Shown here: positions 1 to 14,519 of the stretch, in pieces
Layout: the number at the start of each line of letters is the position of its first letter
Numbering within the stretch: position 1 is the stretch's first letter
Virus genome (UHGV): UHGV-0203503
Direction: 5' to 3' (one strand)
Length of the DNA stretch: 14,519 nucleotides
Source of the DNA: a virus
Translations under genes and position numbers: made by a program
The notes under the pieces: generated by a model
Told to the model about the DNA's origin: nothing
What the model saw: the letters and a program-made list of their open reading frames with translations, nothing else
Database searches by the model: none

Positions 1-185
1 GTGTTGGGTGTGTTTGGCGGATTCTTCAGAAGTGTCGATTTGCGAAAAACATCAATGCCAATGTCGGTGGCGAGGCTTGTCAGTGCATCGAACTGATTTT
101 GTGTTGTCTCAGTAGTGATGTAAGGCGATATATCCACGGCATCGGTGATTCCAAGCGTTTCCATGCCGCGTTGCGATAGTTTCAT
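1..185 (-). CDS. Hypothetical protein, N-terminal 61 codons only (gene continues past the window start)
   Basis: ATG at 185-183 preceded by AGGAGG (complement of 190-195); frame open to window edge; translation MKLSQRGMETLGITDAVDISPYITTETTQNQFDALTSLATDIGIDVFRKSTLLKNPPNTPN. Not in ORF track because it is truncated. Divergent from the plus operon at 292. Confidence 0.4.
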   Translation of the reverse strand, partial: MKLSQRGMETLGITDAVDISPYITTETTQNQFDALTSLATDIGIDVFRKSTLLKNPPNTPN

Positions 186-229
186 TCTGCCTCCTGTTTA
201 AATAATGATTAATTCTATCACAACAGGTA

Positions 230-260
230 TTGACGTAGATTGAGTGGTGGTGCATAGTAT
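230..260 (+). promoter_or_regulatory. sigma70-like promoter P1 for the plus operon 292-2066
   Basis: -35 TTGACG 230-235, 17-nt spacer, -10 CATAGT 253-258 (or TAGTAT 255-260); ~30 nt leader to ATG 292. Carries an imperfect inverted repeat TTGACGTAGAT (230-240) / ATCTACATCAA (260-270). Confidence 0.4.
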
Positions 261-291
261 CTACATCAAGTGATGAGTGAGGAGAAATGAA

Positions 292-705
292 ATGGAAAAT
301 AAGCTGATTGGCAAGAATATCGTCGAAGTTAAAATTGCAGAAGATAAGCTGGCTATGCTTTTTGTTTGTGATAATGGCGAGGAACTTGTTGTTCGCGTTG
401 ATGCTGATTGCTGTTCGTATACATGGATTGAATCAGTTGAAATGCCTGCGCTAGGGTTTCCATTTACTATTATTGAGTGTGAGGATTTGGCAATGCCTGA
501 CTTGGGTGATATGCCAGGTTGTGATTACGTTCAATACTACGGAGCGAAAATCACAACCAACAAAGGTGACATGGTGATTGACTATCGCAATGATTCAAAC
601 GGATATTATGGCGGAGAAATCGTCTGGCCGGGTGAAGGTTTTTACGGCGGGGTGTTCGGACAAAACGAGTCCAACATGGACTGGAGAGATATTGAGGAAT
701 CGTAA
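292..705 (+). CDS. Hypothetical protein, 137 aa
   Basis: ORF-track frame 277-705 begins at GTG; first ATG at 292 with GGAG 281-284 at 7 nt spacing. No recognised motif. Confidence 0.5.
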   Translation: MENKLIGKNIVEVKIAEDKLAMLFVCDNGEELVVRVDADCCSYTWIESVEMPALGFPFTIIECEDLAMPDLGDMPGCDYVQYYGAKITTNKGDMVIDYRNDSNGYYGGEIVWPGEGFYGGVFGQNESNMDWRDIEES

Positions 706-707
706 TC

Positions 708-851
708 ATGGTAATAGTCAAATTCAAAGAAAACGGACGCTGCGGAGTGTTCAGCCTTGAGCAAATCAAAATCCGCCCGTGCGGTAAAGTGGTTGCGCCA
801 TTTGGTCTGGTGCAAATGCGTGAGTGCGAAACTGTTGAATATATTAAGTGA
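708..851 (+). CDS. Small hypothetical protein, 47 aa (below ORF-track cutoff)
   Basis: ATG 708 three nt after the upstream stop; GAGGAA 694-699 as RBS; fills the 706-856 gap between track ORFs; translation MVIVKFKENGRCGVFSLEQIKIRPCGKVVAPFGLVQMRECETVEYIK. Confidence 0.3.
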   Translation: MVIVKFKENGRCGVFSLEQIKIRPCGKVVAPFGLVQMRECETVEYIK

Positions 852-856
852 GGTTG

Positions 857-1150
857 ATGATGGAAGAATTTAAAGGCACGAGTGGAAAATGGGGGGTTGT
901 TGCTGGTGATGATAACGCACCTGATGTTATCTCTGATATTGGTGTTGAGGTTGCATTCACTCCAACATATAACGGTGATAAAGCAGAACAATGGCATAAC
1001 GCAAAATTAATCGCATCATCGCCAGAGTTGCTCTCAGCACTCCAGCAACTACTGGAAATCTACGACGACAACTCCGGCAAAGTCTGGACAACATCAAGCA
1101 AGCGTCGCGCTCTGGATAATGCGCGTGCAGCGGTTAACAAGGCGTTGTGA
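857..1150 (+). CDS. Hypothetical protein, ~97 aa
   Basis: Track ORF 848-1150 starts at GTG; in-frame ATGs at 857 and 860 follow GAGG 850-853; the upstream small ORF stop (849-851) overlaps. Confidence 0.45.
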   Translation: MMEEFKGTSGKWGVVAGDDNAPDVISDIGVEVAFTPTYNGDKAEQWHNAKLIASSPELLSALQQLLEIYDDNSGKVWTTSSKRRALDNARAAVNKAL

Positions 1151-1159
1151 GAAACAAAA

Positions 1160-1753
1160 ATGAAACTCATCGACCTGTTAGTTCAAGAATTACCTAAGCG
1201 TGGTGGGTGGCCTAATGGTGCAGTATGCGCAACACAAGATAAAGATGGAGAAGTTTACTTCTCTGAAGGCGAAACACCTGAATTTGGCTTGGTGGCCTGG
1301 CATGATGGAGACTGGTGCGGAAATGAGTTTCACACAATTACGGCCACCGATTACGACACTGCCATCATTACTCGCGCCCAGTACGAATCAGCACTCGCAG
1401 CATCGCAAAAGCCAGCATGGAACGGCGAAGGTCTGCCTCCAGTTGGGTGTGATTGTGAATGTCATGTCGATGAAGGAATAATTCATTGCGTTGTGGTTGG
1501 TTATGATTTTGATGGCAAAGCTGTTGTGATGCGCAATGTTCCAGTGCGCAAATACTTCTCAATTCAGGCTAACTCAGGGCGCATAAGACCACTACGCACA
1601 GAAAAAGAGCGCAAGCGTGATGAGGCAGCAGAAGCCATTGGCTTTTATATGCCGGAATTTATTACCGATACGCCAAATGAGTTTTACCACGCCAAAAAGA
1701 TTTACGACGCCATCGCAGCAGGCAAGATTCCCGGAGTGAAACTGGAGGATTAA
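1160..1753 (+). CDS. Hypothetical protein, 197 aa
   Basis: ATG 1160, 9 nt after the upstream stop; long ORF in operon context; no recognised motif. Confidence 0.5.
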   Translation: MKLIDLLVQELPKRGGWPNGAVCATQDKDGEVYFSEGETPEFGLVAWHDGDWCGNEFHTITATDYDTAIITRAQYESALAASQKPAWNGEGLPPVGCDCECHVDEGIIHCVVVGYDFDGKAVVMRNVPVRKYFSIQANSGRIRPLRTEKERKRDEAAEAIGFYMPEFITDTPNEFYHAKKIYDAIAAGKIPGVKLED

Positions 1754-1755
1754 TT

Positions 1756-1989
1756 ATGTTTCCTGAGAAAATAAATATTGCTATAACACACTGGCAGACC
1801 TCTGACGGCAATGTGTTTACTGACCAGTTCGCTGCAAAGATTCATCAGGCCGTTATTGATGGTGATGCGCGAATTTGCCTAGAATGTAATGGCACTGGAA
1901 TGGTTGACCCATATTGCGATGGGAGGACTGAGTTTCCATGCCAAGAGTGCACTGGTGGTTACCAATTTAAAAATGAAACGTGGAAATGA
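1756..1989 (+). CDS. Small Cys-rich (zinc-ribbon-like) protein, 77 aa
   Basis: GGAGG 1744-1748 seven nt before ATG 1756; Cys spacing ICLECNG...YCDG...FPCQECTGG (CxxC...C...CxxC) suggests a metal-binding ribbon. Confidence 0.5.
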   Translation: MFPEKINIAITHWQTSDGNVFTDQFAAKIHQAVIDGDARICLECNGTGMVDPYCDGRTEFPCQECTGGYQFKNETWK

Positions 1990-2066
1990 TTAAGACAATA
2001 TTCAGCGTCGTAGAGATATTGTGCTATGCGATAATAATATTCGTTCTGTGTATGCTCATAGGATAA
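1986..2066 (+). CDS. Possible 26-aa hydrophobic peptide, start overlapping the upstream stop (ATGA)
   Basis: ATG 1986-1988 overlaps TGA 1987-1989; translation MIKTIFSVVEILCYAIIIFVLCMLIG; ends 5 nt before terminator stem. Could be chance in AT-rich sequence. Confidence 0.2.
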   Translation: MIKTIFSVVEILCYAIIIFVLCMLIG

Positions 2067-2071
2067 AACCA

Positions 2072-2098
2072 AGCCCTCACTTAGAGGGCTTTTTGTTT
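2072..2098. terminator. Bidirectional intrinsic terminator between convergent transcription units
   Basis: Stem AGCCCTC (2072-2078) / GAGGGCT (2084-2090), 5-nt loop, TTTTTGTTT on the plus side; minus-side tail TTGGTTTTA. Overlaps the stop of the head-morphogenesis gene. Confidence 0.55.
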
Positions 2099-3027
2099 GC
2101 TGATTGCCATGCCTCTCGCTGCTTATCAAGTCTTTCCTGCGATGACTCAAGAATAACTGGCTTTCCATCCATTAGCAGTGTTGGTACTTGTGCGCAATGA
2201 CAATTCCTTCGGTTGGCAACTTCACTATAGAACGTGTCGATTTCTTCTGGCGTGTAAAACCTCCCGTGTCTCGCCGCGTGAGTATGGCGGGTCGTGCGCA
2301 TTAATGCCGATTGCCACAGCATTACCGTCTCAATACCTAACTCTTCGCGCGCTTCAATGACTTCTCTCCTGTTTGCCTGCCGCAGCGTTCCGGTGATTTC
2401 TGTTTGCGCCAACTGTTTTGCGTAACTGTGAGACACATCGATACGCTTAACGATGTCGGCTTCAACATCACGAGGATTAGCGCCTCGAGCAATGCCTTCC
2501 ATAATGACAGATGCCAGTTGCTGACGGGAATAATCACTCAATCCGCGCCAGTCTGAATATCCTTGCGTGTACGCTAGCTGGAGTCGATTCAGATAAGGCT
2601 CACTGTAGAGTATCGCGGCAATCGGCCTCTGCTCGGCATAAACCGGAGACAGGCTTGATAGCTCTGAGTTAGCCTTCTGCGTGCCAGCATGATGCGCATC
2701 ACCAATGAACACATTAGCCCACATCCTGCCGTGACCGAAGTCGTCACCTTCAAGCAGAATCTCGTCAATCAGCGCCTGCAACTCATCCATGAAAGTGGCA
2801 GCCCGCGCACTACTAAAATCGTAGAAATACAGACCGCTTGATTCTGCGTTGGTCTGGCTGCTCGGAATGGTGCGAAACAACTCAAGCGCACGAGTCCTGA
2901 GTTGTTTGTATTTGCGCGTTATCACCTTATCCATCTTCGACAGTCGCGTTGCAGCGCCTAACGGGTCGGTCAGGCTCTGCGATATGCGCGGTTGTGGCAA
3001 CCTTGCATTAAACCGGAGTATTTTCAT
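2077..3027 (-). CDS. Phage head morphogenesis / minor capsid protein (Mu F-like, SPP1 gp7 family), ~316 aa
   Basis: Lies immediately downstream of the portal gene on the same strand; C-terminal region ([18 protein letters not shown]...) resembles Mu-F-like proteins from memory. Start set at internal ATG 3027 (GGAAGA RBS) because the track ORF start 3111 lies inside the portal gene. Confidence 0.6.
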
Positions 3028-4420
3028 TTTCGTCTTCCGGCGGCGTGTCTTCGCGATAATTTTCGTCCAGCTCAATCGGCTCCATACCCACCATGCCGCG
3101 AGCCTCATCAACAGTCAGCAATGCAGATTGACCAGCATCAAAGAACGACTTGTTCGCAGTTGCGAGCTTAGACAGCAATTCGGCCTTATCCAGCTCTGAT
3201 GGAGCCAGCAGGTCATCCCACTTAACCTTGTAGCCGTTTGCCGGGGCTTTATCGACAATGCCGAACTGAATCATGCGCTCAACGAACATTGAGATGACGT
3301 AATCAACCCATGTTTCGCGGCGCTGTTTTGCGGTCATCGCCTCCTGCATCTTGTCCTCGTCGCTCGCAAGGCGTCCGGTTTGCTGGCCAAAAATAACGGT
3401 GAACGGAAGTGCCATTGATGCGGCGAACTGGTTGGCAGCAACTTCCCATGTTGGTTTCGGGTCGGCTGGTGTCACAGCGAGAACTTTTGCATCCGCGCCC
3501 ATTGTGAACATGGCTGCGTCAATCCCGGAGTTCAGCGCATCAATGTTCTCATTCATGATGTCGGTAAGCTCTTCAATATCGACACCCATTGACTGAGCTA
3601 GGCTTGCTGGCGTTACGTTATCCTTCGTGTAGTTAACCGCCAGTTGGCGGCTAGCATTCTTCAGGAAGCCCTCTGCGGAGCTACCGGAAACCTTAGCCAT
3701 GTCGATAAGGCTGTTGTAGCCAGCACGCAGCATCGGGATGCCACTGAACATACTACCGTCAAAACTACCCTCAGCCAGAATGATGATGCGGTCTGGGTGA
3801 ATCTGTACGGAACGCTCAGGCTTGCCATTGCTGTCGAAATCTTCCACGGCGCTTTCCTGGTATTCGTACATCTCAGGCATACCGTAGTCTTCGCTGGTTT
3901 CGTCGTTATTCCACGCGCTGACGCGGAGCTGCTCCTCCCATACAGGAATAAAGCGAACGATGGATTTATCTTTAATGCGGCGGGTTTTGGTGATGTCTAC
4001 AGGCTCACTCCACTGCTTGCCGTCGCGGATTTGCAGGATAACGGCGGAATAGCGGTTGATGGCGTTGCGCTTGTCAGCCTCCTTGATGAACGGGTAGGCG
4101 CGCTTCATCATGCCGTTGATGGACAACTCCCACGACGTTGAGTTCTTATCATCCTCTCCATCTTCAACCACTTCAGGGTATTTCTGCCAGCATTTATTAA
4201 TAATGCGGTTAATACCAGCGGCGGCAGCTGGGTGTCGTTCATAGGCATAACGGAACATCTCAGCGGTAATTTCCTGCGGGTAGCCCAGCTCCTTCCACAT
4301 GAACTCACGCTTCTGGTCAAGATTCTTCCCGCCAGCACAAAGCCTCTGCTGCTGAATTGCCCGGTTATTGTTCGCTACGCGGTCGCGTATATAGGCGTTT
4401 AATGCATCAATTTTTGACAT
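3008..4420 (-). CDS. Phage portal protein, 470 aa
   Basis: 470-aa ORF between terminase large subunit and Mu-F-like gene in the conserved order; acidic C-terminus. Assignment is by position and size, not by a recognised motif. Confidence 0.6.
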
Positions 4421-4431
4421 ATGTCACCAAT

Positions 4432-4458
4432 AAAAAATCCCATCACGTTGGATGGGAT
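4432..4458 (-). terminator. Intrinsic terminator (minus strand) between the small-gene cassette and the portal gene
   Basis: Stem ATCCCATC (4437-4444) / GATGGGAT (4451-4458), 6-nt loop, followed on the minus strand by TTTTT (complement of A-run 4432-4436). Sits 11 nt upstream of the portal ATG. Confidence 0.5.
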
Positions 4459-4493
4459 TATAACACGAGCTTGCAGTGGCTATGGTTGATGGC

Positions 4494-4724
4494 TTATTCT
4501 CTCCGTGATGGTATTGCAATCATCGGTTGCGTTTGTCTTTGCATGATAGATAATAGCTCGCCCTTGTAATGTTCTGTAATTTCATTTTGCCCTTTCATGT
4601 AAATCAAGATGGCCTCCTGTTCGGTGACAATTCCTTGCTTAAACAAGGTTATTACTTTCCTTGCCATAGTATCGCAAAGAGATAATTCTTCAAGGTATTG
4701 AATCGGCGTTTCGCAGTTATCCAT
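4494..4724 (-). CDS. Hypothetical protein, 76 aa
   Basis: ATG 4724-4722 overlaps upstream stop (TGATG); track ORF 4494-4727 begins at GTG. Confidence 0.4.
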   Translation of the reverse strand: MDNCETPIQYLEELSLCDTMARKVITLFKQGIVTEQEAILIYMKGQNEITEHYKGELLSIMQRQTQPMIAIPSRRE

Positions 4725-4909
4725 CACTCCACCTTTTCCAGTTTATCAATAACAATATCGAACCCTTGGGATTGGAATATGGCGGCATTCTCGTTCGCCA
4801 TAAATACTTCGAAAGCATGAACTGCGTTTGACGCAGCTATCACCATAGACATTTTTGCGGCAACTTCACCACCACCAAGCACTTCAGCATGAATAAAATA
4901 AACGCTCAT
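4724..4909 (-). CDS. Hypothetical protein, 61 aa
   Basis: ATG 4909-4907 overlaps upstream stop (TGATG); translationally coupled chain. Confidence 0.4.
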   Translation of the reverse strand: MSVYFIHAEVLGGGEVAAKMSMVIAASNAVHAFEVFMANENAAIFQSQGFDIVIDKLEKVE

Positions 4910-5097
4910 CACTCAATCTCCTCACCATTAACCCAGCGTTGCAGGACTTCGATTAGCTGCGCGGCTTGCTGTTTGTCGATGCCAATAGAGTTAACATCAT
5001 CGCCTTCACGGAATGAAGTAAGCATAATGATAGGGTAATCACCAAAACTATGACTAACTTGCAGTTCATAGCAATTTTTTGTTTCACCAATAATCAT
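4909..5097 (-). CDS. Hypothetical protein, 62 aa
   Basis: ATG 5097-5095 preceded by GAGG at 7 nt spacing, inside the repeated element TTGAGGTGATGTGATG. Confidence 0.4.
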   Translation of the reverse strand: MIIGETKNCYELQVSHSFGDYPIIMLTSFREGDDVNSIGIDKQQAAQLIEVLQRWVNGEEIE

Positions 5098-5152
5098 CAC
5101 ATCACCTCAACAAAGTTCACCATCAGTTACCACCAACAACTTCTGCCATAAT

Positions 5153-5356
5153 TTATTTCTGAACATGATTAATCCACCATGCGGCAATTGCTGAGAAAAT
5201 CCACAAGCCGATAACAAGCCTGAAAACCTGCCAATTCAGTATGTCATCAATACTTGGCGCCTCCCATCTAATCAGCCAGATAAGCGGGAAAGCAAGCGCC
5301 AGTGCAATGGTGTACTTAATACCAATAAGAAGAAAATCTCTTAGGAAGCCTCTCAT
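5153..5356 (-). CDS. Small membrane protein, 67 aa, two predicted transmembrane helices
   Basis: Hydrophobic stretches IKYTIALALAFPLIWLI and VFRLVIGLWIFSAIAAWWI; ATG 5356 preceded by the same GAGGTGATGTG element. Confidence 0.45.
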   Translation of the reverse strand: MRGFLRDFLLIGIKYTIALALAFPLIWLIRWEAPSIDDILNWQVFRLVIGLWIFSAIAAWWINHVQK

Positions 5357-5365
5357 CACATCACC

Positions 5366-5560
5366 TCAACCAATCGGAAACCACTTATCAATGACATCAT
5401 GGAATTTTTGCATAACCTTTGCCTGCCAAAATTCAAGCCACTCAAATAAATTTCTTGCACCAGAAAAGAAAACCCACAATAACCACACAGGAACAAAAAA
5501 TGGCAGTAAAGCAATCCTTCCGATCTTGCTTCTGTTGCTCATCCTGCTTATCTTAAGCAT
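5366..5560 (-). CDS. Small membrane protein, 64 aa, one predicted transmembrane helix
   Basis: Hydrophobic stretch IALLPFFVPVWLLWVFF; ATG 5560 directly after upstream stop, preceded by GAGGGTGATGTG. Confidence 0.45.
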   Translation of the reverse strand: MLKISRMSNRSKIGRIALLPFFVPVWLLWVFFSGARNLFEWLEFWQAKVMQKFHDVIDKWFPIG

Positions 5561-5564
5561 CACA

Positions 5565-5771
5565 TCACCCTCTCAAAAAATCATTCTTGCAGCAGATACC
5601 CTTGTACCCGCGCTTCTCCTGCAGATTAACGAAAACATCATCCAGAACGCGCAGCAGGAAATCCTCGTCAATATCATACCGACGGCAAATCACCTCATCA
5701 GGTACACCAGCCCGCGCCAGTGAATAAACCTGCTCTTTTTCCTCCTGTGTGAATCCTGCATAGCTGCGCAT
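5565..5771 (-). CDS. Hypothetical protein, 68 aa (first gene of the minus cassette)
   Basis: ATG 5771 with GGAG at 8 nt spacing; ~24 nt downstream of predicted promoter P2b. Confidence 0.45.
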   Translation of the reverse strand: MRSYAGFTQEEKEQVYSLARAGVPDEVICRRYDIDEDFLLRVLDDVFVNLQEKRGYKGICCKNDFLRG

Positions 5772-5801
5772 AGTGATATCTCCGATAAGCCTGATGTAGA
5801 T

Positions 5802-5830
5802 ATACTATGCGCTCGGTGTAGATTGGTCAA
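5802..5830 (-). promoter_or_regulatory. sigma70-like promoter P2b for the minus six-gene cassette
   Basis: On the minus strand: -35 TTGACC (complement of 5825-5830), 17-nt spacer, -10 TAGTAT (complement of 5802-5807), then ATCTACATCA as in P1. Confidence 0.4.
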
Positions 5831-5868
5831 GTGTGGCGATGAGGATTTATCGACATTAACAGTAAATG

Positions 5869-5897
5869 TTGACGTAGATATGTTGGTGACGTAGAAT
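5869..5897 (+). promoter_or_regulatory. Near-consensus sigma70 promoter P2 for the plus two-gene cassette
   Basis: -35 TTGACG 5869-5874, exactly 17 nt spacer, -10 TAGAAT 5892-5897; divergent from P2b. Confidence 0.5.
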
Positions 5898-5930
5898 CAT
5901 CTTATCGAAAAGAGATTAAGGAACAAGAGA

Positions 5931-6086
5931 ATGTTTGAGACTAAAAAAGAATGCGAAGCGTATATTGCCGAAACTTATGGTGCTGACTACGTTAAATTTG
6001 GCATCGTTACCGCCCAGAAAGTCGGCCCAACAATCGCCAAGATGCTTGGTATTAAAGAAGGTTACTACCCATCAAATGCCTACTAA
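5931..6086 (+). CDS. Small hypothetical protein, 51 aa (below ORF-track cutoff)
   Basis: ATG 5931 preceded by AAGGAA (5918-5923); translation MFETKKECEAYIAETYGADYVKFGIVTAQKVGPTIAKMLGIKEGYYPSNAY; alternative reading to the TTG-initiated 117-aa track ORF. Confidence 0.4.
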   Translation: MFETKKECEAYIAETYGADYVKFGIVTAQKVGPTIAKMLGIKEGYYPSNAY

Positions 6087-6090
6087 TTAC

Positions 6091-6288
6091 ATGCCGAGAT
6101 GCCTTCGTGAAATACCGAAGGCAAAAGTGAAGCCAAGAAATCAAGCAATAAAAGAGGCAAAGATTGAGGCTTTCAATATTGCCATTTCGATAATAAAAGA
6201 GAGATGCAGAGATGAAAAGTCTGAACGCGTTAAATCAAACATGTATGCAGCTGTGAGTGATATATCAAGATTGAGAGATGAGCTTTAA
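6091..6288 (+). CDS. Small hypothetical protein, 65 aa
   Basis: ATG 6091 in the frame of track ORF 5935-6288; basic, helix-like sequence (MPRCLREIPKAKVKPRNQAIKEAKIEAF...); RBS weak, start uncertain (an in-frame ATG at 6076 is also possible). Confidence 0.3.
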   Translation: MPRCLREIPKAKVKPRNQAIKEAKIEAFNIAISIIKERCRDEKSERVKSNMYAAVSDISRLRDEL

Positions 6289-6317
6289 GCCCTCATTTGA
6301 GGGCTTTATTTTTATCG
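6288..6317 (+). terminator. Intrinsic terminator of the plus cassette, lying 7 nt from the terL stop
   Basis: Stem AGCCCTC (6288-6294) / GAGGGCT (6299-6305), loop ATTT, followed by TTATTTTTAT on plus; no T-tract on the minus side. Confidence 0.55.
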
Positions 6318-7736
6318 CCTGCGTCGGATTAGCATTCCGCTTCCGCGCTGGACGATGTGGTCATTTAGTGCGTAACGAACGGCATCCCAGAAGTGGTTAA
6401 ATGCATCGACAATATCAGTCAGCACATTCCCCGTCAGCTTATCGACCTTGTAGCTGTACATCGTTGCTTCATTCTGCATTTCCTTGCATCGCTCGTGGAT
6501 GATGATGCTGTCACATCCGCGCAGCCACGTGACGCCATCCTCAACGCTTCCCGGCCATTTAGTGCACGGGTGAATATCGAATCCAGAGCGCTTGATGTGA
6601 CTGATAGTCTCAGGTCGAGCGCAGTCTGCATACCATCGCGCGCGCTTAGCCATAGGGAATGATTGCTCCATCGCAGCTGGCGTATCGGTAATCTCAAGGC
6701 CAACCTTGCCATACTCTCGATTAATATAAATGTTGCGCCGTCCATCTGGTAATTCTTCGATATAAACCTCAACCATCGCGGTAGGATCGGTGGAAAACCC
6801 GAAGTCCATCCCGAAGTATGGGCCATGCCATTCAGGTTTGACTTCAAAGTCATCAACGCGCCATTTGCCACCGAATACCTGCTCGTCGCTTCGCTTGTTA
6901 AAGGCTCCCATCCAAATCCAGCGGTAACGGTCGTAATCAGTTCGTTTCATTTGCTCCATGGCGGATGGCAGCGGTGTATCCCAGAACCACGGGTTGTCTG
7001 AATAGTTACATTCGATAATCAGAATTTCATCATTTTCGAATATTCCATCAACCATCTGTGAGTGATAAGGAGCAATCCAGTTTTTCCATGTCGGGTCTGT
7101 TTCCTTGTTGGGGTTAAATGAGCACCACAGCTCGGAATTGGCGGCGCGGATGGTAGGCACGAGAATGTCCCAGCTTGTCTGGCTGACGTTCTCCGCTTCC
7201 TCTACCCAACCGACGGTAATGCCAGCAAAGCCCTTAACGGTTGTCTGATTGCGATACAACCCCTTAAAGCGAAACTTTGCTTTGGTCTTCTTGTGTGTTA
7301 TCTCGTTGTTGATAACGCGAAACTCAGCTGACTCGCCTTTGCGGGCTATCTCATCAACAAGCTCCTGATAGCTTGAGTCTTCAATGGATTGCTGAATCTC
7401 ACGGAAGCAGGCAAAGCGGTCGGGTCGAAACCTTGCGCGCTCAGTAAGGATGGTGATAATTGTTCTCGTTTTCCCTGACCCACGCCCACCATAGACAAAC
7501 TTGAAACGTTTGGGGTATAGCAGACGTTCCAGCTTTGCCGGAATGAGGTGGTCGGCATGAGTGGTTGCATTGGTCACATCATCAACGCCAGTAGCGGTCA
7601 TCCTTAACCGCTTGATGACGTTTTTCTGCATGTCGCAGATACCAAAGATAGCTGATTCTGCGACATCTGTCATTGCATCATCAATCTGCGCTTCCAGCTT
7701 TTCTATTGCCAGCGCGGAGAGGCGTTTACGAGCCAT
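6312..7736 (-). CDS. terL: Phage terminase large subunit, ~474 aa
   Basis: Walker A VYGGRGSGKT, Walker B-like ITVGWVEEAE, nuclease-domain-like GMDFGFSTDP. Start set at ATG 7736 (GGAG RBS, 11-nt overlap with the terS stop) rather than track start 7805. Confidence 0.88.
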   Translation of the reverse strand: MARKRLSALAIEKLEAQIDDAMTDVAESAIFGICDMQKNVIKRLRMTATGVDDVTNATTHADHLIPAKLERLLYPKRFKFVYGGRGSGKTRTIITILTERARFRPDRFACFREIQQSIEDSSYQELVDEIARKGESAEFRVINNEITHKKTKAKFRFKGLYRNQTTVKGFAGITVGWVEEAENVSQTSWDILVPTIRAANSELWCSFNPNKETDPTWKNWIAPYHSQMVDGIFENDEILIIECNYSDNPWFWDTPLPSAMEQMKRTDYDRYRWIWMGAFNKRSDEQVFGGKWRVDDFEVKPEWHGPYFGMDFGFSTDPTAMVEVYIEELPDGRRNIYINREYGKVGLEITDTPAAMEQSFPMAKRARWYADCARPETISHIKRSGFDIHPCTKWPGSVEDGVTWLRGCDSIIIHERCKEMQNEATMYSYKVDKLTGNVLTDIVDAFNHFWDAVRYALNDHIVQRGSGMLIRRRR

Positions 7737-8172
7737 TCTGCTGCTCCAGCAATTTCTCCAGTCGTTCAAGGCGCGCGGCGAGTTCGGTAATTTCCTGAAT
7801 ATCAAGGCCAGACTTGATAATGTCTGCCATCATCTTTCCGATGTCGGCAGGAACAACGCCAGTGGATACACCCTTGATGATTGCGTCCATTTTTTGCACC
7901 GGGGTTCCGTCAGCAGGGAAGTCGAACTCCACAGGAGGAGCTACAGGCTTAGGAATTGGGTTGAGCCTCAGGAATATCTCTCGAAGCATACTGGTAGCCT
8001 GAGCGTCTTCGCATGTCATCGCCTTATTGATGTAATAAGTGACGAATTCAATCTCACTCATCGGTGTATTCGCAGCACGAAGCGCCTCAAGCAGCACAGT
8101 GCGATAGCTCTTTCCGCGCGGAGGTGGTTGATTTGTAGATGAAAATTTGTGTTTTGGATTTGGGTTTGCCAT
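7726..8172 (-). CDS. terS: Phage terminase small subunit (probable), 148 aa
   Basis: Immediately upstream of and overlapping terL; basic N-terminus and helical C-terminus; start at ATG 8172 (track ORF extends to 8247 but first ATG is at codon 26). Confidence 0.6.
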   Translation of the reverse strand: MANPNPKHKFSSTNQPPPRGKSYRTVLLEALRAANTPMSEIEFVTYYINKAMTCEDAQATSMLREIFLRLNPIPKPVAPPVEFDFPADGTPVQKMDAIIKGVSTGVVPADIGKMMADIIKSGLDIQEITELAARLERLEKLLEQQNGS

Positions 8173-8229
8173 GTCTATTGTGTTCTTTGAGTAACTCACA
8201 TACGTTAATTTTAACACATAGACGTAGAT

Positions 8230-8255
8230 AAAAAAGAACCCGCACAAGGCGGGTT
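8230..8255 (-). terminator. Intrinsic terminator (minus strand) ending the small-gene operon before terS
   Basis: Stem AACCCGC (8237-8243) / GCGGGTT (8249-8255), 5-nt loop, followed on minus by CTTTTTT (complement of 8230-8236). Confidence 0.5.
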
Positions 8256-8299
8256 AAGGTTGGGTGATGATATGAGTGAAAGTAGTGGTGGTTATGTGC

Positions 8300-8473
8300 T
8301 TATTGTACACCATCATTATCACGCTTGCCAGCATGGCACCATGCGTTTTCATCACGAGTCTGCACATGAACGATTTCAAGCGCATCAGGGAATGTCTTTG
8401 CTATCTTCGCGATAAAATCGTCCAATTCGTGCTGTTTGGCGAGTTGCCAGACTTTCTGTTTAGTGGTTTGCAT
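8300..8473 (-). CDS. Hypothetical protein, 57 aa
   Basis: ATG 8473 with GAGGG 9 nt upstream; part of track ORF 8300-8539; last gene before the terminator. Confidence 0.3.
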   Translation of the reverse strand: MQTTKQKVWQLAKQHELDDFIAKIAKTFPDALEIVHVQTRDENAWCHAGKRDNDGVQ

Positions 8474-8639
8474 TTGCAAAAGCCCTCGTAGAGCACATGT
8501 ATTTAATCTCATGCACACCATTGTCTGGCACAACCTCAATGCGATTGCTGAGCTGCACCATCATGTAATGGCATGTCATCATACCGTCCCAGTATCGTTT
8601 CCACATAAATTCCATTGCGGCGTTGATATCGTCAAACAT
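8460..8639 (-). CDS. Hypothetical protein, 59 aa (below ORF-track cutoff)
   Basis: ATG 8639-8637 overlaps the end of the upstream gene (ATGTTTGA); translation MFDDINAAMEFMWKRYWDGMMTCHYMMVQLSNRIEVVPDNGVHEIKYMCSTRAFANANH. Confidence 0.3.
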   Translation of the reverse strand: MFDDINAAMEFMWKRYWDGMMTCHYMMVQLSNRIEVVPDNGVHEIKYMCSTRAFANANH

Positions 8640-8952
8640 AATGCTGCCACCCCCTTTTAACCCATGCTACGCGATTTTTGTTGGTGTGAATCAGTCCTCT
8701 TGCGCTTTCTGTTAAATATGGTAGTTCTCTGTTGTTAAACGGATAATCACCATTAAGTCCAGCTTTAATGAATTGCTGCCGCATTAACTTTCTTGCCTGC
8801 TCCCTTTCCTTTGGTGTTGACCCCATCACCTTTAAATGCAAGGTTAAGGAAACACAAATACCGCAATTACGACTAAATGGTTTACCTTCTGGCGCTCCAG
8901 CATCAATCCAGTCGGAGTATACTTCATAAAAATCAGCTAATTGATTAAACAT
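8632..8952 (-). CDS. Hypothetical protein, 106 aa
   Basis: ATG 8952 with AGGAG 9 nt upstream; track ORF 8632-8970. Confidence 0.5.
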   Translation of the reverse strand: MFNQLADFYEVYSDWIDAGAPEGKPFSRNCGICVSLTLHLKVMGSTPKEREQARKLMRQQFIKAGLNGDYPFNNRELPYLTESARGLIHTNKNRVAWVKRGWQHYV

Positions 8953-9052
8953 AATGCACAACTCCTGCAATAGCCGCTACCAGTGCAAGCACATAAACAG
9001 CAAGGAAAATTTTAGCGCCAGTGGTGTAGTTGCGTCGTTGGTACTTGGTCAT
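8945..9052 (-). CDS. Possible 35-aa single-helix membrane peptide
   Basis: ATG 9052-9050 overlaps upstream TGA (ATGA); translation MTKYQRRNYTTGAKIFLAVYVLALVAAIAGVVHYV; its stop overlaps the next gene start. Confidence 0.2.
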   Translation of the reverse strand: MTKYQRRNYTTGAKIFLAVYVLALVAAIAGVVHYV

Positions 9053-9246
9053 TCGTCGTTCTCCCGCCCTAGATATGAGAGTGATGTGATTGCCACTGCC
9101 GTGAACCTGTCACTGCCAATCAAACTCTTCAGCACCTCGACATCTTCTTGCGATTTAATTCTGAACGTCAACTGAGCTATGCCAGCCACTGATGACGCGC
9201 CTCCTGCAGATATTGCATTGTAGTGATAAATATATCTATTGCTCAT
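9049..9246 (-). CDS. Hypothetical protein, 65 aa
   Basis: ATG 9246 with GGAG 8 nt upstream; track ORF 9049-9252. Confidence 0.4.
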   Translation of the reverse strand: MSNRYIYHYNAISAGGASSVAGIAQLTFRIKSQEDVEVLKSLIGSDRFTAVAITSLSYLGRENDE

Positions 9247-9309
9247 CCACACATCTCCACTAAAGCGTGCGCCACATAGAGCGCACTGATAATTAACATG
9301 AACGGGTAG

Positions 9310-9699
9310 CTATTCACTTTTAGCCAGGCTTTCGAATTGCTGTGCTATGGTGTCAAACTGAACCATCTTGACAACATCGTCGAACATGACAAATTCTCCT
9401 TCATGGTCTTCACTCATGTCAGCACCGTAATCCTCCCGCTTCGGTGCTGCTGCGATAATTTCACCCTCGTATCCGATTCCAATGCTCCTCGATTCACCTA
9501 TGTAGACTACCGGACATCCGACGAGATAATCTGAGTGCGAAGCAAGCTTACCATTCAAAATTTTACCGTCATTCATCCTTACATAAACATCCGACATCAA
9601 CGGAAGCGCCATTATTTGCTCATAGGTTAGCTTTACTGGCTTGGCGGAGTTCATTACCGGCATGTACTTAGGCGGCTTGCGCCCGTTCACCCTGCTCAT
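9310..9699 (-). CDS. Hypothetical protein, 129 aa
   Basis: ATG 9699 preceded by AGGAGG (4 nt spacing); acidic C-terminal half. Confidence 0.55.
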   Translation of the reverse strand: MSRVNGRKPPKYMPVMNSAKPVKLTYEQIMALPLMSDVYVRMNDGKILNGKLASHSDYLVGCPVVYIGESRSIGIGYEGEIIAAAPKREDYGADMSEDHEGEFVMFDDVVKMVQFDTIAQQFESLAKSE

Positions 9700-9841
9700 T
9701 CGACCTCCTGCTGTGGTGCTTCTGCGAGCATTGTCACAAGAGCCATGAAATCAGCATACTTAACATATAAACCAGAAATGTCATCGCCATCTGTATTAAG
9801 CTACGCGTCGTTGCAGTTTGCTGCGTATGTTTTAACTTCAC

Positions 9842-10075
9842 TCATACCCTAACCCCCATAATTTCTTCGTAATAGCCATCTTCTTCAAACTCAATCTTTG
9901 CGATTTTGAGCGCATCCTCATCTGTGATATCAATCGCTTTGAATTTGCATTTTGACAGCACTATGCAGCCTGACAGGATTAACCACTTATTCCACAAGCG
10001 CACTCGCCTGATTGTCCTGCTCGAATACATCTTGTTCTGCACAAACCAGAACTCGTATGTTTTTACTTTCGCCAT
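9842..10075 (-). CDS. Hypothetical protein, 77 aa
   Basis: ATG 10075; GGTGA upstream; track ORF. Confidence 0.45.
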   Translation of the reverse strand: MAKVKTYEFWFVQNKMYSSRTIRRVRLWNKWLILSGCIVLSKCKFKAIDITDEDALKIAKIEFEEDGYYEEIMGVRV

Positions 10076-10111
10076 ATCATCACCATTAAAAATAAGAGTG
10101 CTGAATCGTGT

Positions 10112-10294
10112 TCAAAATACGATAATCAGCTCATCCATCACTCTGTGCTTACCTTCACCATTAAACACGCGCACAACTCGATTTACGCGGATAGATTCCA
10201 TTGCATTGCGTGCCTGCTTGCTCATAAAGTTCTGCGCGCCAACGTGACCGAGTTCCGGTTCCAGCTTCTCGCGACGATAGATAGTCTTTGCCAT
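10112..10294 (-). CDS. Hypothetical protein, 60 aa
   Basis: ATG 10294 with AGGAG at 6 nt spacing. Confidence 0.45.
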   Translation of the reverse strand: MAKTIYRREKLEPELGHVGAQNFMSKQARNAMESIRVNRVVRVFNGEGKHRVMDELIIVF

Positions 10295-10297
10295 TTG

Positions 10298-10393
10298 TTA
10301 CTCCTTATACCCTGATTTAGAAACTGCCACTGCGATAATGATGGATGCCACGATAACCAGACTGGCGACAAGCTCGAATGTTGCGCCTGTCAT
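10298..10393 (-). CDS. Possible 30-aa single-helix membrane peptide
   Basis: ATG 10393-10391 overlaps upstream TGA; translation MTGATFELVASLVIVASIIIAVAVSKSGYKE; stop overlaps the RBS of the next gene. Confidence 0.2.
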   Translation of the reverse strand: MTGATFELVASLVIVASIIIAVAVSKSGYKE

Positions 10394-10575
10394 TTCTTCG
10401 AAGCCTTATATTCATCTTCTGTCAACGCGTATGCCTCGCAAATCATGTTTGCCGCATCAATAATGACATTTGAGCGCATGTCAGCAGGCAGGCTTGGAAC
10501 CTGTTGTGACAATGCCATGCATATATCGCTGAATAACTTCATCTGGTCGATGCTGTACGTGCTTTCTTCTTTCAT
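10390..10575 (-). CDS. Hypothetical protein, 61 aa (first gene of the minus operon)
   Basis: ATG 10575 with GAGGGTGA upstream; ~24 nt downstream of predicted promoter P4. Confidence 0.45.
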   Translation of the reverse strand: MKEESTYSIDQMKLFSDICMALSQQVPSLPADMRSNVIIDAANMICEAYALTEDEYKASKK

Positions 10576-10605
10576 CTCTTCACCCTCGTTTGTTTCGATT
10601 AGTTC

Positions 10606-10634
10606 AATCTACATCAGTTGTGATTCTACGTCAA
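10606..10634 (-). promoter_or_regulatory. sigma70-like promoter P4 for the minus operon 10575 to 8300
   Basis: Minus strand reads TTGACG (complement of 10629-10634), 17-nt spacer, TAGATT (complement of 10606-11); same architecture as P2. Confidence 0.45.
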
Positions 10635-10640
10635 CAGCAA

Positions 10641-11025
10641 GTTACCCAAATAACGATAATTCCGGTAACCAGGAGCATAAAAACCGGTAACTGTTATAAA
10701 TCAATTACTTACTATTCATTCATGCCATTTTACCATCAAAAAAGTTACCGGAGTTACCGGTCGCCCGGTAACTTGAAACCCGCATGCATCAAGGCTCTCA
10801 GGAGAGTTACCGGATTTACCGGGTAACTCCTTACATATATAAAAAGTGTTGAATTTCTTATTATGTATATGATTTATAAGCGTTTTATTCAATTTTGATA
10901 CAAATTCTCATTTTTGAAATTTTTATAAGCTCATATGCAAAAAATCCGGTAACTACGGTAACCCTATAGTTATCAATAGCTTACGTCGGTAACCGCTCGG
11001 TAAAAACCCGGTAACTCCGGTAACT
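10641..11025. repeat. Iteron-like array: about 14 copies of CCGGTAAC / GTTACCGG flanking an AT-rich core (10828-10944)
   Basis: Exact CCGGTAAC at 10662, 10684, 10765, 10946, 11008, 11017; exact GTTACCGG at 10744, 10753, 10806; one-mismatch copies at 10815, 10955, 10986, 10997; palindrome GTTACCGGtcgcCCGGTAAC 10753-10772; IHF-like TATCAAtagcTTA 10971-10983. Confidence 0.7.
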
Positions 11026-11065
11026 ACTGTAAAGATGCGTAAGTAAGCTCATTATCTTGCTGTCG

Positions 11066-11094
11066 TTGACGTGTACATAATATTCATGTATATT
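11066..11094 (+). promoter_or_regulatory. Near-consensus sigma70 promoter P5 for the plus operon 11120-13784
   Basis: -35 TTGACG 11066-11071, 17-nt spacer, -10 TATATT 11089-11094; ~25 nt leader to AGGAGG and ATG 11120. Confidence 0.5.
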
Positions 11095-11119
11095 TTTTAC
11101 ATGACAAAAGGAGGGCTGA

Positions 11120-11398
11120 ATGTACCCAGATGGCACTAAACTAATGTTTGCATACGAGCTGTTATCTTCAATGAAATCTGGTGAACTGGTTGGTATTCAC
11201 TTCGAGAATGAATACTCAAGCGAAATCATCAAAGGAGAAAAGGAAAATTGCCGCTCCGTGGTTATTGATGAAAAGTACCGAATGACGCACAACATGTTCA
11301 GGTCTTACTGCACCAGAATAGCCAATGAACAAGGCATGGTTATAAAAACAAAAACCAGTGAAAGCAAAAAATTCATGTATATCTGGAGAGTCCTGTGA
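11120..11398 (+). CDS. Hypothetical protein, 92 aa
   Basis: AGGAGG 11109-11114 five nt before ATG 11120; stop overlaps the next start. Confidence 0.5.
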   Translation: MYPDGTKLMFAYELLSSMKSGELVGIHFENEYSSEIIKGEKENCRSVVIDEKYRMTHNMFRSYCTRIANEQGMVIKTKTSESKKFMYIWRVL

Positions 11399-13026
11399 TG
11401 ACTGATTCAAAGAAAATCATTGAACTAAAGGAATCTCTGAAGCCAACAGGTAAGCCTGATTCTGGAAATCCACTTGATGAAATTGACGTGCAAGAATTCC
11501 GAGAAGAATACAAAATCCCGCCTGGCTCTCTTGGTGAATTCATGTGCGAGATAGAGAATCATTTTGAAAATCGCGAAGAAGGAGAGGTTTACAGATTGCC
11601 GGGTGCTATCGCTCTTGCTCAAGTGATGGCTGGAAGATACATAATTGGCCCAAGCGCAAAAAACAAGTGTGCCACGGGGACATTTATTGTTGGTCGCTCT
11701 GGCGCAGGTAAGGGTGCTCCATCTGATTTTGTTAAGGCTTACTCAGAGAATCTTGGAATCACTCCACGCGTATCAAAAAGCACAGTAACTTCATTGCGAC
11801 AAATCAAAGAGCGCCTTATTGAGGCTGATGGTTTCTTGCTTTATATCGCAGATGACTGCCCTGAACATCTTCAGGCTTGGTCAGATACGCGATCACCTCT
11901 TGGTGAAACGGCATCATGGTTCAGGACGTCCATTAGTGGCGACTGGTTCCCTGAGTCTCCTGTTGTTACATTGTTTCAGGAGAAGCTGGCCAGCGCTCAA
12001 AACCCGAAGTTAATACTCTCTGCAGCGCAGGCTCAGGGGTGGATGATACCTCGCATCGGCGAATCTGATGGCGCTATAGATTATCGTCGGCTTGCAAAAA
12101 TGAACCATGACATTGGGAGAAGATTAAATCACGCCATGCAATGTTATGACCTGTGCATTAACGAGAAGGGAATACAGAACGTAAGGTTCATTCCGTTCAT
12201 AACCGTGACCCCAGAGCAGGGAATTGCAACAGTACGGAGATGGGAAAAGGATGGTGGCATGGGGAGATCTCTTTTCATTAAAGGTCATGAACACATGCCG
12301 GAACTTAAGAATACTCCTGACATGGAAATCAATAAAACAATAATAAACGAATGGAAACCAAGAATTCCAGGTGGTTTTTTTAATGTGGAATATGCCAATG
12401 ATGGTGTTTCGAAATACTATGAGATGTTGCGCAGGCGCATAGACAAGTCAAGCAACATTCCAGGTGTAATTGGTAGCGTCGGCCCTCGCTCTGCTCAGAT
12501 GGTTATTGAGCTTGCTACTCTTTGTGCATTTGCTGATTTATCATCGCGCAATGGCATGACTCCGCAGGTAAAGGAATGCCATATTGAATGGGCATATGCA
12601 ACCGTAATGAACAGCATGTACGACCTGCGTGATTATCTGGAGGGAGAAGCAGAGTTTGATGGCCTTGAAAACACTGAGTGGGACAACATTGTTATGAAGG
12701 TTAAAAAATGCATTGAATCAAAGGCTTTCGCTGAAAAGCCTTATATTTCAGTTGTCAAAAACAAACTTTGTCGCGACAGAATCAGTAAGATAATTTCCGC
12801 TGCCGATTCAAACTCAATTCAGGTTACGCCGGATAAATTTACTTACGAGGTCATCATTGCGATATCTGAAAACAGGCATTCACCAATAGAACTCGACCCT
12901 GAGAACCCATCAAACATCCGGCTTTCTGGTGGCGGTTCATGGTCTGGATTGCGCATGAATGCATCAGTCAGGAATATCCTGTCATCAGCAATGAAGCGAA
13001 TGAGATTTATGAGGAACTTGAAATGA
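11398..13026 (+). CDS. Large hypothetical protein, 542 aa, with a glycine-rich loop GRSGAGKG and a hhhhDD motif (FLLYIADD); function unknown
   Basis: Longest ORF in window; ATG 11398 overlaps upstream TGA; GGAG 11384-11387. The glycine-rich loop is not a canonical Walker A (K followed by G, not S/T), so no NTPase call is made. Confidence 0.6.
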   Translation: MTDSKKIIELKESLKPTGKPDSGNPLDEIDVQEFREEYKIPPGSLGEFMCEIENHFENREEGEVYRLPGAIALAQVMAGRYIIGPSAKNKCATGTFIVGRSGAGKGAPSDFVKAYSENLGITPRVSKSTVTSLRQIKERLIEADGFLLYIADDCPEHLQAWSDTRSPLGETASWFRTSISGDWFPESPVVTLFQEKLASAQNPKLILSAAQAQGWMIPRIGESDGAIDYRRLAKMNHDIGRRLNHAMQCYDLCINEKGIQNVRFIPFITVTPEQGIATVRRWEKDGGMGRSLFIKGHEHMPELKNTPDMEINKTIINEWKPRIPGGFFNVEYANDGVSKYYEMLRRRIDKSSNIPGVIGSVGPRSAQMVIELATLCAFADLSSRNGMTPQVKECHIEWAYATVMNSMYDLRDYLEGEAEFDGLENTEWDNIVMKVKKCIESKAFAEKPYISVVKNKLCRDRISKIISAADSNSIQVTPDKFTYEVIIAISENRHSPIELDPENPSNIRLSGGGSWSGLRMNASVRNILSSAMKRMRFMRNLK

Positions 13027-13214
13027 GAACAATATCAGGTGAACTTTGTCGCTCAGAAGGTTCATGGCATTTCAGGCCGCATGGTTATTCGACGTGGTTT
13101 TTCTGGAGCGGCATTAACAAAGTATGGATTCGCTCTAATTACCACGTTCTTGATAATTATTGGCACAGATTTTGTGTTGGTTATGTTTATATTTCAAAAT
13201 TGATGATTAAGTGA
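13023..13214 (+). CDS. Small aromatic-rich hypothetical protein, 63 aa
   Basis: ATG 13023-13025 overlaps stop of the 542-aa gene (ATGA); Trp/Tyr/Phe-rich (STWFFWSGINKVWIRSNYHVLDNYWHRF). Confidence 0.35.
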   Translation: MRTISGELCRSEGSWHFRPHGYSTWFFWSGINKVWIRSNYHVLDNYWHRFCVGYVYISKLMIK

Positions 13215-13224
13215 GGGCAAGAAA

Positions 13225-13479
13225 ATGGATGTGAAAGATAAAGTTTTATACGTGATGAGAAAGAGGAAATCCATTGAAAAGACGCTTGGGATTTGTCGAA
13301 AGTTCTCCGTTGCTACGTGGAGTTTACGTCTATCGATGGCGAATGAATTTCCTGATGATGAATGGACAGCGGCAAAGTTACGGAAGGTTCTGATTTCTCT
13401 TTGTAAGGATGGTCTTGTGTCAAAGGATTTAAATAACAGTCGCATCGGTAATTCGGTTTGGATTCTGGAGGAAAACTGA
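13225..13479 (+). CDS. Hypothetical protein, 84 aa, possibly a small winged-helix DNA-binding protein
   Basis: GAGGG 13213-13217 seven nt before ATG 13225; basic N-terminus and helix-turn-like segment; the DNA-binding call is a weak impression. Confidence 0.4.
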   Translation: MDVKDKVLYVMRKRKSIEKTLGICRKFSVATWSLRLSMANEFPDDEWTAAKLRKVLISLCKDGLVSKDLNNSRIGNSVWILEEN

Positions 13480-13784
13480 TGGCTAACCTACAGCTTGCCG
13501 TCAAAGGCGAATACTTCGATGCCATGATTCGTGGAGAGAAAACGGAAGAGTATCGCCTTTTTAATGACTACTGGAAGAGGCGACTTATTAACTTTAAAGA
13601 TAGCGGACAGATTGGAAGGAAGTACGAACGGTTAATTATCACAAAAGGATATCCAAAGAAGGACGATAAATCCAGGCGGATTGACATCCCATATGATGGA
13701 TGGACTGTTAAAACAATCACGCATCCTCACTTCGGTCCTGATCCAGTGAAAGTGTTCGCAATAAAAGTTAACATCAAAGCGTAA
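13479..13784 (+). CDS. ASCH-domain protein, 101 aa
   Basis: Contains the ASCH signature GxKxxExR (IRGEKTEEYR) near the N-terminus; GGAGG 13467-13471 seven nt before ATG 13479, which overlaps the upstream stop; track ORF begins earlier at TTG 13458. Confidence 0.6.
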   Translation: MANLQLAVKGEYFDAMIRGEKTEEYRLFNDYWKRRLINFKDSGQIGRKYERLIITKGYPKKDDKSRRIDIPYDGWTVKTITHPHFGPDPVKVFAIKVNIKA

Positions 13785-13788
13785 CAAA

Positions 13789-13808
13789 AACCCTCCAGAT
13801 GGAGGGTT
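13789..13808. terminator. Bidirectional hairpin terminator between convergent genes
   Basis: Stem AACCCTCC (13789-13796) / GGAGGGTT (13801-13808), loop AGAT; minus-strand transcript is followed by a U-rich tract (UUUGUU), the plus side by a weaker tail. Confidence 0.5.
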
Positions 13809-13812
13809 TACT

Positions 13813-14481
13813 TTACCTGCTTACTGACATTTTCTCTATCAACTCGCCAGCGTCATAAATCTTTCTCCTGATTCTCTTTGCCATCCTGATAGTGTCAGCA
13901 TCATCAGGCAACATCACCGGAAGCCCTGCGTTTTCCGCAGAGCACAGTTCGTCAAATTTATAATTAACTATGCAGCGTAACCGTGCTTTATTCTCATCGC
14001 TAACAGAACGCACTACTTCCCACATGTTTTCCGGCGACCAGCAGCACCAGACATGCGCGCCAGTGAAGTAATGGCATTTCCACGCATCTGCATAATCAGA
14101 CACAAGATAAATAAACTTTCCGTTTTCTTCACCGATTGGGCTTATCGCGCCGCGCGTGAGTTTGCCGTTGATGGCTGAGTCCTTGTTGTATCCTGCTTTG
14201 TAGAATGTTCTGAACGCATCACCATCCATGCCAATGAATGCCACGTTGCACGGCTTCATTGTGTCAGCGTGCACCATCTCAACCGCAATAAGCTCTCCAG
14301 ATTTGCCTCTGACGACGTTAACGTCGCAACCAATACCATTTATCAAAGTCCACTCATTCATCGCGACACTCTTCGTTTTAGACATGATTGCTGCGACTTC
14401 CCGCTCTGTGATGAAGTCATCGTTGTAATTTATCTTCGGCAGTTCCTTCCTGATAGCCTCCAGCTTTTCGCGTGGATTCAT
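13813..14481 (-). CDS. Hypothetical protein, at least 222 aa (true start may lie beyond the window end)
   Basis: Track ORF; the reading frame stays open upstream of the first ATG to the window edge (..PEALEALGGFLN-M..); Cys/Trp-rich segment HVWCCWSPENMW; no recognised family. Confidence 0.45.
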   Translation of the reverse strand: MNPREKLEAIRKELPKINYNDDFITEREVAAIMSKTKSVAMNEWTLINGIGCDVNVVRGKSGELIAVEMVHADTMKPCNVAFIGMDGDAFRTFYKAGYNKDSAINGKLTRGAISPIGEENGKFIYLVSDYADAWKCHYFTGAHVWCCWSPENMWEVVRSVSDENKARLRCIVNYKFDELCSAENAGLPVMLPDDADTIRMAKRIRRKIYDAGELIEKMSVSR

Positions 14482-14519
14482 GTTCAGGAATCCACCAAGC
14501 GCCTCCAGTGCTTCTGGAA

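Follow-up and report, generated by a model that had tools for sequence, protein, structure and literature searches.

A recurrent asymmetric 11-bp element lies in the core of nearly all -35/-10 promoters of Skatevirus- and Swiduovirus-like phages

Nearly every -35/-10 promoter of the phage studied here and of its clade (Skatevirus, Swiduovirus, and Roufvirus-like phages) carries in its core an asymmetric 11-mer, TGAYGTAGAWT, with a universal core of GTAGATW, which on balance we read as the operator of one sequence-specific, trans-acting factor that would occlude these promoters. The window (the entire 14,519-nucleotide stretch that was analyzed, UHGV-0203503) comes from a virulent Skatevirus/Swiduovirus-like siphophage that is 91% identical to Escherichia phage swi2; placement among the Jersey-like phages (Guernseyvirinae) was ruled out by BLAST hits and by the taxonomy of the swi2 and seszw records, which point to the Skatevirus/Swiduovirus group. 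Motif-carrying relatives number about 200, and the group, in which about 200 isolates have been sequenced (hosts: Salmonella, E. coli, Shigella, and Klebsiella), has been widely proposed for biocontrol and therapy, with seszw used for genome minimization. Its transcription program appears to be undescribed in the literature searched: searches on the promoters of related phages and on the motif string returned nothing relevant, and binding or expression data for the clade were likewise not found.

A promoter scan recovered, in place, all five promoters of the original prediction (P1, P2, P2b, P4, and P5). The criterion for the sigma-70 type was a TTGACA-like hexamer separated by 16-18 bp from a TATAAT-like one, ahead of genes in the same orientation; scores were 9-10 of 12 for P2, P2b, P4, and P5, each with a spacer of 17 bp, and 9 of 12 for P1. 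All five predicted promoters lie upstream of co-oriented open reading frames with ribosome-binding sites, as follows.

230-260, plus strand: P1, TTGACG followed after 17 nt by CATAGT or after 19 nt by TAGTAT; serves small genes at 289-1989, which end at a terminator at 2071-2091
5802-5830, minus strand: P2b, TTGACC-17-TAGTAT, conserved in relatives; serves the gene of a 68-aa protein and five more small genes
5869-5897, plus strand: P2, TTGACG-17-TAGAAT, with two motif copies in its own orientation
10606-10634, minus strand: P4, TTGACG-17-TAGATT, with two motif copies; serves a cluster of small accessory genes from 10575 down to 8300
11066-11094, plus strand: P5, TTGACG-17-TATATT; serves the replication module at 11120-13026

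The element was originally described as a 10-mer, GAYGTAGAWT; its recurrence holds, but a conserved T in front makes it an 11-mer. Every copy listed at that time is present, at most 1-2 bases from the position given, and a search of P5 confirmed that this promoter is without the motif, as had been proposed. The count, however, left out the copy at 258-268 on the minus strand, reversed copies having been overlooked: the sequence ATCTACATCA is indeed common to P1 and P2b, as claimed, but is the reverse complement of the same motif and not a separate element. It overlaps TAGTAT by 2 bp in P1 (CATAGTATCTACATCA) and abuts it in P2b (CATAGTAT ATCTACATCA). The copies in the window are the following.

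231-241, plus strand: TGACGTAGATT, conserved in relatives; spans about -36/-26 (or -34/-24) of rightward P1, its TGAC forming part of the -35 TTGACG, and also -36/-26 of the leftward lysis promoter
258-268, minus strand: TGATGTAGATA, reverse-oriented with respect to P1, at about -9 to +2 (or -7 to +4)
5792-5802, plus strand: TGATGTAGATA, reverse-oriented with respect to P2b, at -7 to +4
5814-5824, plus strand: degenerate copy CGGTGTAGATT (cGgTGTAGATT), with two mismatches and an intact GTAGATT core, reverse-oriented with respect to P2b at -29 to -19, within the spacer
5870-5880, plus strand: TGACGTAGATA, in the orientation of P2, at -34/-24
5887-5897, plus strand: TGACGTAGAAT, in the orientation of P2, at -17/-7, 17 bp from the preceding copy
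8220-8230, plus strand: single copy aGACGTAGATA, reverse-oriented at -29/-19 of an extended -10 promoter of terS, directly after a terminator at 8237-8255 (minus strand); orthologous ATCTACGYC occurs in several lineages
10606-10616, minus strand: TGATGTAGATT, at -17/-7 of P4
10623-10633, minus strand: TGACGTAGAAT, at -34/-24 of P4

The motif is commoner than base composition predicts, a point on which the original prediction had made itself depend: exact GAYGTAGAW has 8 matches in the window against 0.40 expected, a number reached by none of 200 shuffles, and all 8 are intergenic in a window that is 9.2% intergenic (binomial P = 5e-9). Enrichment is weaker for the looser 10-mer with one mismatch allowed (10 matches, 3.25 expected; 10 reached by 1 of 200 shuffles), and the coding-region match GTCGTAGATT at 1057-1066, found in that looser search only, was treated as chance. 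Extending the scan to a full genome and relatives, as had been suggested, showed the motif to be limited to intergenic core-promoter DNA in three differently related genomes. Across the whole swi2 genome, 19 of 20 matches are intergenic (9.9% of that genome; P = 1.5e-18), and in the distant relative Klebsiella phage ZCKp20p an unbiased comparison of intergenic with coding 7-mers ranks GTAGATT (11 vs 1) second, behind only a terminator word. A genome-reduced seszw mutant has kept its motif-bearing promoters, and the double-site pattern was absent from 185,579 bacterial species genomes scanned in full. This genome-wide and clade-wide reach formed no part of the original description.

A phylogenetic footprint was drawn from 55 distinct orthologous or paralogous TTGACGTAGAWT-N6-TGAYGTAGAWT double promoters of relatives. 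The proposal that these promoters are one family is supported. Most motif positions hold about 1.8-2 bits and the degenerate ones about 0.8-1.2, the six bases separating the two copies hold 0 to 0.6 bit, and the motif edges are sharp. Among the high-information positions are -29 to -24 and -17 to -13, beyond the reach of the sigma-70 hexamers, and the spacer-resident halves of both copies are about as conserved as the hexamers, in agreement with the suggested conservation beyond them. Copies occupy four positions, in the promoter's orientation at -34/-24 and -17/-7 and in reverse orientation at -29/-19 and -7/+4; each lies within about -36 to +4.

The operator of a sequence-specific repressor is expected to recur over core promoter elements, to be conserved beyond what polymerase needs, and to have a cognate protein that binds it and lowers transcription; the motif shows the first two traits, and for the third there are candidates. 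A site that is used in two orientations yet always sits over the core promoter is consistent with repression by a distinct DNA-binding protein. We infer binding and repression from this placement: at each of its positions, a protein on the element would cover part of the -35, spacer, -10, or start site, and would thus compete with RNA polymerase, switching the promoters off together. Such joint repression could time the shut-off of the small-gene cassettes and place P2b under autoregulation, while late promoters of the extended -10 type would be independent of the occluded elements. Among the points against an operator, pair spacings vary (10, 17, 22, 27, and 31 bp), so that no single oligomer geometry is evident, and TAGAWT is itself the -10 in many promoters, where conservation is partly explained by sigma-70.

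One alternative is that the host RNA polymerase holoenzyme itself reads the element, as a promoter-family signature without a separate regulator, with TTGAC as the -35, G-TAGATW, upstream context included, as a favored -10, and the extra copies either vestiges of overlapping or alternative promoters or a means of tuning strength, open-complex stability, or promoter escape. The motif does include -35-like (TGAC) and -10-like (TAGAWT) pieces, its two commonest arrangements supply these hexamers at 17-bp spacing, and its core stays the same across deeply diverged phages, as a reader that is the conserved host polymerase would predict. We nonetheless consider this unlikely, because neither the hexamers nor the TGn register of an extended -10 account for the conserved positions -29 to -24 and -17 to -13: a TG at -15/-14 would be expected, and in TGAYG-TAGAWT it falls at -17/-16 or, if Y is T, abuts the hexamer at -14/-13. 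Moreover, reverse copies cannot serve their own promoter as hexamers and are without a matching partner hexamer on the other strand, a single copy precedes the extended -10 promoter of terS, and selection by sigma-70 alone would give TATAAT-like variety rather than a fixed TAGAWT.

The phage has two promoter classes, the second of which had been overlooked. The -35/-10 promoters serve the small-gene and DNA-metabolism cassettes, and all late operons (lysis, terS-terL, and portal-head) are preceded by extended -10 promoters, TGnTAnWAT, without a -35:

212-220, minus strand: TGATAGAAT, for the lysis genes, which run leftward, in a back-to-back arrangement with P1 that is found also in swi2 at 27720
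4457-4465, minus strand: TGTTATAAT, for the portal and head genes, a late promoter without the motif; its -10 lies on the 5' arm of a terminator at 4436-4459
8208-8216, minus strand: TGTTAAAAT, for terS/terL

All 4 matches to the extended -10 in the window are intergenic and on the late-gene strand, as are, with respect to intergenic position, 10 of 19 in swi2 (P = 4e-6). The distance from motif to late extended -10 varies (about 3-4, 9-10, or 24-29 bp), which argues against a strict activation geometry. The two classes offer a testable map of the transcription program and an engineering handle in the form of promoter cassettes and timing control.

These classes, and the intergenic location of the extended -10 matches, would also suit an early-to-late switch made by a polymerase-directed factor and not by an operator-bound repressor. 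On this account the 68-aa protein, bound to RNA polymerase (e.g., the beta flap) or to region 4 of sigma-70, disables -35-dependent promoters while extended -10 promoters stay active, and the motif is read by another protein or helps to recruit the modified polymerase. The protein is the first gene product of P2b:

5565-5771, minus strand: 68-aa protein, a predicted three-helix HTH; candidate binder of the motif or RNA polymerase-directed factor

Its three-helix HTH model is confident (pLDDT 83.6), and it may belong with HTH DNA-binding proteins of the sigma region 4 or LuxR-GerE type. The folds nearest to this predicted model are mostly sigma region 4 domains, and its helix 3 is acidic, both of which would fit a polymerase partner. 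In T4 (AsiA) and Thermus phage P23-45 (gp39/gp76), polymerase-binding proteins make the switch and require no shared operator in the early promoters; as in those programs, early promoters here have a -35 and -10 and later ones an extended -10 without a -35, an arrangement in which blocking recognition of the -35 could bring about a switch. The phage has no detected homologue of gp39, gp76, or AsiA, and we judge a switch of this kind improbable, since alone it leaves the two-orientation conservation of an 11-bp sequence inside promoters unexplained. A bolder variant, which we regard as a long shot, makes the 68-aa protein a free-standing mimic of sigma region 4 that replaces or docks beside region 4 of sigma-70 and reads GTAGATW. 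If this were true, the host polymerase would become a phage-specific enzyme, and one small protein with a 7- to 11-bp motif would run the whole temporal program, shutting off -35-dependent promoters and using late promoters of the extended -10 type that the motif flanks; sigma would then be appropriated in a new way, in common enterobacterial phages of therapy and biocontrol.

The cassettes after P1, P2, and P4 are highly mosaic and the promoters and terminators framing them conserved, as if the promoter sequences were homology patches for cassette exchange between phages and their conservation a by-product of recombination at mosaic boundaries, but an 11-bp unit with freely varying neighbors is too short for homologous exchange, and its sharp edges and fixed promoter-relative positions point to sequence-specific recognition, which makes this very improbable.

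If the element is an operator, two concrete candidate regulators have been obtained from the phages, the 68-aa HTH protein and a ParB/KorB-like protein encoded outside the window. The former is slightly the likeliest binder, though well short of an even chance; the latter and a conserved host protein are each only a little less likely, on a par with each other, and something else would account for the rest. The gene of the 68-aa protein adjoins the densest motif cluster, and its own promoter holds two copies. In close relatives the protein is 96-100% identical, against only 83-98% for their terminase, and it is retained in all genome-reduced seszw mutants listed, as the annotation of one also shows (PMC9825161). 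Against it, helix 3 of the window's protein has a net charge of -3, which would be unusual in a DNA-reading helix (the protein's pI is 5.0, within a family range of 4.6 to 9.3), and distant homologues are encoded directly upstream of the portal gene, a location also compatible with a function in morphogenesis or packaging. Searches of Pfam and PHROGs assigned no function to the window's small proteins. An 84-aa protein (gene at 13225-13479), winged-helix-like by eye, is sporadic in relatives and cannot serve a universal motif.

ParB/KorB-type sites (parS/OB) would be palindromes of 13-16 bp repeated in the replicon, whereas the element here is asymmetric. Neither swi2 nor ZCKp20p has a 10-14 bp palindrome in three or more copies; seszw_260L has a single 10-bp palindrome present three times, and phage ep3 carries ACAATSATTGT six times. 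Phage ep3, with a ParB-like homologue (50% identical) and without a homologue of the 68-aa protein, has only one GTAGAT in 42 kb. L206 keeps the core GTAGAT even though identity falls to 36% for its homologue of the 68-aa protein and 42% for its ParB-like protein, and the putative recognition helix is altered in each. A phage regulator and its operator usually evolve in step, and a core that stays fixed in L206 while both candidates diverge favors RNA polymerase itself or a conserved partner in the host; this invariance is a puzzle that could indicate a host partner. No covariation of motif variants with the candidate recognition helices was seen among subclades and distant homologues, a comparison that the invariant core leaves without power. 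The motif appears to have no convincing match among the consensus sites of the E. coli regulators compared (MetJ, DnaA, Fur, TrpR, Lrp, NarL, and the RfaH ops element).

A close parallel to the putative operator is the scattered regulon of C1 of phage P1, a temperate phage whose C1 maintains lysogeny through an asymmetric 17-bp operator, ATTGCTCTAATAAATTT, dispersed over the genome. Both systems have a short asymmetric site in many copies, single or paired and in either orientation, over many promoter cores, but the phage here is virulent and operator sequence and protein are unrelated. The KorA and KorB operators of the RK2/IncP global regulon are palindromes, unlike the motif, and no sequence homology to KorA was detected. 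In phi29 (p4) and lambda (CI/Cro), back-to-back promoters have common sites at which a bound protein can repress one promoter and spare or help the other; the P1/lysis and P2b/P2 regions are likewise built as back-to-back promoter hubs, although those operators are palindromic or of fixed geometry and motif-to-extended -10 spacing varies here.

Nor does the motif resemble the iterons of a replication origin, repeats that cluster beside an initiator gene and covary with it, since GTAGAT is dispersed and universal. Another repeat, CCGGTAAC, at 10640-11040, does behave as iterons; it was considered as a second ParB-like target and rejected, because its copies covary only with the window-type replication module.

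In sequence, the window resembles virulent siphophages of the Skatevirus/Swiduovirus group, with Escherichia phage vB_EcoS_swi2 (here swi2) as its best match (91% identity across 70% of the window), and its genes are ordered as follows.

to 185, leftward, end of the lysis cluster
289-1989, rightward, small-gene cassette with a terminator at its end
4420-2077, leftward, head-morphogenesis and portal genes
5771-4494, leftward, cassette of six small genes with a terminator at its end
5931-6288, rightward, two-gene cassette
8172-6312, leftward, terL and terS
10575-8300, leftward, small-gene cassette with a terminator at its end
10640-11040, repeat-rich region
11120-13026 and beyond, rightward, replication module

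The terminators at 2071-2091 and 6287-6306 have a near-identical stem (AAGCCCTCA...GAGGGCTT), and each ends a rightward small-gene cassette abutting a leftward late gene; the former scores as a terminator on both strands. Small proteins encoded at 8300-8470, 10112-10294, and 289-705 match the recently defined Pfam families DUF7334, DUF7540, and DUF7448, all of unknown function.

The original prediction placed a recurring 10-mer, GAYGTAGAWT, at four promoters of the window, and every copy that it listed is present. The motif also exceeds chance: the window has 8 exact copies of the core GAYGTAGAW where 0.40 would be expected, a count reached in 0 of 200 dinucleotide-preserving shuffles of the window, and all 8 are intergenic, in a window with 9.2% intergenic sequence (P = 5e-9). 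Because a T stands before the 10-mer in nearly all copies, we define the element as the asymmetric 11-mer TGAYGTAGAWT (7 matches with at most one mismatch, against 1.24 expected in the window). The sequence ATCTACATCA, reported after the -10 of the predicted promoters P1 and P2b, is there but is no separate sequence: it is the same element in reverse complement, and read in this way it yields one further copy, at 258-268. A match at 1057-1066, inside a gene and with a mismatch in its GAY part, was taken as chance. A consensus scan recovered all five predicted -35/-10 promoters (P1, P2, P2b, P4, and P5) where they had been placed, and P5 indeed has no copy of the motif.

Copies take up four promoter positions, -34/-24 and -17/-7 in the same orientation and -29/-19 and -7/+4 in reverse. 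P2 and P4 each have two same-orientation copies, P1 has a same-orientation copy at the -35 plus a reverse copy across the start site, and P2b has two reverse copies spaced 22 bp. The copy at 8220-8230 is reverse-oriented, lies at -29/-19 of a terS promoter, and has an orthologous counterpart directly after a terminator in several lineages. All of the copies overlap core promoters, leaving typical upstream activator positions empty.

Across the whole swi2 genome, which is 9.9% intergenic, 19 of 20 motif matches (at most one mismatch) are intergenic (P = 1.5e-18), and they are present at nearly every promoter-holding intergenic region. The same intergenic pattern recurs in a genome-reduced mutant of the related phage seszw and in the distant Klebsiella phage ZCKp20p (terminase 79% identical; genome 6.4% intergenic), where a motif-blind test ranked GTAGATT second only to a terminator word (11 intergenic occurrences, 1 coding). 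The seszw mutant is without genes 52-59, between a P4-type promoter and terS, and this cassette is thus dispensable. Among terminase-anchored loci from viral contigs, all 41 contain the motif, at 1 to 9 matches per 10 kb, exact copies being absent from the three remotest of them (terminase 64% identical). In more distant subclades, the -10 copies take the form GTTGGTAGATT or nnAGTAGATT, which leaves GTAGATW as the universal core; the very distant relative L206 keeps AGTAGATW at intergenic promoters, with 7 of its 9 GTAGAT words intergenic. A search of 185,579 bacterial species genomes returned no instance of the double-site pattern, and the literature searched holds no description of promoters or regulators of this clade.

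Late operons are preceded instead by extended -10 elements (TGnTAnWAT) with no -35, and the window has four matches.

212-220, minus strand, extended -10 of the lysis genes
4457-4465, minus strand, extended -10 of the portal gene
8208-8216, minus strand, extended -10 of terS
10727-10735, minus strand, a further match

All four are intergenic and on the late-gene strand (P = 7e-5). The swi2 genome has 19 matches, 10 of them intergenic (P = 4e-6), and 9 of these 10 face tail, head, portal, terS, or lysis genes. The portal promoter -10 (TGTTATAAT) shares bases with the 5' arm of the hairpin that terminates the upstream small-gene cassette (window 4436-4465), an arrangement repeated in swi2 at 31861. 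Transcripts arriving from upstream would stop in this region, and one begun at the portal promoter should, for want of the full hairpin, read on into the portal gene. Because extended -10 elements serve the late operons and motif-bearing -35/-10 promoters the other cassettes, the genome appears to have two promoter classes, the latter for accessory, replication, and recombination cassettes.

The best-supported reading, which we favor with moderate confidence, is that the motif is a shared putative operator that would, when occupied, shut the -35/-10 promoters, late genes being served by promoters of the extended -10 type. Over 55 distinct promoters with the layout TTGACGTAGAWT-N6-TGAYGTAGAWT, conservation is ~2 bits at most motif positions and about 0.8 to 1.2 bits at degenerate ones, and it spans the -35 hexamer, TAGAW (-29 to -24), TGAYG (-17 to -13), and the -10. 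Between the two copies, the six separating bases hold 0 to 0.6 bit, and the element edges are sharp. The conserved spacer positions, outside the sigma-70 hexamers, are the chief argument that some reader other than sigma-70 recognizes the element. That RNA polymerase itself reads the motif is unlikely, and its occurrence in both orientations counts against a simple element read by the polymerase. We give still less credence to an AsiA/gp39-type switch, made by a factor directed at the polymerase, with the sigma-region-4-like protein of 68 amino acids described below as effector, and conservation as a by-product of cassette recombination is very improbable. The closest known analogues of the putative operator in logic are the dispersed asymmetric C1 operators of bacteriophage P1 and the RK2 KorA/KorB regulon, neither related to it in sequence. 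We file the system as a phage-wide putative operator and promoter family.

Two proteins are candidate binders, both universal or virtually so in the clade. The first, of 68 amino acids, is the product of the first P2b gene (5565-5771); it occurs in 206 phage records and is 96 to 100% identical where the terminase is 83 to 98% identical. Its gene is retained in all genome-reduced seszw mutants listed, with neighboring genes deleted (one mutant's annotation; PMC9825161). AlphaFold gives a confident three-helix helix-turn-helix (HTH) model (pLDDT 83.6), the family is tiny (17 clusters within 1.84 billion proteins), and Pfam and PDB contain no sequence relatives. Against its role as binder stand the acidic helix 3 of the window's protein and the location of distant homologues directly upstream of the portal gene. 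In related loci L204, L206, and L208 (also L203 and L209), such homologues (~30 to 36% identity) directly precede the portal and MuF-like genes; in L206, a promoter (TTGACA-17-TATATA) stands ahead of the homologue's gene, and an AGTAGAT copy lies reversed downstream of its -10.

The second candidate is a ParB/KorB-like protein (swi2 gp77, above Pfam thresholds for HTH_ParB and KorB), encoded outside the window. In a comparison of three subclades (swi2, the Klebsiella group, and C2), its HTH is identical; in L206, where the motif persists, the HTH is altered. Escherichia phage ep3 encodes a ParB-like "transcriptional regulator" 50% identical to that of the clade and is without the 68-amino-acid protein; it has a single GTAGAT in 42 kb and six copies of the palindrome ACAATSATTGT (at 1469, 4739, 23314, 33462, 37340, and 39278), which look like a parS/OB-type site set. 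No comparable palindrome was found in the window's clade. These patterns lean slightly toward the 68-amino-acid protein or a host factor as the candidate binder, and decide nothing.

An 84-amino-acid open reading frame at 13225-13479 (PHROG 2814, function unknown), with a winged-helix look by eye, is an accessory gene, as only 2 of 41 related loci have it. Between P4 and P5, at 10640-11040, lies a dense array of CCGGTAAC / AGTTACCGG, with nine exact copies in both orientations, several in inverted pairs. Among relatives, such repeats accompany only the window-type replication module (11120-13026), at 9 to 12 copies versus 0 to 2 elsewhere, and the array probably represents that module's replication origin and iterons.

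Follow-up and report, generated by a model that had tools for sequence, protein, structure and literature searches.

The window (the whole stretch of DNA analysed here, 14,519 nucleotides in length) is a fragment of a lytic Skatevirus/Swiduovirus-like siphophage of Salmonella or E. coli. It contains three small open reading frames, each encoding a hydrophobic peptide with a single helix: ORF1 (1986–2066, plus strand; 26 aa, MIKTIFSVVEILCYAIIIFVLCMLIG), ORF2 (8945–9052, minus strand; 35 aa, MTKYQRRNYTTGAKIFLAVYVLALVAAIAGVVHYV) and ORF3 (10298–10393, minus strand; 31 aa, MTGATFELVASLVIVASIIIAVAVSKSGYKE). The coordinates agree with those of a preliminary description of this DNA, as do the first two lengths, the third having been given there as 30 aa. 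Each peptide had also been described as one hydrophobic helix with charged ends: the helix is present in all three, the charged ends only in part. ORF2 combines a basic N-terminus with one transmembrane (TM) helix and an HYV tail that bears no charge; in ORF3 a short acidic N-terminal segment precedes the single TM helix and a SKSGYKE tail follows it, the charges being at E7 and in the KSGYKE segment. In the window ORF1 carries K3 and a buried E10 and ends in an uncharged G; its last residue in relatives is R in 22 of 24 and K in one. The best 17-residue Kyte-Doolittle means (KD17) are 2.88, 2.78 and 3.07 for ORF1, ORF2 and ORF3, and AlphaFold2 models ORF2 and ORF3 as single helices (residues 3–34, pLDDT 83, and residues 2–29, pLDDT 88, respectively).

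The three genes belong to two short operons of small genes with sigma-70-like (host-type) promoters and intrinsic terminators of their own. ORF1 is the final gene of a plus-strand operon: 4 nt past its stop codon begins an intrinsic terminator (2071–2099; AAGCCCTC-ACTTA-GAGGGCTT plus T-run) that is bidirectional, being detected on both strands, and within which lies the stop codon of a head-morphogenesis gene that converges on ORF1 (2077–3111, minus strand). ORF3 and ORF2 share a minus-strand operon, upstream of which lies a putative promoter, a match to the sigma-70 consensus only (10606–10634, minus strand; TTGACG-17-TAGATT); the operon ends at an intrinsic-terminator-like hairpin with a T-run (8237–8255, minus strand), upstream of the terminase genes. 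The Skate annotation places terminators at positions equivalent to both of these. A good Shine-Dalgarno sequence (GGAG, 8 nt 5' of the ATG) precedes ORF2; those of ORF1 and ORF3 are weak. Downstream of ORF2, its end overlaps by 8 nt (ATGTTTAA) the ATG of a 106-aa gene (8632–8952, minus strand; phrog_2510) that is itself flanked by an 11-nt direct repeat, GCATTATGTTT. Downstream of ORF3, a 60-aa DUF7540 gene (10112–10294, minus strand; Pfam PF24386, E 1e-32) begins 3 nt past the stop codon, and the last sense codons of ORF3, AAG GAG, form its Shine-Dalgarno sequence. In relatives, a Stp homolog of 26–27 aa (Pfam PF08133) directly follows ORF3 in the same operon, a precedent there for a functional peptide of like size.

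As the preliminary description had it, each small ORF starts at an ATG that overlaps the TGA of the gene before it: at all three the ATG lies within ATGA, and the TGA ends an upstream ORF of 61–77 aa. For ORF1 this is a 77-aa Cys-rich gene (1756–1989, plus strand; CxxC...CxxC) that matches phrog_12574 and, weakly, zinc-finger-like Pfam families; for ORF2 it is a 67-aa gene (9049–9252, minus strand; phrog_29890), and for ORF3 a 61-aa gene (10390–10575, minus strand). The further claim, that three cases of this geometry in one window exceed chance, is weak as regards the geometry itself. Overlaps of 4 nt (ATGA or GTGA) are the commonest same-strand junction in the window (8 of ~22), and ATGA is therefore the default of the genome and no signature specific to the peptides; it is by conservation that the question of chance is settled.

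In relatives the start/stop overlaps of the small ORFs are kept with unrelated upstream genes. The 77-aa Cys-rich gene precedes ORF1 in the window, L043 and L056 only; in most relatives the upstream gene encodes a variable protein ending in ...AAGKIPGVKLDD, with an 8-nt overlap with ORF1 (ATGATTAA). Similarly, the 67-aa gene precedes ORF2 in a few relatives only (L003, L005, L008), most others having there a short conserved non-coding stretch with a GGAG of its own, and upstream of ORF3 stand unrelated genes of 48 or 64 aa, with an ATGA overlap every time. The slot of ORF1 can in relatives hold other small genes, many of them with TM segments. Blocks of homology start at the ATG of each small ORF and stop at, or just beyond, its stop codon: given that the limits of homology coincide with the start and stop of the ORFs, the three behave as independent modules.

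The preliminary description had proposed conservation and synonymous substitution in relatives as a check, and had named unconserved reading frames as evidence against real genes. The frames are in fact kept: they are open in 25 of 25 sequences for ORF1, 31 of 31 for ORF2 and 32 of 35 (34 relatives plus the window) for ORF3, or 88 of 91 together, while the alternative frames of all three loci are full of stops. The three interrupted copies of ORF3 carry in-frame nonsense codons and belong to Vi II-E1, VSt472 and one metagenomic phage. Estimated from 19–32 closely related, phylogenetically non-independent sequences of 25–34 codons each, pN/pS is 0.14 for ORF1 (codon-bootstrap CI 0.05–0.29), 0.37 for ORF2 and 0.27 for ORF3 (codon-bootstrap CI 0.15–0.49), and for none of the three did any of 2000 codon bootstraps reach 1. 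The test discriminates, since a real neighbor, the DUF7540 gene, gives 0.09, and a nearby conserved but non-coding ORF of 24 codons gives 0.58 and has broken frames. Within ORF2 the constraint falls on the helix (0.20 for the TM part) and not on the polar N-terminus (0.92). Part of the conservation of ORF2 and ORF3 is owed to their 3' ends overlapping the start or the ribosome-binding site of the next gene.

Amino acid identity of ORF1 is 96–100% across 54 phage records, and the gene is also kept at 24 IMG/VR or GenBank loci. Comparison with its most divergent copy reveals seven synonymous and six nonsynonymous codon changes, five of the latter being conservative hydrophobic swaps; 17 of 26 residues are invariant despite a synonymous divergence of 0.2, and the buried glutamate and two cysteines are conserved. 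Hydrophobic single-helix character is present in all copies of the three peptides. Among the 73 ATG-initiated ORFs of 24–45 aa in the window, exactly three – ORF1, ORF2 and ORF3 – reach a KD17 of at least 2.7, and five, including these three, show the ATGA geometry with a long upstream ORF. By comparison, 300 random windows generated under a first-order Markov model contained on average 0.04 such hydrophobic ORFs, none of them coupled. ORF1, ORF2 and ORF3 are thus real, conserved protein-coding genes under purifying selection on the helix.

What is new among the three is ORF1, ORF2 and ORF3 being already catalogued in PHROGs, Skate and GenBank. ORF2 matches phrog_9340 over its full length (E 1.3e-17; residues 1–35 on profile positions 7–41 of 43), is identical to the hypothetical protein DAH88132.1 in NCBI nr, and corresponds to Skate gp56, annotated as 'membrane protein'; ORF3 likewise matches phrog_35977 (E 1e-20; residues 1–31 on profile positions 1–31 of 31), is identical to the GenBank hypothetical protein DAH88138.1, and corresponds to Skate gp60, also a 'membrane protein'. 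ORF1 is the only one of the three never annotated before: all 12 sequence variants compared are missing from a collection of 15e9 proteins that does include the 26-aa Stp, and it matched no PHROG, Pfam, NCBIfam or PADLOC family at E ≤ 1–10.

Deletion data, which cover ORF2 and ORF3 but not ORF1, come from genome-reduced mutants of phage seszw: mutants lacking ORF3 and most of ORF2 still lyse their host and form plaques, and only ~10 of ~44 deposited mutant genomes retain ORF3 (PMC9825161). One viable mutant, seszw_170S, is without ORF3 and without codons 21–35 of ORF2. ORF2 and ORF3 are dispensable for laboratory growth. From mosaic exchange, occasional natural knockouts and laboratory deletion it is clear that the three peptide genes are accessory and not core; and because deletion is viable and nonsense alleles occur in nature, selection favors them only under certain conditions and perhaps only slightly.

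On balance we favor, with modest confidence, the view that these accessory genes of Skatevirus-like phages encode translationally coupled, single-pass inner-membrane microproteins that modulate larger membrane proteins by helix packing. With 26–35 aa and one membrane-spanning helix, each peptide would most likely insert into the host inner membrane; the positive-inside rule predicts a cytoplasmic N-terminus for ORF2 and a cytoplasmic C-terminus for ORF3, and ORF1 is predicted to be nearly all buried. Expression would be early, from the host-type promoters, and at each start/stop overlap the preceding gene may hand ribosomes to the small ORF: since ORF1 and ORF3 have weak Shine-Dalgarno sequences, their expression rests on this assumed coupling. 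Each helix could then pack against the TM region of a larger membrane protein, of host or phage origin, and alter its activity, for example by closing a channel that superinfecting phages use, or by blunting a membrane-bound host function or defense. Indirect support comes from the strong constraint on helix sequence, which would fit specific packing. The partners of KdpF and CydX are encoded in the same operon. No membrane-protein partner gene adjoins any of the three ORFs, whose neighbors are small, apparently soluble and variable among relatives: any target is therefore encoded elsewhere, probably by the host.

A narrower version of this explanation would make the peptides superinfection-exclusion factors, that is, early inner-membrane peptides that keep the DNA of a second phage, identical or related in type, from entering the cell, as T4 Imm and HK97 gp15 do with superinfecting phage. 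Probable early expression from host-type promoters, the predicted inner-membrane location, a patchy mosaic distribution such as accessory genes for competition typically show, and the costless loss of ORF2 and ORF3 in single-phage laboratory passage are all consistent with such a role. We nevertheless consider it unlikely, if worth keeping in view: profile searches of PHROGs, Pfam and PADLOC reveal no similarity between ORF1–3 and known exclusion proteins (T4 Imm/Sp, HK97 gp15), the known ones are larger (at least ~60 aa), and no link is apparent between the peptides and the route by which DNA of these O-antigen-dependent phages enters the cell. Alternatively, the helices might oligomerise in the manner of type I toxins or of holins and antiholins, depolarise the inner membrane and so aid shutdown or lysis. 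Buried glutamate and cysteines occur in some pore-forming or oligomerising helices, and ORF1 conserves both; moreover, the size and composition of the peptides resemble those of one-TM type I toxins of 19–35 aa (PMC12648545). Such damage is improbable, given that the phage group has a complete lysis cassette elsewhere, that the peptides belong to other operons, under host-type promoters, from which a depolarising product made early would presumably harm the phage, that the genes are coupled within operons and show no promoter or structured leader of their own and no apparent antisense partner, such as define type I systems, that mutants deleted for ORF2 and ORF3 still lyse and form plaques (PMC9825161), and that models of Hok, Ldr, Ibs, Tis and holins are unmatched.

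The remaining two readings deny the peptide a role. If the act of translating a short ORF served to pass ribosomes from the upstream gene to the downstream one, and the ORF to carry the ribosome-binding site of the latter, the peptide itself would be irrelevant: the AAGGAG at the end of ORF3, the 8 nt that ORF2 shares with the start of the next gene, and the retention of overlaps whichever gene flanks would all accord with this. A relay, however, needs no particular amino acid sequence, yet nonsynonymous change is suppressed 3–7 fold, specifically in the helix, and hydrophobic single-helix character is retained in every copy; nor can ORF1 relay onward, because a terminator comes directly after it. 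We hold this reading to be very doubtful. That the ORFs are open by chance, in DNA that is non-coding or regulatory, and yield no product might be argued from their shortness, from the weak ribosome-binding sites of ORF1 and ORF3, from the absence of ORF1 from the output of every annotation pipeline, and from the interruption of ORF3 in three relatives. It is scarcely credible against a frame-specific substitution pattern with 88 of 91 frames open, three hydrophobic ORFs where 0.04 are expected per random window, and the different behavior of the truly non-coding conserved ORF nearby; indeed, the present data already largely refute it.

The three peptides may be set beside known systems. The closest are the families of Skate gp56 and gp60 (phrog_9340 and phrog_35977), of which ORF2 and ORF3 are members with the same length, operon and position and no difference; ORF1 stands outside any family. 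Lytic coliphage T4 encodes comparable predicted inner-membrane proteins beside the gene of the 26-aa Stp, namely Ac (51 aa), gp52.1 (46 aa) and Ndd.4 (42 aa), all longer than the present peptides; comparison of ORF1–3 with T4 small proteins gave no significant similarity, the best pair among 18 comparisons being ORF1 and Ndd.4 (shuffle p 0.02–0.04, uncorrected). Together with the PHROG, Pfam, NCBIfam and PADLOC profiles, these comparisons yielded no homology of ORF1–3 to any protein of known function.

Holins and antiholins are likewise small phage-encoded membrane helices, and holin-like factors were among the roles first proposed. This proposal does not hold up well: known holins are far longer, and the phage group has a class II holin, Skate carrying a complete holin/endolysin/i-o-spanin cassette away from the small ORFs. 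In relatives the cassette lies outside the window, off its left end, so that ORF1–3 are not beside the endolysin, as holin genes are in lysis cassettes, but 1.8–10 kb away in other operons; nor are ORF2 and ORF3, deletable in plaque-forming seszw mutants, required for lysis or plaques as a holin is. A holin role for the three peptides is unlikely. The type I toxins TisB (29 aa), IbsC (19 aa), ShoB (26 aa) and Ldr (35 aa) have one TM helix (PMC12648545); ORF1–3 share their length and hydrophobic single-helix architecture, and fall within their usual description as hydrophobic peptides of <60 aa with one TM helix. Those toxins, however, are transcribed as units of their own, with a sequestered ribosome-binding site and an antisense RNA as antitoxin, whereas ORF1–3 are coupled in polycistronic operons; no type I toxin family in Pfam or NCBIfam matched them, and an Rfam search of the window, which addresses antisense RNA at the level of sequence only, gave no match.

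The bacterial modulators MgtS (31 aa), MgtR (30 aa), KdpF (29 aa) and AcrZ (49 aa) each bind a larger membrane protein by way of a single TM helix (PMC12648545). ORF1–3 differ from this class in being phage-encoded and in lacking homology to it, and their binding of a target is here an inference; KdpF has its partner gene in the operon, and the operons of ORF1–3 are without one. At no more than 50 aa and with a single TM helix, the features by which such modulators are recognized, and with the same very short tails, the three peptides are nonetheless of the same size class and build, and by this analogy 'modulators of membrane proteins', also among the roles first proposed, appears the most plausible class for them.

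The three short hydrophobic ORFs of the preliminary description – ORF1 (1986-2066, plus strand, 26 aa), ORF2 (8945-9052, minus strand, 35 aa) and ORF3 (10298-10393, minus strand) – are present at these positions, although ORF3 encodes 31 aa rather than the 30 first given. Every ATG lies within an ATGA whose TGA closes an upstream ORF of 61-77 aa, and one hydrophobic stretch dominates each peptide (best 17-residue Kyte-Doolittle means of 2.88, 2.78 and 3.07 for ORF1, ORF2 and ORF3). AlphaFold2 models, which cover ORF2 and ORF3 (ORF1 falls below the tool's length minimum), predict a single helix for both (pLDDT 83 and 88, respectively). The suggestion that three such ORFs in one window exceed chance expectation holds for hydrophobicity: the window has 73 ATG-ORFs of 24-45 aa, of which none but ORF1-3 reaches this hydrophobicity, and random sequences of first-order composition contain 0.04 such ORFs per window, none of them coupled. 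It does not hold for geometry alone, which is unremarkable because the 4-nt start/stop overlap is the commonest junction in the window (8 of about 22); five of the 73 short ATG-ORFs are coupled, ORF1-3 being among them.

At 14.5 kb and 45% GC, the window represents a section of a lytic small siphophage belonging to the Skatevirus/Swiduovirus/Caminolopintovirus cluster. Escherichia phage vB_EcoS_swi2 matches best, with 70% of the window aligning at 90.8% identity; numerous Salmonella, Escherichia and Shigella phages come next. On the basis of annotated relatives, lysis genes occupy the left edge and are followed by a plus-strand small-gene operon (about 277-2066), head-morphogenesis and portal genes convergent to this operon, the terminase, a minus-strand small-gene operon (about 10575-8300) and, last, replication genes.

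Conservation and synonymous substitution in relatives, proposed earlier as a check, were analyzed using loci gathered from IMG/VR (33 around ORF2/ORF3 and 69 around ORF1), to which GenBank records were added. The reading frames are kept: counting the window sequence in each set, they are open in all 25 ORF1 sequences, all 31 ORF2 sequences and 32 of 35 ORF3 sequences, with pN/pS of 0.14 (bootstrap 95% CI 0.05-0.29), 0.37 (0.21-0.59) and 0.27 (0.15-0.49), respectively. The five alternative frames are stop-rich and give ratios of about 0.4-2.5; for reference, the neighboring DUF7540 gene (10112-10294, minus strand) gives 0.09. Within ORF2 the ratio is 0.20 for the helix and 0.92 for the polar N-terminus, which drifts yet remains basic. 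Between ORF1 and its most divergent copy (locus L082, where the terminator hairpin differs in sequence) there are 7 synonymous codon changes and 6 nonsynonymous ones; of the latter, five are conservative hydrophobic swaps and the sixth is a C-terminal G to R. An antisense 69-aa ORF (1959-2168) was rejected as the cause of ORF1 conservation: stops interrupt it in 4 of 19 sequences, and its ratio is 0.77.

Immediately upstream of the gene that precedes ORF2 (67 aa, 9049-9252, minus strand) is a fourth short hydrophobic ORF (9243-9317, minus strand, 24 aa, GTG start), whose own stop overlaps the next ATG in the ATGA manner. As a gene it was rejected: pN/pS is 0.58 (0.44 in another frame), synonymous divergence is low, indels break the frame in three relatives, and a fourth lacks the start; its DNA is 89-98% identical in relatives. 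It is a conserved non-coding element and not a gene, and it makes a useful negative control. The element bears a 7-bp GC-rich hairpin (GUGCGCC/GGCGCAC), the fold of which is no more stable than that of shuffled sequences (z -0.7); in most relatives it also bears the GGAG serving ORF2. Given frame conservation, low pN/pS, stop-rich alternative frames and the contrasting control, we conclude that ORF1, ORF2 and ORF3 are protein-coding, with helices that are under selection. Careful comparative analysis can tell real genes of 26-35 codons from similar-looking conserved non-coding ORFs.

The plus-strand operon ends with ORF1, which is separated by 4 nt from a bidirectional terminator (2071-2091) common to the operon and the convergent head-morphogenesis gene. 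The overlap of ORF1 with its upstream gene amounts to 4 nt in the window, where that gene encodes a Cys-rich protein of 77 aa (1756-1989, plus strand), and to 8 nt (ATGATTAA) in most relatives, where it encodes a variable protein ending ...AAGKIPGVKLDD. In the variable family (108-294 aa, comprising 1160-1753 of the window and the genes upstream of ORF1 in relatives) only the C-terminus ...IYDAIAAGKIPGVKL(D/E)D is conserved; the window member (197 aa) ends ...GVKLED, and the Cys-rich gene is inserted between it and ORF1. Relatives lacking ORF1 have other small genes in the same place, many carrying one or two TM segments, others being zinc-ribbon-like: the position is a variable accessory slot. 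The slot lies downstream of the head-morphogenesis gene and before the bidirectional terminator (1986-2066 in the window), and in loci L039-L104 it holds ORF1, a 64-aa TM protein (resembling the window ORF at 5366-5563, minus strand), a 63-aa two-TM protein, two-TM peptides of 42-43 aa, an 18-aa hydrophobic ORF, or CxxC zinc-ribbon-like peptides of 25-40 aa. The hairpin that follows ORF1 (2071-2091) is nearly identical (AAGCCCTC...GAGGGCTT) to one at 6287-6306 that follows the plus-strand gene 5935-6288, each being placed between convergent genes.

The operon containing ORF3 and ORF2 comprises about ten genes of 31-129 aa, with a consensus match to a sigma-70-like promoter at 10634-10606 (minus strand) and, at its end, a terminator-like hairpin (8255-8237, minus strand) where a terminator is annotated in the related phage Skate. 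Small ORFs persist in relatives while neighboring genes are swapped or inserted, and similarity usually begins at the small-ORF ATG and stops at or just past its stop codon. The ATGA overlap of ORF3 is kept behind three unrelated upstream genes (48, 61 and 64 aa), and the DUF7540 gene has its Shine-Dalgarno in the final ORF3 codons (AAG GAG). ORF2 is coupled only where a 66-85-aa upstream gene is present and otherwise uses its own GGAG; the 8-nt overlap at its 3' end includes the next ATG. The 106-aa gene at this junction (8632-8952) is bracketed by an 11-nt direct repeat, GCATTATGTTT (minus strand, 8634-8644 and 8947-8957), both copies of which contain the last codons of the preceding gene plus the ATG of the following gene; in many relatives ORF2 is joined directly to the 59-aa gene found at 8460-8639 in the window. 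The 106-aa gene looks as if it had been inserted as a unit at a start/stop overlap.

ORF2 and ORF3 are accessory genes, because both are deleted in viable phage and ORF3 carries natural nonsense alleles. A genome-reduction study of the Skatevirus seszw deposited dozens of viable mutant genomes (PMC9825161), from which deletions were read by setting the 38.1-kb clone seszw_170S against a clone close to wild type. Two precise deletions were seen in seszw_170S, removing nearly all of ORF3 (seszw gene 53) and ORF2 from codon 21 onward. ORF3 is still present in only about 10 of about 44 mutant records, and ORF2 is truncated in at least 7. Among natural phages, VSt472 and one metagenomic phage have an ORF3 nonsense codon at position 7, and Vi II-E1 has a late stop. 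These deletion data cover ORF2 and ORF3 only, ORF1 being absent from seszw.

ORF2 and ORF3 are already catalogued (phrog_9340 and phrog_35977, both of unknown function): their homologs are "membrane protein" in the curated Skate annotation and hypothetical proteins in swi2, and the exact peptides stand in NCBI nr as DAH88132.1 and DAH88138.1 ("MAG TPA: hypothetical protein [Caudoviricetes sp.]"), so that a metagenome-assembled phage is the probable origin of the window. Searches of ORF1-3 against PHROGs, Pfam, NCBIfam and PADLOC gave unknown-function families or no match. ORF1, by comparison, is a new, unannotated phage small membrane protein: none of its 12 sequence variants was found among about 15 billion predicted proteins, and since that collection does include 26-aa peptides such as T4 Stp, the absence is a real annotation gap. 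Common gene callers have a 90-nt minimum, under which ORF1, at 81 nt, falls. ORF1 is restricted to this phage group, with 54 GenBank phage records and 25 IMG/VR contigs; searching with a degenerate DNA pattern uncovered no bacterial or prophage homologs, the matches being confined to the Skatevirus-like group, including a "Pantoea eucrina" scaffold that is Skatevirus-like phage sequence. The ORF2 family is as narrow in range, a single-sequence search of 1.84e9 representatives returning four clusters, all of the same family or its fusions and mis-calls. Gene calls from some metagenomic relatives place ORF2 at the C-terminal end of longer proteins (P0045, 157 aa; P0046, 55 aa), either by read-through from the Eae-like gene upstream or because ORF2 is fused to another small gene; such products may be genuine membrane-anchored fusions or artefacts of gene calling. 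Local searches found ORF3 in all 33 related IMG/VR loci; its failure to match phages by tblastn is attributed to the low-complexity filter.

What such peptides do was weighed against the roles first proposed – toxin, holin-like factor or modulator. A lysis role is unlikely, because Skate has a separate, complete cassette (class II holin, endolysin and embedded spanin pair) with the peptides located elsewhere, and because mutants lacking ORF2 and ORF3 still form plaques. A membrane-toxin role is unproven: ORF1-3 are coupled inside operons, unlike a type-I-toxin arrangement, and at these ORFs neither a separate promoter or leader nor a family match (Pfam, NCBIfam) was found, the window having no RNA-family matches. 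That the overlaps serve purely as a translation relay, the peptide product being irrelevant, does not explain the data: it leaves amino-acid-level constraint on the helices unaccounted for, and there is no gene downstream of ORF1.

The modulator idea is plausible. On the remaining and most economical reading, ORF1-3 would be small inner-membrane proteins (predicted N-in for ORF2 and C-in for ORF3), the conserved helices of which, we infer, bind a larger membrane protein; bacterial small membrane proteins work in this way (PMC12648545). Since the genes are probably expressed early, are distributed mosaically and can be dispensed with in pure culture, their most plausible purposes would be superinfection exclusion or disturbance of a host function or defence that is bound to the membrane. 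In a stricter form, which we regard as a long shot, ORF1 and possibly ORF2 and ORF3 might be sequence-specific transmembrane "binder" peptides, a phage counterpart of papillomavirus E5, each inactivating one defined host inner-membrane protein; candidate targets would be a channel through which the DNA of competing phages enters, or a defence system's membrane effector. If so, few phage effectors with a defined target would be as small as ORF1-3 (26-35 aa), and ORF1 would be a conserved effector overlooked by every annotation pipeline.

Small membrane proteins make up a large, mostly unstudied share of phage genes. ORF1-3 are real genes, confirming the earlier observation, and ORF1 is a well-conserved 26-aa gene un-annotated in every deposited genome of its phage group. 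With two of the three genes already catalogued, the finding is sound but modest and leaves current understanding unchanged. Phages of this group are under development against Salmonella and E. coli, and dispensable membrane-active accessory genes are worth knowing; ORF1-3 are cheap to synthesise and test, and could point to host membrane proteins that phages target.

Two pieces of context lend some support to the modulator reading. In most relatives a 26-27-aa ORF (MSNWHNEHIMQWYRRRIK...) lies between ORF3 and the DUF7540 gene (directly after ORF3 in L006-L035; between 10871 and 10960 in L001). Pfam PF08133, "anticodon nuclease activator" (T4 Stp), recognises this ORF at E 1e-8; NCBI labels it Stp in some records, and it is unannotated in swi2; the window has no such homolog at 10294-10298. 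T4 Stp is an anti-restriction peptide that also triggers PrrC, and the operon in these relatives therefore carries very short anti-host-defence effector genes. The T4 stp gene, too, has very small predicted membrane proteins as neighbors (Ac, gp52.1 and Ndd.4). Similarity of ORF1-3 to T4 Ac, gp52.1, Ndd.2, Ndd.2a and Ndd.4 is non-significant once shuffled sequences and multiple testing are allowed for.

Follow-up and report, generated by a model that had tools for sequence, protein, structure and literature searches.

The separation of the portal and MuF genes from the capsid genes is, judged by all relatives compared here, universal in the clade to which the DNA stretch analysed in this study belongs, and it represents the normal, conserved layout of these phages. 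The stretch comprises 14,519 nt of viral DNA and is referred to as the window throughout. We are highly confident that the window was derived from a virulent Sf11/swi2-like (broadly Jersey-like) enterobacterial siphophage in which the head operon is split into cassettes. Its source was most likely an ordinary complete phage, whose own capsid genes we infer from those of its relatives.

Gene content of the window and gene order in its relatives

In a megablast search, the window matched 190 phage records. The best nucleotide match was Escherichia phage vB_EcoS_swi2 (hereafter swi2), whose match spanned 70% of the window with an identity of 90.8%, followed by phages C1, SeSz-2, DS8, and the BASEL phages Bas77-80. 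Parts of the window were matched at 100% identity by two short Logan contigs of run SRR7892428, one (L008) corresponding to positions 1-2832 and the other (L009) to positions 5586-7822, and the window has its left end where a contig of this run ends. An exact-protein look-up showed that identical MuF and portal proteins are not on record, and exact 40-mer scans for the window sequence in viral, metagenome, and genome contig collections returned nothing. No RNA family match was obtained when the window was searched against Rfam.

On the gene map, a putative small terminase gene (8247..7726) is located on the minus strand together with the large terminase gene (TerL; Terminase_3, 3C; 7736..6312) and six small genes between TerL and the portal gene (5771..4494), with the portal and MuF genes further downstream. 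The lysis cassette begins at the left edge with a lysozyme-like gene, of which the start falls within the window (3..185, minus strand; Pfam Phage_lysozyme, E = 5.4e-7) and the remainder runs off it; it shares 87-95% identity with the first 'endolysin' ORF of swi2, Bas80, and STGO-35-1. Primase-like replication genes occur at 11395-13026 and 13813-14481 in the right part of the window. The gene order of the window is collinear with that of swi2, Bas80, Sf11, and 69 IMG/VR loci, and it displays the arrangement that is characteristic of the group, i.e., TerL, antisense genes, small genes, portal-MuF, antisense slot, and lysis cassette. Pfam and PHROG searches of the ORFs identified no scaffold, protease, or capsid gene within the window, bearing out an earlier note on this DNA according to which the head module stops after the MuF-like gene. 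A tail gene was likewise not found inside the window.

The MuF-like coding sequence (3027..2077, minus strand) encodes a protein of 316 aa resembling MuF/SPP1-gp7-like minor head proteins. Residues 170-280 matched the Pfam family PF04233, Phage_Mu_F (E = 5.2e-10; 40.5 bits vs. a gathering cut-off of 29.6), and the full-length protein matched the PHROG family phrog_758, 'head morphogenesis' (E = 1.5e-116). The gene directly follows the portal gene (3008..4420; 470 aa; PF06381, E = 5e-21; phrog_146, E = 1.5e-107) and shares its strand; the ATG of the MuF gene overlaps the portal end by 20 nt. The same 20-nt overlap is present in the annotations of Bas80 and Sf11. While the portal protein is 94-97% identical to those of swi2, Bas80, and STGO-35-1, MuF is 96% identical to gp62 of Sf11, a phage that is also among the IMG/VR loci (L017). 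Sf11 gp62 has been found in purified virions by mass spectrometry (PMC12724387). The family matches indicate that the protein belongs to the Phage_Mu_F/SPP1 gp7 family of head morphogenesis proteins. As a portal-associated minor head protein, MuF would act in trans, and adjacency to the capsid genes would therefore not be required.

The split layout was found in the complete genomes of swi2, Bas80, and Sf11, in stretches of 17-19 kb from Klebsiella phage VLCpiS13b and Salmonella phage STGO-35-1, and in a 38-kb Logan contig that carries a DUF7448 gene identical to that of the window. In these phages, TerL is followed by between one and three antisense genes and a group of small genes; portal-MuF comes next, then an antisense block, the lysis cassette, and further small genes in both orientations. 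The latter are followed by genes for a 470-aa scaffold/protease-like protein, a 155-aa decoration protein, and a 356-aa capsid protein, all on the MuF strand. The capsid protein of swi2 matched PDB entry 9ocb_A, the major capsid protein of Sf11 (E = 4e-233). A PDB sequence search with MuF and the 470-aa scaffold/protease-like protein gave no significant match, only weak matches of the coiled-coil type being obtained with the C-terminal part of the latter.

Marker genes were located by tblastn in 69 IMG/VR loci with MuF proteins that share 64-97% identity with that of the window; most of these loci are derived from contigs of 45-49 kb. In all 69 loci, the marker-gene homologues lay on the MuF strand. 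In 67 of 67 loci, the lysis cassette started 211-2512 bp past MuF (median 1653); the start of the 470-aa gene was located 4.5-8.0 kb downstream of MuF (median 6.9 kb, n = 59), and that of the capsid gene at a distance of 6.4-9.9 kb (median 8.8 kb, n = 55). The 470-aa gene was present in every one of the 59 relatives whose sequence reaches far enough. Going by these distances, the genes for the 470-aa, decoration, and capsid proteins would be expected on the minus strand, in the sequence to the left of the window. A split structural module, which the earlier note had offered as one explanation for the missing genes, was thus recovered in every relative examined, with the scaffold/protease-like, decoration, and capsid genes located 4.5-10 kb past MuF; the comparison of synteny that the note had proposed places the capsid genes of the relatives downstream in an arrangement common to characterised phages. 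The layout itself is already known in that it rests on deposited annotations and on the structural paper on Sf11. A published statement of it was not found in the papers on Salmonella and Escherichia phages consulted here.

Sf11 (Cedarrivervirus; MF158038; PDB 9OCB/9OCC/9YIN) has the same gene order, a portal protein of 470 aa, and a MuF protein of 316 aa. It is a plaque-forming Shigella phage for which a whole-virion cryo-EM structure with a T=7 capsid has been determined, and mass spectrometry of the virions identified the capsid protein gp39 and the 470-residue portal protein along with the 316-residue gp62 (PMC12724387). Therefore, a phage with the interrupted layout builds normal heads and uses MuF. 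Sf11 differs from the window in that its portal protein and TerL are merely 69% and 60% identical, respectively, its antisense slot has a different content (gp58-61, including an HNH endonuclease), and its replication genes are partly non-homologous. The layout of swi2 (Swiduovirus; NC_054649) is also the same, with MuF, portal, and TerL being 95%, 97%, and 97% identical to the window proteins. However, swi2 lacks both the DUF7448 gene and the gene for a 77-aa zinc-ribbon protein, and its homologues of p1160, another accessory gene, and of the putative small terminase are 39% and 49% identical, respectively.

Predicted terminator and promoters of the cassettes

Terminator scoring and folding predicted a bidirectional intrinsic terminator at the end of MuF, with the hairpin located at 2071..2091 on both strands and the MuF stop codon falling within it. 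The sequence, AAGCCCTC-ACTTA-GAGGGCTT, is terminator-like in either direction. The stem comprises 8 bp with five GC pairs and is flanked by the T-tails TTTGTTTGCT (plus strand) and GGTTTTATCC (minus strand). Folding yielded -18.1 kcal/mol for the plus strand (z -2.8) and -15.8 kcal/mol for the minus strand (z -2.0), the minus-strand form having a weak U-tract, GGTTTTAT. The earlier note had placed a bidirectional terminator at 2072-2098; a hairpin does occur on both strands, but the coordinates had to be revised to those given above, with the plus-strand T-tail extending to ~2101. Read 5' to 3' on the MuF strand, the hairpin is identical in the five closest aligned phages, including swi2, Bas80, Sf11, and the Logan contig, and in the sixth, a Klebsiella phage, a different stem occupies the same place. 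In 63 of the 69 relatives, a perfect hairpin of 6 bp or more overlapped the MuF stop, and covarying stems occurred among these phages (GCCCTC/GAGGGC, GCCGCC/GGCGGC, and GCCACC/GGTGGC). Between the last plus-strand gene and the hairpin lies a non-coding spacer of 81 nt (1990..2070, plus strand), which alignment and folding suggest to be the 3' UTR of the plus-strand block and which is kept in swi2 and Bas80 despite a different preceding gene. Consensus and conservation together point to a hairpin that would terminate both the portal-MuF unit and the convergent block, each on its own strand.

Upstream of the portal gene, alignment revealed a composite element (4436..4465, minus strand) consisting of an extended -10, a hairpin, and a T-run. 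The extended -10, TGTTATAAT, at 4465-4457 is a perfect match and overlaps the hairpin and T-run at 4459-4436. The element is invariant across seven aligned phages, and the DNA further upstream is unrelated; compensatory changes were observed in the hairpin stems among the aligned phages. The motif TGnTAnAAT precedes the portal gene by at most 90 nt in 64 of 64 relatives. Transcripts starting from TGTTATAAT would miss the 5' arm of the hairpin, and the element could halt transcription arriving from upstream and then restart it. The portal-MuF pair would accordingly represent a self-contained cassette that starts at the extended -10 of the 4465-4436 element and ends at the hairpin at 2071-2091.

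The lysozyme-like gene and the plus-strand block are separated by a divergent region of 106 nt (186-291). A putative extended -10 promoter (TGaTAGAAT; 212..220, minus strand) was read from the sequence before the lysis cassette and is conserved in a relative with an empty slot (L028); TGnTAnAAT at most 90 nt upstream of the lysis cassette was found in only 33 of 67 relatives. For the accessory block, promoter scoring predicted a promoter-like site, TTGACG-N17-CATAGT, at 230..268 on the plus strand, which includes the motif CATAGTATCTACATCA. Two copies of this motif are present in the window (253-268, plus strand; 5792-5809, minus strand) vs. 0 expected, and TTGACGTAGAT has 5 matches in the window vs. 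0.21 expected. Promoter-like sites with CATAGTAT(AT)CTACATCA precede both the plus-strand block and the minus-strand block of small genes at 5771..4494. The accessory slot would be driven from this divergent region, which it would have in common with the lysis cassette. Promoter and terminator functions are predicted throughout from consensus sequences and their conservation.

The antisense slot between MuF and the lysis cassette

Five small plus-strand genes converge on the MuF hairpin. The first (292..705) encodes a DUF7448 protein of 137 aa (PF24240, E = 4e-21), and the second (708..851) a protein of 47 aa that is 85-87% identical to small ORFs in the corresponding position of swi2, Bas80, and STGO-35-1. 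The Logan record likewise lists the second ORF as a gene. The product of the third gene (860..1150; 96 aa) belongs to phrog_1273 (function unknown), has a precomputed PF27050 match, and is 46-68% identical to the products of slot genes in relatives; an in-frame GTG at 848 would extend it to 100 aa. The fourth gene, p1160 (1160..1753; 197 aa; phrog_7798, function unknown, E = 2e-58), is semi-conserved, as members of a p1160-like family with lengths of 101-344 aa occur in 58 of 67 slots. The fifth gene (1756..1989; 77 aa; phrog_12574) encodes a CxxC zinc-ribbon protein with a weak, sub-threshold similarity to Anti-TRAP/DnaJ zinc fingers and is present in just 3 of the 67 slots. A convergent operon had been described earlier as spanning 292-2066. 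In our analysis this block comprises five small plus-strand genes, but coding ends at 1989 and the following positions up to 2070 are non-coding.

The 67 slots of the IMG/VR relatives displayed 43 gene architectures built from 39 protein clusters, the combination found in the window being unique. None of the 67 slots contained DUF7448; an identical DUF7448 protein is encoded at the same position in the 38-kb Logan contig (L010). In the empty-slot relative, the slot is reduced to 211 bp that still comprise the hairpin and the divergent promoter region. Pfam and PHROGs assigned the slot genes only to DUF families or families of unknown function, with no match to a known anti-defence protein, and a literature search on DUF7448, PF27050, and phrog_7798 found nothing. 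The comparison of slots among the relatives indicates that the antisense slot is optional, exchangeable cargo.

A more specific reading, which we put forward only tentatively and with some doubt, is that the stretch from the MuF terminator to the lysis promoter is a dedicated cargo site, with a conserved promoter and bidirectional terminator, at which these phages exchange accessory genes. These genes might function in counter-defence, superinfection exclusion, or host takeover, and the conserved boundary elements might serve as recombination linkers. Such linkers (hairpins, extended -10, and the 81-nt spacer) would explain the independent reassortment of TerL, portal, and MuF alleles. The anti-CRISPR (acr) locus of Pseudomonas Mu-like phages is likewise an accessory insertion site among head morphogenesis genes and is usually located upstream of the protease/scaffold gene (PMC9409062). 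Pseudomonas phages such as JBD94b possess MuF homologues that are ~30% identical to that of the window. In contrast to the acr locus, the slot in the window is convergent, possesses a predicted promoter and terminator of its own, and is followed by the lysis cassette. The parallel may serve as a lead rather than as a test.

Alternative explanations and origin of the split

The window contains packaging genes and no capsid, scaffold, or tail gene, as would be expected of a defective prophage or a PICI-like satellite that keeps terminase, portal, and MuF and hijacks the capsid of a helper. An element of this kind, retaining packaging functions only, was among the possibilities raised in the earlier note. 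We consider it very improbable, as the window is collinear with, and ~90% identical to, complete lytic phages of 45-49 kb that have capsid and tail genes, and a lysis gene is located at its left edge and primase-like genes at its right, as in complete phages. No integrase gene, tRNA gene, or attachment-site candidate was detected in the window, a megablast search of 5,426 complete E. coli genomes gave no match, and GTDB genome contigs contained no exact match to the window sequence. Moreover, the relatives are plaque-forming phages, and the cryo-EM structure of the Sf11 virion and the detection of MuF in its virions (PMC12724387) also run counter to a defective or satellite element, so that this part of the note was discarded.

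The high variability of the plus-strand block, the lack of DUF7448 in the slots of 67 relatives, and the existence of a relative with an empty slot would be in line with a recent insertion private to this phage, in which a block of morons separated MuF from an otherwise adjacent scaffold/capsid cluster. However, in the window it is the lysis cassette, instead of capsid genes, that comes after the block, and even in the empty-slot relative the scaffold/protease-like gene and the capsid gene are still 4.5 kb and 6.4 kb away from MuF. In addition, the split is common to lineages whose MuF is only 49-66% identical to that of the window; therefore, the split is old and clade-wide, and a private insertion is highly unlikely to account for it. 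The probability of an assembly artefact, i.e., a chimeric join at the MuF end, appears negligible. The window does correspond to a number of short Logan contigs that stem from one run, but the lysozyme start, the plus-strand block, the hairpin, and most of MuF are included in a single contig (L008), and the same junction occurs in more than 70 independently assembled genomes. A conserved split layout in an ordinary phage is thus the reading we prefer.

Two more distant phages bear on the origin of this layout. MuF of Salmonella phage ES18 and of Erwinia phage EhrS_49 are 33% and 38% identical, respectively, to that of the window, and their portal proteins 33-40%. In both phages the genes are contiguous on one strand in the order TerS-TerL-portal-MuF-DUF2213 protein-decoration-coat-connectors-tail tube-chaperone-tape measure. 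When swi2 genes were compared with ES18 and EhrS_49 by tblastn, homologues were identified in the same order, with identities of 28-36% for the 470-aa gene, 21-31% for the capsid protein, and 27-46% for connectors, tail tube, and chaperone; the decoration protein gave no tblastn match in EhrS_49. In the window clade, by contrast, these genes are parted by the antisense slot and the lysis cassette as well as by other blocks of small genes. The inserted accessory block considered in the earlier note is likewise supported, as a hypervariable antisense slot parts MuF from the lysis cassette in the relatives, as opposed to the contiguous arrangement of ES18 and EhrS_49. Because contiguous homologues are present in these two phages, the operon of the window clade was probably split by insertions, the polarity (contiguous first) being drawn from two outgroups only. 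An ES18-type contiguous operon would have been broken by small-gene blocks and the lysis cassette into cassettes that are separately promoted and terminated.

Missing capsid genes after portal-MuF are normal in these phages and give no ground for calling a contig defective or satellite-like. The slot adjoining MuF could be mined for accessory functions. The phage group illustrates a classical contiguous head operon cut into what appear to be independently transcribed cassettes.

Hairpins and promoter-like elements of the packaging module

The hairpin AAGCCCTC-ATTT-GAGGGCTT at window 6287-6306 has a stem identical to that of the predicted bidirectional terminator hairpin (2071-2091) at the stop codon of the Mu-F/SPP1-gp7-like head morphogenesis gene (MuF). 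This stem pattern matched twice in the window, compared to 0 matches expected. The 6287-6306 hairpin is flanked by small plus-strand genes (5931-6086 and 6076-6288) and by the stop of the large terminase gene on the minus strand (6312), and represents a second convergent junction, located within the packaging module. The promoter-like regions of both small-gene blocks have the motif CATAGTAT(AT)CTACATCA in common (253-268, plus strand; 5792-5809, minus strand), and words like TTGACGTAGAT occur five times in the window while 0.21 are expected. The shared motif may represent a phage-specific promoter class.

On the minus strand, a terminator-like hairpin ends 15 nt before the start codon of the portal gene and is overlapped by a perfect extended -10 element, TGTTATAAT; hairpin and element together span 4436-4465. 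The element is kept in all relatives compared (64/64), the DNA further upstream being unrelated, and the hairpin stem displays compensatory changes among relatives. With regard to the portal gene itself, the 470-residue portal of Sf11 is given as gp42 in Table 1 of PMC12724387. According to the Sf11 GenBank record, gp63 is the 470-aa DUF1073/portal gene and gp42 a 48-aa ORF; the gp42 label is probably a numbering slip in that paper.

The antisense slot and homing-endonuclease-like genes

An 81-nt non-coding spacer (1990-2070) separates the last plus-strand gene from the 2071-2091 hairpin. From about the stop codon onward, this spacer is approximately 90% conserved in swi2 and Bas80, and the preceding gene differs. 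Spacer and hairpin together are predicted to fold with -31.7 kcal/mol (z -3.1). The variable antisense gene block between MuF and the lysis cassette (the slot) is naturally empty in the relative L028, with only 211 bp between the two (5279-5490); this empty slot still holds the divergent promoter region and a slightly degraded hairpin. The product of the window gene at 1756-1989 is 77 aa long and carries zinc-ribbon motifs of the form CxxC...CxxC. It weakly resembles Anti-TRAP and DnaJ zinc fingers, with scores below threshold, and occurs in only three of the 67 slots surveyed.

Homing-endonuclease-like genes of the T5orf172/MUG113 type were found between portal and MuF in L011 (8940-10004) and directly 3' of MuF in STGO-35-1 (L004, 6121-7023). 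A portal-MuF gap of about 1 kb, as in L011, also occurs in L029, L035, L038, and L040; the inserted gene was read in L011. HNH endonucleases are present in the antisense slots of Bas80, Sf11, and VLCpiS13b.

Lysis genes, allele reassortment, and possible capsid replacement

In swi2, Bas80, Sf11, and STGO-35-1, two overlapping ORFs open the lysis cassette (window 3-185; L001 26961-27693). The Klebsiella relatives have one full-length 145-aa lysozyme. The first of the two overlapping ORFs (92 aa) lacks the N-terminal part, since its match to the Phage_lysozyme profile is confined to positions 55-114 of 125. A Pfam search with the second (154 aa) returned nothing at E≤0.01.

Judged from identities relative to the window across the IMG/VR loci L011-L079 and L004, alleles of MuF, portal, and TerL reassort independently. 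Among loci with a MuF 92-97% identical to that of the window, portal identity was either 94-98% or 67-70%, and TerL identity was about 97, 85, or 61%. STGO-35-1 combines a MuF of 49% with a portal of 94% identity. In four Klebsiella-type relatives (L050, L053, L060, and L075), the 470-aa scaffold/protease-like gene is retained with 74-78% identity, no match to the decoration gene was obtained, and the capsid gene was only 24-25% identical. This pattern suggests that in these relatives the capsid and decoration genes were replaced inside the same framework.

Follow-up and report, generated by a model that had tools for sequence, protein, structure and literature searches.

Convergent genes and the hairpins between them

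The window is the whole stretch of 14,519 nucleotides analyzed here, from the virus genome UHGV-0203503. Its source is a small Skatevirus-like siphophage, ~91% identical to Escherichia phage swi2, and the phage group looks virulent. Cassettes on the + strand run head-on into operons on the - strand, and three hairpins, H1, H2 and H3, all lie between convergent ORFs (Table 1). The head-morphogenesis/portal operon (2077..4420) converges with + cassette 1 on H1. TerL lies opposite the + strand ORF ending at 6288 at H2, with its stop codon 5 nt from the hairpin, and the primase converges with the replication-region operon on H3. The gene content of + cassette 1 differs among relatives of the phage, as do the 3' genes of the replication-region operon. 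The cassette ORFs and the primase fragment have no match in Pfam. The relatives encode exonuclease VIII together with a recombinase or Erf. An earlier note, made from the sequence of the window, had described the three hairpins as sharing a CCCTC/GAGGG core and as lying at the boundaries of transcription modules. All three are present within 1-2 nt of where that note placed them, and the convergent ORFs bear out the description of their setting.

Table 1. Positions of genes, cassettes and hairpins in the window
Feature	Position	Strand	Details
+ cassette 1	230..2066	+	promoter-like site 230-258, six small ORFs, end 2066; H1 the putative terminator
H1	2071..2091	both	AAGCCCTC-ACTTA-GAGGGCTT; + tail TTTGTTTGCT, - tail GGTTTTATCC
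Head-morphogenesis gene	2077-3027	-	Pfam Phage_Mu_F; annotation of relatives
Portal gene	3008-4420	-	Pfam; annotation of relatives
Additional hairpin	4436..4459	-	AATCCCATC/GATGGGATT, tail TTTTATTGGT; just upstream of portal gene start
+ cassette 2, moron-like unit	5853..6310	+	promoter-like site 5869-5897, ORFs 5931-6086 and 6076-6288, H2
H2	6287..6306	+	AAGCCCTC-ATTT-GAGGGCTT; + tail TATTTTTATC; closes small + strand cassette
Terminase large subunit, TerL	6312-7736	-	Pfam Terminase_3, Terminase_3C
Small ORF preceding TerL	7726-8172	-	
Additional hairpin	8237..8255	-	AACCCGC/GCGGGTT, tail CTTTTTTATC; upstream of small ORF 7726-8172
Replication-region operon	11066..13784	+	promoter-like site 11066-11094, ORFs 11120-13784; H3 the putative terminator
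H3	13788..13809	both	AAACCCTCC-AGAT-GGAGGGTTT
DNA primase, 3' part	13813..14519	-	annotation of relatives

The stems of H1-H3 are perfect, with 8-9 bp that include five G-C pairs, and are closed by loops of 4-5 nt. The distance from stop codon to stem is 0-6 nt. Calculated folding energies range from -14 to -18 kcal/mol with z scores of -3.2 to -5.2, and none of 200 shuffled sequences folds equally well. H1 (dG -15.3 on the + strand and -15.0 on the - strand, z about -3.2) has T-rich tails on both sides, UUUUUGUUU on the + strand and UUGGUUUUAU on the - strand, and a terminator scan flags both strands. The hairpin takes in the final five codons of the head-morphogenesis CDS together with its stop, the TGA at 2077-2079. 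H2 (dG -16.7, z -5.2) is flagged on the + strand, where the U tract is UUUAUUUUUAU; the - strand lacks a T tract (tail AAAGCTC; UUAAAGCUC). H3 (dG -17.1 and -18.3, z about -4.7) has a strong U tract on the - strand, GGAGGGUUUUUGUU (UUUUUGUU), and a weaker, interrupted one on the + strand, UUUACUUUA. The terminator scan passed it over for the sole reason that three T's count as part of the maximal stem, and our own hairpin scan picked it up. In a bidirectional terminator the stem has an A tract on its 5' side and a T tract on its 3' side, which gives the transcripts of both convergent genes a hairpin and a U tract. Both tracts are found in H1 and H3; H2 conforms in part, lying between convergent genes with no U tract on the - strand.

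H1 and H2 have the stretch AAGCCCTCA...GAGGGCTTT in common, comprising the 8-bp stem and the first base of the loop. Their near-identity, also remarked in the earlier note, ends there, and outside the stems the two are unrelated apart from T-richness. Traits of a dispersed repeat of the REP or MITE kind were not found, there being no homology between H1 and H2 beyond the stem and no relation between their flanks. An Rfam scan of the window returned no family above threshold, and literature searches on Skatevirus, Swiduovirus, Deseoctovirus and Vi II-E1 turned up nothing on the terminators of this phage group. Two other functions were considered and rejected. The stems, of only 8-9 bp, argue against an RNase III site, and as a Shine-Dalgarno sequence the GGAGG of the 3' arm fails on both strands for want of a start codon at a suitable distance.

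Two further terminator-like hairpins that the earlier note did not list, at 4436-4459 and 8237-8255, both have T tails on the - strand. At the first site swi2 and several further relatives have a TCCCTC variant, and the second has a AACCCTCC/GAGGGTT variant in one related locus, L022.

Conservation and covariation among relatives

About 40 relatives retain each hairpin in its own place. The stem and loop of H1 are invariant in the close clade, and in the distant clade the hairpin reads AAGCCGCC-ATCA-GGCGGCTT, a difference of two compensatory pairs that also changes the C-terminus of the overlapping protein. At H2 the relatives show nine different loops, with the stem kept or compensated. At this site, 3' of TerL, three of the six pairs covary (UA 11, CG 10, GC 1; CG 15, GC 8; and CG 21, AU 2), and the first of these is the T-A pair that defines CCCTC. 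At H1 and at the TerL-3' site, with their compensated pairs and free loops, it is base pairing that is maintained rather than sequence. Four relatives (C1, DS8, L011 and L042) lack H2 along with the whole of the cassette at 5853-6310, which fits a terminator whose role is to end the + cassette.

H3 has an invariant stem and a variable loop in about 30 relatives, including the distant clade, where the flanks cannot be aligned. It never varies, and therefore says nothing about whether pairing is conserved over sequence. Even where both flanks are unalignable it forms an invariant island of ~26 nt (ATAACAAAAACCCTCC-N4-GGAGGGTTT), a conservation of sequence that exceeds structural need alone.

Probable terminators of a common design

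We consider it likely that H1-H3 are Rho-independent terminators, and that the shared stem reflects a common design as opposed to duplication or recombination between sites. Termination at H1-H3, and its efficiency in each direction, we infer from the structure, position, conservation, covariation and generic sequence observed for them. In the nascent RNA the G+C-rich hairpin of 8-9 bp followed by a U tract would cause the host RNA polymerase to release its transcript. H1 and H3, which lie between an A tract and a T tract, could stop transcripts arriving from either direction. The U tract of H2 would act for the + strand cassette only; given that its - strand has none, H2 is not a canonical bidirectional terminator, and TerL transcripts probably read through it. 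As an expected effect, cassette transcripts would not extend antisense into essential genes, nor the transcripts of those genes into the cassettes.

The likeness of the three hairpins is beyond chance in random sequence. The pattern AAGCCCTC-N3-6-GAGGGCTT is matched twice in the window and never in 200 dinucleotide-preserving shuffles, and CCCTC-N3-8-GAGGG three times against a mean of 0.03 in such shuffles. That the resemblance is fortuitous and without function has a negligible probability, despite the shortness of the elements (about 20 nt), in view of these counts, of fold energies far below those of shuffles, and of same-site conservation and covariation in about 40 relatives. Dinucleotide shuffles are nevertheless the wrong null model for terminators, because identical stem cores are common at non-orthologous sites in the relatives, accounting for 7/78, 1/55 and 6/55 pairs of terminator-like hairpins in three complete genomes.

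The stem type is widespread. In swi2, C1 and SeSz-2, 30 of the 35 terminator-like hairpins combine an A-tract with a CCC run in the 5' arm that follows it, and nearly all those of the related genomes consist of an A-tract plus a [G/T/-]CCC[C/T/G] stem. The complete relatives have 11-13 terminator-like hairpins per genome, of several stem types, among them 2-4 of the CCCTC...GAGGG type, and GCCCC/GGGGC occurs in up to four copies per genome at unrelated convergent junctions. The exact hairpin AAGCCCTC-N3-6-GAGGGCTTT is found in at least 120 unrelated IMG/VR contigs and in at least 120 bacterial genomes of many phyla. These copies are mostly outside long ORFs; among those listed, 36% fall in stop-free stretches of at least 100 codons, compared with 90% of background bases. 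The earlier note had offered a preferred terminator design as one reading of the repeated hairpin, and this agrees well with the A-tract and CCC stems of the relatives, the wide occurrence of the exact hairpin, and a T-A pair that covaries freely with C-G and G-C. From covariation, design and generic occurrence together, reuse of the stem points to a small design space for terminators, which would comprise an A tract, an optional G, a CCC run and one or two more G/C or T.

It is very unlikely that H1, H2, H3 and the TCCCTC variant at 4436 are instead copies of one ancestral hairpin that spread locally, or were homogenized by gene conversion, within a segment of ~12 kb. The identity of the 8-bp stems and first loop base of H1 and H2 would fit such a history. 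So would the regional distribution of the stems. In swi2, C1 and SeSz-2 the CCCTC...GAGGG hairpins occur only in the segment matching the window, and GCCCC types dominate the other ~33 kb; in swi2 they are four of the five hairpins in that segment and none of the eight terminator-like hairpins elsewhere. This clustering is unexpected from pure convergence within a design space, although it was noticed post hoc and concerns few hairpins. Single sites can also switch between the CCCGC and CCCTC types, as happens in L022 at H2 and at 8237. Against common descent, there is no similarity outside the stems, and the identical hairpin has independent origins in hundreds of unrelated genomes. Nor are the sites kept alike. 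In the distant clade H1 is GCCGCC and H2 mostly GCCCC(G) or GACCCC, which hints at separate routes to GCCCTC for the two stems, from different ancestral states. As judged from these sequences, the similarity of H1, H2 and H3 does not appear to derive from duplication or exchange between sites.

Mosaic junctions and known systems

The earlier note also raised the possibility that the hairpins mark module junctions where recombination has occurred. This is borne out as co-location only. Unrelated cargo adjoins H2 (at least six sequences) and H3 (at least eight), its stop codons 0-6 nt away from the stem. Homology to relatives begins again precisely where each hairpin starts on its 5' side, at 6287/6288 for H2 (6311 if the whole cassette is missing) and at 13774-13782 for H3. 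Among 43 relatives there are 15+8 homology breakpoints at H2, 11 at H3 and fewer than six in the H1 bin, where most homology blocks begin ~100 nt upstream, at 1974. Breakpoints fall at 7710-7739 in 34 of the 43 and at 5550-5579 in 19, both without a hairpin. The hairpins are enriched in breakpoints over random positions and not over other gene boundaries, and for that reason we have dropped the idea that they are special junctions. No relocation of a cassette between hairpin sites was found when the cassette-side 400 nt of H1, H2 and H3 from every relative were compared by BLAST with 48 related loci (~10 kb either side of TerL, plus three complete genomes). The 139 off-site matches were rejected, being explained by an anchor gene missing from the locus (L048, L005, L016 and L045), a longer cassette, or a shared promoter motif of 40-70 nt. 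The earlier note had set against its suggestion the finding of many unrelated GC-rich hairpins at other boundaries and no association with mosaic junctions. The outcome is mixed: other boundaries have related but different GC-rich hairpins, of the GCCCC type, yet an association with mosaic junctions exists.

In its fullest form the suggestion would be that the hairpins, with their A and T tracts, provide short patches of homology for crossover during co-infection, so that cargo is swapped at a fixed 3' boundary, possibly by the phage's own exonuclease VIII and Erf- or RecT-type recombinase. We regard this as unlikely, and a role of the hairpins as recombination linkers is unproven. The sharp edges and varied cargo at H2 and H3, the invariant H3 island between diverged flanks, the recombination genes of the relatives, and the precedent of the PeSLs of T4-type phages (PMC2839356, PMC4122927) would all accord with it. 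Opposed to it are the hairpin-free boundaries where breakpoints are as recurrent or more so, the start of most H1 blocks at 1974, and the absence of exchange between sites in the 48 loci. Moreover the conserved patch is only 20-26 bp long, and stems at the same site compensate, so that sequence identity is not what is preserved. Selection against recombinants that break the terminator or its essential neighbor would produce the same sharp edges. It is similarly improbable that the hairpins and conserved promoter regions form fixed 'expression slots' in which a patch of ~20-26 nt is a preferred site of crossover, a PeSL-like arrangement in small siphophages. The strongest candidates for such a patch are the invariant H3 island and the H2 stem.

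Read as intrinsic terminators, the hairpins are of slight significance beyond annotation. They provide a map of transcription units, with terminators at three convergent junctions and two internal ones, and a caution that similar terminator stems in a phage genome are not evidence of recombination or duplication. Of modest wider interest, the variable accessory genes of this phage group sit in slots between a putative promoter and a putative terminator, both conserved. Such slots can guide the search for cargo genes and offer insertion-tolerant sites at which these phages could be engineered.

Canonical Rho-independent terminators of enterobacteria include the trp attenuator and trpA type, AGCCCGC...GCGGGCUUUUUUUU. 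Like H1-H3 they have a short loop and a G+C-rich stem of 7-9 bp whose 5' arm carries a C-run and whose 3' arm carries a G-run. Canonical and bidirectional terminators further resemble H1-H3 in the 3' U tract, the 5' A tract that serves the opposite strand, and a position after stop codons and between convergent genes. Nothing essential differs, apart from the want of a second U tract in H2 and the overlap of H1 with the end of a CDS.

In the modular theory of Susskind and Botstein, boundary or 'linker' sequences were reportedly proposed at the module junctions of lambdoid phages. The hairpins are likewise short conserved sequences at the junctions of exchangeable modules. They differ in that boundaries without a hairpin are just as mosaic here, and crossover at the conserved patch is unsupported.

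PeSLs, or promoter-early stem-loop cassettes, are composite units of T4-type phages in which a sigma-70 promoter is fused to a stem-loop, tens of nucleotides long and present in about 50 copies per genome, for which non-allelic recombination has been demonstrated, including mini-circles (PMC2839356, PMC4122927). H1-H3 share with them the use of G/C-run stem-loops as putative terminators, at the borders of variable small genes and at the edges of indels and replacements. In contrast to some 50 near-identical copies, the relatives have 11-13 hairpins per genome with CCCTC...GAGGG in 2-4; only two hairpins in the window match each other over 20 nt, and cassettes were not seen to move between sites in the 48 loci. 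Nor is there a fused promoter of the PeSL type, since no promoter-like site adjoins H1, H2 or H3, each promoter being placed at the far end of its cassette.

Morons, defined in temperate phages, are promoter-gene-terminator units inserted between conserved phage genes (Juhala/Hendrix; PMC3594210). The unit at 5853-6310 resembles one in being present or absent as a block between TerL and the neighboring - strand genes. It has one or two small ORFs, a candidate sigma-70-like promoter (a consensus-level match, TTGACG-17-TAGAAT at 5869-5897) and H2 as its putative terminator. The four relatives named above lack 5853-6310 precisely, TerL then adjoining a - strand promoter region. A further likeness is the orientation of the + cassettes against the surrounding operons. 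The differences lie in the phage group, which looks virulent, and in the cargo, which is replaced in other relatives. The same frame of putative promoter and terminator holds several unrelated cargos, and thus resembles a fixed expression slot more closely than a one-time insertion.

Three hairpins between convergent genes

Megablast assigned the window to the Skatevirus-like small siphophages. The top match was Escherichia phage vB_EcoS_swi2 (Swiduovirus), with 70% coverage and 90.8% identity, followed by C1 and DS8 (Deseoctovirus), SeSz-2 (Skatevirus), Akira, and Segz_1 and LPSTLL (Segzyvirus). Three blocks of + strand ORFs are interspersed among - strand operons, the genes of which were named by Pfam and the annotation of relatives.

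The three hairpins with a CCCTC/GAGGG stem core described in an earlier note, here H1, H2 and H3, lie where it had placed them, offset by 1-2 nt, and each is flanked by convergent ORFs. The H1/H2 pattern matches twice in the window and not at all in 200 shuffles, and CCCTC-N3-8-GAGGG matches three times against a shuffle mean of 0.03. RNA folding of either strand gives -14 to -18 kcal/mol, with z scores of -3.2 to -5.2. The sequence common to H1 and H2 comprises the stem and one loop base, and nothing further out. H3 just missed the rule of the terminator scan because three T's were counted as stem; trimmed to CCCTCC/GGAGGG, it has the - strand tail TTTTTGTT. Two extra terminator-like hairpins are located within co-directional gene strings.

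Hairpins, genes and + strand ORF blocks of the window
Feature	Position	Strand	Basis	Sequence
H1	2071-2091	both	flagged by terminator scan	AAGCCCTC-ACTTA-GAGGGCTT
H2	6287-6306	+	flagged by terminator scan	AAGCCCTC-ATTT-GAGGGCTT
H3	13788-13809		just missed by terminator scan	AAACCCTCC-AGAT-GGAGGGTTT
Extra terminator-like hairpin	4436-4459	-		AATCCCATC/GATGGGATT
Extra terminator-like hairpin	8237-8255	-		AACCCGC/GCGGGTT
Mu-F-like head-morphogenesis gene	2077-3027	-	Pfam/relatives' annotation	
Portal gene	3008-4420	-	Pfam/relatives' annotation	
Terminase large subunit gene	6312-7736	-	Pfam/relatives' annotation	
Primase gene, 3' part	from 13813	-	relatives' annotation	
ORF block 1	277-2066	+	sigma-70-like promoter match at 230	
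ORF block 2	5931-6288	+	sigma-70-like promoter match at 5869	
ORF block 3	11120-13784	+	sigma-70-like promoter match at 11066	

A promoter-associated motif, TTGACGTAGAT and close variants, has 13 matches at ≤2 mismatches against 3.6 expected (230-269, 5791-5896, 8219-8229 and 10607-10634). Pairs of copies stand in divergent promoter regions and overlap the -35 as well as the -10 hexamer, as does TTGACGTAGATatgttgGTGACGTAGAAT at 5869-5896; the motif is also the source of short cross-site BLAST matches between relatives. It could represent a promoter specific to this phage family, or an operator bound by a phage regulator. On the - strand at 8170-8236, the extended -10-like element TGTTAAAAT directly follows the hairpin at 8237-8255 and precedes ORF 7726-8172, itself ahead of the terminase gene; together they may supply the packaging genes with a terminator followed by a promoter.

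A 450-nt non-coding gap between divergent -/+ operons, just upstream of the replication genes, contains nine exact CCGGTAAC repeats in both orientations (10662-11024; 0.11 expected), and the repeat region includes a palindrome with a 9-bp stem (10752-10773). The arrangement is kept in swi2 (38403-38424), and looks like an iteron-type replication origin. Within block 2 there is a perfect 8-bp hairpin on the + strand at 6100-6123, TGCCTTCG-TGAAATAC-CGAAGGCA, kept in swi2 (33904-33925) and SeSz-2 (15720-15743). It lies 14 nt 3' of the stop of ORF 5931-6086 and inside ORF 6076-6288, towards its 5' end; these ORFs share 6076-6086. The hairpin might affect translation of the second ORF.

Conservation at the three sites

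We compared three complete relatives, four regional loci and 41 IMG/VR loci found via the terminase large subunit, taking the site sequences beside conserved anchor genes. In the close clade the stem of H2 is constant and carries nine loops (ATTT, AATT, AACT, GAAT, AAAT, GATT, ATCT, TATT and AGAT). One relative (L022) has the compensated stem AAGCCCGC/GCGGGCTT and SeSz-2 a half-changed intermediate between the two, and in the distant clade the stems are GCCCC(G), GACCCC or GCCCTC. Alignment of 23 distinct sequences reveals both-sided changes in three of the six pairs (UA 11 / CG 10 / GC 1; CG 15 / GC 8; CG 21 / AU 2). The stem owes its "CCCTC" to the first of these pairs; what has been preserved is thus base pairing rather than the CCCTC sequence.

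The stem and loop of H1 are invariant in the close clade, because the head-morphogenesis coding sequence ends within the hairpin (...AAG CCC TCT AAG TGA). At this position the more distant clade has AAGCCGCC-ATCA-GGCGGCTT, with two compensatory pair changes that also alter the C-terminus of the protein.

At H3, AAAAACCCTCC-N4-GGAGGGTTT is unchanged in both clades with variable loops, even where the 3' end of primase and the upstream gene are unalignable. This invariance exceeds what structure alone needs. In the distant clade (L024-L046), H3 and its A tract, ATAACAAAAACCCTCC-N4-GGAGGGTTT (window 13779-13809), form an invariant island of ~26 nt with both flanks unalignable, and unrelated ORFs upstream share the same TAA stop, 6 nt 5' of the stem.

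Stem reuse and mosaic edges

The earlier note had offered two readings of the repeated stem, a preferred terminator design or a mark of recombination junctions. The first is borne out: an A tract followed by a CCC run in the 5' arm is present in 30 of the 35 terminator-like hairpins of swi2, C1 and SeSz-2. In these three genomes AAAGCCCC/GGGGCTTT occurs in up to four copies per genome at unrelated convergent junctions, and identical cores are found in 7/78, 1/55 and 6/55 hairpin pairs, respectively; every convergent junction of swi2 has such a hairpin. At least 120 unrelated contigs of IMG/VR contain exact AAGCCCTC-N3-6-GAGGGCTTT, as do at least 120 genomes of bacteria (Bacteroidota, Bacillota, Proteobacteria, Actinomycetota and others). 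Stop-free runs of ≥100 codons contain only 36% of the copies among the matches listed, compared with 90% of background bases; terminators located between genes would be distributed in this way. Stem reuse among H1, H2 and H3 is therefore not special.

The second reading holds only in part. Mosaic edges do coincide with H2 and H3, but gene boundaries that lack a hairpin recur as breakpoints at least as often. C1 and DS8 lack the entire unit 5853-6310, which consists of a putative promoter, two ORFs and H2, and the edge is at 6311; Segz_1 and LPSTLL have different cargo, and homology to them restarts where H2 begins, at 6287/6288. Near H3, five of seven relatives regain homology at 13774-13782. 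H2 is adjoined by at least six unrelated sequences and H3 by at least eight, and 0-6 nt separate their stop codons from the stem. On the H1 side most homology blocks start ~100 nt upstream, at 1974. Counting 647 breakpoints in 43 non-redundant relatives, we find 34 at 7710-7739, 19 at 5550-5579 and 15 at 10290-10319, all hairpin-free boundaries, and 15+8 in the bins of H2, 11 at H3 and <6 at H1. No cassette relocated between hairpin sites was found in 48 related loci (three complete genomes, and about 10 kb to each side of the terminase large subunit gene in the others), and the breakpoint and relocation comparisons provide no evidence for the hairpin as a crossover site. The hairpins stand at mosaic edges because genes and operons end there, and in this genome almost all boundaries of small genes are mosaic.

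Immediately upstream of H1, a 26-codon + strand ORF (1987-2066) encodes the hydrophobic peptide MIKTIFSVVEILCYAIIIFVLCMLIG; it is covered by homology to most relatives (start 1974) and unannotated in swi2. In Segz_1 (L006, 215-999) and in L027 an additional - strand gene (338-889 in L006) lies between H1 and the head-morphogenesis gene, and this insertion is flanked on both sides by matches to the 13 nt that follow the hairpin (window 2089-2101).

CCCTC-type stems are clustered in the segment of the relatives matching the window (four of five swi2 hairpins there, against none of eight elsewhere), and the whole genomes of swi2, C1 and SeSz-2 have CCCTC...GAGGG hairpins in this segment only. GCCCC/GGGGC or CCCGC types make up nearly all of their other terminators, which lie in the tail, head and recombination regions. 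Local homogenisation, or recombination at hairpin patches, would be compatible with this confinement and with the invariance of H3, although we regard a minor role for either as improbable.

Probable termination and known systems

Ordinary intrinsic termination by host RNA polymerase is the best-supported function for H1, H2 and H3, and we infer it from their sequences. H1 and H3 would act in both directions, and H2 in effect on the + strand only. Such terminators would insulate the opposed + strand cassettes from the essential - strand operons. The hairpins are real and were correctly described, yet they are ordinary.

They differ from the promoter-early stem-loop (PeSL) cassettes of T4-type phages (PMC2839356, PMC4122927) in that they are few and not fused to promoters, and in that the loci compared gave no sign of non-allelic exchange. 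The unit 5853-6310, with its putative promoter and terminator, would fit the definition of a moron, a promoter-gene-terminator insert (PMC3594210). H1, H2 and H3 are further instances of a well-known type of element.

Follow-up and report, generated by a model that had tools for sequence, protein, structure and literature searches.

The closest described precedent for the locus analysed here lies in the modular theory of Susskind and Botstein and in the boundary sequences reported for lambdoid phages (summarised in PMC3029335). Boundary sequences of mosaic phages are short, are conserved between unrelated or diverged flanks, lie at gene boundaries where they coincide with homology breakpoints, and have been proposed as homologous-recombination substrates that reassort modules. 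They are not found at most mosaic boundaries (PMC3029335), and dense examples are therefore uncommon. In translationally coupled junctions, which comprise ATGA and TGATG overlaps, termination-reinitiation and the synthetic bicistronic design, the stop lies 0-9 nt from the downstream ATG, and the Shine-Dalgarno (SD) sequence sits in or at the 3′ end of the upstream ORF; ordinarily, such junctions are gene-specific in sequence. In T4-type phages, PeSL (early promoter + stem-loop) elements flank the genes of hyperplastic regions. PeSLs act in transcription, measure ~50 nt or more, include a hairpin, and have been proposed to drive gene shuffling through recombination between copies. Integron cassettes, finally, are small, promoter-less, exchangeable genes that follow one upstream promoter and are bounded by a repeated site.

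Here, we describe a junction motif in the window, by which we mean the whole stretch of 14,519 nt that was analysed (UHGV virus genome UHGV-0203503). The motif resembles the boundary sequences of mosaic phages in the respects listed above and is a clear, though not unprecedented, example of a conserved boundary sequence. It differs from them in three respects: stop, SD and start together make up the linker and provide stops in three frames; the linker recurs at almost all junctions of a single operon, in a group of lytic siphophages; and single small accessory genes rather than functional modules reassort. With coupled junctions, it shares the spacing of stop and start and the location of the SD sequence, and a 19-codon leader ORF ends in the motif before gene C. 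In contrast to the ordinary, gene-specific kind, one sequence family is used by unrelated gene pairs and closes all three frames.

Like PeSLs, the motif is a repeated short element that borders small accessory genes in a hypervariable phage region, but it is a translation element of 13-20 nt without a per-gene promoter or stable hairpin. An assignment to the T4-type PeSLs was rejected, as only one conserved promoter-like site lies upstream of g1, per-gene promoters are absent, and folding z-scores are unremarkable. The likeness to integron cassettes extends to the small promoter-less genes, the single upstream promoter and the repeated bounding site, whereas exchange would here proceed by general or short-homology recombination and not site-specifically. 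An integron-type array was likewise rejected: there is no integrase among the 90 annotated genes of the relative Bas77 and no attC-like imperfect inverted repeat. Searches of the Skatevirus literature and of the general literature returned no earlier description of the junction.

Genomic context of the cassette

The window belongs to a siphophage of the Skatevirus group (Skatevirus, Deseoctovirus, Swiduovirus, Buchananvirus, Shuimuvirus). By megablast, 157 phage records match, each covering at most 50% of the region. The region was absent from all 5,426 complete E. coli genomes examined, and it is thus not a prophage there. The cassette is positioned between the large terminase and portal genes; along the minus strand, the terminase is followed by a plus-strand insert, a promoter-like site, six small genes, a terminator-like hairpin, the portal gene and a head-morphogenesis gene (Table 1). 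Spontaneous large deletions have been reported for Skatevirus seszw, affecting genes 3-10, 55-59, and 69-71 (PMC9825161).

None of the six small proteins has an assigned function, and they fall into different PHROG families or none. For gene E, no relative was detected in 50,697 phage records (including by tblastn) or in the 50 related loci described below. Substitutions that separate A, B, and C from their counterparts in other phages fall preferentially at third codon positions, B and C showing this most clearly, and we therefore regard A, B, and C as real genes. Their neighbourhood varies: in phage C1, gene A follows a 135-aa gene and not g1, while gene B is found directly after g1 in relatives.

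The 19-codon ORF between B and C is an in-frame remnant of this 135-aa gene, F6, which is intact in many relatives. The remnant lacks 116 codons, and the joint shows microhomology of 1 nt. The remnant shares 14 nt with the end of B, from where the ORF runs on into the junction before C. The same F6 deletion is present in Salmonella phage BS5 and in L006/L043.

Table 1. Features of the cassette and its surroundings in the order of the minus strand. Positions are those of the window.
Feature	Position	Strand	Remarks
Large terminase	7805..6312	-	
Inserted gene between terminase and promoter-like site	5935..6288	+	
Promoter-like site TTGACC-17-TAGTAT upstream of g1	5802..5830	-	Inside a block conserved in all relatives
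g1, 68 aa, PHROG 13301, no assigned function	5565..5771	-	First cassette gene; in 50/50 related loci
Junction copy 3 (g1/A), TTTGAGAGGGTGATGTGATG	5558..5577	-	TGAs 5575-5573, 5567-5565 (g1 stop), 5562-5560; A ATG 5560-5558
Gene A, 64 aa from ATG, one hydrophobic segment, family F9	5366..5560	-	
Junction copy 2 (A/B), GTTGAGGTGATGTGATGA	5353..5370	-	TGAs 5368-5366 (A stop), 5363-5361, 5358-5356; B ATG 5356-5354
Gene B, 67 aa, hydrophobic, family F7	5153..5356	-	
19-codon ORF, MFRNKLWQKLLVVTDGELC followed by stop	5107..5166	-	F6 remnant; ends in junction copy 1
Junction copy 1 (remnant ORF/C), GTTGAGGTGATGTGATGA	5094..5111	-	TGAs 5109-5107 (remnant stop), 5104-5102, 5099-5097; C ATG 5097-5095
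Gene C, 62 aa, PHROG 13627, family F2	4909..5097	-	
Junction C/D, GGTGAGGAGATTGAGTGATG, diverged family member	4907..4926	-	C stop 4911-4909 overlaps D ATG 4909-4907 as TGATG
Gene D, 61 aa, PHROG 26739, family F1	4724..4909	-	
Junction D/E, AAGGTGGAGTGATG, family-wide consensus form	4722..4735	-	D stop 4726-4724 overlaps E ATG 4724-4722
Gene E, 76 aa, ORFan	4494..4724	-	
Terminator-like hairpin + T-run between E and portal	4436..4459	-	Block conserved in 48/50 loci
Portal	4420..3008	-	Head-morphogenesis gene next

The repeat and its anatomy

The repeat in the cassette is real and non-random. The earlier note had described an exact 18-mer in two copies and a recurring 12-mer core, and match counts against shuffled sequence bear this out. 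The 18-mer TCATCACATCACCTCAAC is present in exact copies at junctions A/B and remnant ORF/C; allowing up to 3 mismatches, the window holds 2 matches (chance mean 0.03; 2 reached in 0/200 shuffles). The 12-mer CATCACATCACC has three copies, at 5095-5106, 5354-5365, and 5558-5569, and tolerating 1 mismatch adds no other site in the window (chance mean 0.10; 3 copies reached in 0/200 shuffles). In a repeat search, the three copies align over 21 nt with identities of 100/95/76%, and the two remaining cassette junctions (4722-4734 and 4907-4919) are 85% versions of the same 13-mer. Read on the minus strand, the repeat is GAGGTGATGTGATG in copies 1 and 2 and GGGTGATGTGATG in copy 3, and each copy immediately precedes an ORF, namely C (copy 1), B (copy 2) and A (copy 3).

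Each copy approximates three pentamers, (T)TGAGG-TGATG-TGATG, and as a consequence of this 5-nt period a TGA falls into each of the three reading frames. The E. coli 16S rRNA ends in ...GGAUCACCUCCUUA-3′, which is complementary to GAGGTGAT, and the motif contains GAGGTGAT as an 8-nt match to this end. A purine-rich, 16S-complementary sequence is thereby located within the 5-10 nt from the start that are expected of an SD sequence: in copies 1 and 2, 7 nt separate the GAGG core from the ATG and 4 nt separate it from the GTG ahead of it; the SD region of copy 3 reads GGGTGAT.

According to the earlier note, each copy supplies the RBS and the start codon, a GTG followed by an ATG, of three consecutive genes. 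The provision of a predicted RBS and start to A, B, and C stands, whereas B and C are not strictly consecutive, since the 19-codon ORF lies between them. In relatives, the GTG upstream of the ATG is often replaced by GTT, GCG, ATT or TTT and the ATG is invariant, which makes the ATG, rather than the GTG, most likely the start codon; the spacing from GAGG, 7 nt to the ATG and only 4 nt to the GTG, points the same way.

Upstream ORFs terminate close to the downstream start or overlap it, and they do so at different TGAs of the motif. The second TGA is used by g1 and the first by both A and the 19-codon ORF, while C and D stop at the TGA that overlaps the next ATG (TGATG). The resulting gaps from stop to start are 4 nt at g1/A, 9 nt at A/B, 9 nt at remnant ORF/C, and -1 at both C/D and D/E. 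Closure of all three frames is seen in 23/145 junctions from distinct cassettes compared with 1/84 other Bas77 genes. Folding of the five junctions revealed neither a common RNA structure (z -2.0 to +2.3) nor a consistent predicted structure that would occlude the SD sequence; the pentamers are repeated directly, and the motif forms no stable hairpin.

One junction family in related phages

For comparison, we assembled 50 related loci (16 from GenBank and 34 from IMG/VR). The stretch from g1 to portal spans 303-1806 bp in these loci and draws on 34 gene families, which are combined into 44 distinct cassettes; the arrangement of the window is unique among them. The loci contain 173 tight junctions, which were anchored at the ATG and reduced to one per combination of left and right family (n=45). 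Control gene starts were taken from Bas77, a fully annotated relative.

Over the 45 combinations, the junction consensus is AGGTGGAGTG followed by ATG, and most positions between -10 and -1 carry 0.8-1.3 bits. GTG at -3..-1 is found in 30/45 combinations compared with 2/79 non-cassette Bas77 genes (Fisher p = 2e-15). Junction pairs with neither family in common agree at 6.45 of 12 positions versus 3.76 of 12 in control gene starts, and an exact run of at least 5 occurs in 25% of these pairs versus 0.4% of controls. Thus, a short sequence is conserved between unrelated flanking genes. The partners of the boundary also change from genome to genome: the exact window variant, GGTGATGTG followed by ATG, stands after three upstream families (F0, F6, F9) and before seven downstream families (F1, F2, F7, F8, F9, F10, F25). 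Further, unrelated upstream genes sometimes share 3′ tails of 24-40 nt together with the junction, as seen for F7 and F8 before F6 and for F6 and an F10 variant. A genome-wide initiation style was rejected, because RBSs in the remaining gene arrays of Bas77 are ordinary and diverse.

Junction variants show no homogenisation within genomes (permutation p = 0.35), and no concerted evolution or gene conversion of the variants was found. Given the family frequencies, the chance of all three window junctions carrying the same variant is ~0.06; since homogenisation is absent, the identity of the three copies is a coincidence, at about this level, of the commonest variant at each position. The best explanation of the motif is that it represents the local, most common variant of a junction common to nearly all genes of one hypervariable operon. 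Comparison with related genomes, which the earlier note had proposed as a check, returned the same junction family and not unrelated sequences. Of the coupling element that it had suggested, a conserved, cassette-specific unit of putative SD, stop and start is upheld.

Homology breakpoints and whole-gene indels coincide with the junctions

Homology between the window and its relatives ends at the motif copies. At copy 3, homology to at least 17 relatives ends at 5554-5565, and at copy 2 the end points for ASO78B, Bas80, and HC6 are at 5353/5352. HSP ends at copy 1 are located at 5094/5091/5114, and those at the D/E junction cluster at 4717-4722. Breakpoints thus coincide with the junction sequence: 76 of the 147 HSP ends (52%) lie within -18..+6 of a junction ATG compared with 9.9% expected, the nominal p-value of this clustering being inflated because the loci are related and their end points are not independent.

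The window carries ~240-260 nt that ASO78B lacks; they comprise gene B and the F6 remnant, with one of the two 18-mer copies at either end. ASO78B has one junction here, which aligns with each of the two copies. At copy 2, the sampled parents provide only ~4-6 nt of usable identity, and gene B is preceded by GGGTGATT directly before its ATG in 9/9 relatives. Over all cassette pairs, we counted 101 distinct whole-gene indels. Approximately two thirds are flanked by a junction repeat of at least 9 nt (mode 13-16 nt, e.g. AGGTGGAGTGATG), and about one third show 0-6 nt of overlap. In several relatives, deletions have left non-coding 3′ tails (gaps of 18-61 nt), which, together with the F6 deletion, show that illegitimate events also occur.

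Junctions form islands of conservation. Those of the C/D type retain 0.91-0.97 identity at -20..+9 between flanking alleles that are ~40% diverged, and D/x junctions retain 0.86 identity at -10..-1 within alleles of the same divergence; of gene D, only the ends are conserved in relatives. Moreover, the distance matrices of neighbouring genes show no correlation (Spearman rho <=0.16), and such genes therefore reassort freely. The gene order differs as well, with g1-B-F6-A in phage C1 and g1-A-B-(F6 remnant)-C in the window. Closest relatives change along the cassette: g1 and A are closest to ASO78B (96-98%), B and the remnant ORF to BS5 (90-97%), and C to DS8 and ASO78B (92-93%). The window itself looks like a product of cassette shuffling with its seams at the motif copies.

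Discussion

Comparison of the 50 loci shows that the predicted stop, SD, and start contributed by the motif are common to unrelated gene pairs and that gain, loss, and re-ordering of genes map to this position. On balance, we think it probable that the motif is a shared termination/re-initiation adaptor which also acts as a crossover patch for cassette shuffling. In the mRNA, it would work as an adaptor that is independent of frame. Because a TGA is present in each frame, an upstream ORF in any frame would end within the motif, and GAGGTGAT, with GAGG 7 nt before the ATG, would restart ribosomes at the gene that follows, so that they would move along one transcript from each gene to the next. 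The translational role is read from the sequence, from which we also infer the coupling.

In the DNA, the 13-20 nt of the motif, sometimes extended to 30-100 nt by conserved 3′ gene tails, would constitute the crossover patch; from its presence at nearly every junction across relatives, we infer that it may be used as such during co-infection. Whole genes could thus be inserted, deleted, swapped, and re-ordered without harm to either neighbour. Of the origins that the earlier note had considered for the repeat, recombination junctions gain support in that the same motif joins different gene pairs, homology breaks at all three copies, and indels are repeat-flanked, all of which is consistent with exchange at these sites.

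The enzymes involved are likely those of the phage's own recombination module, and relatives encode an exonuclease VIII-like PDDEXK nuclease, a Sak4-like AAA_24 protein, SSB, and RusA. RecET-type systems recombine at 5-13 bp with low frequency, while efficient recombination by Red or RecA usually needs ~30 bp (PMC2327257). The 13-20 nt of the motif are below this length, which counts against a role in crossover. A bolder version, in which (TGAKG)x3 is an evolved universal adaptor that combines closure of all three frames, translational restart and the homology patch, was selected for evolvability as well as expression, and permits integrase-free, integron-like exchange in a lytic phage through its Sak4-like/exonuclease system, we regard as unlikely. 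If the adaptor reading were true, the exchanged small accessory genes would possibly serve in anti-defence or exclusion.

The main competitor, which we consider somewhat unlikely, holds that the repeat is a translation signal without any role in recombination and that illegitimate joints form anywhere, with survivors at gene boundaries. GAGGTGAT is an optimal anti-SD match whose TGA doubles as a stop, and the spacer variant often accompanies the gene downstream of it, as GGGTGATT does before the ATG of B in 9/9 relatives. Repeat-flanked indels would also be expected from selection on illegitimate events, because all junctions look alike. The indels with 0-6 nt of overlap, about one third of the total, the 1 nt of microhomology at the F6 deletion, the remnant 3′ tails left before retained RBSs, and the absence of intragenomic homogenisation of junctions point in the same direction, and for most mosaic joints of phages illegitimate recombination is the explanation preferred in the literature (PMC3029335). 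However, GTG at -3..-1 meets no known need of SD or start where it is not part of a stop, and yet it is found in 30/45 junction combinations and only 2/79 controls. The other Bas77 arrays manage with ordinary, diverse RBSs. Moreover, junction islands of 0.9 identity over 30-100 nt exceed the length of a translation signal, and the 24-40 nt 3′ tails common to unrelated genes are equally difficult to reconcile with such a signal.

Uniform junctions could instead be maintained by selection if a phage regulator, such as a translational repressor or an SD-cleaving endoribonuclease, bound or cleaved each of them and so co-ordinated all cassette genes. T4 RegB, which cleaves GGAG in early RBSs, and RegA, which represses at RBSs, set a precedent; the motif is cassette-specific and conserved beyond the needs of an SD sequence, and one relative encodes a protein annotated as an RNA-binding protein. 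We nevertheless judge this highly unlikely, as no regulator was identified, the five junctions share no consistent RNA structure (z -2.0 to +2.3), many junction variants are tolerated, and the mapping of breakpoints and indels to the motif would be left unexplained. Gene duplication, the other origin put forward in the earlier note, fails at the level of the proteins. Smith-Waterman scores for all 15 pairs of the six cassette proteins do not depart from those of shuffled sequences (z -1.5 to +1.5), and the proteins belong to separate PHROG families or to none; they are unrelated, duplication is therefore rejected, and with it a tandem paralog array. Relics of a tandem duplication in which A, B, and C diverged past recognition while the junction was kept would accord with the similar gene sizes (61-68 aa), the similar junctions, and the hydrophobic character of both A and B. 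Besides the missing pairwise similarity, the same genes occur singly or beside other partners in relatives, and the closest relatives of A and B differ, which renders this origin most improbable.

The adaptor and crossover reading bears on a long-standing question, i.e. whether phage mosaic joints arise at short conserved linkers or from random illegitimate events that are sorted by selection. This has been hard to test because linkers are rarely visible (PMC3029335). The cassette offers a dense natural case, with dozens of small genes in 44 arrangements held together by one recognisable junction family, and culturable E. coli and Salmonella phages with different cassettes (e.g. BASEL Bas77-81) could be crossed. 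In practical terms, the junction points to the true ATG starts in these phages, exposes a mini-ORF remnant, and delimits a region that is probably able to accept inserted genes.

Conservation and coding remnants at the cassette junctions

In the cassette of six small minus-strand genes between terL and portal (g1 and A–E), the repeated stop–RBS–start junction that links genes C and D lies in a patch of ~100–130 nt at 4861-4996, which covers the end of C together with the start of D and is 88–94% identical to relatives. Elsewhere, the C and D genes of these relatives are undetectable at the DNA level. The patch forms a longer conservation island with the C|D junction at its centre. A junction look-alike, TGATGAGGTGATTTG, occurs on the minus strand at 5686-5700 within the g1 coding sequence (codons P-D-E-V-I-C); no start codon follows it, and it is probably a coincidence.

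Upstream of gene C, a 19-codon ORF is what an in-frame deletion has left of a 135-aa gene, which C1, Bas77, DS8, and other phages carry complete. The deletion removed 116 codons, with 1 nt of microhomology, and the short ORF maintains an open frame into the junction ahead of C. Salmonella phage BS5 carries the identical 116-codon deletion.

Gene E is an ORFan: tblastn against 50,697 phage records and DNA comparison with 50 related loci gave no match, and neither a Pfam nor a PHROG family was assigned.

Coordinates of repeats, genes, and the variable block
Feature	Position	Strand	Remark
ATCTACRTCA copy	231-240	-	window motif count
ATCTACRTCA copy	259-268	+	window motif count
ATCTACRTCA copy	5792-5801	-	window motif count
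ATCTACRTCA copy	5870-5879	-	window motif count
ATCTACRTCA copy	10607-10616	+	window motif count
19-codon ORF MFRNKLWQKLLVVTDGELC	5107-5166	-	in-frame remnant of 135-aa gene
Gene E	4494-4724	-	76 aa, ORFan
Block, ~460 bp	5852-6311		opposite-strand gene and terminator-like hairpin
Gene	5935..6288	opposite	PHROG 5305 (function unknown)
Terminator-like hairpin	6287-6306		bidirectional, inside block

A second indel hot spot

The block between terL and g1 is missing in C1, ASO78B, HC6, IME207, Bas77, and others, in which terL directly adjoins g1; some further relatives carry different minus-strand genes at this position. Being absent in some relatives and replaced in others, it is an indel hot spot additional to the cassette. 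Relatives encode a module of SSB, Sak4-like AAA_24, and exonuclease VIII-like proteins, and also RusA (L051 (Bas77) 34713-37394). Work on genome reduction in Skatevirus seszw is reported to have seen three fragments of several genes each disappear spontaneously: genes 3-10, genes 55-59, and genes 69-71 (PMC9825161).

A promoter-like repeat family

ATCTACRTCA occurs five times in the window against a chance mean of 0.09, a count reached in 0 of 200 shuffles. Boxes resembling a −10 element (GCATAGTAT) lie immediately 5′ of it, and its reverse complement, TTGACGTAGAT, serves as the −35 in promoter-like sites. With the motif at +1 and its reverse complement at −35, these two parts thus form an inverted repeat. 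Two genes of Bas77 have the same ATCTACATCA in front of them. Together, the sites probably constitute a phage promoter/operator family.

Follow-up and report, generated by a model that had tools for sequence, protein, structure and literature searches.

A candidate extended -10 promoter behind the intrinsic terminator upstream of the putative terS gene in a Skatevirus-like siphovirus

The extended -10 promoters recognised by sigma70 of Escherichia coli form the TGnTATAAT class, exemplified by galP1 (Mitchell et al. 2003, as cited in PMC3950348). Promoters of this kind have no discernible -35 element and are independent of sigma region 4, and the sigma70 holoenzyme recognises them through sigma region 2, without a -35 box (PMC3950348). 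In the Thermus phage P23-45, with its protein gp39, and similarly in T4 with AsiA, one set of genes is served by promoters of the -10/-35 class, with the later structural genes having extended -10 promoters that lack the -35. Phage lambda, at PR'-6S RNA-tR', instead has a -10-like element, a short leader and an intrinsic terminator directly upstream of the packaging genes, in a system that depends on Q. The late promoters governed by C and Mor of Mu, by Ogr of P2 or by RinA, finally, lie upstream of terS and morphogenesis genes and also have no -35, with a fixed site for the activator and usually no TG.

The DNA analysed here, which in its full length of 14,519 nucleotides is referred to as the window, comes from a Skatevirus-like Salmonella/E. 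coli siphovirus. Its segment 7600-8700 matches 166 phage records, the best of them being the Salmonella phages PJN025 and Seszw of the genus Skatevirus, at about 91% identity, and the locus is common to related siphoviruses of E. coli, Shigella, Klebsiella and Aeromonas having genomes of 45-48 kb. All genes of the locus are on the minus strand. They comprise a cluster of small genes without assigned function (from about 10575 down to 8300), of which the last is a DUF7334 gene recognised by its family match (8539..8300), then a non-coding gap, a 148-aa open reading frame defined by its frame and ATG (7726..8172; putative terS) and, directly following it, the large terminase gene terL (6312..7736; matching Terminase_3 at 3.4e-37 and also Terminase_3C). 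A preliminary description of this DNA had given the spacing between the terminator and the terS ATG as about 60 bp, which agrees with the 57 nt found from the end of the T-run to the ATG; the start itself is to be corrected, with the ATG at 8172..8170 and position 8173 being out of frame. A search of the entire window against Rfam at gathering thresholds matched no family, and a literature search for transcription data on the Skatevirus group found none. We think it likely that the gap is a terminator-promoter junction, at which host sigma70 restarts transcription at an extended -10 element (8216..8208) belonging to a genome-wide class.

The upstream small-gene operon ends, as had already been proposed, at an intrinsic terminator (8230..8255, minus strand). 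The stem, AACCCGC/GCGGGTT, joins 8255..8249 to 8243..8237 by seven pairs, five of which are G-C, around the 5-nt loop CTTGT, and it is directly followed on its 3' side by C8236 and a run of six T residues (8235..8230). Its folding energy was -10.6 kcal/mol, as compared with -2.8 +/- 1.7 kcal/mol for shuffled sequences, and within a 76-nt context the terminator was the sole structure (z = -3.2). In related phages at least seven different stems occupy the same position, most of which fold well. These stems were folded one by one; a formal covariation pair count was not made, because their registers differ and MAFFT cannot align them into one structure. The stems AACCCGC, AAGCCAGC, AACCCTC/GAGGGTT, AGCCTCG/CGGGGCT and CCCTGCC/GGCGGGG all folded, with energies of -9 to -14 kcal/mol, and one further stem having a single mismatch (contig L033) was weaker, at -4.7 kcal/mol. 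The stem of contig L068 shows a compensatory double change from G-C to U-A, for which the phage KFS-SE2 has the single-change intermediate. Taken together, the structure appears to be a real terminator that insulates the packaging genes from the upstream operon.

The end of the terminator T-run (8226-8230) is also the point at which many relatives lose homology with the window. Akira, C1, STGO-35-1, swi2, KFS-SE2 and others share about 90% identity with the window as far as the T-run extends; past it, their promoter-proximal sequence differs and the terS slot is occupied by an unrelated gene. The terminator upstream of terS is a mosaic junction where differing terS modules are joined.

On the gene strand, 14 nt past the T-run, the gap contains the extended -10 promoter element TGtTAAAAT (8208..8216, minus strand), with TG at 8216-8215 and the hexamer TAAAAT at 8213..8208. 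The hexamer agrees with TATAAT in five of six positions and the TG stands one base upstream of it. At the position of a -35 element, assuming a 17-bp spacer, the sequence is CTTTTT, having one match of six, and the best hexamer over spacers of 16-18 bp is TTTTTT, with two of six. A consensus scan of the minus strand of the gap accordingly passed no -35/-10 pair, and the earlier statement that no convincing pair is present there was thus correct. Extended -10 sites with a hexamer matching in at least five of six positions are rare, with only four found in the window on both strands (29 kb). Each of the four is intergenic and belongs to the minus strand, three being placed before the lysis, portal and terS genes and one within the non-coding region at 10.7 kb. 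At four such sites per 29 kb, the chance of one landing in the terS gap is about 0.7%. The loose pattern TGNTANNNT, by comparison, was unenriched window-wide, with 25 occurrences found versus 30.6 expected.

By sequence criteria, namely the TG, the T-12, A-11 and T-7 of the hexamer and the absence of a -35, the element in the gap can be assigned to the sigma70 extended -10 promoter class. It resembles the extended -10 promoters of E. coli in having TG one base before a good -10, no usable -35, a T-12/A-11/T-7 pattern that is invariant in relatives and a plausible leader length; it differs from those promoters, galP1 included, in that it is phage-borne, lies 14 nt after an intrinsic terminator and is a predicted promoter. 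With the usual distance of 7 nt from the -10 hexamer, transcription is predicted to start at A8201 +/- 2, which would give a 29-nt A-rich 5' leader (8173..8201, minus strand). This predicted leader has a dG of -2.2, being less structured than its shuffles, and no clear or strong Shine-Dalgarno sequence was seen within it (8173-8201, CAAAGAACACAATAGACATG). Relatives of the Klebsiella type have AAGGA 12 nt upstream of the putative terS.

Upstream regions of the homologous gene were collected from 12 GenBank phages and 52 IMG/VR contigs. Among 47 distinct upstream regions, with genes that are either homologous or positionally equivalent, 46 have TGnTAnnnT after the T-run, and contig L066, which has no T-run, also carries TGgTAAACT. 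Nine versions of the nonamer were found (TGGTAAGAT, TGTTAAACT, TGTTAAAAT, TGTTAATAT, TGATAGAAT, TGTTACAAT, TGCTAAACT, TGGTAATAT and TGGTAGAAT), which agree throughout in just five positions, T, G, T, A and the last T, with varying flanks. Those five are the most strongly conserved positions of sigma70 extended -10 promoters. Between the TG and the hexamer the relatives have any one of the four bases, and their hexamers TAAGAT, TAAACT, TAATAT, TAGAAT and TACAAT all retain the T, the A and the final T. The preliminary description had stated that terS has no recognisable sigma70 promoter, a claim that this conserved extended -10 element in the gap contradicts.

The position of the element is also informative. 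From the end of the -10 to the ATG there are 32-36 nt in most relatives, with 25 in Akira and 43 in C1, whereas the TG follows the terminator at 5, 7, 12, 13 or 25 nt. Since the distance to the ATG is held and that to the terminator is variable, the element is placed relative to the gene and not to the terminator. Regarding the T-run itself as a promoter element was rejected, with its distance to the -10 ranging from 5 to 25 nt. The element is furthermore found behind unrelated terminator stems (contigs L036, L065 and L068) and before unrelated genes in the terS slot, where it reads TGaTAGAAT in Akira and TGtTACAAT in C1, STGO-35-1, swi2 and KFS-SE2.

Elements of the same class precede other genes of the window. 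Before the portal gene (ATG 4420) is a perfect extended -10, TGtTATAAT (4457..4465, minus strand; whole cassette 4430..4465), which overlaps the 5' arm of an intrinsic terminator (4459..4436, dG -12.0). Because the predicted start of the portal transcript falls in the loop of this hairpin, transcripts from that promoter would be devoid of the 5' arm and would not be halted by the terminator, unlike those arriving from upstream. The same promoter-in-hairpin arrangement is present before the portal gene of the related phage Bas79, with TGcTATAAT. The lysis genes (ATG 185) have TGaTAGAAT (212..220, minus strand) and no -35; this element is back-to-back with the canonical promoter TTGACG-17-CATAGT (230..258, plus strand), and it has no terminator before it that could be read through. 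Its counterpart in Bas79 is upstream of the endolysin gene.

In the complete genome of Bas79, an element of this class ending 15-50 nt before the ATG was found in eight of 28 operon-start gaps, as compared with 0.27 expected (P ~2e-10). Seven of the eight precede late-type modules, namely terS, portal, endolysin, the capsid module, the major tail gene, the tape-measure module and the tail fibre. The remaining one is upstream of the helicase operon, so that the extended -10 class is not strictly 'late'. The small-gene clusters, as well as the helicase/primase genes in the window, have near-consensus canonical promoters, as exemplified by TTGACG-17-TAGAAT at 5869, TTGACG-17-TAGATT at 10634 (minus strand) and TTGACG-17-TATATT at 11066. 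The packaging genes lack the canonical -35/-10 type that other parts of the genome have, and are preceded by a separate promoter class.

The small-gene transcript would, in the mechanism that we propose, begin at the canonical promoter at 10634..10606 and halt at the terminator at 8255..8230. Host sigma70 polymerase would then re-initiate 14 nt further on, using TGtTAAAAT without a -35, and from a start near A8201 it would produce an mRNA with a 29-nt unstructured leader, carrying the 148-aa open reading frame together with the coupled terL. We infer this use by the polymerase, as well as the start site, from the element and its conservation. In principle no phage activator would be needed, since promoters of this class are read by sigma region 2 independently of region 4 and the -35. 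A phage factor may nevertheless modulate the extended -10 class, and a factor-free sigma70 promoter does not itself account for a delayed expression of the packaging genes. It had been suggested earlier that the packaging genes are expressed either from a late promoter needing a phage activator or by antitermination. The parts of that suggestion which stand are the insulation by the terminator and the separate class of promoter; the need for a phage factor does not follow, given the conserved extended -10 element in the gap.

A conserved block precedes the terminator (8256..8313, minus strand), consisting of ATGGTGTACAAT (8313..8302) and then a G-free, CA-rich leader that is unstructured. Within ATGGTGTACAAT, which overlaps the stop codon of the DUF7334 gene, is the -10-like hexamer TACAAT (8307..8302), with a TG abutting the hexamer. 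The promoter scan lists CTGGCA-18-TACAAT at the block, with no -35 that is conserved among relatives; in contig L068 the block reads TGcTATAAT. The left boundary of the block is identical in four upstream contexts (L007, L022, L034 and L068 compared), the neighbours of which include the DUF7334 gene, an HNH gene and non-coding DNA. The block is either a second promoter, which would yield an RNA of about 65 nt (55-73 nt) ending at the terminator, or the 3' untranslated region of the upstream operon. With this second conserved -10-like element before the terminator, read-through may make some contribution to the expression of terS.

This block bears on one alternative, by which terS and terL would be transcribed by polymerases that pass the terminator with the aid of a Q-like factor, coming either from the early operon or from ATGGTGTACAAT about 70 nt upstream. 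We regard such read-through or antitermination as improbable. It would resemble lambda PR'-6S RNA-tR' in the conserved -10-like element, the short leader and the terminator directly before late genes, it would agree with the left boundary of the block being the same in four upstream contexts and with the recurrence of the form ATGGTGTAnAAT in the terS-proximal region of C1-type phages, and it would be eased by a terminator that is only moderate, having a 7-bp stem and a dG of -10.6. With read-through, however, an extended -10 that is separately conserved after the terminator and at a fixed distance to the ATG would be superfluous. The same class is also found elsewhere without a terminator, as for lysis, or with the promoter inside the hairpin, as for portal. 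The resemblance to lambda is furthermore limited: the locus has an independent, conserved promoter past the terminator, with no Q gene found; its upstream element has neither a -35 nor the usual TGn register, with the TG instead abutting the hexamer; and its leader is only about 65 nt long, G-free and unstructured, unlike put-type RNAs. No member of the Q and N antiterminator families was recognised in the open reading frames of the window or in the 51 unnamed proteins of Bas79. It is the promoter conserved past the terminator, the lysis promoter that has no terminator, the portal promoter within a hairpin and the absence of any regulator family among the proteins searched that make us disfavour antitermination, and retain a restart at the extended -10 as the preferred explanation.

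As a post hoc observation, the block segment CUCAUAUCAUCACC is complementary to GGTGATGATATG, in which the gene at 10075..9842 has its ribosome-binding site and ATG. PJN025 and Seszw_1 likewise have the GGTGATGATATG site; Bas79 lacks the target.

The gap also has an isolated, exact copy of GACGTAGATA on the plus strand (8221..8230), at the place where it was first noted. On the gene strand it reads TATCTACGTC, and in relation to the predicted start it would occupy about -29 to -20, within the spacer that precedes the -10, and its final base coincides with the last T of the terminator run. The family GAYGTAGAW, to which it belongs, was found eight times in the window, as compared with 0.40 expected. 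The other seven copies all fall within or next to canonical promoters (at about 230, 5869 and 10634), where two of them overlap the -35 (tTGACGTAGA), two overlap the -10 (GAYGTAGAAT or TAGATT) 17-18 bp downstream and three flank the hexamers. Only the copy at 8221 is not associated with a canonical promoter; it is preceded by TA and not TT and has no -10 at 17 bp. Considering instead the plus-strand TAGATA as a -10 for an antisense open reading frame (ATG 8273), we rejected this possibility, finding no -35 and no TG; the frame of that antisense reading frame is, as judged by eye, not conserved between the window and PJN025.

A second alternative is that the -10 in the gap needs a phage factor, either one that binds GACGTAGATA or one that appropriates sigma in the manner of T4 MotA/AsiA. 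The absence of a -35, the strong over-representation of GAYGTAGAW, the location of a motif copy just upstream of the -10 here and of several late-type promoters in Bas79, and the delay that is expected for structural and lysis genes could all be understood in that way. The late promoters of Mu C/Mor, P2 Ogr and RinA are likewise without a -35 and upstream of terS and morphogenesis genes. In those promoters, however, the activator site is fixed and a TG is usually missing, whereas here the candidate site is not conserved and the TG is invariant. Specifically, GACGTAGATA becomes ATCTACGCC in the Klebsiella type and ATCTG in the Sf11, DS8 and LPSTLL types, and it is absent in Akira, C1 and L036; the relatives with an altered or missing GACGTAGATA all retain the TGn-10 element. 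The distance from the motif to the TG also varies among the late-type promoters of Bas79, being 4, 10, 11, 23 or 30 nt, and some of the Bas79 copies belong to divergent promoters: those at 7796 and 19624 each form the -35 (TTGACGTAGAT) for a canonical promoter on the opposite strand, and that at 24582 overlaps the -10 of another divergent canonical promoter. In well-studied cases, moreover, the TG dinucleotide dispenses with an activator (PMC3950348), and no known activator family was found in the proteins searched. An activator acting through GACGTAGATA is disfavoured because relatives that retain the promoter have an altered copy or none, and we consider activator dependence to be as unlikely as read-through. 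We conclude that GACGTAGATA would not be required for the terS promoter.

The canonical promoters (230-267, 5793-5897 and 10606-10634) carry GAYGTAGAW twice, over the -35 and over the -10, with 17-18 bp between the copies. Since the conservation of GAYGTAGAW exceeds what is needed by sigma70, the motif may be the binding module of a regulator.

That the nonamer is not a promoter at all, being instead a terminase or packaging recognition site adjacent to terS or a translation signal within a longer mRNA, is highly improbable, for although packaging sites are often located beside or inside terS and unusual translation signals are conceivable with a leader having no clear Shine-Dalgarno, the element is kept before unrelated terS-slot genes (Akira and the C1 group), which disfavours a packaging site because such genes are unlikely to share one, the same element precedes portal, lysis, capsid and tail modules, and its invariant positions are those that are best conserved in sigma70 extended -10 promoters.

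It had been proposed to look for late-activator or antiterminator genes elsewhere in the genome. Such a search, covering the open reading frames of the window and the 51 unnamed proteins of the relative Bas79 and confined to known families, recognised no Q-, N-, Mor/C-, Ogr- or RinA-like protein and no sigma factor. A wider programme can still be imagined, although we hold it to be doubtful, in which promoters of the -35/-10 type bearing GAYGTAGAW, for the small-gene and replication genes, are set against extended -10 promoters placed after or inside terminators, for packaging, head, tail and lysis, with a small phage protein switching between the two classes and possibly with a G-free small RNA aimed at ribosome-binding sites. 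The switch could, speculatively and by analogy with gp39 of P23-45 or AsiA of T4, be a protein that disables the recognition of the -35 by region 4 of sigma70; alternatively, it could be a repressor that binds GAYGTAGAW. The likeness to P23-45 and T4 lies in a -10/-35 class for one set of genes and an extended -10 class, without -35, for later structural genes. The differences are that no gp39- or AsiA-like protein was recognised here and that one extended -10 serves the helicase operon.

With a conserved extended -10 in the gap, the apparent lack of a promoter before terS is no anomaly, and there is no exotic mechanism to invoke. The junction is an ordinary one, of a known kind, which for the Skatevirus-like group has not been described previously. 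The analysis provides a testable transcription map for a widespread group of phages, namely Skatevirus and its relatives, which feature in biocontrol work and form part of the BASEL collection, and this map consists of two promoter classes together with terminator-promoter cassettes at the borders of modules. It also points to where a factor that switches between the promoter classes might be sought. As the short cassettes must be retained, the map should be of practical use for phage engineering and genome reduction. In clone 300S, a genome-reduced derivative of seszw, the deletions end within the DUF7334 gene and leave the promoter region far upstream in place (PMC9825161), so that this derivative does not bear on whether terS has a promoter of its own.

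The identity of the gene that follows the promoter was also assessed. For the 148-aa open reading frame, Pfam gave no significant match, the only PHROG match was to phrog_9747, of unknown function, and a sequence profile search of the PDB found nothing. None of its 70 homologues carried a functional name from any source, the few that are named being called 'hypothetical protein', and an hhalign comparison with the annotated terS of Akira gave nothing. Significant matches of the protein in BFVD were to unnamed proteins only. An AF2 model (pLDDT 80.8, pTM 0.39) has three short helices (residues 23-34, 40-53 and 56-70), followed by a helical hairpin (91-104 / 109-147), the second helix of which is 39 residues long. 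This predicted fold is compatible with a small terminase and not diagnostic for it. The name terS, as used from the outset, is hence correct as to the place of the gene directly upstream of terL and has no family, name or fold match behind it, the label being a positional one.

The order of a small open reading frame followed by terL recurs in all of the relatives examined, and in Akira an unrelated gene in that slot is annotated as terminase small subunit. The ATG of terL (7736) overlaps the end of the 148-aa open reading frame (ATGGCTCGTAA, 7726-7736), which suggests that terL is translationally coupled to it within one transcript; because of this overlap, both are probably on one mRNA. From its position and size, the coupling to terL and the interchangeable slot genes that are annotated as terS in relatives, we find it reasonably probable that the 148-aa open reading frame is terS. 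PJN025 and Bas79 have an extra open reading frame of 48-52 aa between the terS-slot gene and terL, which is absent in the window.

A short plus-strand unit (5869-6306), wedged between terL and a minus-strand small-gene cluster, runs convergently towards the end of terL. The unit is equipped with a near-consensus promoter (TTGACG-17-TAGAAT at 5869) and a terminator (6287-6306) of its own, and its open reading frames match phrog_8009 and phrog_5305, both of unknown function. Another feature was seen at 10660-11025, where nine exact copies of GTTACCGG were found as compared with 0.12 expected, many of them in inverted pairs. This array lies within a non-coding region of about 500 bp that separates the small-gene operon, running leftward, from the helicase/primase genes, which run rightward, and it is probably an iteron or operator array, or a replication origin. 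One of the GTTACCGG pairs forms a hairpin before the fourth extended -10 site of the window, TGgTAAAAT (10735..10727).

Follow-up and report, generated by a model that had tools for sequence, protein, structure and literature searches.

Introduction

Small hydrophobic proteins of at most 50 residues include the type I toxins IbsC, ShoB, and TisB, the membrane regulators MgtR, KdpF, and AcrZ, and the 26-residue Stp protein of phage T4. Intercistronic stem-loops, such as the RNase III sites of T7 and the 5′-stabilizer hairpins, process or stabilize the polycistronic mRNAs of phages. At the mosaic joints of the lambdoid phages, conserved linker or boundary sequences have reportedly been found.

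Here, we analyze a stretch of 14,519 nucleotides of the virus genome UHGV-0203503 (the window in what follows), which comes from a Skatevirus-like siphophage. An earlier note on this DNA had drawn attention to two apparently non-coding gaps in an operon on the minus strand, the first of them with a GC-rich hairpin, and had proposed that they might be RNA-processing or attenuation sites, an internal promoter, or a small unannotated RNA. These gaps, called gap 1 (9253-9309) and gap 2 (9700-9841) below, are probably not regulatory spacers. The explanation that we favor for the two together, with a probability of roughly 0.68, is that gap 1 is a micro-gene with the hairpin inside its coding sequence, and that gap 2 is the decaying stump of a gene.

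The micro-gene of gap 1 would be of a known kind, namely the small hydrophobic proteins missed by annotation, and appears to resemble no described family. Like those proteins, its predicted product is short (23-24 aa) with a single apolar core of helix length, and it has been missed by gene callers in annotated "intergenic" space. Unlike them, the peptide has no sequence similarity to any known protein of this kind (no Pfam or PHROG match) and is dispensable in the laboratory, and unlike the type I toxins, it shows no sign of an antisense RNA partner or of toxin-type regulation. This comparison draws also on surveys of smORFs (e.g., PMC11188072 and PMC11364881). With its 8-nt overlap at the start and 4-nt overlap at the stop, as also seen at 8945-8952 and 9049-9052, respectively, the micro-ORF is similar to the coupled overlapping cistrons of phage early and accessory operons, but differs from the usual ones in that the unit has only 24 codons and carries a conserved stem-loop mid-way. 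The block that contains it shares with the lambdoid linkers the form of a short island of high identity with non-homologous flanks, reused across genera, the difference being that the block has a coding signature and constitutes a phased ORF of its own. The hairpin, in turn, is comparable to the intercistronic stem-loops as a conserved structure of the sense strand that lacks a U-tract and is situated between early-operon cistrons, but it is embedded in a coding frame and, with a stem of 6-7 bp, is far shorter than the substrates of RNase III. Finally, gap 2 is similar to other phage remnants left by cassette replacement, as it consists of a resident N-terminal fragment, a donor tail, and a nonsense mutation. 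Its one unusual aspect is the pairing of a siphophage recipient with a donor that looks like a gene from a T7-like podophage (Koutsourovirus).

Results and Discussion

Genomic Setting

A total of 132 phage records match the region 9000-10100 with identities of 80-99%, and the majority are Salmonella, Escherichia, and Shigella phages assigned to Skatevirus. Owing to the mosaic nature of the region, none of these 132 records covers at least 80% of the stretch. The minus-strand genes form a series of very small overlapping cistrons, which stops at a canonical terminator with a T-run (8255-8237, minus strand), just ahead of the terminase genes. No minus-strand ORF of at least 50 aa is found over 9253-9309 or 9700-9841, and at this threshold the two gaps of the earlier note do exist. 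They are not non-coding, however: both are fully tiled by short minus-strand ORFs, of 24 and 49 codons, whose starts and stops overlap the neighboring genes. When these two ORFs are included, the cistrons of the operon leave no gap anywhere between 8945 and 10075. No tRNA genes are found in the window, and a search of Rfam over the whole window gives no matches at the gathering thresholds, nor does the part 9150-9950 have any at E ≤ 5.

The Micro-ORF and Its Coding Signature

The features in and around gap 1 are the following.

9243-9317, minus strand: unannotated micro-ORF of 24 codons, with GTG at 9317-9315 and TGA at 9245-9243, encoding MNSYPFMLIISALYVAHALVEMCG and filling gap 1 (9253-9309).
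9267-9286, minus strand: GC-rich hairpin within codons 11-17 (S-A-L-Y-V-A-H) of the micro-ORF, from the sequence and the folds.
9255-9258, minus strand: Shine-Dalgarno sequence GGAG for the 65-aa gene, located 8 nt ahead of its ATG (9246-9244) and within the 3′ end of the micro-ORF.
9049-9246, minus strand: 65-aa gene, phrog_29890, function unknown, whose ATG overlaps the TGA of the micro-ORF (ATGA).
9310-9699, minus strand: 129-aa chimeric gene, with its TAG stop at 9312-9310 inside the start region of the micro-ORF, from tblastn, PHROGs, and BLASTP.

The segment 9317..9243 is probably a real, unannotated gene for a putative hydrophobic peptide of 23-24 residues. Its GTG is located 5 nt before the stop of the upstream gene, which gives the 8-nt overlap, and its TGA overlaps the ATG of the 65-aa gene, for which the arrangement GGAG-N8-ATG is kept in the Skate-type relatives.

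The block is present in 137 phage records by blastn (query 9200-9340) and in 157 by tblastn, corresponding to about 150 genomes of the genera Skatevirus, Kagunavirus, Nonanavirus, and Sashavirus. The blastn identity is 95-99% in 91 of the 137 records and 72-95% for Sashavirus, Nonanavirus, and Kagunavirus. The block is an island of homology with non-homologous genes on each side, and the edges of the homology fall at 9240-9262 and 9316-9355 in most comparisons. This pattern suggests that the micro-gene block is a self-contained module that moves between unrelated accessory genes in the four genera.

A set of 60 loci, representing 53 distinct sequence contexts, was compared. Nearly all 53 contexts share the position of the start codon, which is GTG or ATG, and at least eight different upstream gene ends precede it. 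The exceptions are ATA (L008), CTG (L038), GTT (L062), and the frameshifted L035, which together with the 1-nt deletions (L036 in addition to L035) and a 13-nt deletion (Sergei) make up the broken copies of the ORF. The stop overlaps or abuts the next ATG (as ATGA, TAATG, or TGATG) in some ten types of downstream junction and in nearly every intact variant, the exception to this phasing being the Bas80 deletion variant. In most Kagunavirus genomes, a GGGAGG motif is found 5 nt upstream of the start, and GGAG-like motifs occur in some of the others. No Shine-Dalgarno sequence precedes the GTG in the Skate types, the window included.

The substitutions observed among the relatives carry the signature of a coding sequence. 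In the loci obtained by blastn, 12 of the 17 variant alleles (alleles are counted here and below, not independent events) fall at third positions in frame 0 (p = 0.0019). Of the same 17, 11 are synonymous, i.e., 65% as compared to 23% expected, and 6 are non-synonymous. In frames 1 and 2, on the other hand, only 3 of 15 are synonymous and 12 of 15 non-synonymous in each case. A larger set of 32 variants gives a similar picture, as 20 of them fall at third positions (p = 0.0007) and 18 are synonymous, but the test on the blastn loci is preferred, because the larger set was partly retrieved with codon-shaped patterns and blastn is blind to the frame. The excess at third positions and of synonymous changes spans the whole 57 nt and extends beyond the stem of the hairpin. 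Between the Skate and Kaguna consensus sequences, AGT>AGC, GCG>GCC, TTC>TTT, ATA>ATT, and GCT>GCG are silent and the amino-acid changes are I>V and L>V. The non-synonymous changes in the block are mostly I/V, L/V, A/V, I/F, and S/N. Codon periodicity, synonymous excess, the conserved GTG/ATG start, and the phased stop thus all contradict the description of gap 1 as non-coding.

It should be mentioned that two further ideas about the block were considered and discarded. First, the suggestion that the block is far more conserved than its neighbors finds no support, as its conservation exceeds that of the neighboring gene only slightly (96.5% vs 94.2%, 3 loci). Second, the frame of the upstream gene is open through the block into the next gene and contains a CxxC motif, but with 3 synonymous vs 12 non-synonymous changes it is not coding. 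The phasing of this read-through frame follows arithmetically from the two overlaps.

Scans of IMG/VR and metagenomes with degenerate patterns returned the same phage groups only and no distant relatives. No PHROG or Pfam family matches the peptide, ten variants of the peptide are all missing from a set of some 15 billion predicted proteins, and the micro-ORF is absent from the annotation of every record inspected.

The Predicted Peptide

The peptide follows the pattern MN(S/N)YPF-ILI(I/V)SA(L/V)YV(A/V)HAL plus a tail. The N-terminal MN(S/N)YPF is short and polar, the core that follows is apolar and about 15 residues long, and the C-terminal tail varies. For the window, the GRAVY value is 1.2 and the best 15-residue stretch, FMLIISALYVAHALV, has a mean Kyte-Doolittle value of 2.24. 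The hydrophobicity is alike across the clades, with GRAVY values of 0.95-1.44 and best 15-residue windows of 2.2-2.4. The predicted mini-protein is therefore probably membrane-embedded, as judged from these profiles.

Public genomes of engineered, genome-reduced seszw phages (PMC9825161) bear on the need for the peptide. A designed deletion of the upstream gene in these phages removes GTGAATAG and leaves no in-frame start for the micro-ORF. The mutants are viable, which shows that the peptide is accessory and non-essential under laboratory conditions.

As to its expression, the position of the GTG 5 nt before the upstream stop leads us to infer that the micro-ORF is translated by termination-reinitiation in the Skate types. 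In most Kagunavirus phages, translation would instead start from the micro-ORF's own GGGAGG ribosome-binding site. The ribosomes would then be handed to the next gene via the ATGA overlap. The peptide itself may insert into the inner membrane of the host and act as an accessory host-interaction or exclusion factor that is not needed for plaques.

The Hairpin

The inverted repeat GTGCGC (9267-9272)/GCGCAC (9281-9286) with an 8-nt loop is present in the sequence exactly as the earlier note had it. In the minus-strand RNA, it folds as GUGCGC(U)-CUAUGU-(G)GCGCAC, i.e., with a stem of 7 pairs (6 Watson-Crick pairs and a closing U·G pair) and a 6-nt loop, and the 32-nt hairpin segment has a ΔG of −11.6 kcal/mol. 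An A/U-rich single-stranded stretch, AUAUUAAUUAUCA, is situated directly ahead of the stem, and 8 nt separate the end of the hairpin from the downstream GGAG that belongs to the next gene.

A 6-bp stem alone is hardly beyond chance. The window contains 52 perfect 6-bp stems with loops of 3-10 nt, as compared to 29 ± 7 in shuffled sequences, and 5 such stems with at least five G/C, as compared to 1.3 ± 1.1, and the fold of the 81-nt segment is not unusual (z = −0.71). What sets the hairpin above chance is its conservation. The check on relatives that the note had proposed was carried out, and all of the more than 55 related loci have the hairpin.

The other four GC-rich stems in the window are all located just past the ends of minus-strand genes.

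Every variant that was folded keeps the stem, with ΔG values between −8.2 and −14.8 kcal/mol, and in no case does the antisense strand fold more stably than the sense strand. The substitutions in the stem are mostly one-sided transitions that lead to G·U pairs, on the sense strand only (Sergei, L063, L062, and the Kaguna GGUGCAC type), and four such changes are independent. In the L022 type, one pair of the stem is lost through a silent GCC>GCA change. The stem persists also where the micro-ORF is broken (Sergei, L035, L036, and L008). When the sequence is recoded synonymously with the peptide fixed, the stem of the Skate type is stronger than 99.8% of the recodings (p = 0.002) and p is 0.01-0.09 for the Kaguna types, values that are optimistic because the hairpin was chosen by eye. 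Covariation was analyzed in both registers, and neither the paired fraction nor the score is above that of shuffles; there is one double change, and there are no compensatory ones. Owing to the GCGC periodicity, the 3′ partner slid by two columns pairs almost as well. This periodicity also accounts for an apparent register shift of the Kagunavirus stem, which was dropped as a separate feature.

An alternative to the micro-gene is that the block in gap 1 is primarily an RNA element, such as an RNase E/III site with a 5′-protective stem-loop or a tuner of translation, in which case the ORF would be incidental or vestigial. Such an element would explain why the hairpin occurs in 100% of the variants, the genomes with a broken ORF among them, why G·U changes and the stronger fold are on the sense side, why the stem outperforms nearly all synonymous recodings, and why AUAUUAAUUAUCA and the GGAG of the next gene are positioned as they are. 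The viability of phages that have the hairpin and no ORF start points in the same direction. However, an RNA element does not account for codon periodicity and a synonymous excess over all 57 nt, nor for a conserved GTG/ATG start and a stop phased with the next gene. In addition, the covariation at shuffle level, the lack of an Rfam match, and the z value of −0.71 do not favor it, and the hairpin was picked by eye in a window in which about one GC-rich stem of this kind is expected by chance. We thus consider it unlikely that the block is primarily an RNA element, although it is the strongest of the competing explanations.

Within the micro-gene reading, it is plausible, with roughly even odds, that the hairpin sequence, besides being coding, has a role at the RNA level, be it in stability, in processing, or in translational coupling. 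The stem would then be maintained by selection on the mRNA as well, where it would shield or structure the 5′ side of the downstream cistron or pace the coupled ribosomes.

Gap 2 as a Gene Remnant

The features of gap 2 and its surroundings, in addition to the 129-aa gene, are the following.

9696-9845, minus strand: stump ORF of 49 codons, with ATG at 9845-9843 and TGA at 9698-9696, filling gap 2 (9700-9841), from the translation and the relatives.
9801-9803, minus strand: in-frame amber codon TAG at codon 15 of the stump, where the relatives have TGG (Trp), a single G>A change.
9432-9731, minus strand: imported cassette, made up of 88 codons of the donor gene preceded by a GGAGG ribosome-binding site and by the tail of the gene upstream of it in the donor, from blastn to KKP 3828.
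9842-10075, minus strand: 77-aa gene, phrog_10786, whose stop overlaps the ATG of the stump.

Read on the minus strand from the ATG at 9845-9843, gap 2 gives MSEVKTYAANCNDA, a stop codon, and LNTDGDDISGLYVKYADFMALVTMLAEAPQQEVE, followed by the terminal stop. The stump has ATGA overlaps at both ends, with the 77-aa gene and with the 129-aa gene. Its sequence is 87-95% identical to relatives in which it constitutes the 5′ part of an intact gene. Codons 1 to about 40 correspond to the N-terminus of this resident gene, called gene A here (phrog_23941, "EaE" in some records), and the PHROG match covers residues 1-37. The last eight codons or so (…APQQEVE and the stop) came with a donor cassette. 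Full-length gene A is found in relatives such as Bas80, BUCT3377, C1, and HC6, and its length across the relatives is 93-158 aa.

In Bas80 and C1, gene A is followed by a second gene, gene B, with the C-terminus …GADMSEDH(D/E)GEFVMFDDVV…QQFESLAKSE. In the window, the homology to gene A stops at 9725-9738 (approximately 9725-9731) and the homology to gene B resumes at about 9434. The sequence in between has a counterpart in KKP 3828, a T7-like Salmonella phage (Koutsourovirus): blastn of 9432-9731 gives 65% identity, and the cassette protein is 57% identical to the KKP 3828 gene (E = 2e-39). The match extends to the ribosome-binding site and to the final codons of the gene that lies upstream in the donor, and at the junction the donor reads …GCACCGCAGCAGGAGGCAGAATGAGCAG where the window reads …GCACCACAGCAGGAGGTCGAATGAGCAG. 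An exact search of IMG/VR for the donor junction gave no match. The composition of the 129-aa gene is consistent with these boundaries, since residues 1-88 resemble the KKP 3828 gene, residues 89-129 are the C-terminus of gene B (phrog_3126), and the PHROG match of the protein is limited to residues 88-128.

On the basis of these alignments, a cassette of about 290 bp from a Koutsourovirus-like (T7-like) source took the place of the inner part of the pair of genes A and B. The donor ORF was thereby joined, in the same frame, to the final 41 codons of gene B, and the result is the 129-aa chimera, which would be translated from the GGAGG site brought by the cassette. Gene A was cut to the 49-codon stump, which then gained the TGG>TAG change at codon 15.

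Among the loci compared, the amber codon is found in this genome only. Seven relatives align over the first 36-40 codons, approximately, and all of them have GCG TGG CTT where the window has GCG TAG CTT. Among all loci fetched, codon 15 is TGG in 11 relatives and TAG in the window only, and the single exact-flank match in IMG/VR also has TGG. An alternative is that this TAG (9803-9801) reflects an error of sequencing or assembly, or else is read through by suppression, and that gap 2 expresses an intact 49-aa protein. Such a protein would be in line with the single-base difference from the TGG of all 11 relatives and with the ATGA overlaps kept at both ends of the ORF. However, even when intact it would be a truncated chimera, with 40 residues of a 93-158-aa protein and a foreign tail. 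A reassignment or suppression of TAG, tried as an explanation of its own, is rejected, as TAG is an ordinary stop in this genome that nearby ends the 129-aa gene, the relatives have TGG, and no suppressor tRNA is found in the window. An intact 49-aa product is accordingly improbable.

On sequence grounds, gap 2 is a gene remnant, identified as such by its partial homology to an intact gene and a disabling lesion, and its history is one of ordinary mosaicism and decay.

Linkers, Attenuation, and Promoters

The block in gap 1 could also be only a recombination linker at module boundaries, kept uniform through frequent exchange and without any function. This would fit the homology that starts and stops at the edges of the block, with unrelated flanking genes, in four genera. 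However, a mere linker fails to predict the third-position bias, the conserved start, and the phased stop, and it leaves the retained pairing unexplained. Moreover, the status as a linker would be a consequence of the shared module and does not speak against a function. We judge a functionless linker to be quite improbable.

Attenuation, raised in the earlier note, would make the hairpin an intrinsic terminator or attenuator governed by the short ORF as a leader peptide. A short ORF with a GC-rich stem does resemble the layout of leader peptides, and in some relatives the stem is followed by GUUUU. In the window, however, the 3′ arm is followed by GCUUUAGUGG, in which the longest U stretch is UUU, so that a U-tract is missing, as the note had correctly observed, and the Kaguna types have no U run. 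A terminator scan, which calls the site at 8255-8237 on the minus strand, does not call the hairpin. No alternative (antiterminator) hairpin is found either: there is a single stem, and the outer pairings are insignificant (z = −0.71). The ORF also lacks a run of regulatory codons. The hairpin is not a terminator or attenuator, and the leader-peptide model, being largely refuted, retains very little probability.

An internal promoter has no counterpart in either gap. No minus-strand sigma-70-like site (−35/−10 hexamers with a spacing of 16-18 nt) is found in 9243-9317 or 9696-9845, and the promoter-like matches in the window total 8, as compared to 8.9 expected from shuffles. That gap 2 holds an internal promoter or a small RNA gene, for which one weak promoter-like match (9731-9760) and one terminator-like match (9812-9825), both on the plus strand, could be cited, is scarcely credible in view of this shuffle-level total, the lack of minus-strand sites in the gap, the absence of an Rfam match, and the ordinary, coding-level identity of the sequence to the 5′ end of the relatives' gene, and the small RNA or processing site that the note had envisaged there is equally unsupported.

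Returning to the micro-gene, a more far-reaching possibility is that the 75-nt block is a dual-purpose "adaptor cassette" of four genera of enterobacterial siphophages. It would combine a functional membrane micro-protein of 24 residues with a ribosome relay (the stem-loop and the 8-nt and ATGA overlaps) between swappable accessory genes, and would at the same time offer a homologous landing pad for the swaps. We put this forward tentatively, as a speculation with the odds well against it.

Conclusions

Overall, the region is a case of ordinary phage mosaicism together with one modestly novel micro-gene. Gap 2 is relevant only as a clean worked example of a cassette replacement from a T7-like donor to a siphophage. 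If the micro-ORF is translated, about 150 sequenced genomes of Salmonella, E. coli, Shigella, and Raoultella phages miss an annotated gene, and several of these phages are candidates for therapy or biocontrol. Genome-reduction designs that delete whole annotated genes would silently remove the start of the micro-ORF, and read-through fusions are possible, as for example in seszw 60S.

The micro-ORF offers a compact case for the study of a very small membrane peptide of virulent phages, and of coding and RNA-structure constraints that act on the same 20 nt. The block around it does the same for short conserved modules at mosaic joints. A micro-gene that is so widely shared, dispensable, and testable would be a caution for phage annotation.

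Reading frames at the hairpin block

The 24-codon micro-ORF that contains the hairpin (9317..9243, minus strand) carries an ATG (Met) at codon 7 (9297-9299) in the window only, while the relatives have an isoleucine codon (ATA, ATT or ATC) at this position in the loci examined. Owing to this internal ATG, an 18-codon ATG-started ORF is visible in the window genome. In some relatives, such as Skate and BS5, the micro-ORF is directly followed by a phrog_9340 gene, placing two mini membrane proteins in succession. The corresponding gene of the window is:

8945-9052, minus strand: 35-aa hydrophobic gene, phrog_9340, labelled "membrane protein" in the Skate and BS5 annotations

In phage Bas80 (locus L004, 355-480), the hairpin block and the 35-aa membrane-protein gene have become directly contiguous through a deletion, and this gene is annotated as starting at the ATG of the hairpin loop. 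The Bas80 micro-ORF extends to 28 codons and is out of frame with this gene.

The 129-aa chimeric gene upstream of the hairpin and the 65-aa gene that follows are in the same frame in the window, and the 21 codons between them (9246-9312; LPVH(V/I)NYQCALCGARFSGDVW) are free of stops, such that read-through of the TAG stop would fuse the two genes. Coding of this segment in the flanking-gene frame was also considered, and it is unsupported by the substitution pattern.

In the engineered, genome-reduced seszw mutants 60S and 190L (loci L072 and L073), a 7-codon stub remains after deletion of the upstream gene, in the region equivalent to 9243-9320. In 60S, the stub, which is in the upstream-gene frame, is open through the hairpin block and is fused with the next gene, the product being an annotated 101-aa protein. 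In 190L, a later clone than 60S, one G has been inserted (CTAGCCCG) and the fusion stops at a TAA ahead of the hairpin. This 1-nt insertion may be a compensatory un-fusing mutation.

Terminator-like hairpins and promoter-like sites

The remaining four GC-rich perfect 6-bp hairpins of the window all lie immediately beyond the 3' ends of minus-strand genes and are likely terminators. The one at 8255-8237 (minus strand), located between the small-gene operon and the terminase genes, has a T-run. The stems start at:

2073: GC-rich 6-bp hairpin
6289: GC-rich 6-bp hairpin
8238: GC-rich 6-bp hairpin
13791: GC-rich 6-bp hairpin

Two promoter-like sites are arranged back-to-back at 11066-11107:

11066-11094, plus strand: promoter-like site, 10/12 matches
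11107-11079, minus strand: promoter-like site

They are located where the minus-strand small-gene operon and a plus-strand 543-aa ORF (start 11395) diverge; in relatives, the position of this ORF is occupied by a primase gene. The region 11066-11107 is likely an early promoter region.

Gene-end motif at the cassette ends

A gene-end motif, …(A)AAPQQE… with GGAGG and an ATGA overlap after it, is shared by the two ends of the imported, Koutsourovirus-like cassette. Two neighboring genes of the donor-like, T7-like phage KKP 3828 (locus L014) have this ending. The sites are:

9696-9731, window: gene-end motif
9432-9450, window: gene-end motif
860-905, KKP 3828 locus: gene-end motif
1180-1209, KKP 3828 locus: gene-end motif

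The motif appears to be a repeated linker, through which cassettes could be exchanged between a T7-like podophage and a siphophage.

Follow-up and report, generated by a model that had tools for sequence, protein, structure and literature searches.

A probable replication origin of a Skatevirus-group siphophage, apparently exchanged as a unit with an MCM-like helicase gene

What is the role of a dense array of short repeats that lies in a noncoding spacer between two oppositely oriented sets of phage genes? An earlier note on this DNA had offered two answers for positions 10641-11025, an iteron-type replication origin and a parC-like centromere, and both imply a dedicated DNA-binding protein. 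We revisited the array in the window (the whole stretch of phage DNA that was analyzed, 14,519 nt) and in related phages. Our comparisons lead us to read 10641-11025 as the probable replication origin of this virulent siphophage, a coliphage, with a probability of roughly 0.8.

Around the array, the window is ~92% identical to Escherichia phage vB_EcoS_swi2 (Swiduovirus, 47.6 kb; hereafter swi2), and segments of the window match many Salmonella, Escherichia, and Shigella siphophages with genomes of 45–48 kb. Such siphophages have been grouped around the genus Skatevirus by the BASEL authors (PMC11990801), whose isolates Bas77-81 belong to the same group of Salmonella, E. coli, Shigella, and Klebsiella phages. 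Genes for head morphogenesis, the portal, and the large terminase subunit lie in the left part of the window, and the array separates a leftward block of small early genes from a rightward operon of two genes, beyond which a convergent primase gene is cut by the window end (Table 1). Among its annotated proteins, swi2 has a ‘DNA polymerase III beta subunit’ but no replicative polymerase. An Rfam search of the whole window gave no match and hence no support for a structured RNA.

The exact motif CCGGTAAC/GTTACCGG occurs nine times in the window, each time inside the same 363 bp (10662-11024), against an expectation of 0.11 and a maximum of 1 in 200 shuffles of the window. One-mismatch copies of CCGGTAAC contribute four further array sites, at 10815(-), 10820(+), 10955(+), and 10986(+), and number six over the 14 kb outside it. 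When the two-mismatch copies at 10641(-) and 10996(+) are counted as well, the array has ~15 sites, and a scan for the GGTAA core gives 16. These sites fall into five clusters around an AT-rich core (Table 1). The proximal pairs on the two sides of the core are oriented in opposite directions (10806(-)/10815(-) versus 10946(+)/10955(+)), and the right-distal sites follow one another at 11, 11, and 9 bp (GGTAA-core starts 10988/10999/11010/11019). In the complete swi2 genome (47.6 kb), 10 of the 12 exact copies of CCGGTAAC lie inside the homologous 542-bp spacer.

Table 1. Coordinates of the array, its surrounding signals, and the genes mentioned in the text
Feature	Position	Strand	Description
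Mu-F-like head-morphogenesis gene	2077-3111	-	
Portal gene	3008-4420	-	
Terminase large subunit gene	6312-7805	-	
Block of small early genes	left of spacer	leftward	
Spacer containing the array	10576-11119		544 bp
Leftward early promoter-like site	10634-10606	-	TTGACG-17-TAGATT; in a 65-bp block conserved group-wide
Outermost degenerate site	10641-10648	-	GTTACCCA; 2 mismatches; marks the left breakpoint of the cassette
Outer-left pair	10662-10691	+ +	exact iterons 10662-10669 and 10684-10691, 22 bp apart
IHF consensus match 1	10699-10711	+	AATCAATTACTTA; between outer-left and middle-left clusters
Middle-left cluster	10744-10772	- - +	10744(-), 10753(-), 10765(+), all exact
Perfect inverted pair	10753-10772		GTTACCGG-tcgc-CCGGTAAC; in middle-left cluster
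Left-proximal block	10806-10827	- - +	10806(-) exact; 10815(-) and 10820(+) with 1 mismatch each; abuts AT core
AT-rich core	10828-10944		117 bp, ~80% A+T; presumed DNA unwinding element
Right-proximal pair	10946-10962	+ +	10946 exact, 10955 with 1 mismatch; 9 bp apart
IHF consensus match 2	10971-10983	+	TATCAATAGCTTA; in the ~30 bp gap of the right arm
Right-distal cluster	10986-11024	+ + + +	10986 (1 mismatch), 10996 (2 mismatches), 11008 and 11017 (exact)
Rightward promoter-like site	11066-11094	+	TTGACG-17-TATATT, 10 of 12; for the 92-aa/helicase operon
Operon right of spacer	11120-11398 and 11395-13026	+	92-aa gene and 543-aa gene
92-aa protein	11120-11398	+	stop overlaps helicase start (TGATG)
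543-aa protein, proposed initiator-helicase	11395-13026	+	predicted MCM-like (SF6, DUF3987-related) AAA+ with basic C-terminal winged helix
Phage primase gene	13813-14519	-	Zn-ribbon type; phrog_510; convergent; cut by window end; just outside the cassette

The presumed unwinding element has a GC content of 22–28% in 100-bp windows, its richest 100 bp reaching 82% A+T, and the homologous stretch of swi2 is the lowest-GC 120 bp of that genome. Two perfect matches to the IHF consensus WATCAANNNNTTR flank it at a distance, one in each arm, and are the sole strict matches in the whole window. Across ~85 kb of compared loci, 13 of 16 strict IHF matches lie inside array spacers. The spacer contains no DnaA box at up to one mismatch. 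The cumulative GC-skew minimum of swi2, at 38–39 kb, falls in the same kilobase as the spacer and coincides with a switch in gene orientation, so it does not count as independent evidence for an origin.

The layout that the earlier note had described from a single sequence thus holds up well. Its ~14 copies in five clusters are real (nine exact, ~15 with degenerate sites), the 9-, 11-, and 22-bp spacings are present within clusters, and so is the perfect inverted pair at 10753-10772. The enrichment over shuffled sequence that it called for is borne out (9 observed versus 0.11 expected), and the equal density elsewhere in the genome that it had named as contrary evidence is not seen, the swi2 spacer holding 10 of that genome's 12 copies. 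The AT-rich core of ~115 bp at 10828-10944 is confirmed by the local GC content. The IHF-like site at 10971-10983 turns out to be a perfect match to the consensus, and the second site, at 10699-10711, had been overlooked. Promoter-like sites were found on both sides, in agreement with its placing of the array between divergent promoters.

The position of the array between promoter-like sites (10634-10606 and 11066-11094) could also mean that it is purely transcriptional, a set of operators for two divergent early promoters that are bound by a cassette-encoded protein, with replication starting elsewhere. Operator arrays that work with IHF between divergent promoters are known, phage Mu being one example, and the outermost site at 10641 is 6 bp from the leftward -35. 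The promoter-like sites bracket the array without overlapping any iteron, however, and 41 bp separate the end of the last right-hand site from the rightward -35. Transcriptional control also leaves without a role a promoter-less AT core of 117 bp flanked by divergent sites, and the protein linked to the array is a predicted MCM-like AAA+ ATPase rather than a repressor. No other candidate origin was seen, and the AT core is the lowest-GC spot of swi2. We therefore regard a purely transcriptional array as improbable. Because the array lies between divergent promoters, a regulatory role may nonetheless coexist with that of an origin.

We next consider how far the array is retained in relatives, the comparison that the earlier note had suggested for related phage genomes. 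Eight further loci that encode a homolog of the 543-aa protein (33–99% identity) were found among GenBank phages and metagenome contigs, and all eight have a spacer of 400–590 bp directly upstream of the homolog with the same plan. On the left, minus-oriented sites and a ‘< < >’ block abut a core of 78–84% A+T; on the right, a plus-oriented pair 8–9 bp apart is followed by a gap of ~30 bp and then by two to four plus-oriented sites 10–11 bp apart. This layout is kept while the motif itself changes between the classes CCGGTAAC/A, GGGAACT, and TRGTAAA. The motif is CCGGTAAC in the window, in swi2, and in loci L005 and L006; CCGGTAAA in Bas77 and L008; GGGAACT in KpnS_VR6602 and L007; and TRGTAAA in KLB16. 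The GGGAACT and TRGTAAA arrays, as well as a set of CGTGGGG repeats in Shigella phage DS8 that is discussed below, are each significant relative to shuffles. The GGGAACT-class loci contain no IHF consensus under strict matching, so the design must be able to do without IHF.

The six CCGGTAA-type spacers align with a mean column identity of 58%, and the blocks without variation fall on the iterons. The clearest of these are AGTTACCGGATTTACCSGGTAAC beside the core, the most conserved block of the alignment and the one that contains the left-proximal sites, and the right-proximal pair; the DNA between them varies and includes indels. Across the nine loci, the 543-aa gene (along with the 92-aa gene) is the only one that the array follows, and motif and protein change together.

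A comparison of the window with phage DS8 provides a second line of evidence. The two are homologous at 90–94% nucleotide identity over 6311-10640, and this homology resumes at 13774-14519. Between these breakpoints, DS8 has CGTGGGGCA (CGTGGGG) repeats on both sides of a core (87% A+T in the richest 100 bp), together with genes for a 90-aa AP2-domain protein and a bona fide DUF3987 helicase (Pfam 1e-34). This DS8-type cassette is also present in phages E1, C1, and STGO-35-1. Phage SB28 represents a third cassette type: its DUF3987 helicase and that of DS8 share 34% identity, its spacer spans 800 bp, and its repeats resemble GTGGGCAC. The primase gene, which lies outside the cassette, is 91% conserved in phages that carry other cassettes. 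The DS8- and SB28-type replacements thus indicate that a single slot, extending from the conserved leftward promoter to the primase gene, is filled by different units, each made up of repeats, an AT core, and an SF6 helicase. As judged from these genome alignments, the array and the helicase gene are apparently swapped together as one unit between related phages.

These same alignments bear on the idea that the small terminase binds the array as a packaging (pac) site. Short repeats combined with IHF sites can serve for terminase recognition, as in lambda cosB, and the terminase large subunit gene of the window (6312-7805) runs in the same leftward direction. Yet the terminase large subunit region is 90.6% nucleotide-identical between the window and DS8, whose arrays are unrelated, and the array co-varies with the helicase instead. 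The terminase genes are, moreover, ~2.8 kb and some ten genes away. A pac site is thus a very unlikely explanation.

The comparison with relatives also distinguishes among the proteins that could recognize the array. The earlier note had put forward three small neighboring proteins as candidate binders, of 61 aa (10390-10575), 84 aa (13225-13479), and 92 aa (11120-11398); the 543-aa helicase gene went unconsidered there. The first two are excluded by the comparison, while the 92-aa protein is still a possible binder. Phage swi2 shares the array of the window but lacks the 61-aa gene, which is conserved at 93% in Bas77 and at 90% in DS8 alongside different arrays. None of the nine relatives examined has the 84-aa gene. 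The primase was likewise rejected as a specificity partner, since its conservation is 91% in phages whose arrays differ. In a table of gene presence and absence, the 543-aa protein is the sole protein found wherever this array type occurs, an exclusive linkage that is directly observed.

The 92-aa protein is modeled with high confidence as an alpha/beta fold (pLDDT 95). Comparisons of this fold gave no clear known relative, with weak and mixed matches in the PDB and matches to uncharacterized viral proteins in BFVD. Its gene accompanies that of the helicase in eight of the nine loci and is missing in KLB16, where the array is still there. A related dissociation is provided by DS8 and STGO-35-1, whose helicases are 99% identical and whose repeats are near-identical, while the small proteins encoded upstream are unrelated. 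These two cases identify the helicase as the constant partner of the arrays and, for that reason, favor its winged helix as the iteron reader. On balance, we think that the iterons are read by this winged helix and not by the 92-aa protein. The latter is likely a partner of the helicase and would then be an accessory factor, such as a loader, regulator, or co-binder. A variant of the origin reading reverses these roles, with the 92-aa protein reading the iterons and then recruiting or loading the 543-aa helicase; we consider this variant unlikely.

What kind of protein is the helicase? The best structural matches of its predicted model are the AAA+ domain of MCM proteins (pre-sensor II insert clade), and a C-terminal winged helix is predicted at approximately residues 460–540, where the model matches winged-helix domains. 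Residues 421–543 are basic (pI 9.6), and the 543-aa protein as a whole is neutral. The MCM N-terminal OB-fold/Zn domain is absent, residues 1–90 being purely helical in the model. Invariant residues of the family include the P-loop lysine K106, the Walker-B aspartate D154, and R291, which presumably is the counterpart of the MCM SRFD arginine finger given its setting (GGMGR-x-LF, just before strand 5). The family's Walker A motif reads G-x-S-G-x-G-K-G (or K-Q) and lacks the usual Ser/Thr after the lysine, so ATPase activity is not assured. Neither a by-segment comparison of the helicases nor a search for class-discriminating columns localized a specificity determinant, and the winged helix was not singled out.

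At the level of sequence, the protein belongs to a very small family. It has no match in Pfam (E ≤ 0.01), NCBIfam, or the PDB; this includes the MCM AAA+ model PF00493 and the DUF3987 model PF13148, the latter of which matches the proteins at the same locus in DS8, STGO-35-1, and SB28 at ~1e-34 to 1e-35. A weak PHROG match is to the C-terminal (helicase) half of a 788-residue ‘DNA primase’ fusion family. A word-based search of 5.8 billion clusters recovered ten relatives, and a profile search of 1.84 billion representatives gave 87 matches to the family, ten of them below 1e-30. The distant profile matches include DUF3987-bearing proteins and PrimPol-DUF3987 fusions (E 1e-10 to 1e-14), and hhalign of the family profile against single DUF3987 sequences yielded no match. 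DUF3987 proteins have been proposed to be MCM-related (SF6) phage replicative helicases that have a C-terminal wHTH and are linked to primases (Kazlauskas et al., PMC4889955), and helicase activity has been demonstrated for one DUF3987 protein (PMC11724360).

The features that define iteron origins, namely a clustered motif, an adjacent AT-rich element, and a linked gene that co-varies with the motif, were all found at this locus. The context of an MCM-like operon, the retention of the layout while the motif changes, and the exchange of the cassette support the iteron-origin reading of the earlier note. Its other reading, a parC-like centromere on which a small adaptor protein would act in segregation, draws on the presence of phased short repeats near a promoter. 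This phage group is virulent, however, and neither the window nor the annotated swi2 genome contains a partition NTPase gene of the ParA, ParM, or TubZ-like type. Searches found the helicase in no plasmid and the array in no E. coli genome, and the sites diverge around the AT core rather than lying over a promoter, unlike those of parC. Because the layout is kept in eight relatives, and because phages with ~90% identical flanks have a DUF3987 helicase with CGTGGGG repeats at the same position instead, the origin reading is supported and that of a centromere, which we find barely credible, is not.

Based on the arrangement of sites and on the predicted fold of the 543-aa protein, we propose the following sequence of events at the origin. 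Host RNA polymerase would transcribe the 92-aa/543-aa operon early in infection from the promoter-like site at 11066-11094. The MCM-clade AAA+ protein would then bind the CCGGTAAC iterons through its basic C-terminal winged helix, and the proximal pairs at 10806/10815 (bottom strand) and 10946/10955 (top strand), which face apart across the core, would position two opposed oligomers. IHF bound at 10699 and 10971 may bend the two arms, the distal iteron clusters folding back onto the complex. The 117-bp AT core would melt and the helicase would load itself without DnaA or a separate loader, after which the adjacent phage primase and host Pol III would take over.

A broader picture can be drawn from these elements, which we offer as a possibility rather than an expectation. 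The Skatevirus cluster and its relatives might carry interchangeable replicon cassettes, each with a bipartite origin of iterons and AT core, a small protein as partner, and a helicase-initiator of the MCM clade that needs no loader; one slot would house at least three lineages of proteins and five classes of motif. The lineage of the window, which is uncurated and very rare, might act as two opposed rings on an IHF-folded origin of three tiers. If so, it would provide a tractable E. coli model for the sequence-directed self-loading of an MCM-like helicase.

The origin assignment would itself have several consequences. For a phage group that is widespread on Salmonella, E. coli, Shigella, and Klebsiella and counts Bas77-81 among its members, it would locate the start of replication. 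Two genes now labeled ‘hypothetical’ would gain a function, and DUF3987/MCM-like phage helicases would have their first candidate cognate origins. Origin and helicase would constitute an exchangeable module, a point of relevance to how therapeutic phages are engineered and to the incompatibility of co-infecting relatives. The cognate pairs for CCGGTAAC, CCGGTAAA, GGGAACT, TRGTAAA, and CGTGGGG form a natural specificity panel. None of these phage records annotates an origin, and the repeats of E1 are labeled just ‘repeat_region’. Our literature search found no paper that describes an origin for these phages, though the 2008 genome paper on phage E1 may hold an earlier suggestion, and none that describes an origin for DUF3987 helicases.

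A comparison with known replication systems places the locus among helicase-initiator origins. The closest parallel in layout is provided by the SaPI elements, in which the C-terminal winged helix of Rep binds iterons of 5–6 nt that flank an AT-rich region, at least two per side and in opposite orientation, and no loader is used (PMC9371898). The short iterons of the window similarly lie on both sides of an AT core in opposite directions, a likeness that extends especially to the SF6-type Rep of SaPIbov1 (PMC9371898). SaPI Rep is a hexameric AAA+ helicase-initiator with a C-terminal winged helix and an adjacent primase gene, and the 543-aa protein is likewise predicted to combine AAA+ and winged-helix domains. 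Origin and Rep specificity co-vary between SaPI elements, as do array and helicase here. The SaPI origin is situated immediately downstream of rep, whereas the array of the window is upstream of its operon and between divergent promoters, and we found no homology of the 543-aa protein to SaPI Rep proteins.

DUF3987 helicases share with the 543-aa protein a predicted SF6 AAA+ core, a C-terminal winged helix, and a primase neighbor (PMC4889955; AgaPH, PMC11724360). True DUF3987 helicases hold the same slot in DS8, E1, C1, STGO-35-1, and SB28, behind repeat/AT-core arrays of their own. The 543-aa protein differs from them in having no PF13148 match, its relation to DUF3987 being visible only by profile search.

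Archaeal origins offer a more distant parallel, in that inverted ORB elements, the sites of Orc1/Cdc6, flank an AT-rich unwinding element and the AAA+ domain of MCM is the best structural match of the 543-aa protein, which is also predicted to have a winged helix. In satellite phage P4, octamer iterons are read by the C-terminal winged helix of the alpha protein, and replication is independent of DnaA, similar to what we propose here. P4 alpha unites an SF3 helicase and a primase in one polypeptide, and P4 requires two separated iteron regions, ori and crr; in contrast, the array of the window is single, with two parts that enclose an AT core, and the primase is encoded by a gene of its own.

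The iteron plasmids pSC101, R6K (gamma origin), and RK2 and the O/ori system of lambda resemble the window in their clustered sites, AT-rich element, and adjacent initiator gene, and pSC101 and R6K also share an IHF site with it (in part from PMC4980987). The initiators of these plasmids and of lambda consist of winged-helix domains only and recruit host DnaA and DnaB, and their origins have direct repeats on one side of the unwinding element and DnaA boxes. The window differs in its divergent sites on both sides, the lack of a DnaA box in its spacer at up to one mismatch, and its AAA+ helicase-like partner, and none of its proteins matches a Rep family of the Rep_3, pi, or RepA type. The kind of element is thus already known, being an iteron/AT-rich origin with a winged-helix helicase-initiator as in SaPI and P4. 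New are the candidate origin itself, its assignment to a rare MCM-like lineage with a 92-aa partner, the three-tier layout with IHF sites, and the apparent cassette-wise exchange of such units among virulent phages.

Homology between the window and phage DS8 breaks sharply at window positions 10640/10641 and about 13774, breakpoints that mark the limits of a replication cassette that can be exchanged as a unit. Sequence flanking this cassette is about 88-94% identical in the two, and DS8 carries CGTGGGG repeats, an AP2-domain protein, a DUF3987 helicase and a DUF3850/ASCH protein in place of the window's interior. In SB28 the cassette is of a third type: its spacer is 800 bp long and its repeats resemble GTGGGCAC. 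Conservation of the 61-aa gene reaches 90-93% in Bas77 and DS8, and a different small gene occupies its place in swi2; this pattern is further mosaicism, immediately beside the cassette boundary.

The IHF-like site that the earlier note had placed at 10971-10983 proved to be a strict consensus match, and a second site, a perfect match (AATCAATTACTTA), had been overlooked. The 14.5-kb window contains no other strict match. Of the 16 strict IHF matches counted over all loci, 13 fall in the equivalent spacers, and loci of the GGGAACT iteron class have zero. Another short motif, GGCYTGC, frequently in the form GCGGCYTGCRGAG, recurs near the iterons in spacers of relatives that belong to different iteron classes; the window and swi2 contain a diverged version, GGCTCTCAGGAG. 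Besides its spacer, the swi2 genome has a single local concentration of the core motif, three copies of CGGTAACG within about 100 bp, inside a coding region annotated "neck whiskers protein"; they probably represent coincidental coding sequence.

Coordinates of features in the window and in related loci (L003, L004, L005, L007 and L008 are GenBank phages or metagenome contigs)
Feature	Locus	Position	Remark
61-aa gene	window	10390-10575 (-)	first of leftward operon
IHF consensus	window	10699-10711	left arm of array
IHF consensus	window	10971-10983	
Diverged GGCYTGC	window	about 10788-10799	
84-aa gene	window	13225-13479	phrog_2814, unknown function
101-aa ORF	window	13479-13784	start overlaps stop of 84-aa gene (TGATG)
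GC-rich hairpin	window	13785-13809	ccctcc-agat-ggaggg, flanked by A-run and T-run
GGCYTGC	Bas77	1702	
GGCYTGC	L005	758	
GGCYTGC	L008	2385	
GGCYTGC	L003	2554/2572	
GGCYTGC	L007	2529	
GGCYTGC	L004	2830/2890	
Small CDSs	Bas77	1493-1609, 1705-1815	"hypothetical protein"
Small CDS	DS8	4570-4704	"hypothetical protein"
25-bp inverted repeats	phage E1	2916-2940, 3147-3171	
CGGTAACG x3	swi2	11331-11437	outside window

Small CDSs are annotated within the repeat arrays of the Bas77 and DS8 GenBank records; these are probably spurious ORF calls on non-coding origin DNA. The AT core of phage E1 is flanked by 25-bp inverted repeats (GTGGGGCAACCAACCTGCCCCACGA), labelled only "repeat_region" in its record, where the small gene upstream of the helicase is entered as a pseudogene.

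Downstream of the helicase gene, swi2 lacks a stretch matching window 13240-13773. This stretch carries the 84-aa gene and the 101-aa ORF, the latter lacking a Pfam match; the two look as if they were inserted as an accessory pair and do not seem to belong to the origin system. The hairpin that follows separates the rightward operon from the primase gene, which converges on it, and resembles a bidirectional intrinsic terminator.

The protein encoded at window 11395-13026 has the Walker A sequence GRSGAGKG (residues 100-107). The position after the invariant lysine, usually Ser or Thr, is Gly in this protein and Gln in three relatives, which is atypical of an active MCM-clade P-loop ATPase.

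Follow-up and report, generated by a model that had tools for sequence, protein, structure and literature searches.

The small protein encoded at positions 13479–13784 of the window (the whole stretch of viral DNA that was analysed, 14,519 nucleotides of UHGV virus genome UHGV-0203503) very probably adopts the ASCH-superfamily fold, a PUA-like β-barrel, and the phage family to which it belongs is a divergent, minimal ASCH subfamily missed at threshold by current Pfam models. Our overall reading, to which we assign a probability of about 0.6, is that of a basic, single-domain ASCH protein that binds a base via a pocket formed by K21, E24 and R26. The ASCH label was already known for this protein; the result is an ordinary one, and the earlier reading of the sequence was correct. 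On structural grounds, a routine database label for a gene very common in phages and prophages is warranted despite the failure of the protein to pass the Pfam threshold, and the ASCH flavour can be specified, from the residues present, as carrying the EOLA1/TRIP4-type K/E/R triad rather than being of the YqfB type.

The gene (PHROG 625; plus strand, stop codon included in the coordinates) encodes a stand-alone protein of 101 residues that consists of one single domain. Its start codon, ATG at 13479–13481, overlaps the TGA (13477–13479) of the upstream open reading frame as TGATG, which suggests translational coupling of the two genes. A Shine-Dalgarno sequence, GGAGG (13467–13471), is read 7 nt before the ATG, and the stop codon is TAA (13782–13784); the open reading frame is the one delimited in the earlier note. 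Comparison with three close homologs yielded dN/dS values of 0.03–0.08. We therefore conclude that the gene is genuine and is under purifying selection.

An ASCH signature, GxKxxExR, had been singled out in the earlier note. It is indeed found as GEKTEEYR at residues 19–26 (G19, K21, E24 and R26; codons at 13533–13556, plus strand) and is a K/E/R motif of the TRIP4/EOLA1 type. When all six frames of the window are translated, the pattern G.K..E.R occurs once versus 0.10 occurrences expected from residue shuffles, and a shuffled version of the protein itself carries it with P = 0.0035. Taken by itself, such a motif would be weak evidence; its conservation, judged from aligned sequences, is not weak. 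Among 56 diverse homologs, with 38–70% identity to the window protein, the signature is near-invariant (G19 in 54 of 56, K21 in all 56, E24 and R26 in 55 each). GEKTEEYR aligns in register with 3iuw, PF0470, ZmASCH and residues 11–27 of YqfB. In the ASCH superfamily, the GxKxxExR or GxKxxxxR motif (described in PMC5615036) sits at the α1-β2 junction, and this is also its place in the window protein. The homolog alignment reveals further residues that are invariant specifically in this family: W32 and R35 in the second helix, G57-Y58-P59, G74, H82 and F85.

Profile searches, proposed earlier as a check of the ASCH assignment, gave a divided answer: the window protein itself stayed below the PF04266 threshold, while ASCH recurred among its relatives. 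The Pfam ASCH model matched the window protein with 13.4 bits (E = 0.13) over residues 6–27 only, short of the gathering score of 21.2 bits, which is a curated threshold rather than a biological property of the family. ASCH was the sole Pfam family recurring across the relatives (20 of 32 and 21 of 56 members, best E-values of 0.0017–0.003); among all 88 relatives scanned, the best PF04266 E-value was 0.0017. DUF3850 (PF12961, gathering score 22.9 bits), the next most recurrent family after ASCH, matched 6 of the 56 relatives (best E-values 0.0017–0.0018) and did not match the window protein. All of the YqfB relatives came with a precomputed PF04266 match, versus not one of the 120 relatives listed for the window protein, and a search of NCBIfam with the protein returned no match. 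When the PDB was searched by sequence, the single protein and two full-length profiles of the family retrieved spurious matches only; a profile of the N-terminal 37 residues placed six ASCH chains as the top six of 177,635, but with E-values of 0.13–0.8. When a diverse family alignment was compared by hhalign with YqfB, taken either alone or as a 20-sequence alignment that is shallow (the listed relatives are all >83% identical), only residues 11–27 were aligned to residues 11–27, with an E-value of ca. 0.11, below significance. The PHROG 625 HMM was matched with E = 4.3e-44 (residues 1–100 versus profile positions 1–92 of 98); this PHROG is annotated as function unknown.

The other check proposed earlier, structure prediction, came out in favour of the ASCH assignment. 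The AlphaFold model, a confident one (pLDDT 87, pTM 0.78), consists of a strand-helix-strand N-terminus followed by a barrel. Nine of the top ten PDB matches retrieved with this model by Foldseek were ASCH-family structures, the best E-value being 0.086, without significance. In a library of viral structures, the annotated matches that followed members of the family itself were DUF3850 and ASCH phage proteins. It could be argued that the protein is a small β-barrel unrelated to ASCH with a chance GxKxxExR-like string, since all sequence-based statistics are below significance, convergence is easy among small barrels, and Foldseek TM-scores are only ca. 0.5. We regard this as very improbable. 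The recurrence of the Pfam ASCH family in the relatives, the AlphaFold model, the Foldseek matches and those in the viral structure library agree, and we therefore place the protein in the ASCH superfamily; the earlier assignment to an ASCH, PUA-like fold is upheld by the Pfam matches of the relatives, the predicted fold and the conservation of the motif.

The gene had been described as standing at the end of an operon, and the tight packing of five genes, followed by a hairpin and a convergent primase gene, bears this out. Five plus-strand genes (11120–11398, 11395–13026, 13023–13214, 13225–13479 and 13479–13784) follow a promoter-like site (11066–11094) and are separated by overlaps of 1–4 nt or a 10-nt gap; by this layout, they would form an early replication-module operon with the ASCH gene as its last member. 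The first three encode a 92-aa ORF, a 543-aa helicase/primase-associated protein (PHROG 3022) and a 63-aa ORF. The fourth, which forms a two-gene cassette with the ASCH gene, encodes an 84-aa protein that matches PHROG 2814 (E = 2e-38) and has no Pfam or NCBIfam match. As to the 543-aa protein, it contains no Pfam domain, and its match to PHROG 3022 ("DNA primase", E = 2e-12) is confined to the C-terminal part of that family; its relatives are variously named DNA helicase, DUF3987 or hypothetical, and it is probably the replicative helicase or a primase-associated ATPase of the module.

The GC-rich hairpin, AAACCCTCC-AGAT-GGAGGGTTT (13788–13809, both strands), separates the ASCH gene from the convergent DNA primase gene (PHROG 510; 13813–14519, minus strand), which runs off the end of the window. 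Its folding energy is -16.4 kcal/mol on the plus strand and -18.3 kcal/mol on the minus strand (z = -5.2 and -4.8, respectively), with no shuffled sequence as stable, and it is conserved in phage swi2 (see below). It escaped a consensus terminator scan owing to the tail and loop rules of the scan, and is likely to be a bidirectional intrinsic terminator. A good U-tract is present on the minus strand only (UUUUUGUU; the tail on the plus strand is UUUACUUUA), so that the ASCH operon may be terminated less efficiently than the primase transcript. Elsewhere in the window, head-morphogenesis, portal and large-terminase genes are located on the minus strand, with the replication module at the right end. 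Portal and terminase genes are usually adjacent. Here, the portal gene (3008–4420) and the large-terminase gene (6312–7805) are ca. 1.9 kb apart, and the region between them (4420–6312, minus strand) is occupied by small ORFs of 52–77 aa, such as 4494–4727, 4724–4912, 4909–5100, 5153–5359 and 5565–5771; because of the usual adjacency, this insertion of small genes within the packaging module is unusual. Rfam and tRNA scans of the window returned nothing.

The window comes from a siphophage of the Jersey/K1G-like assemblage, and its best genome match is Escherichia phage vB_EcoS_swi2 (Swiduovirus), with ca. 91% identity over 70% of the window. The two-gene cassette, ca. 560 bp (13225–13784), is missing in swi2, the closest phage. 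Collinearity of the two genomes extends to the stop codon that ends the 63-aa ORF and resumes at the terminator hairpin; in the corresponding swi2 region (ca. 5215–5330), ca. 75 nt of unrelated spacer take the place of the cassette, which is a clean gain/loss polymorphism. The pair formed by the 84-aa and ASCH genes is also present in IME207, at locus L009 and in others. The ASCH gene is accessory, being gained and lost between close relatives; in the Jersey-like phage vB-SeS-01, a 2025 paper reports an ASCH gene that is absent from that phage's closest relatives (PMC11803447). A toxin-antitoxin or defence role was also considered for the cassette and is unsupported: the sole pointer is an insignificant PADLOC match to DruF (E = 0.011) on the 84-aa gene, and PADLOC returned no match for the ASCH protein.

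The family is large, with 921 clusters at 90% identity and, at E-values up to 1e-3, 1,222 representatives at 50% identity. Members occur in 331 phage records, among them those of Jersey-like Salmonella phages, Stx-converting phages, HK022, phage 21, Ralstonia phages and jumbo phages. The RefSeq name is "ASCH domain-containing protein"; "RNA-binding protein" is another label in use, and one nr record of a 100% identical protein is named DUF3850. No experiments on any member were found in the literature; biochemical characterisation of one of them would annotate many genomes, given the 331 phage records and >1,200 clusters at 50% identity.

A conserved gene neighbourhood was looked for and rejected. 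The upstream gene differs by phage: in 79 viral loci it was of the DUF551/Ea22 type in 60 cases, a TraR-type Zn finger gene in 12, Lar in three and HNH in one, and the PHROG 2814 gene is found at this place in the window. The genes downstream vary as well, and we therefore conclude that the ASCH gene has no conserved partner; it behaves as a self-contained early accessory module. The 84-aa PHROG 2814 gene, in particular, does not consistently accompany ASCH in other phages. In E. coli prophages located next to icd, the homolog occupies the early-left accessory region, in the order Gam-RecT-YqaJ-DUF1317-Dam-...-TraR-like Zn finger-ASCH-DUF4222-Xis-Int. In the lambdoid prophage loci L003–L006, the homolog (5001–5327) follows the gene of a phage Dam-type methyltransferase (PF05869) at a distance of ca. 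600 bp and directly precedes DUF4222, Xis and Int.

Among 36 extended relatives, no enzymatic or RNA-binding fusion partner was present; the additions seen were one Ead/Ea22 domain, a weak RVT match and Cys-rich tails. These tails, found in ca. 14 of the 36, are short, Zn-ribbon-like extensions at either the N- or the C-terminus for which Pfam gives no significant class (P0124, P0141, P0153, P0158, P0160, P0172, P0175, P0188, P0198, P0209, P0210, P0233 and P0259). Prophage copies of the gene are often placed directly after the TraR-type Zn finger or Lar genes counted above (e.g., loci L086 and L074). A recurrent association of ASCH with Zn ribbons is possible on these sequences. Two proteins, P0122 (201 aa) and P0121 (267 aa), carry an N-terminal region of the Ead/Ea22-like or DUF551 type joined in frame to ASCH; they probably arose by read-through or fusion of the overlapping genes that usually form a pair in lambdoid prophages.

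By analogy with characterised ASCH proteins, the most likely role of the window protein would be to provide a nucleobase or nucleic-acid binding pocket that is possibly hydrolytic. We propose that the protein works alone, with no conserved partner. A nucleotide or a single-stranded nucleic acid would dock on its predicted positively charged face, and a flipped base would enter the predicted pocket lined by K21, E24 and R26, as in EOLA1 and YqfB, where its modification would be either read or hydrolysed. The same triad is found in the ac4C-binding catalytic pocket of human EOLA1, and W32, R35, Y58, H82 and F85 probably line the same predicted pocket. Because so many invariant polar residues are present in so small a protein, the alignment points to recognition of a specific ligand, and possibly to hydrolysis of an N-acyl or other base modification, rather than to generic RNA coating. 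We lean, by a modest degree, towards the view that the K/E/R pocket binds a nucleobase, nucleotide or nucleic acid; that the protein is itself a hydrolase appears rather unlikely.

Binding without catalysis is also possible, though less likely than not: as a reader, the barrel would bind RNA, single-stranded DNA or a modified base (e.g., m6A or another mark) and regulate or shield a nucleic acid by occupancy early in infection. Most PUA-like domains (YTH, EVE, SRA and many ASCH) are readers (PMC7641849; PMC12191111), the window protein is basic (computed pI 9.76), and both the YqfB catalytic acid Glu74 and the Ser/Thr7 typical of the TRIP4-like clade are absent from it. The proximity of the homolog to a phage Dam methyltransferase gene in E. 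coli prophages points the same way, but may just mirror the general make-up of the early-left region, and the invariant K/E/R triad, which is catalytic in EOLA1, together with H82 and Y58 amounts to more polar conservation than a generic binder needs. At the catalytic end of the range, ASCH domains have been repeatedly linked in prokaryotic operons with toxins or defence systems based on acetyltransferases of the GNAT/NAT10 type (PMC7641849; preprint 10.64898/2026.08.01.741249). A small EOLA1-like amidohydrolase that acts as an "eraser", stripping with K21, E24 and R26 N-acyl groups such as acetyl from bases, nucleotides or acylated tRNA and so countering such host toxins or defence, is, in our estimate, improbable; in a variant of the same idea, the protein would sequester a modified-nucleotide signal. 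Were either true, PHROG 625 would represent an anti-defence family, uncharacterised and widespread among Stx, lambdoid and Jersey-like phages.

Comparison with characterised ASCH proteins bears on the base-binding pocket that we favour. The ASCH active motif comprises K21, R26 and position 24, which is Thr or Ser in the YqfB clade; in E. coli YqfB, an N4-acetylcytidine amidohydrolase, the catalytic residues are Lys21, Thr24 (the nucleophile), Arg26 and Glu74 (the acid) (PMC9599836). K21 and R26 are common to YqfB and the window protein, whereas the nucleophile Thr24 is replaced by Glu (as in 55 of the 56 homologs) and the Glu74-bearing helix is absent from the model. A YqfB-type N4-acylcytidine amidohydrolase was rejected on these grounds. 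In the TRIP4/EOLA1 clade, position 24 is Glu, and K21, E24 and R26 line the acetyl-cytosine pocket; human EOLA1 is a free-ac4C deacetylase, and Ser/Thr7 is called universal in the TRIP4-like clade (preprint 10.64898/2026.08.01.741249). All three triad residues occupy exactly these positions in the window protein and are invariant in its family, so that, as far as sequence can tell, it carries the TRIP4/EOLA1-type triad and not the YqfB set. Position 7, however, is Ala in the window protein, and the five commonest residues at this column among the 56 homologs (A 16, N 14, P 10, H 10 and V 2) include neither Ser nor Thr. EOLA1 is also longer (ca. 158 aa versus ca. 100 aa), and the structural likeness of the window protein to it is weaker than that to prokaryotic minimal ASCH proteins.

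ZmASCH of Zymomonas mobilis shares with the window protein the ASCH barrel, the GxKxxxxR segment and a basic character. It is a Mg-dependent, ssRNA-specific ribonuclease with Tyr47, Lys53 and Ser128 in a basic cleft (PMC5615036), and a similar single-strand-specific RNase could trim or degrade host or phage RNA. ZmASCH is, however, 149 aa long, ca. 50 residues longer than the window protein, with extra helices that form its cleft; no counterparts of Tyr47, Lys53 and Ser128 could be placed in the 101-aa protein, for which the motif segment alone aligns. An unregulated RNase would, moreover, probably be toxic, yet very many resident prophages carry the gene, and we consider an RNase activity highly improbable. 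A modification-dependent restriction enzyme with a PUA-like sensor was likewise rejected: such an enzyme needs a fused nuclease (HNH, PD-DExK, GIY-YIG or PLD), while the window protein is a single domain, is phage-encoded rather than host-encoded and, as noted above, has no counterpart in PADLOC.

The minimal stand-alone ASCH forms are represented by the E. faecalis "activating signal cointegrator" 3iuw, P. furiosus PF0470 (1xne), PF04266 and DUF3850 (PF12961). In comparison with these, the window protein scores under the gathering thresholds of both Pfam models, and in its family strand 2 leads straight into a conserved second helix, YWxxRL (W32 and R35); the family also has GYP and HPHFG motifs of its own. 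The C-terminal helices of larger ASCH proteins are missing in the window protein.
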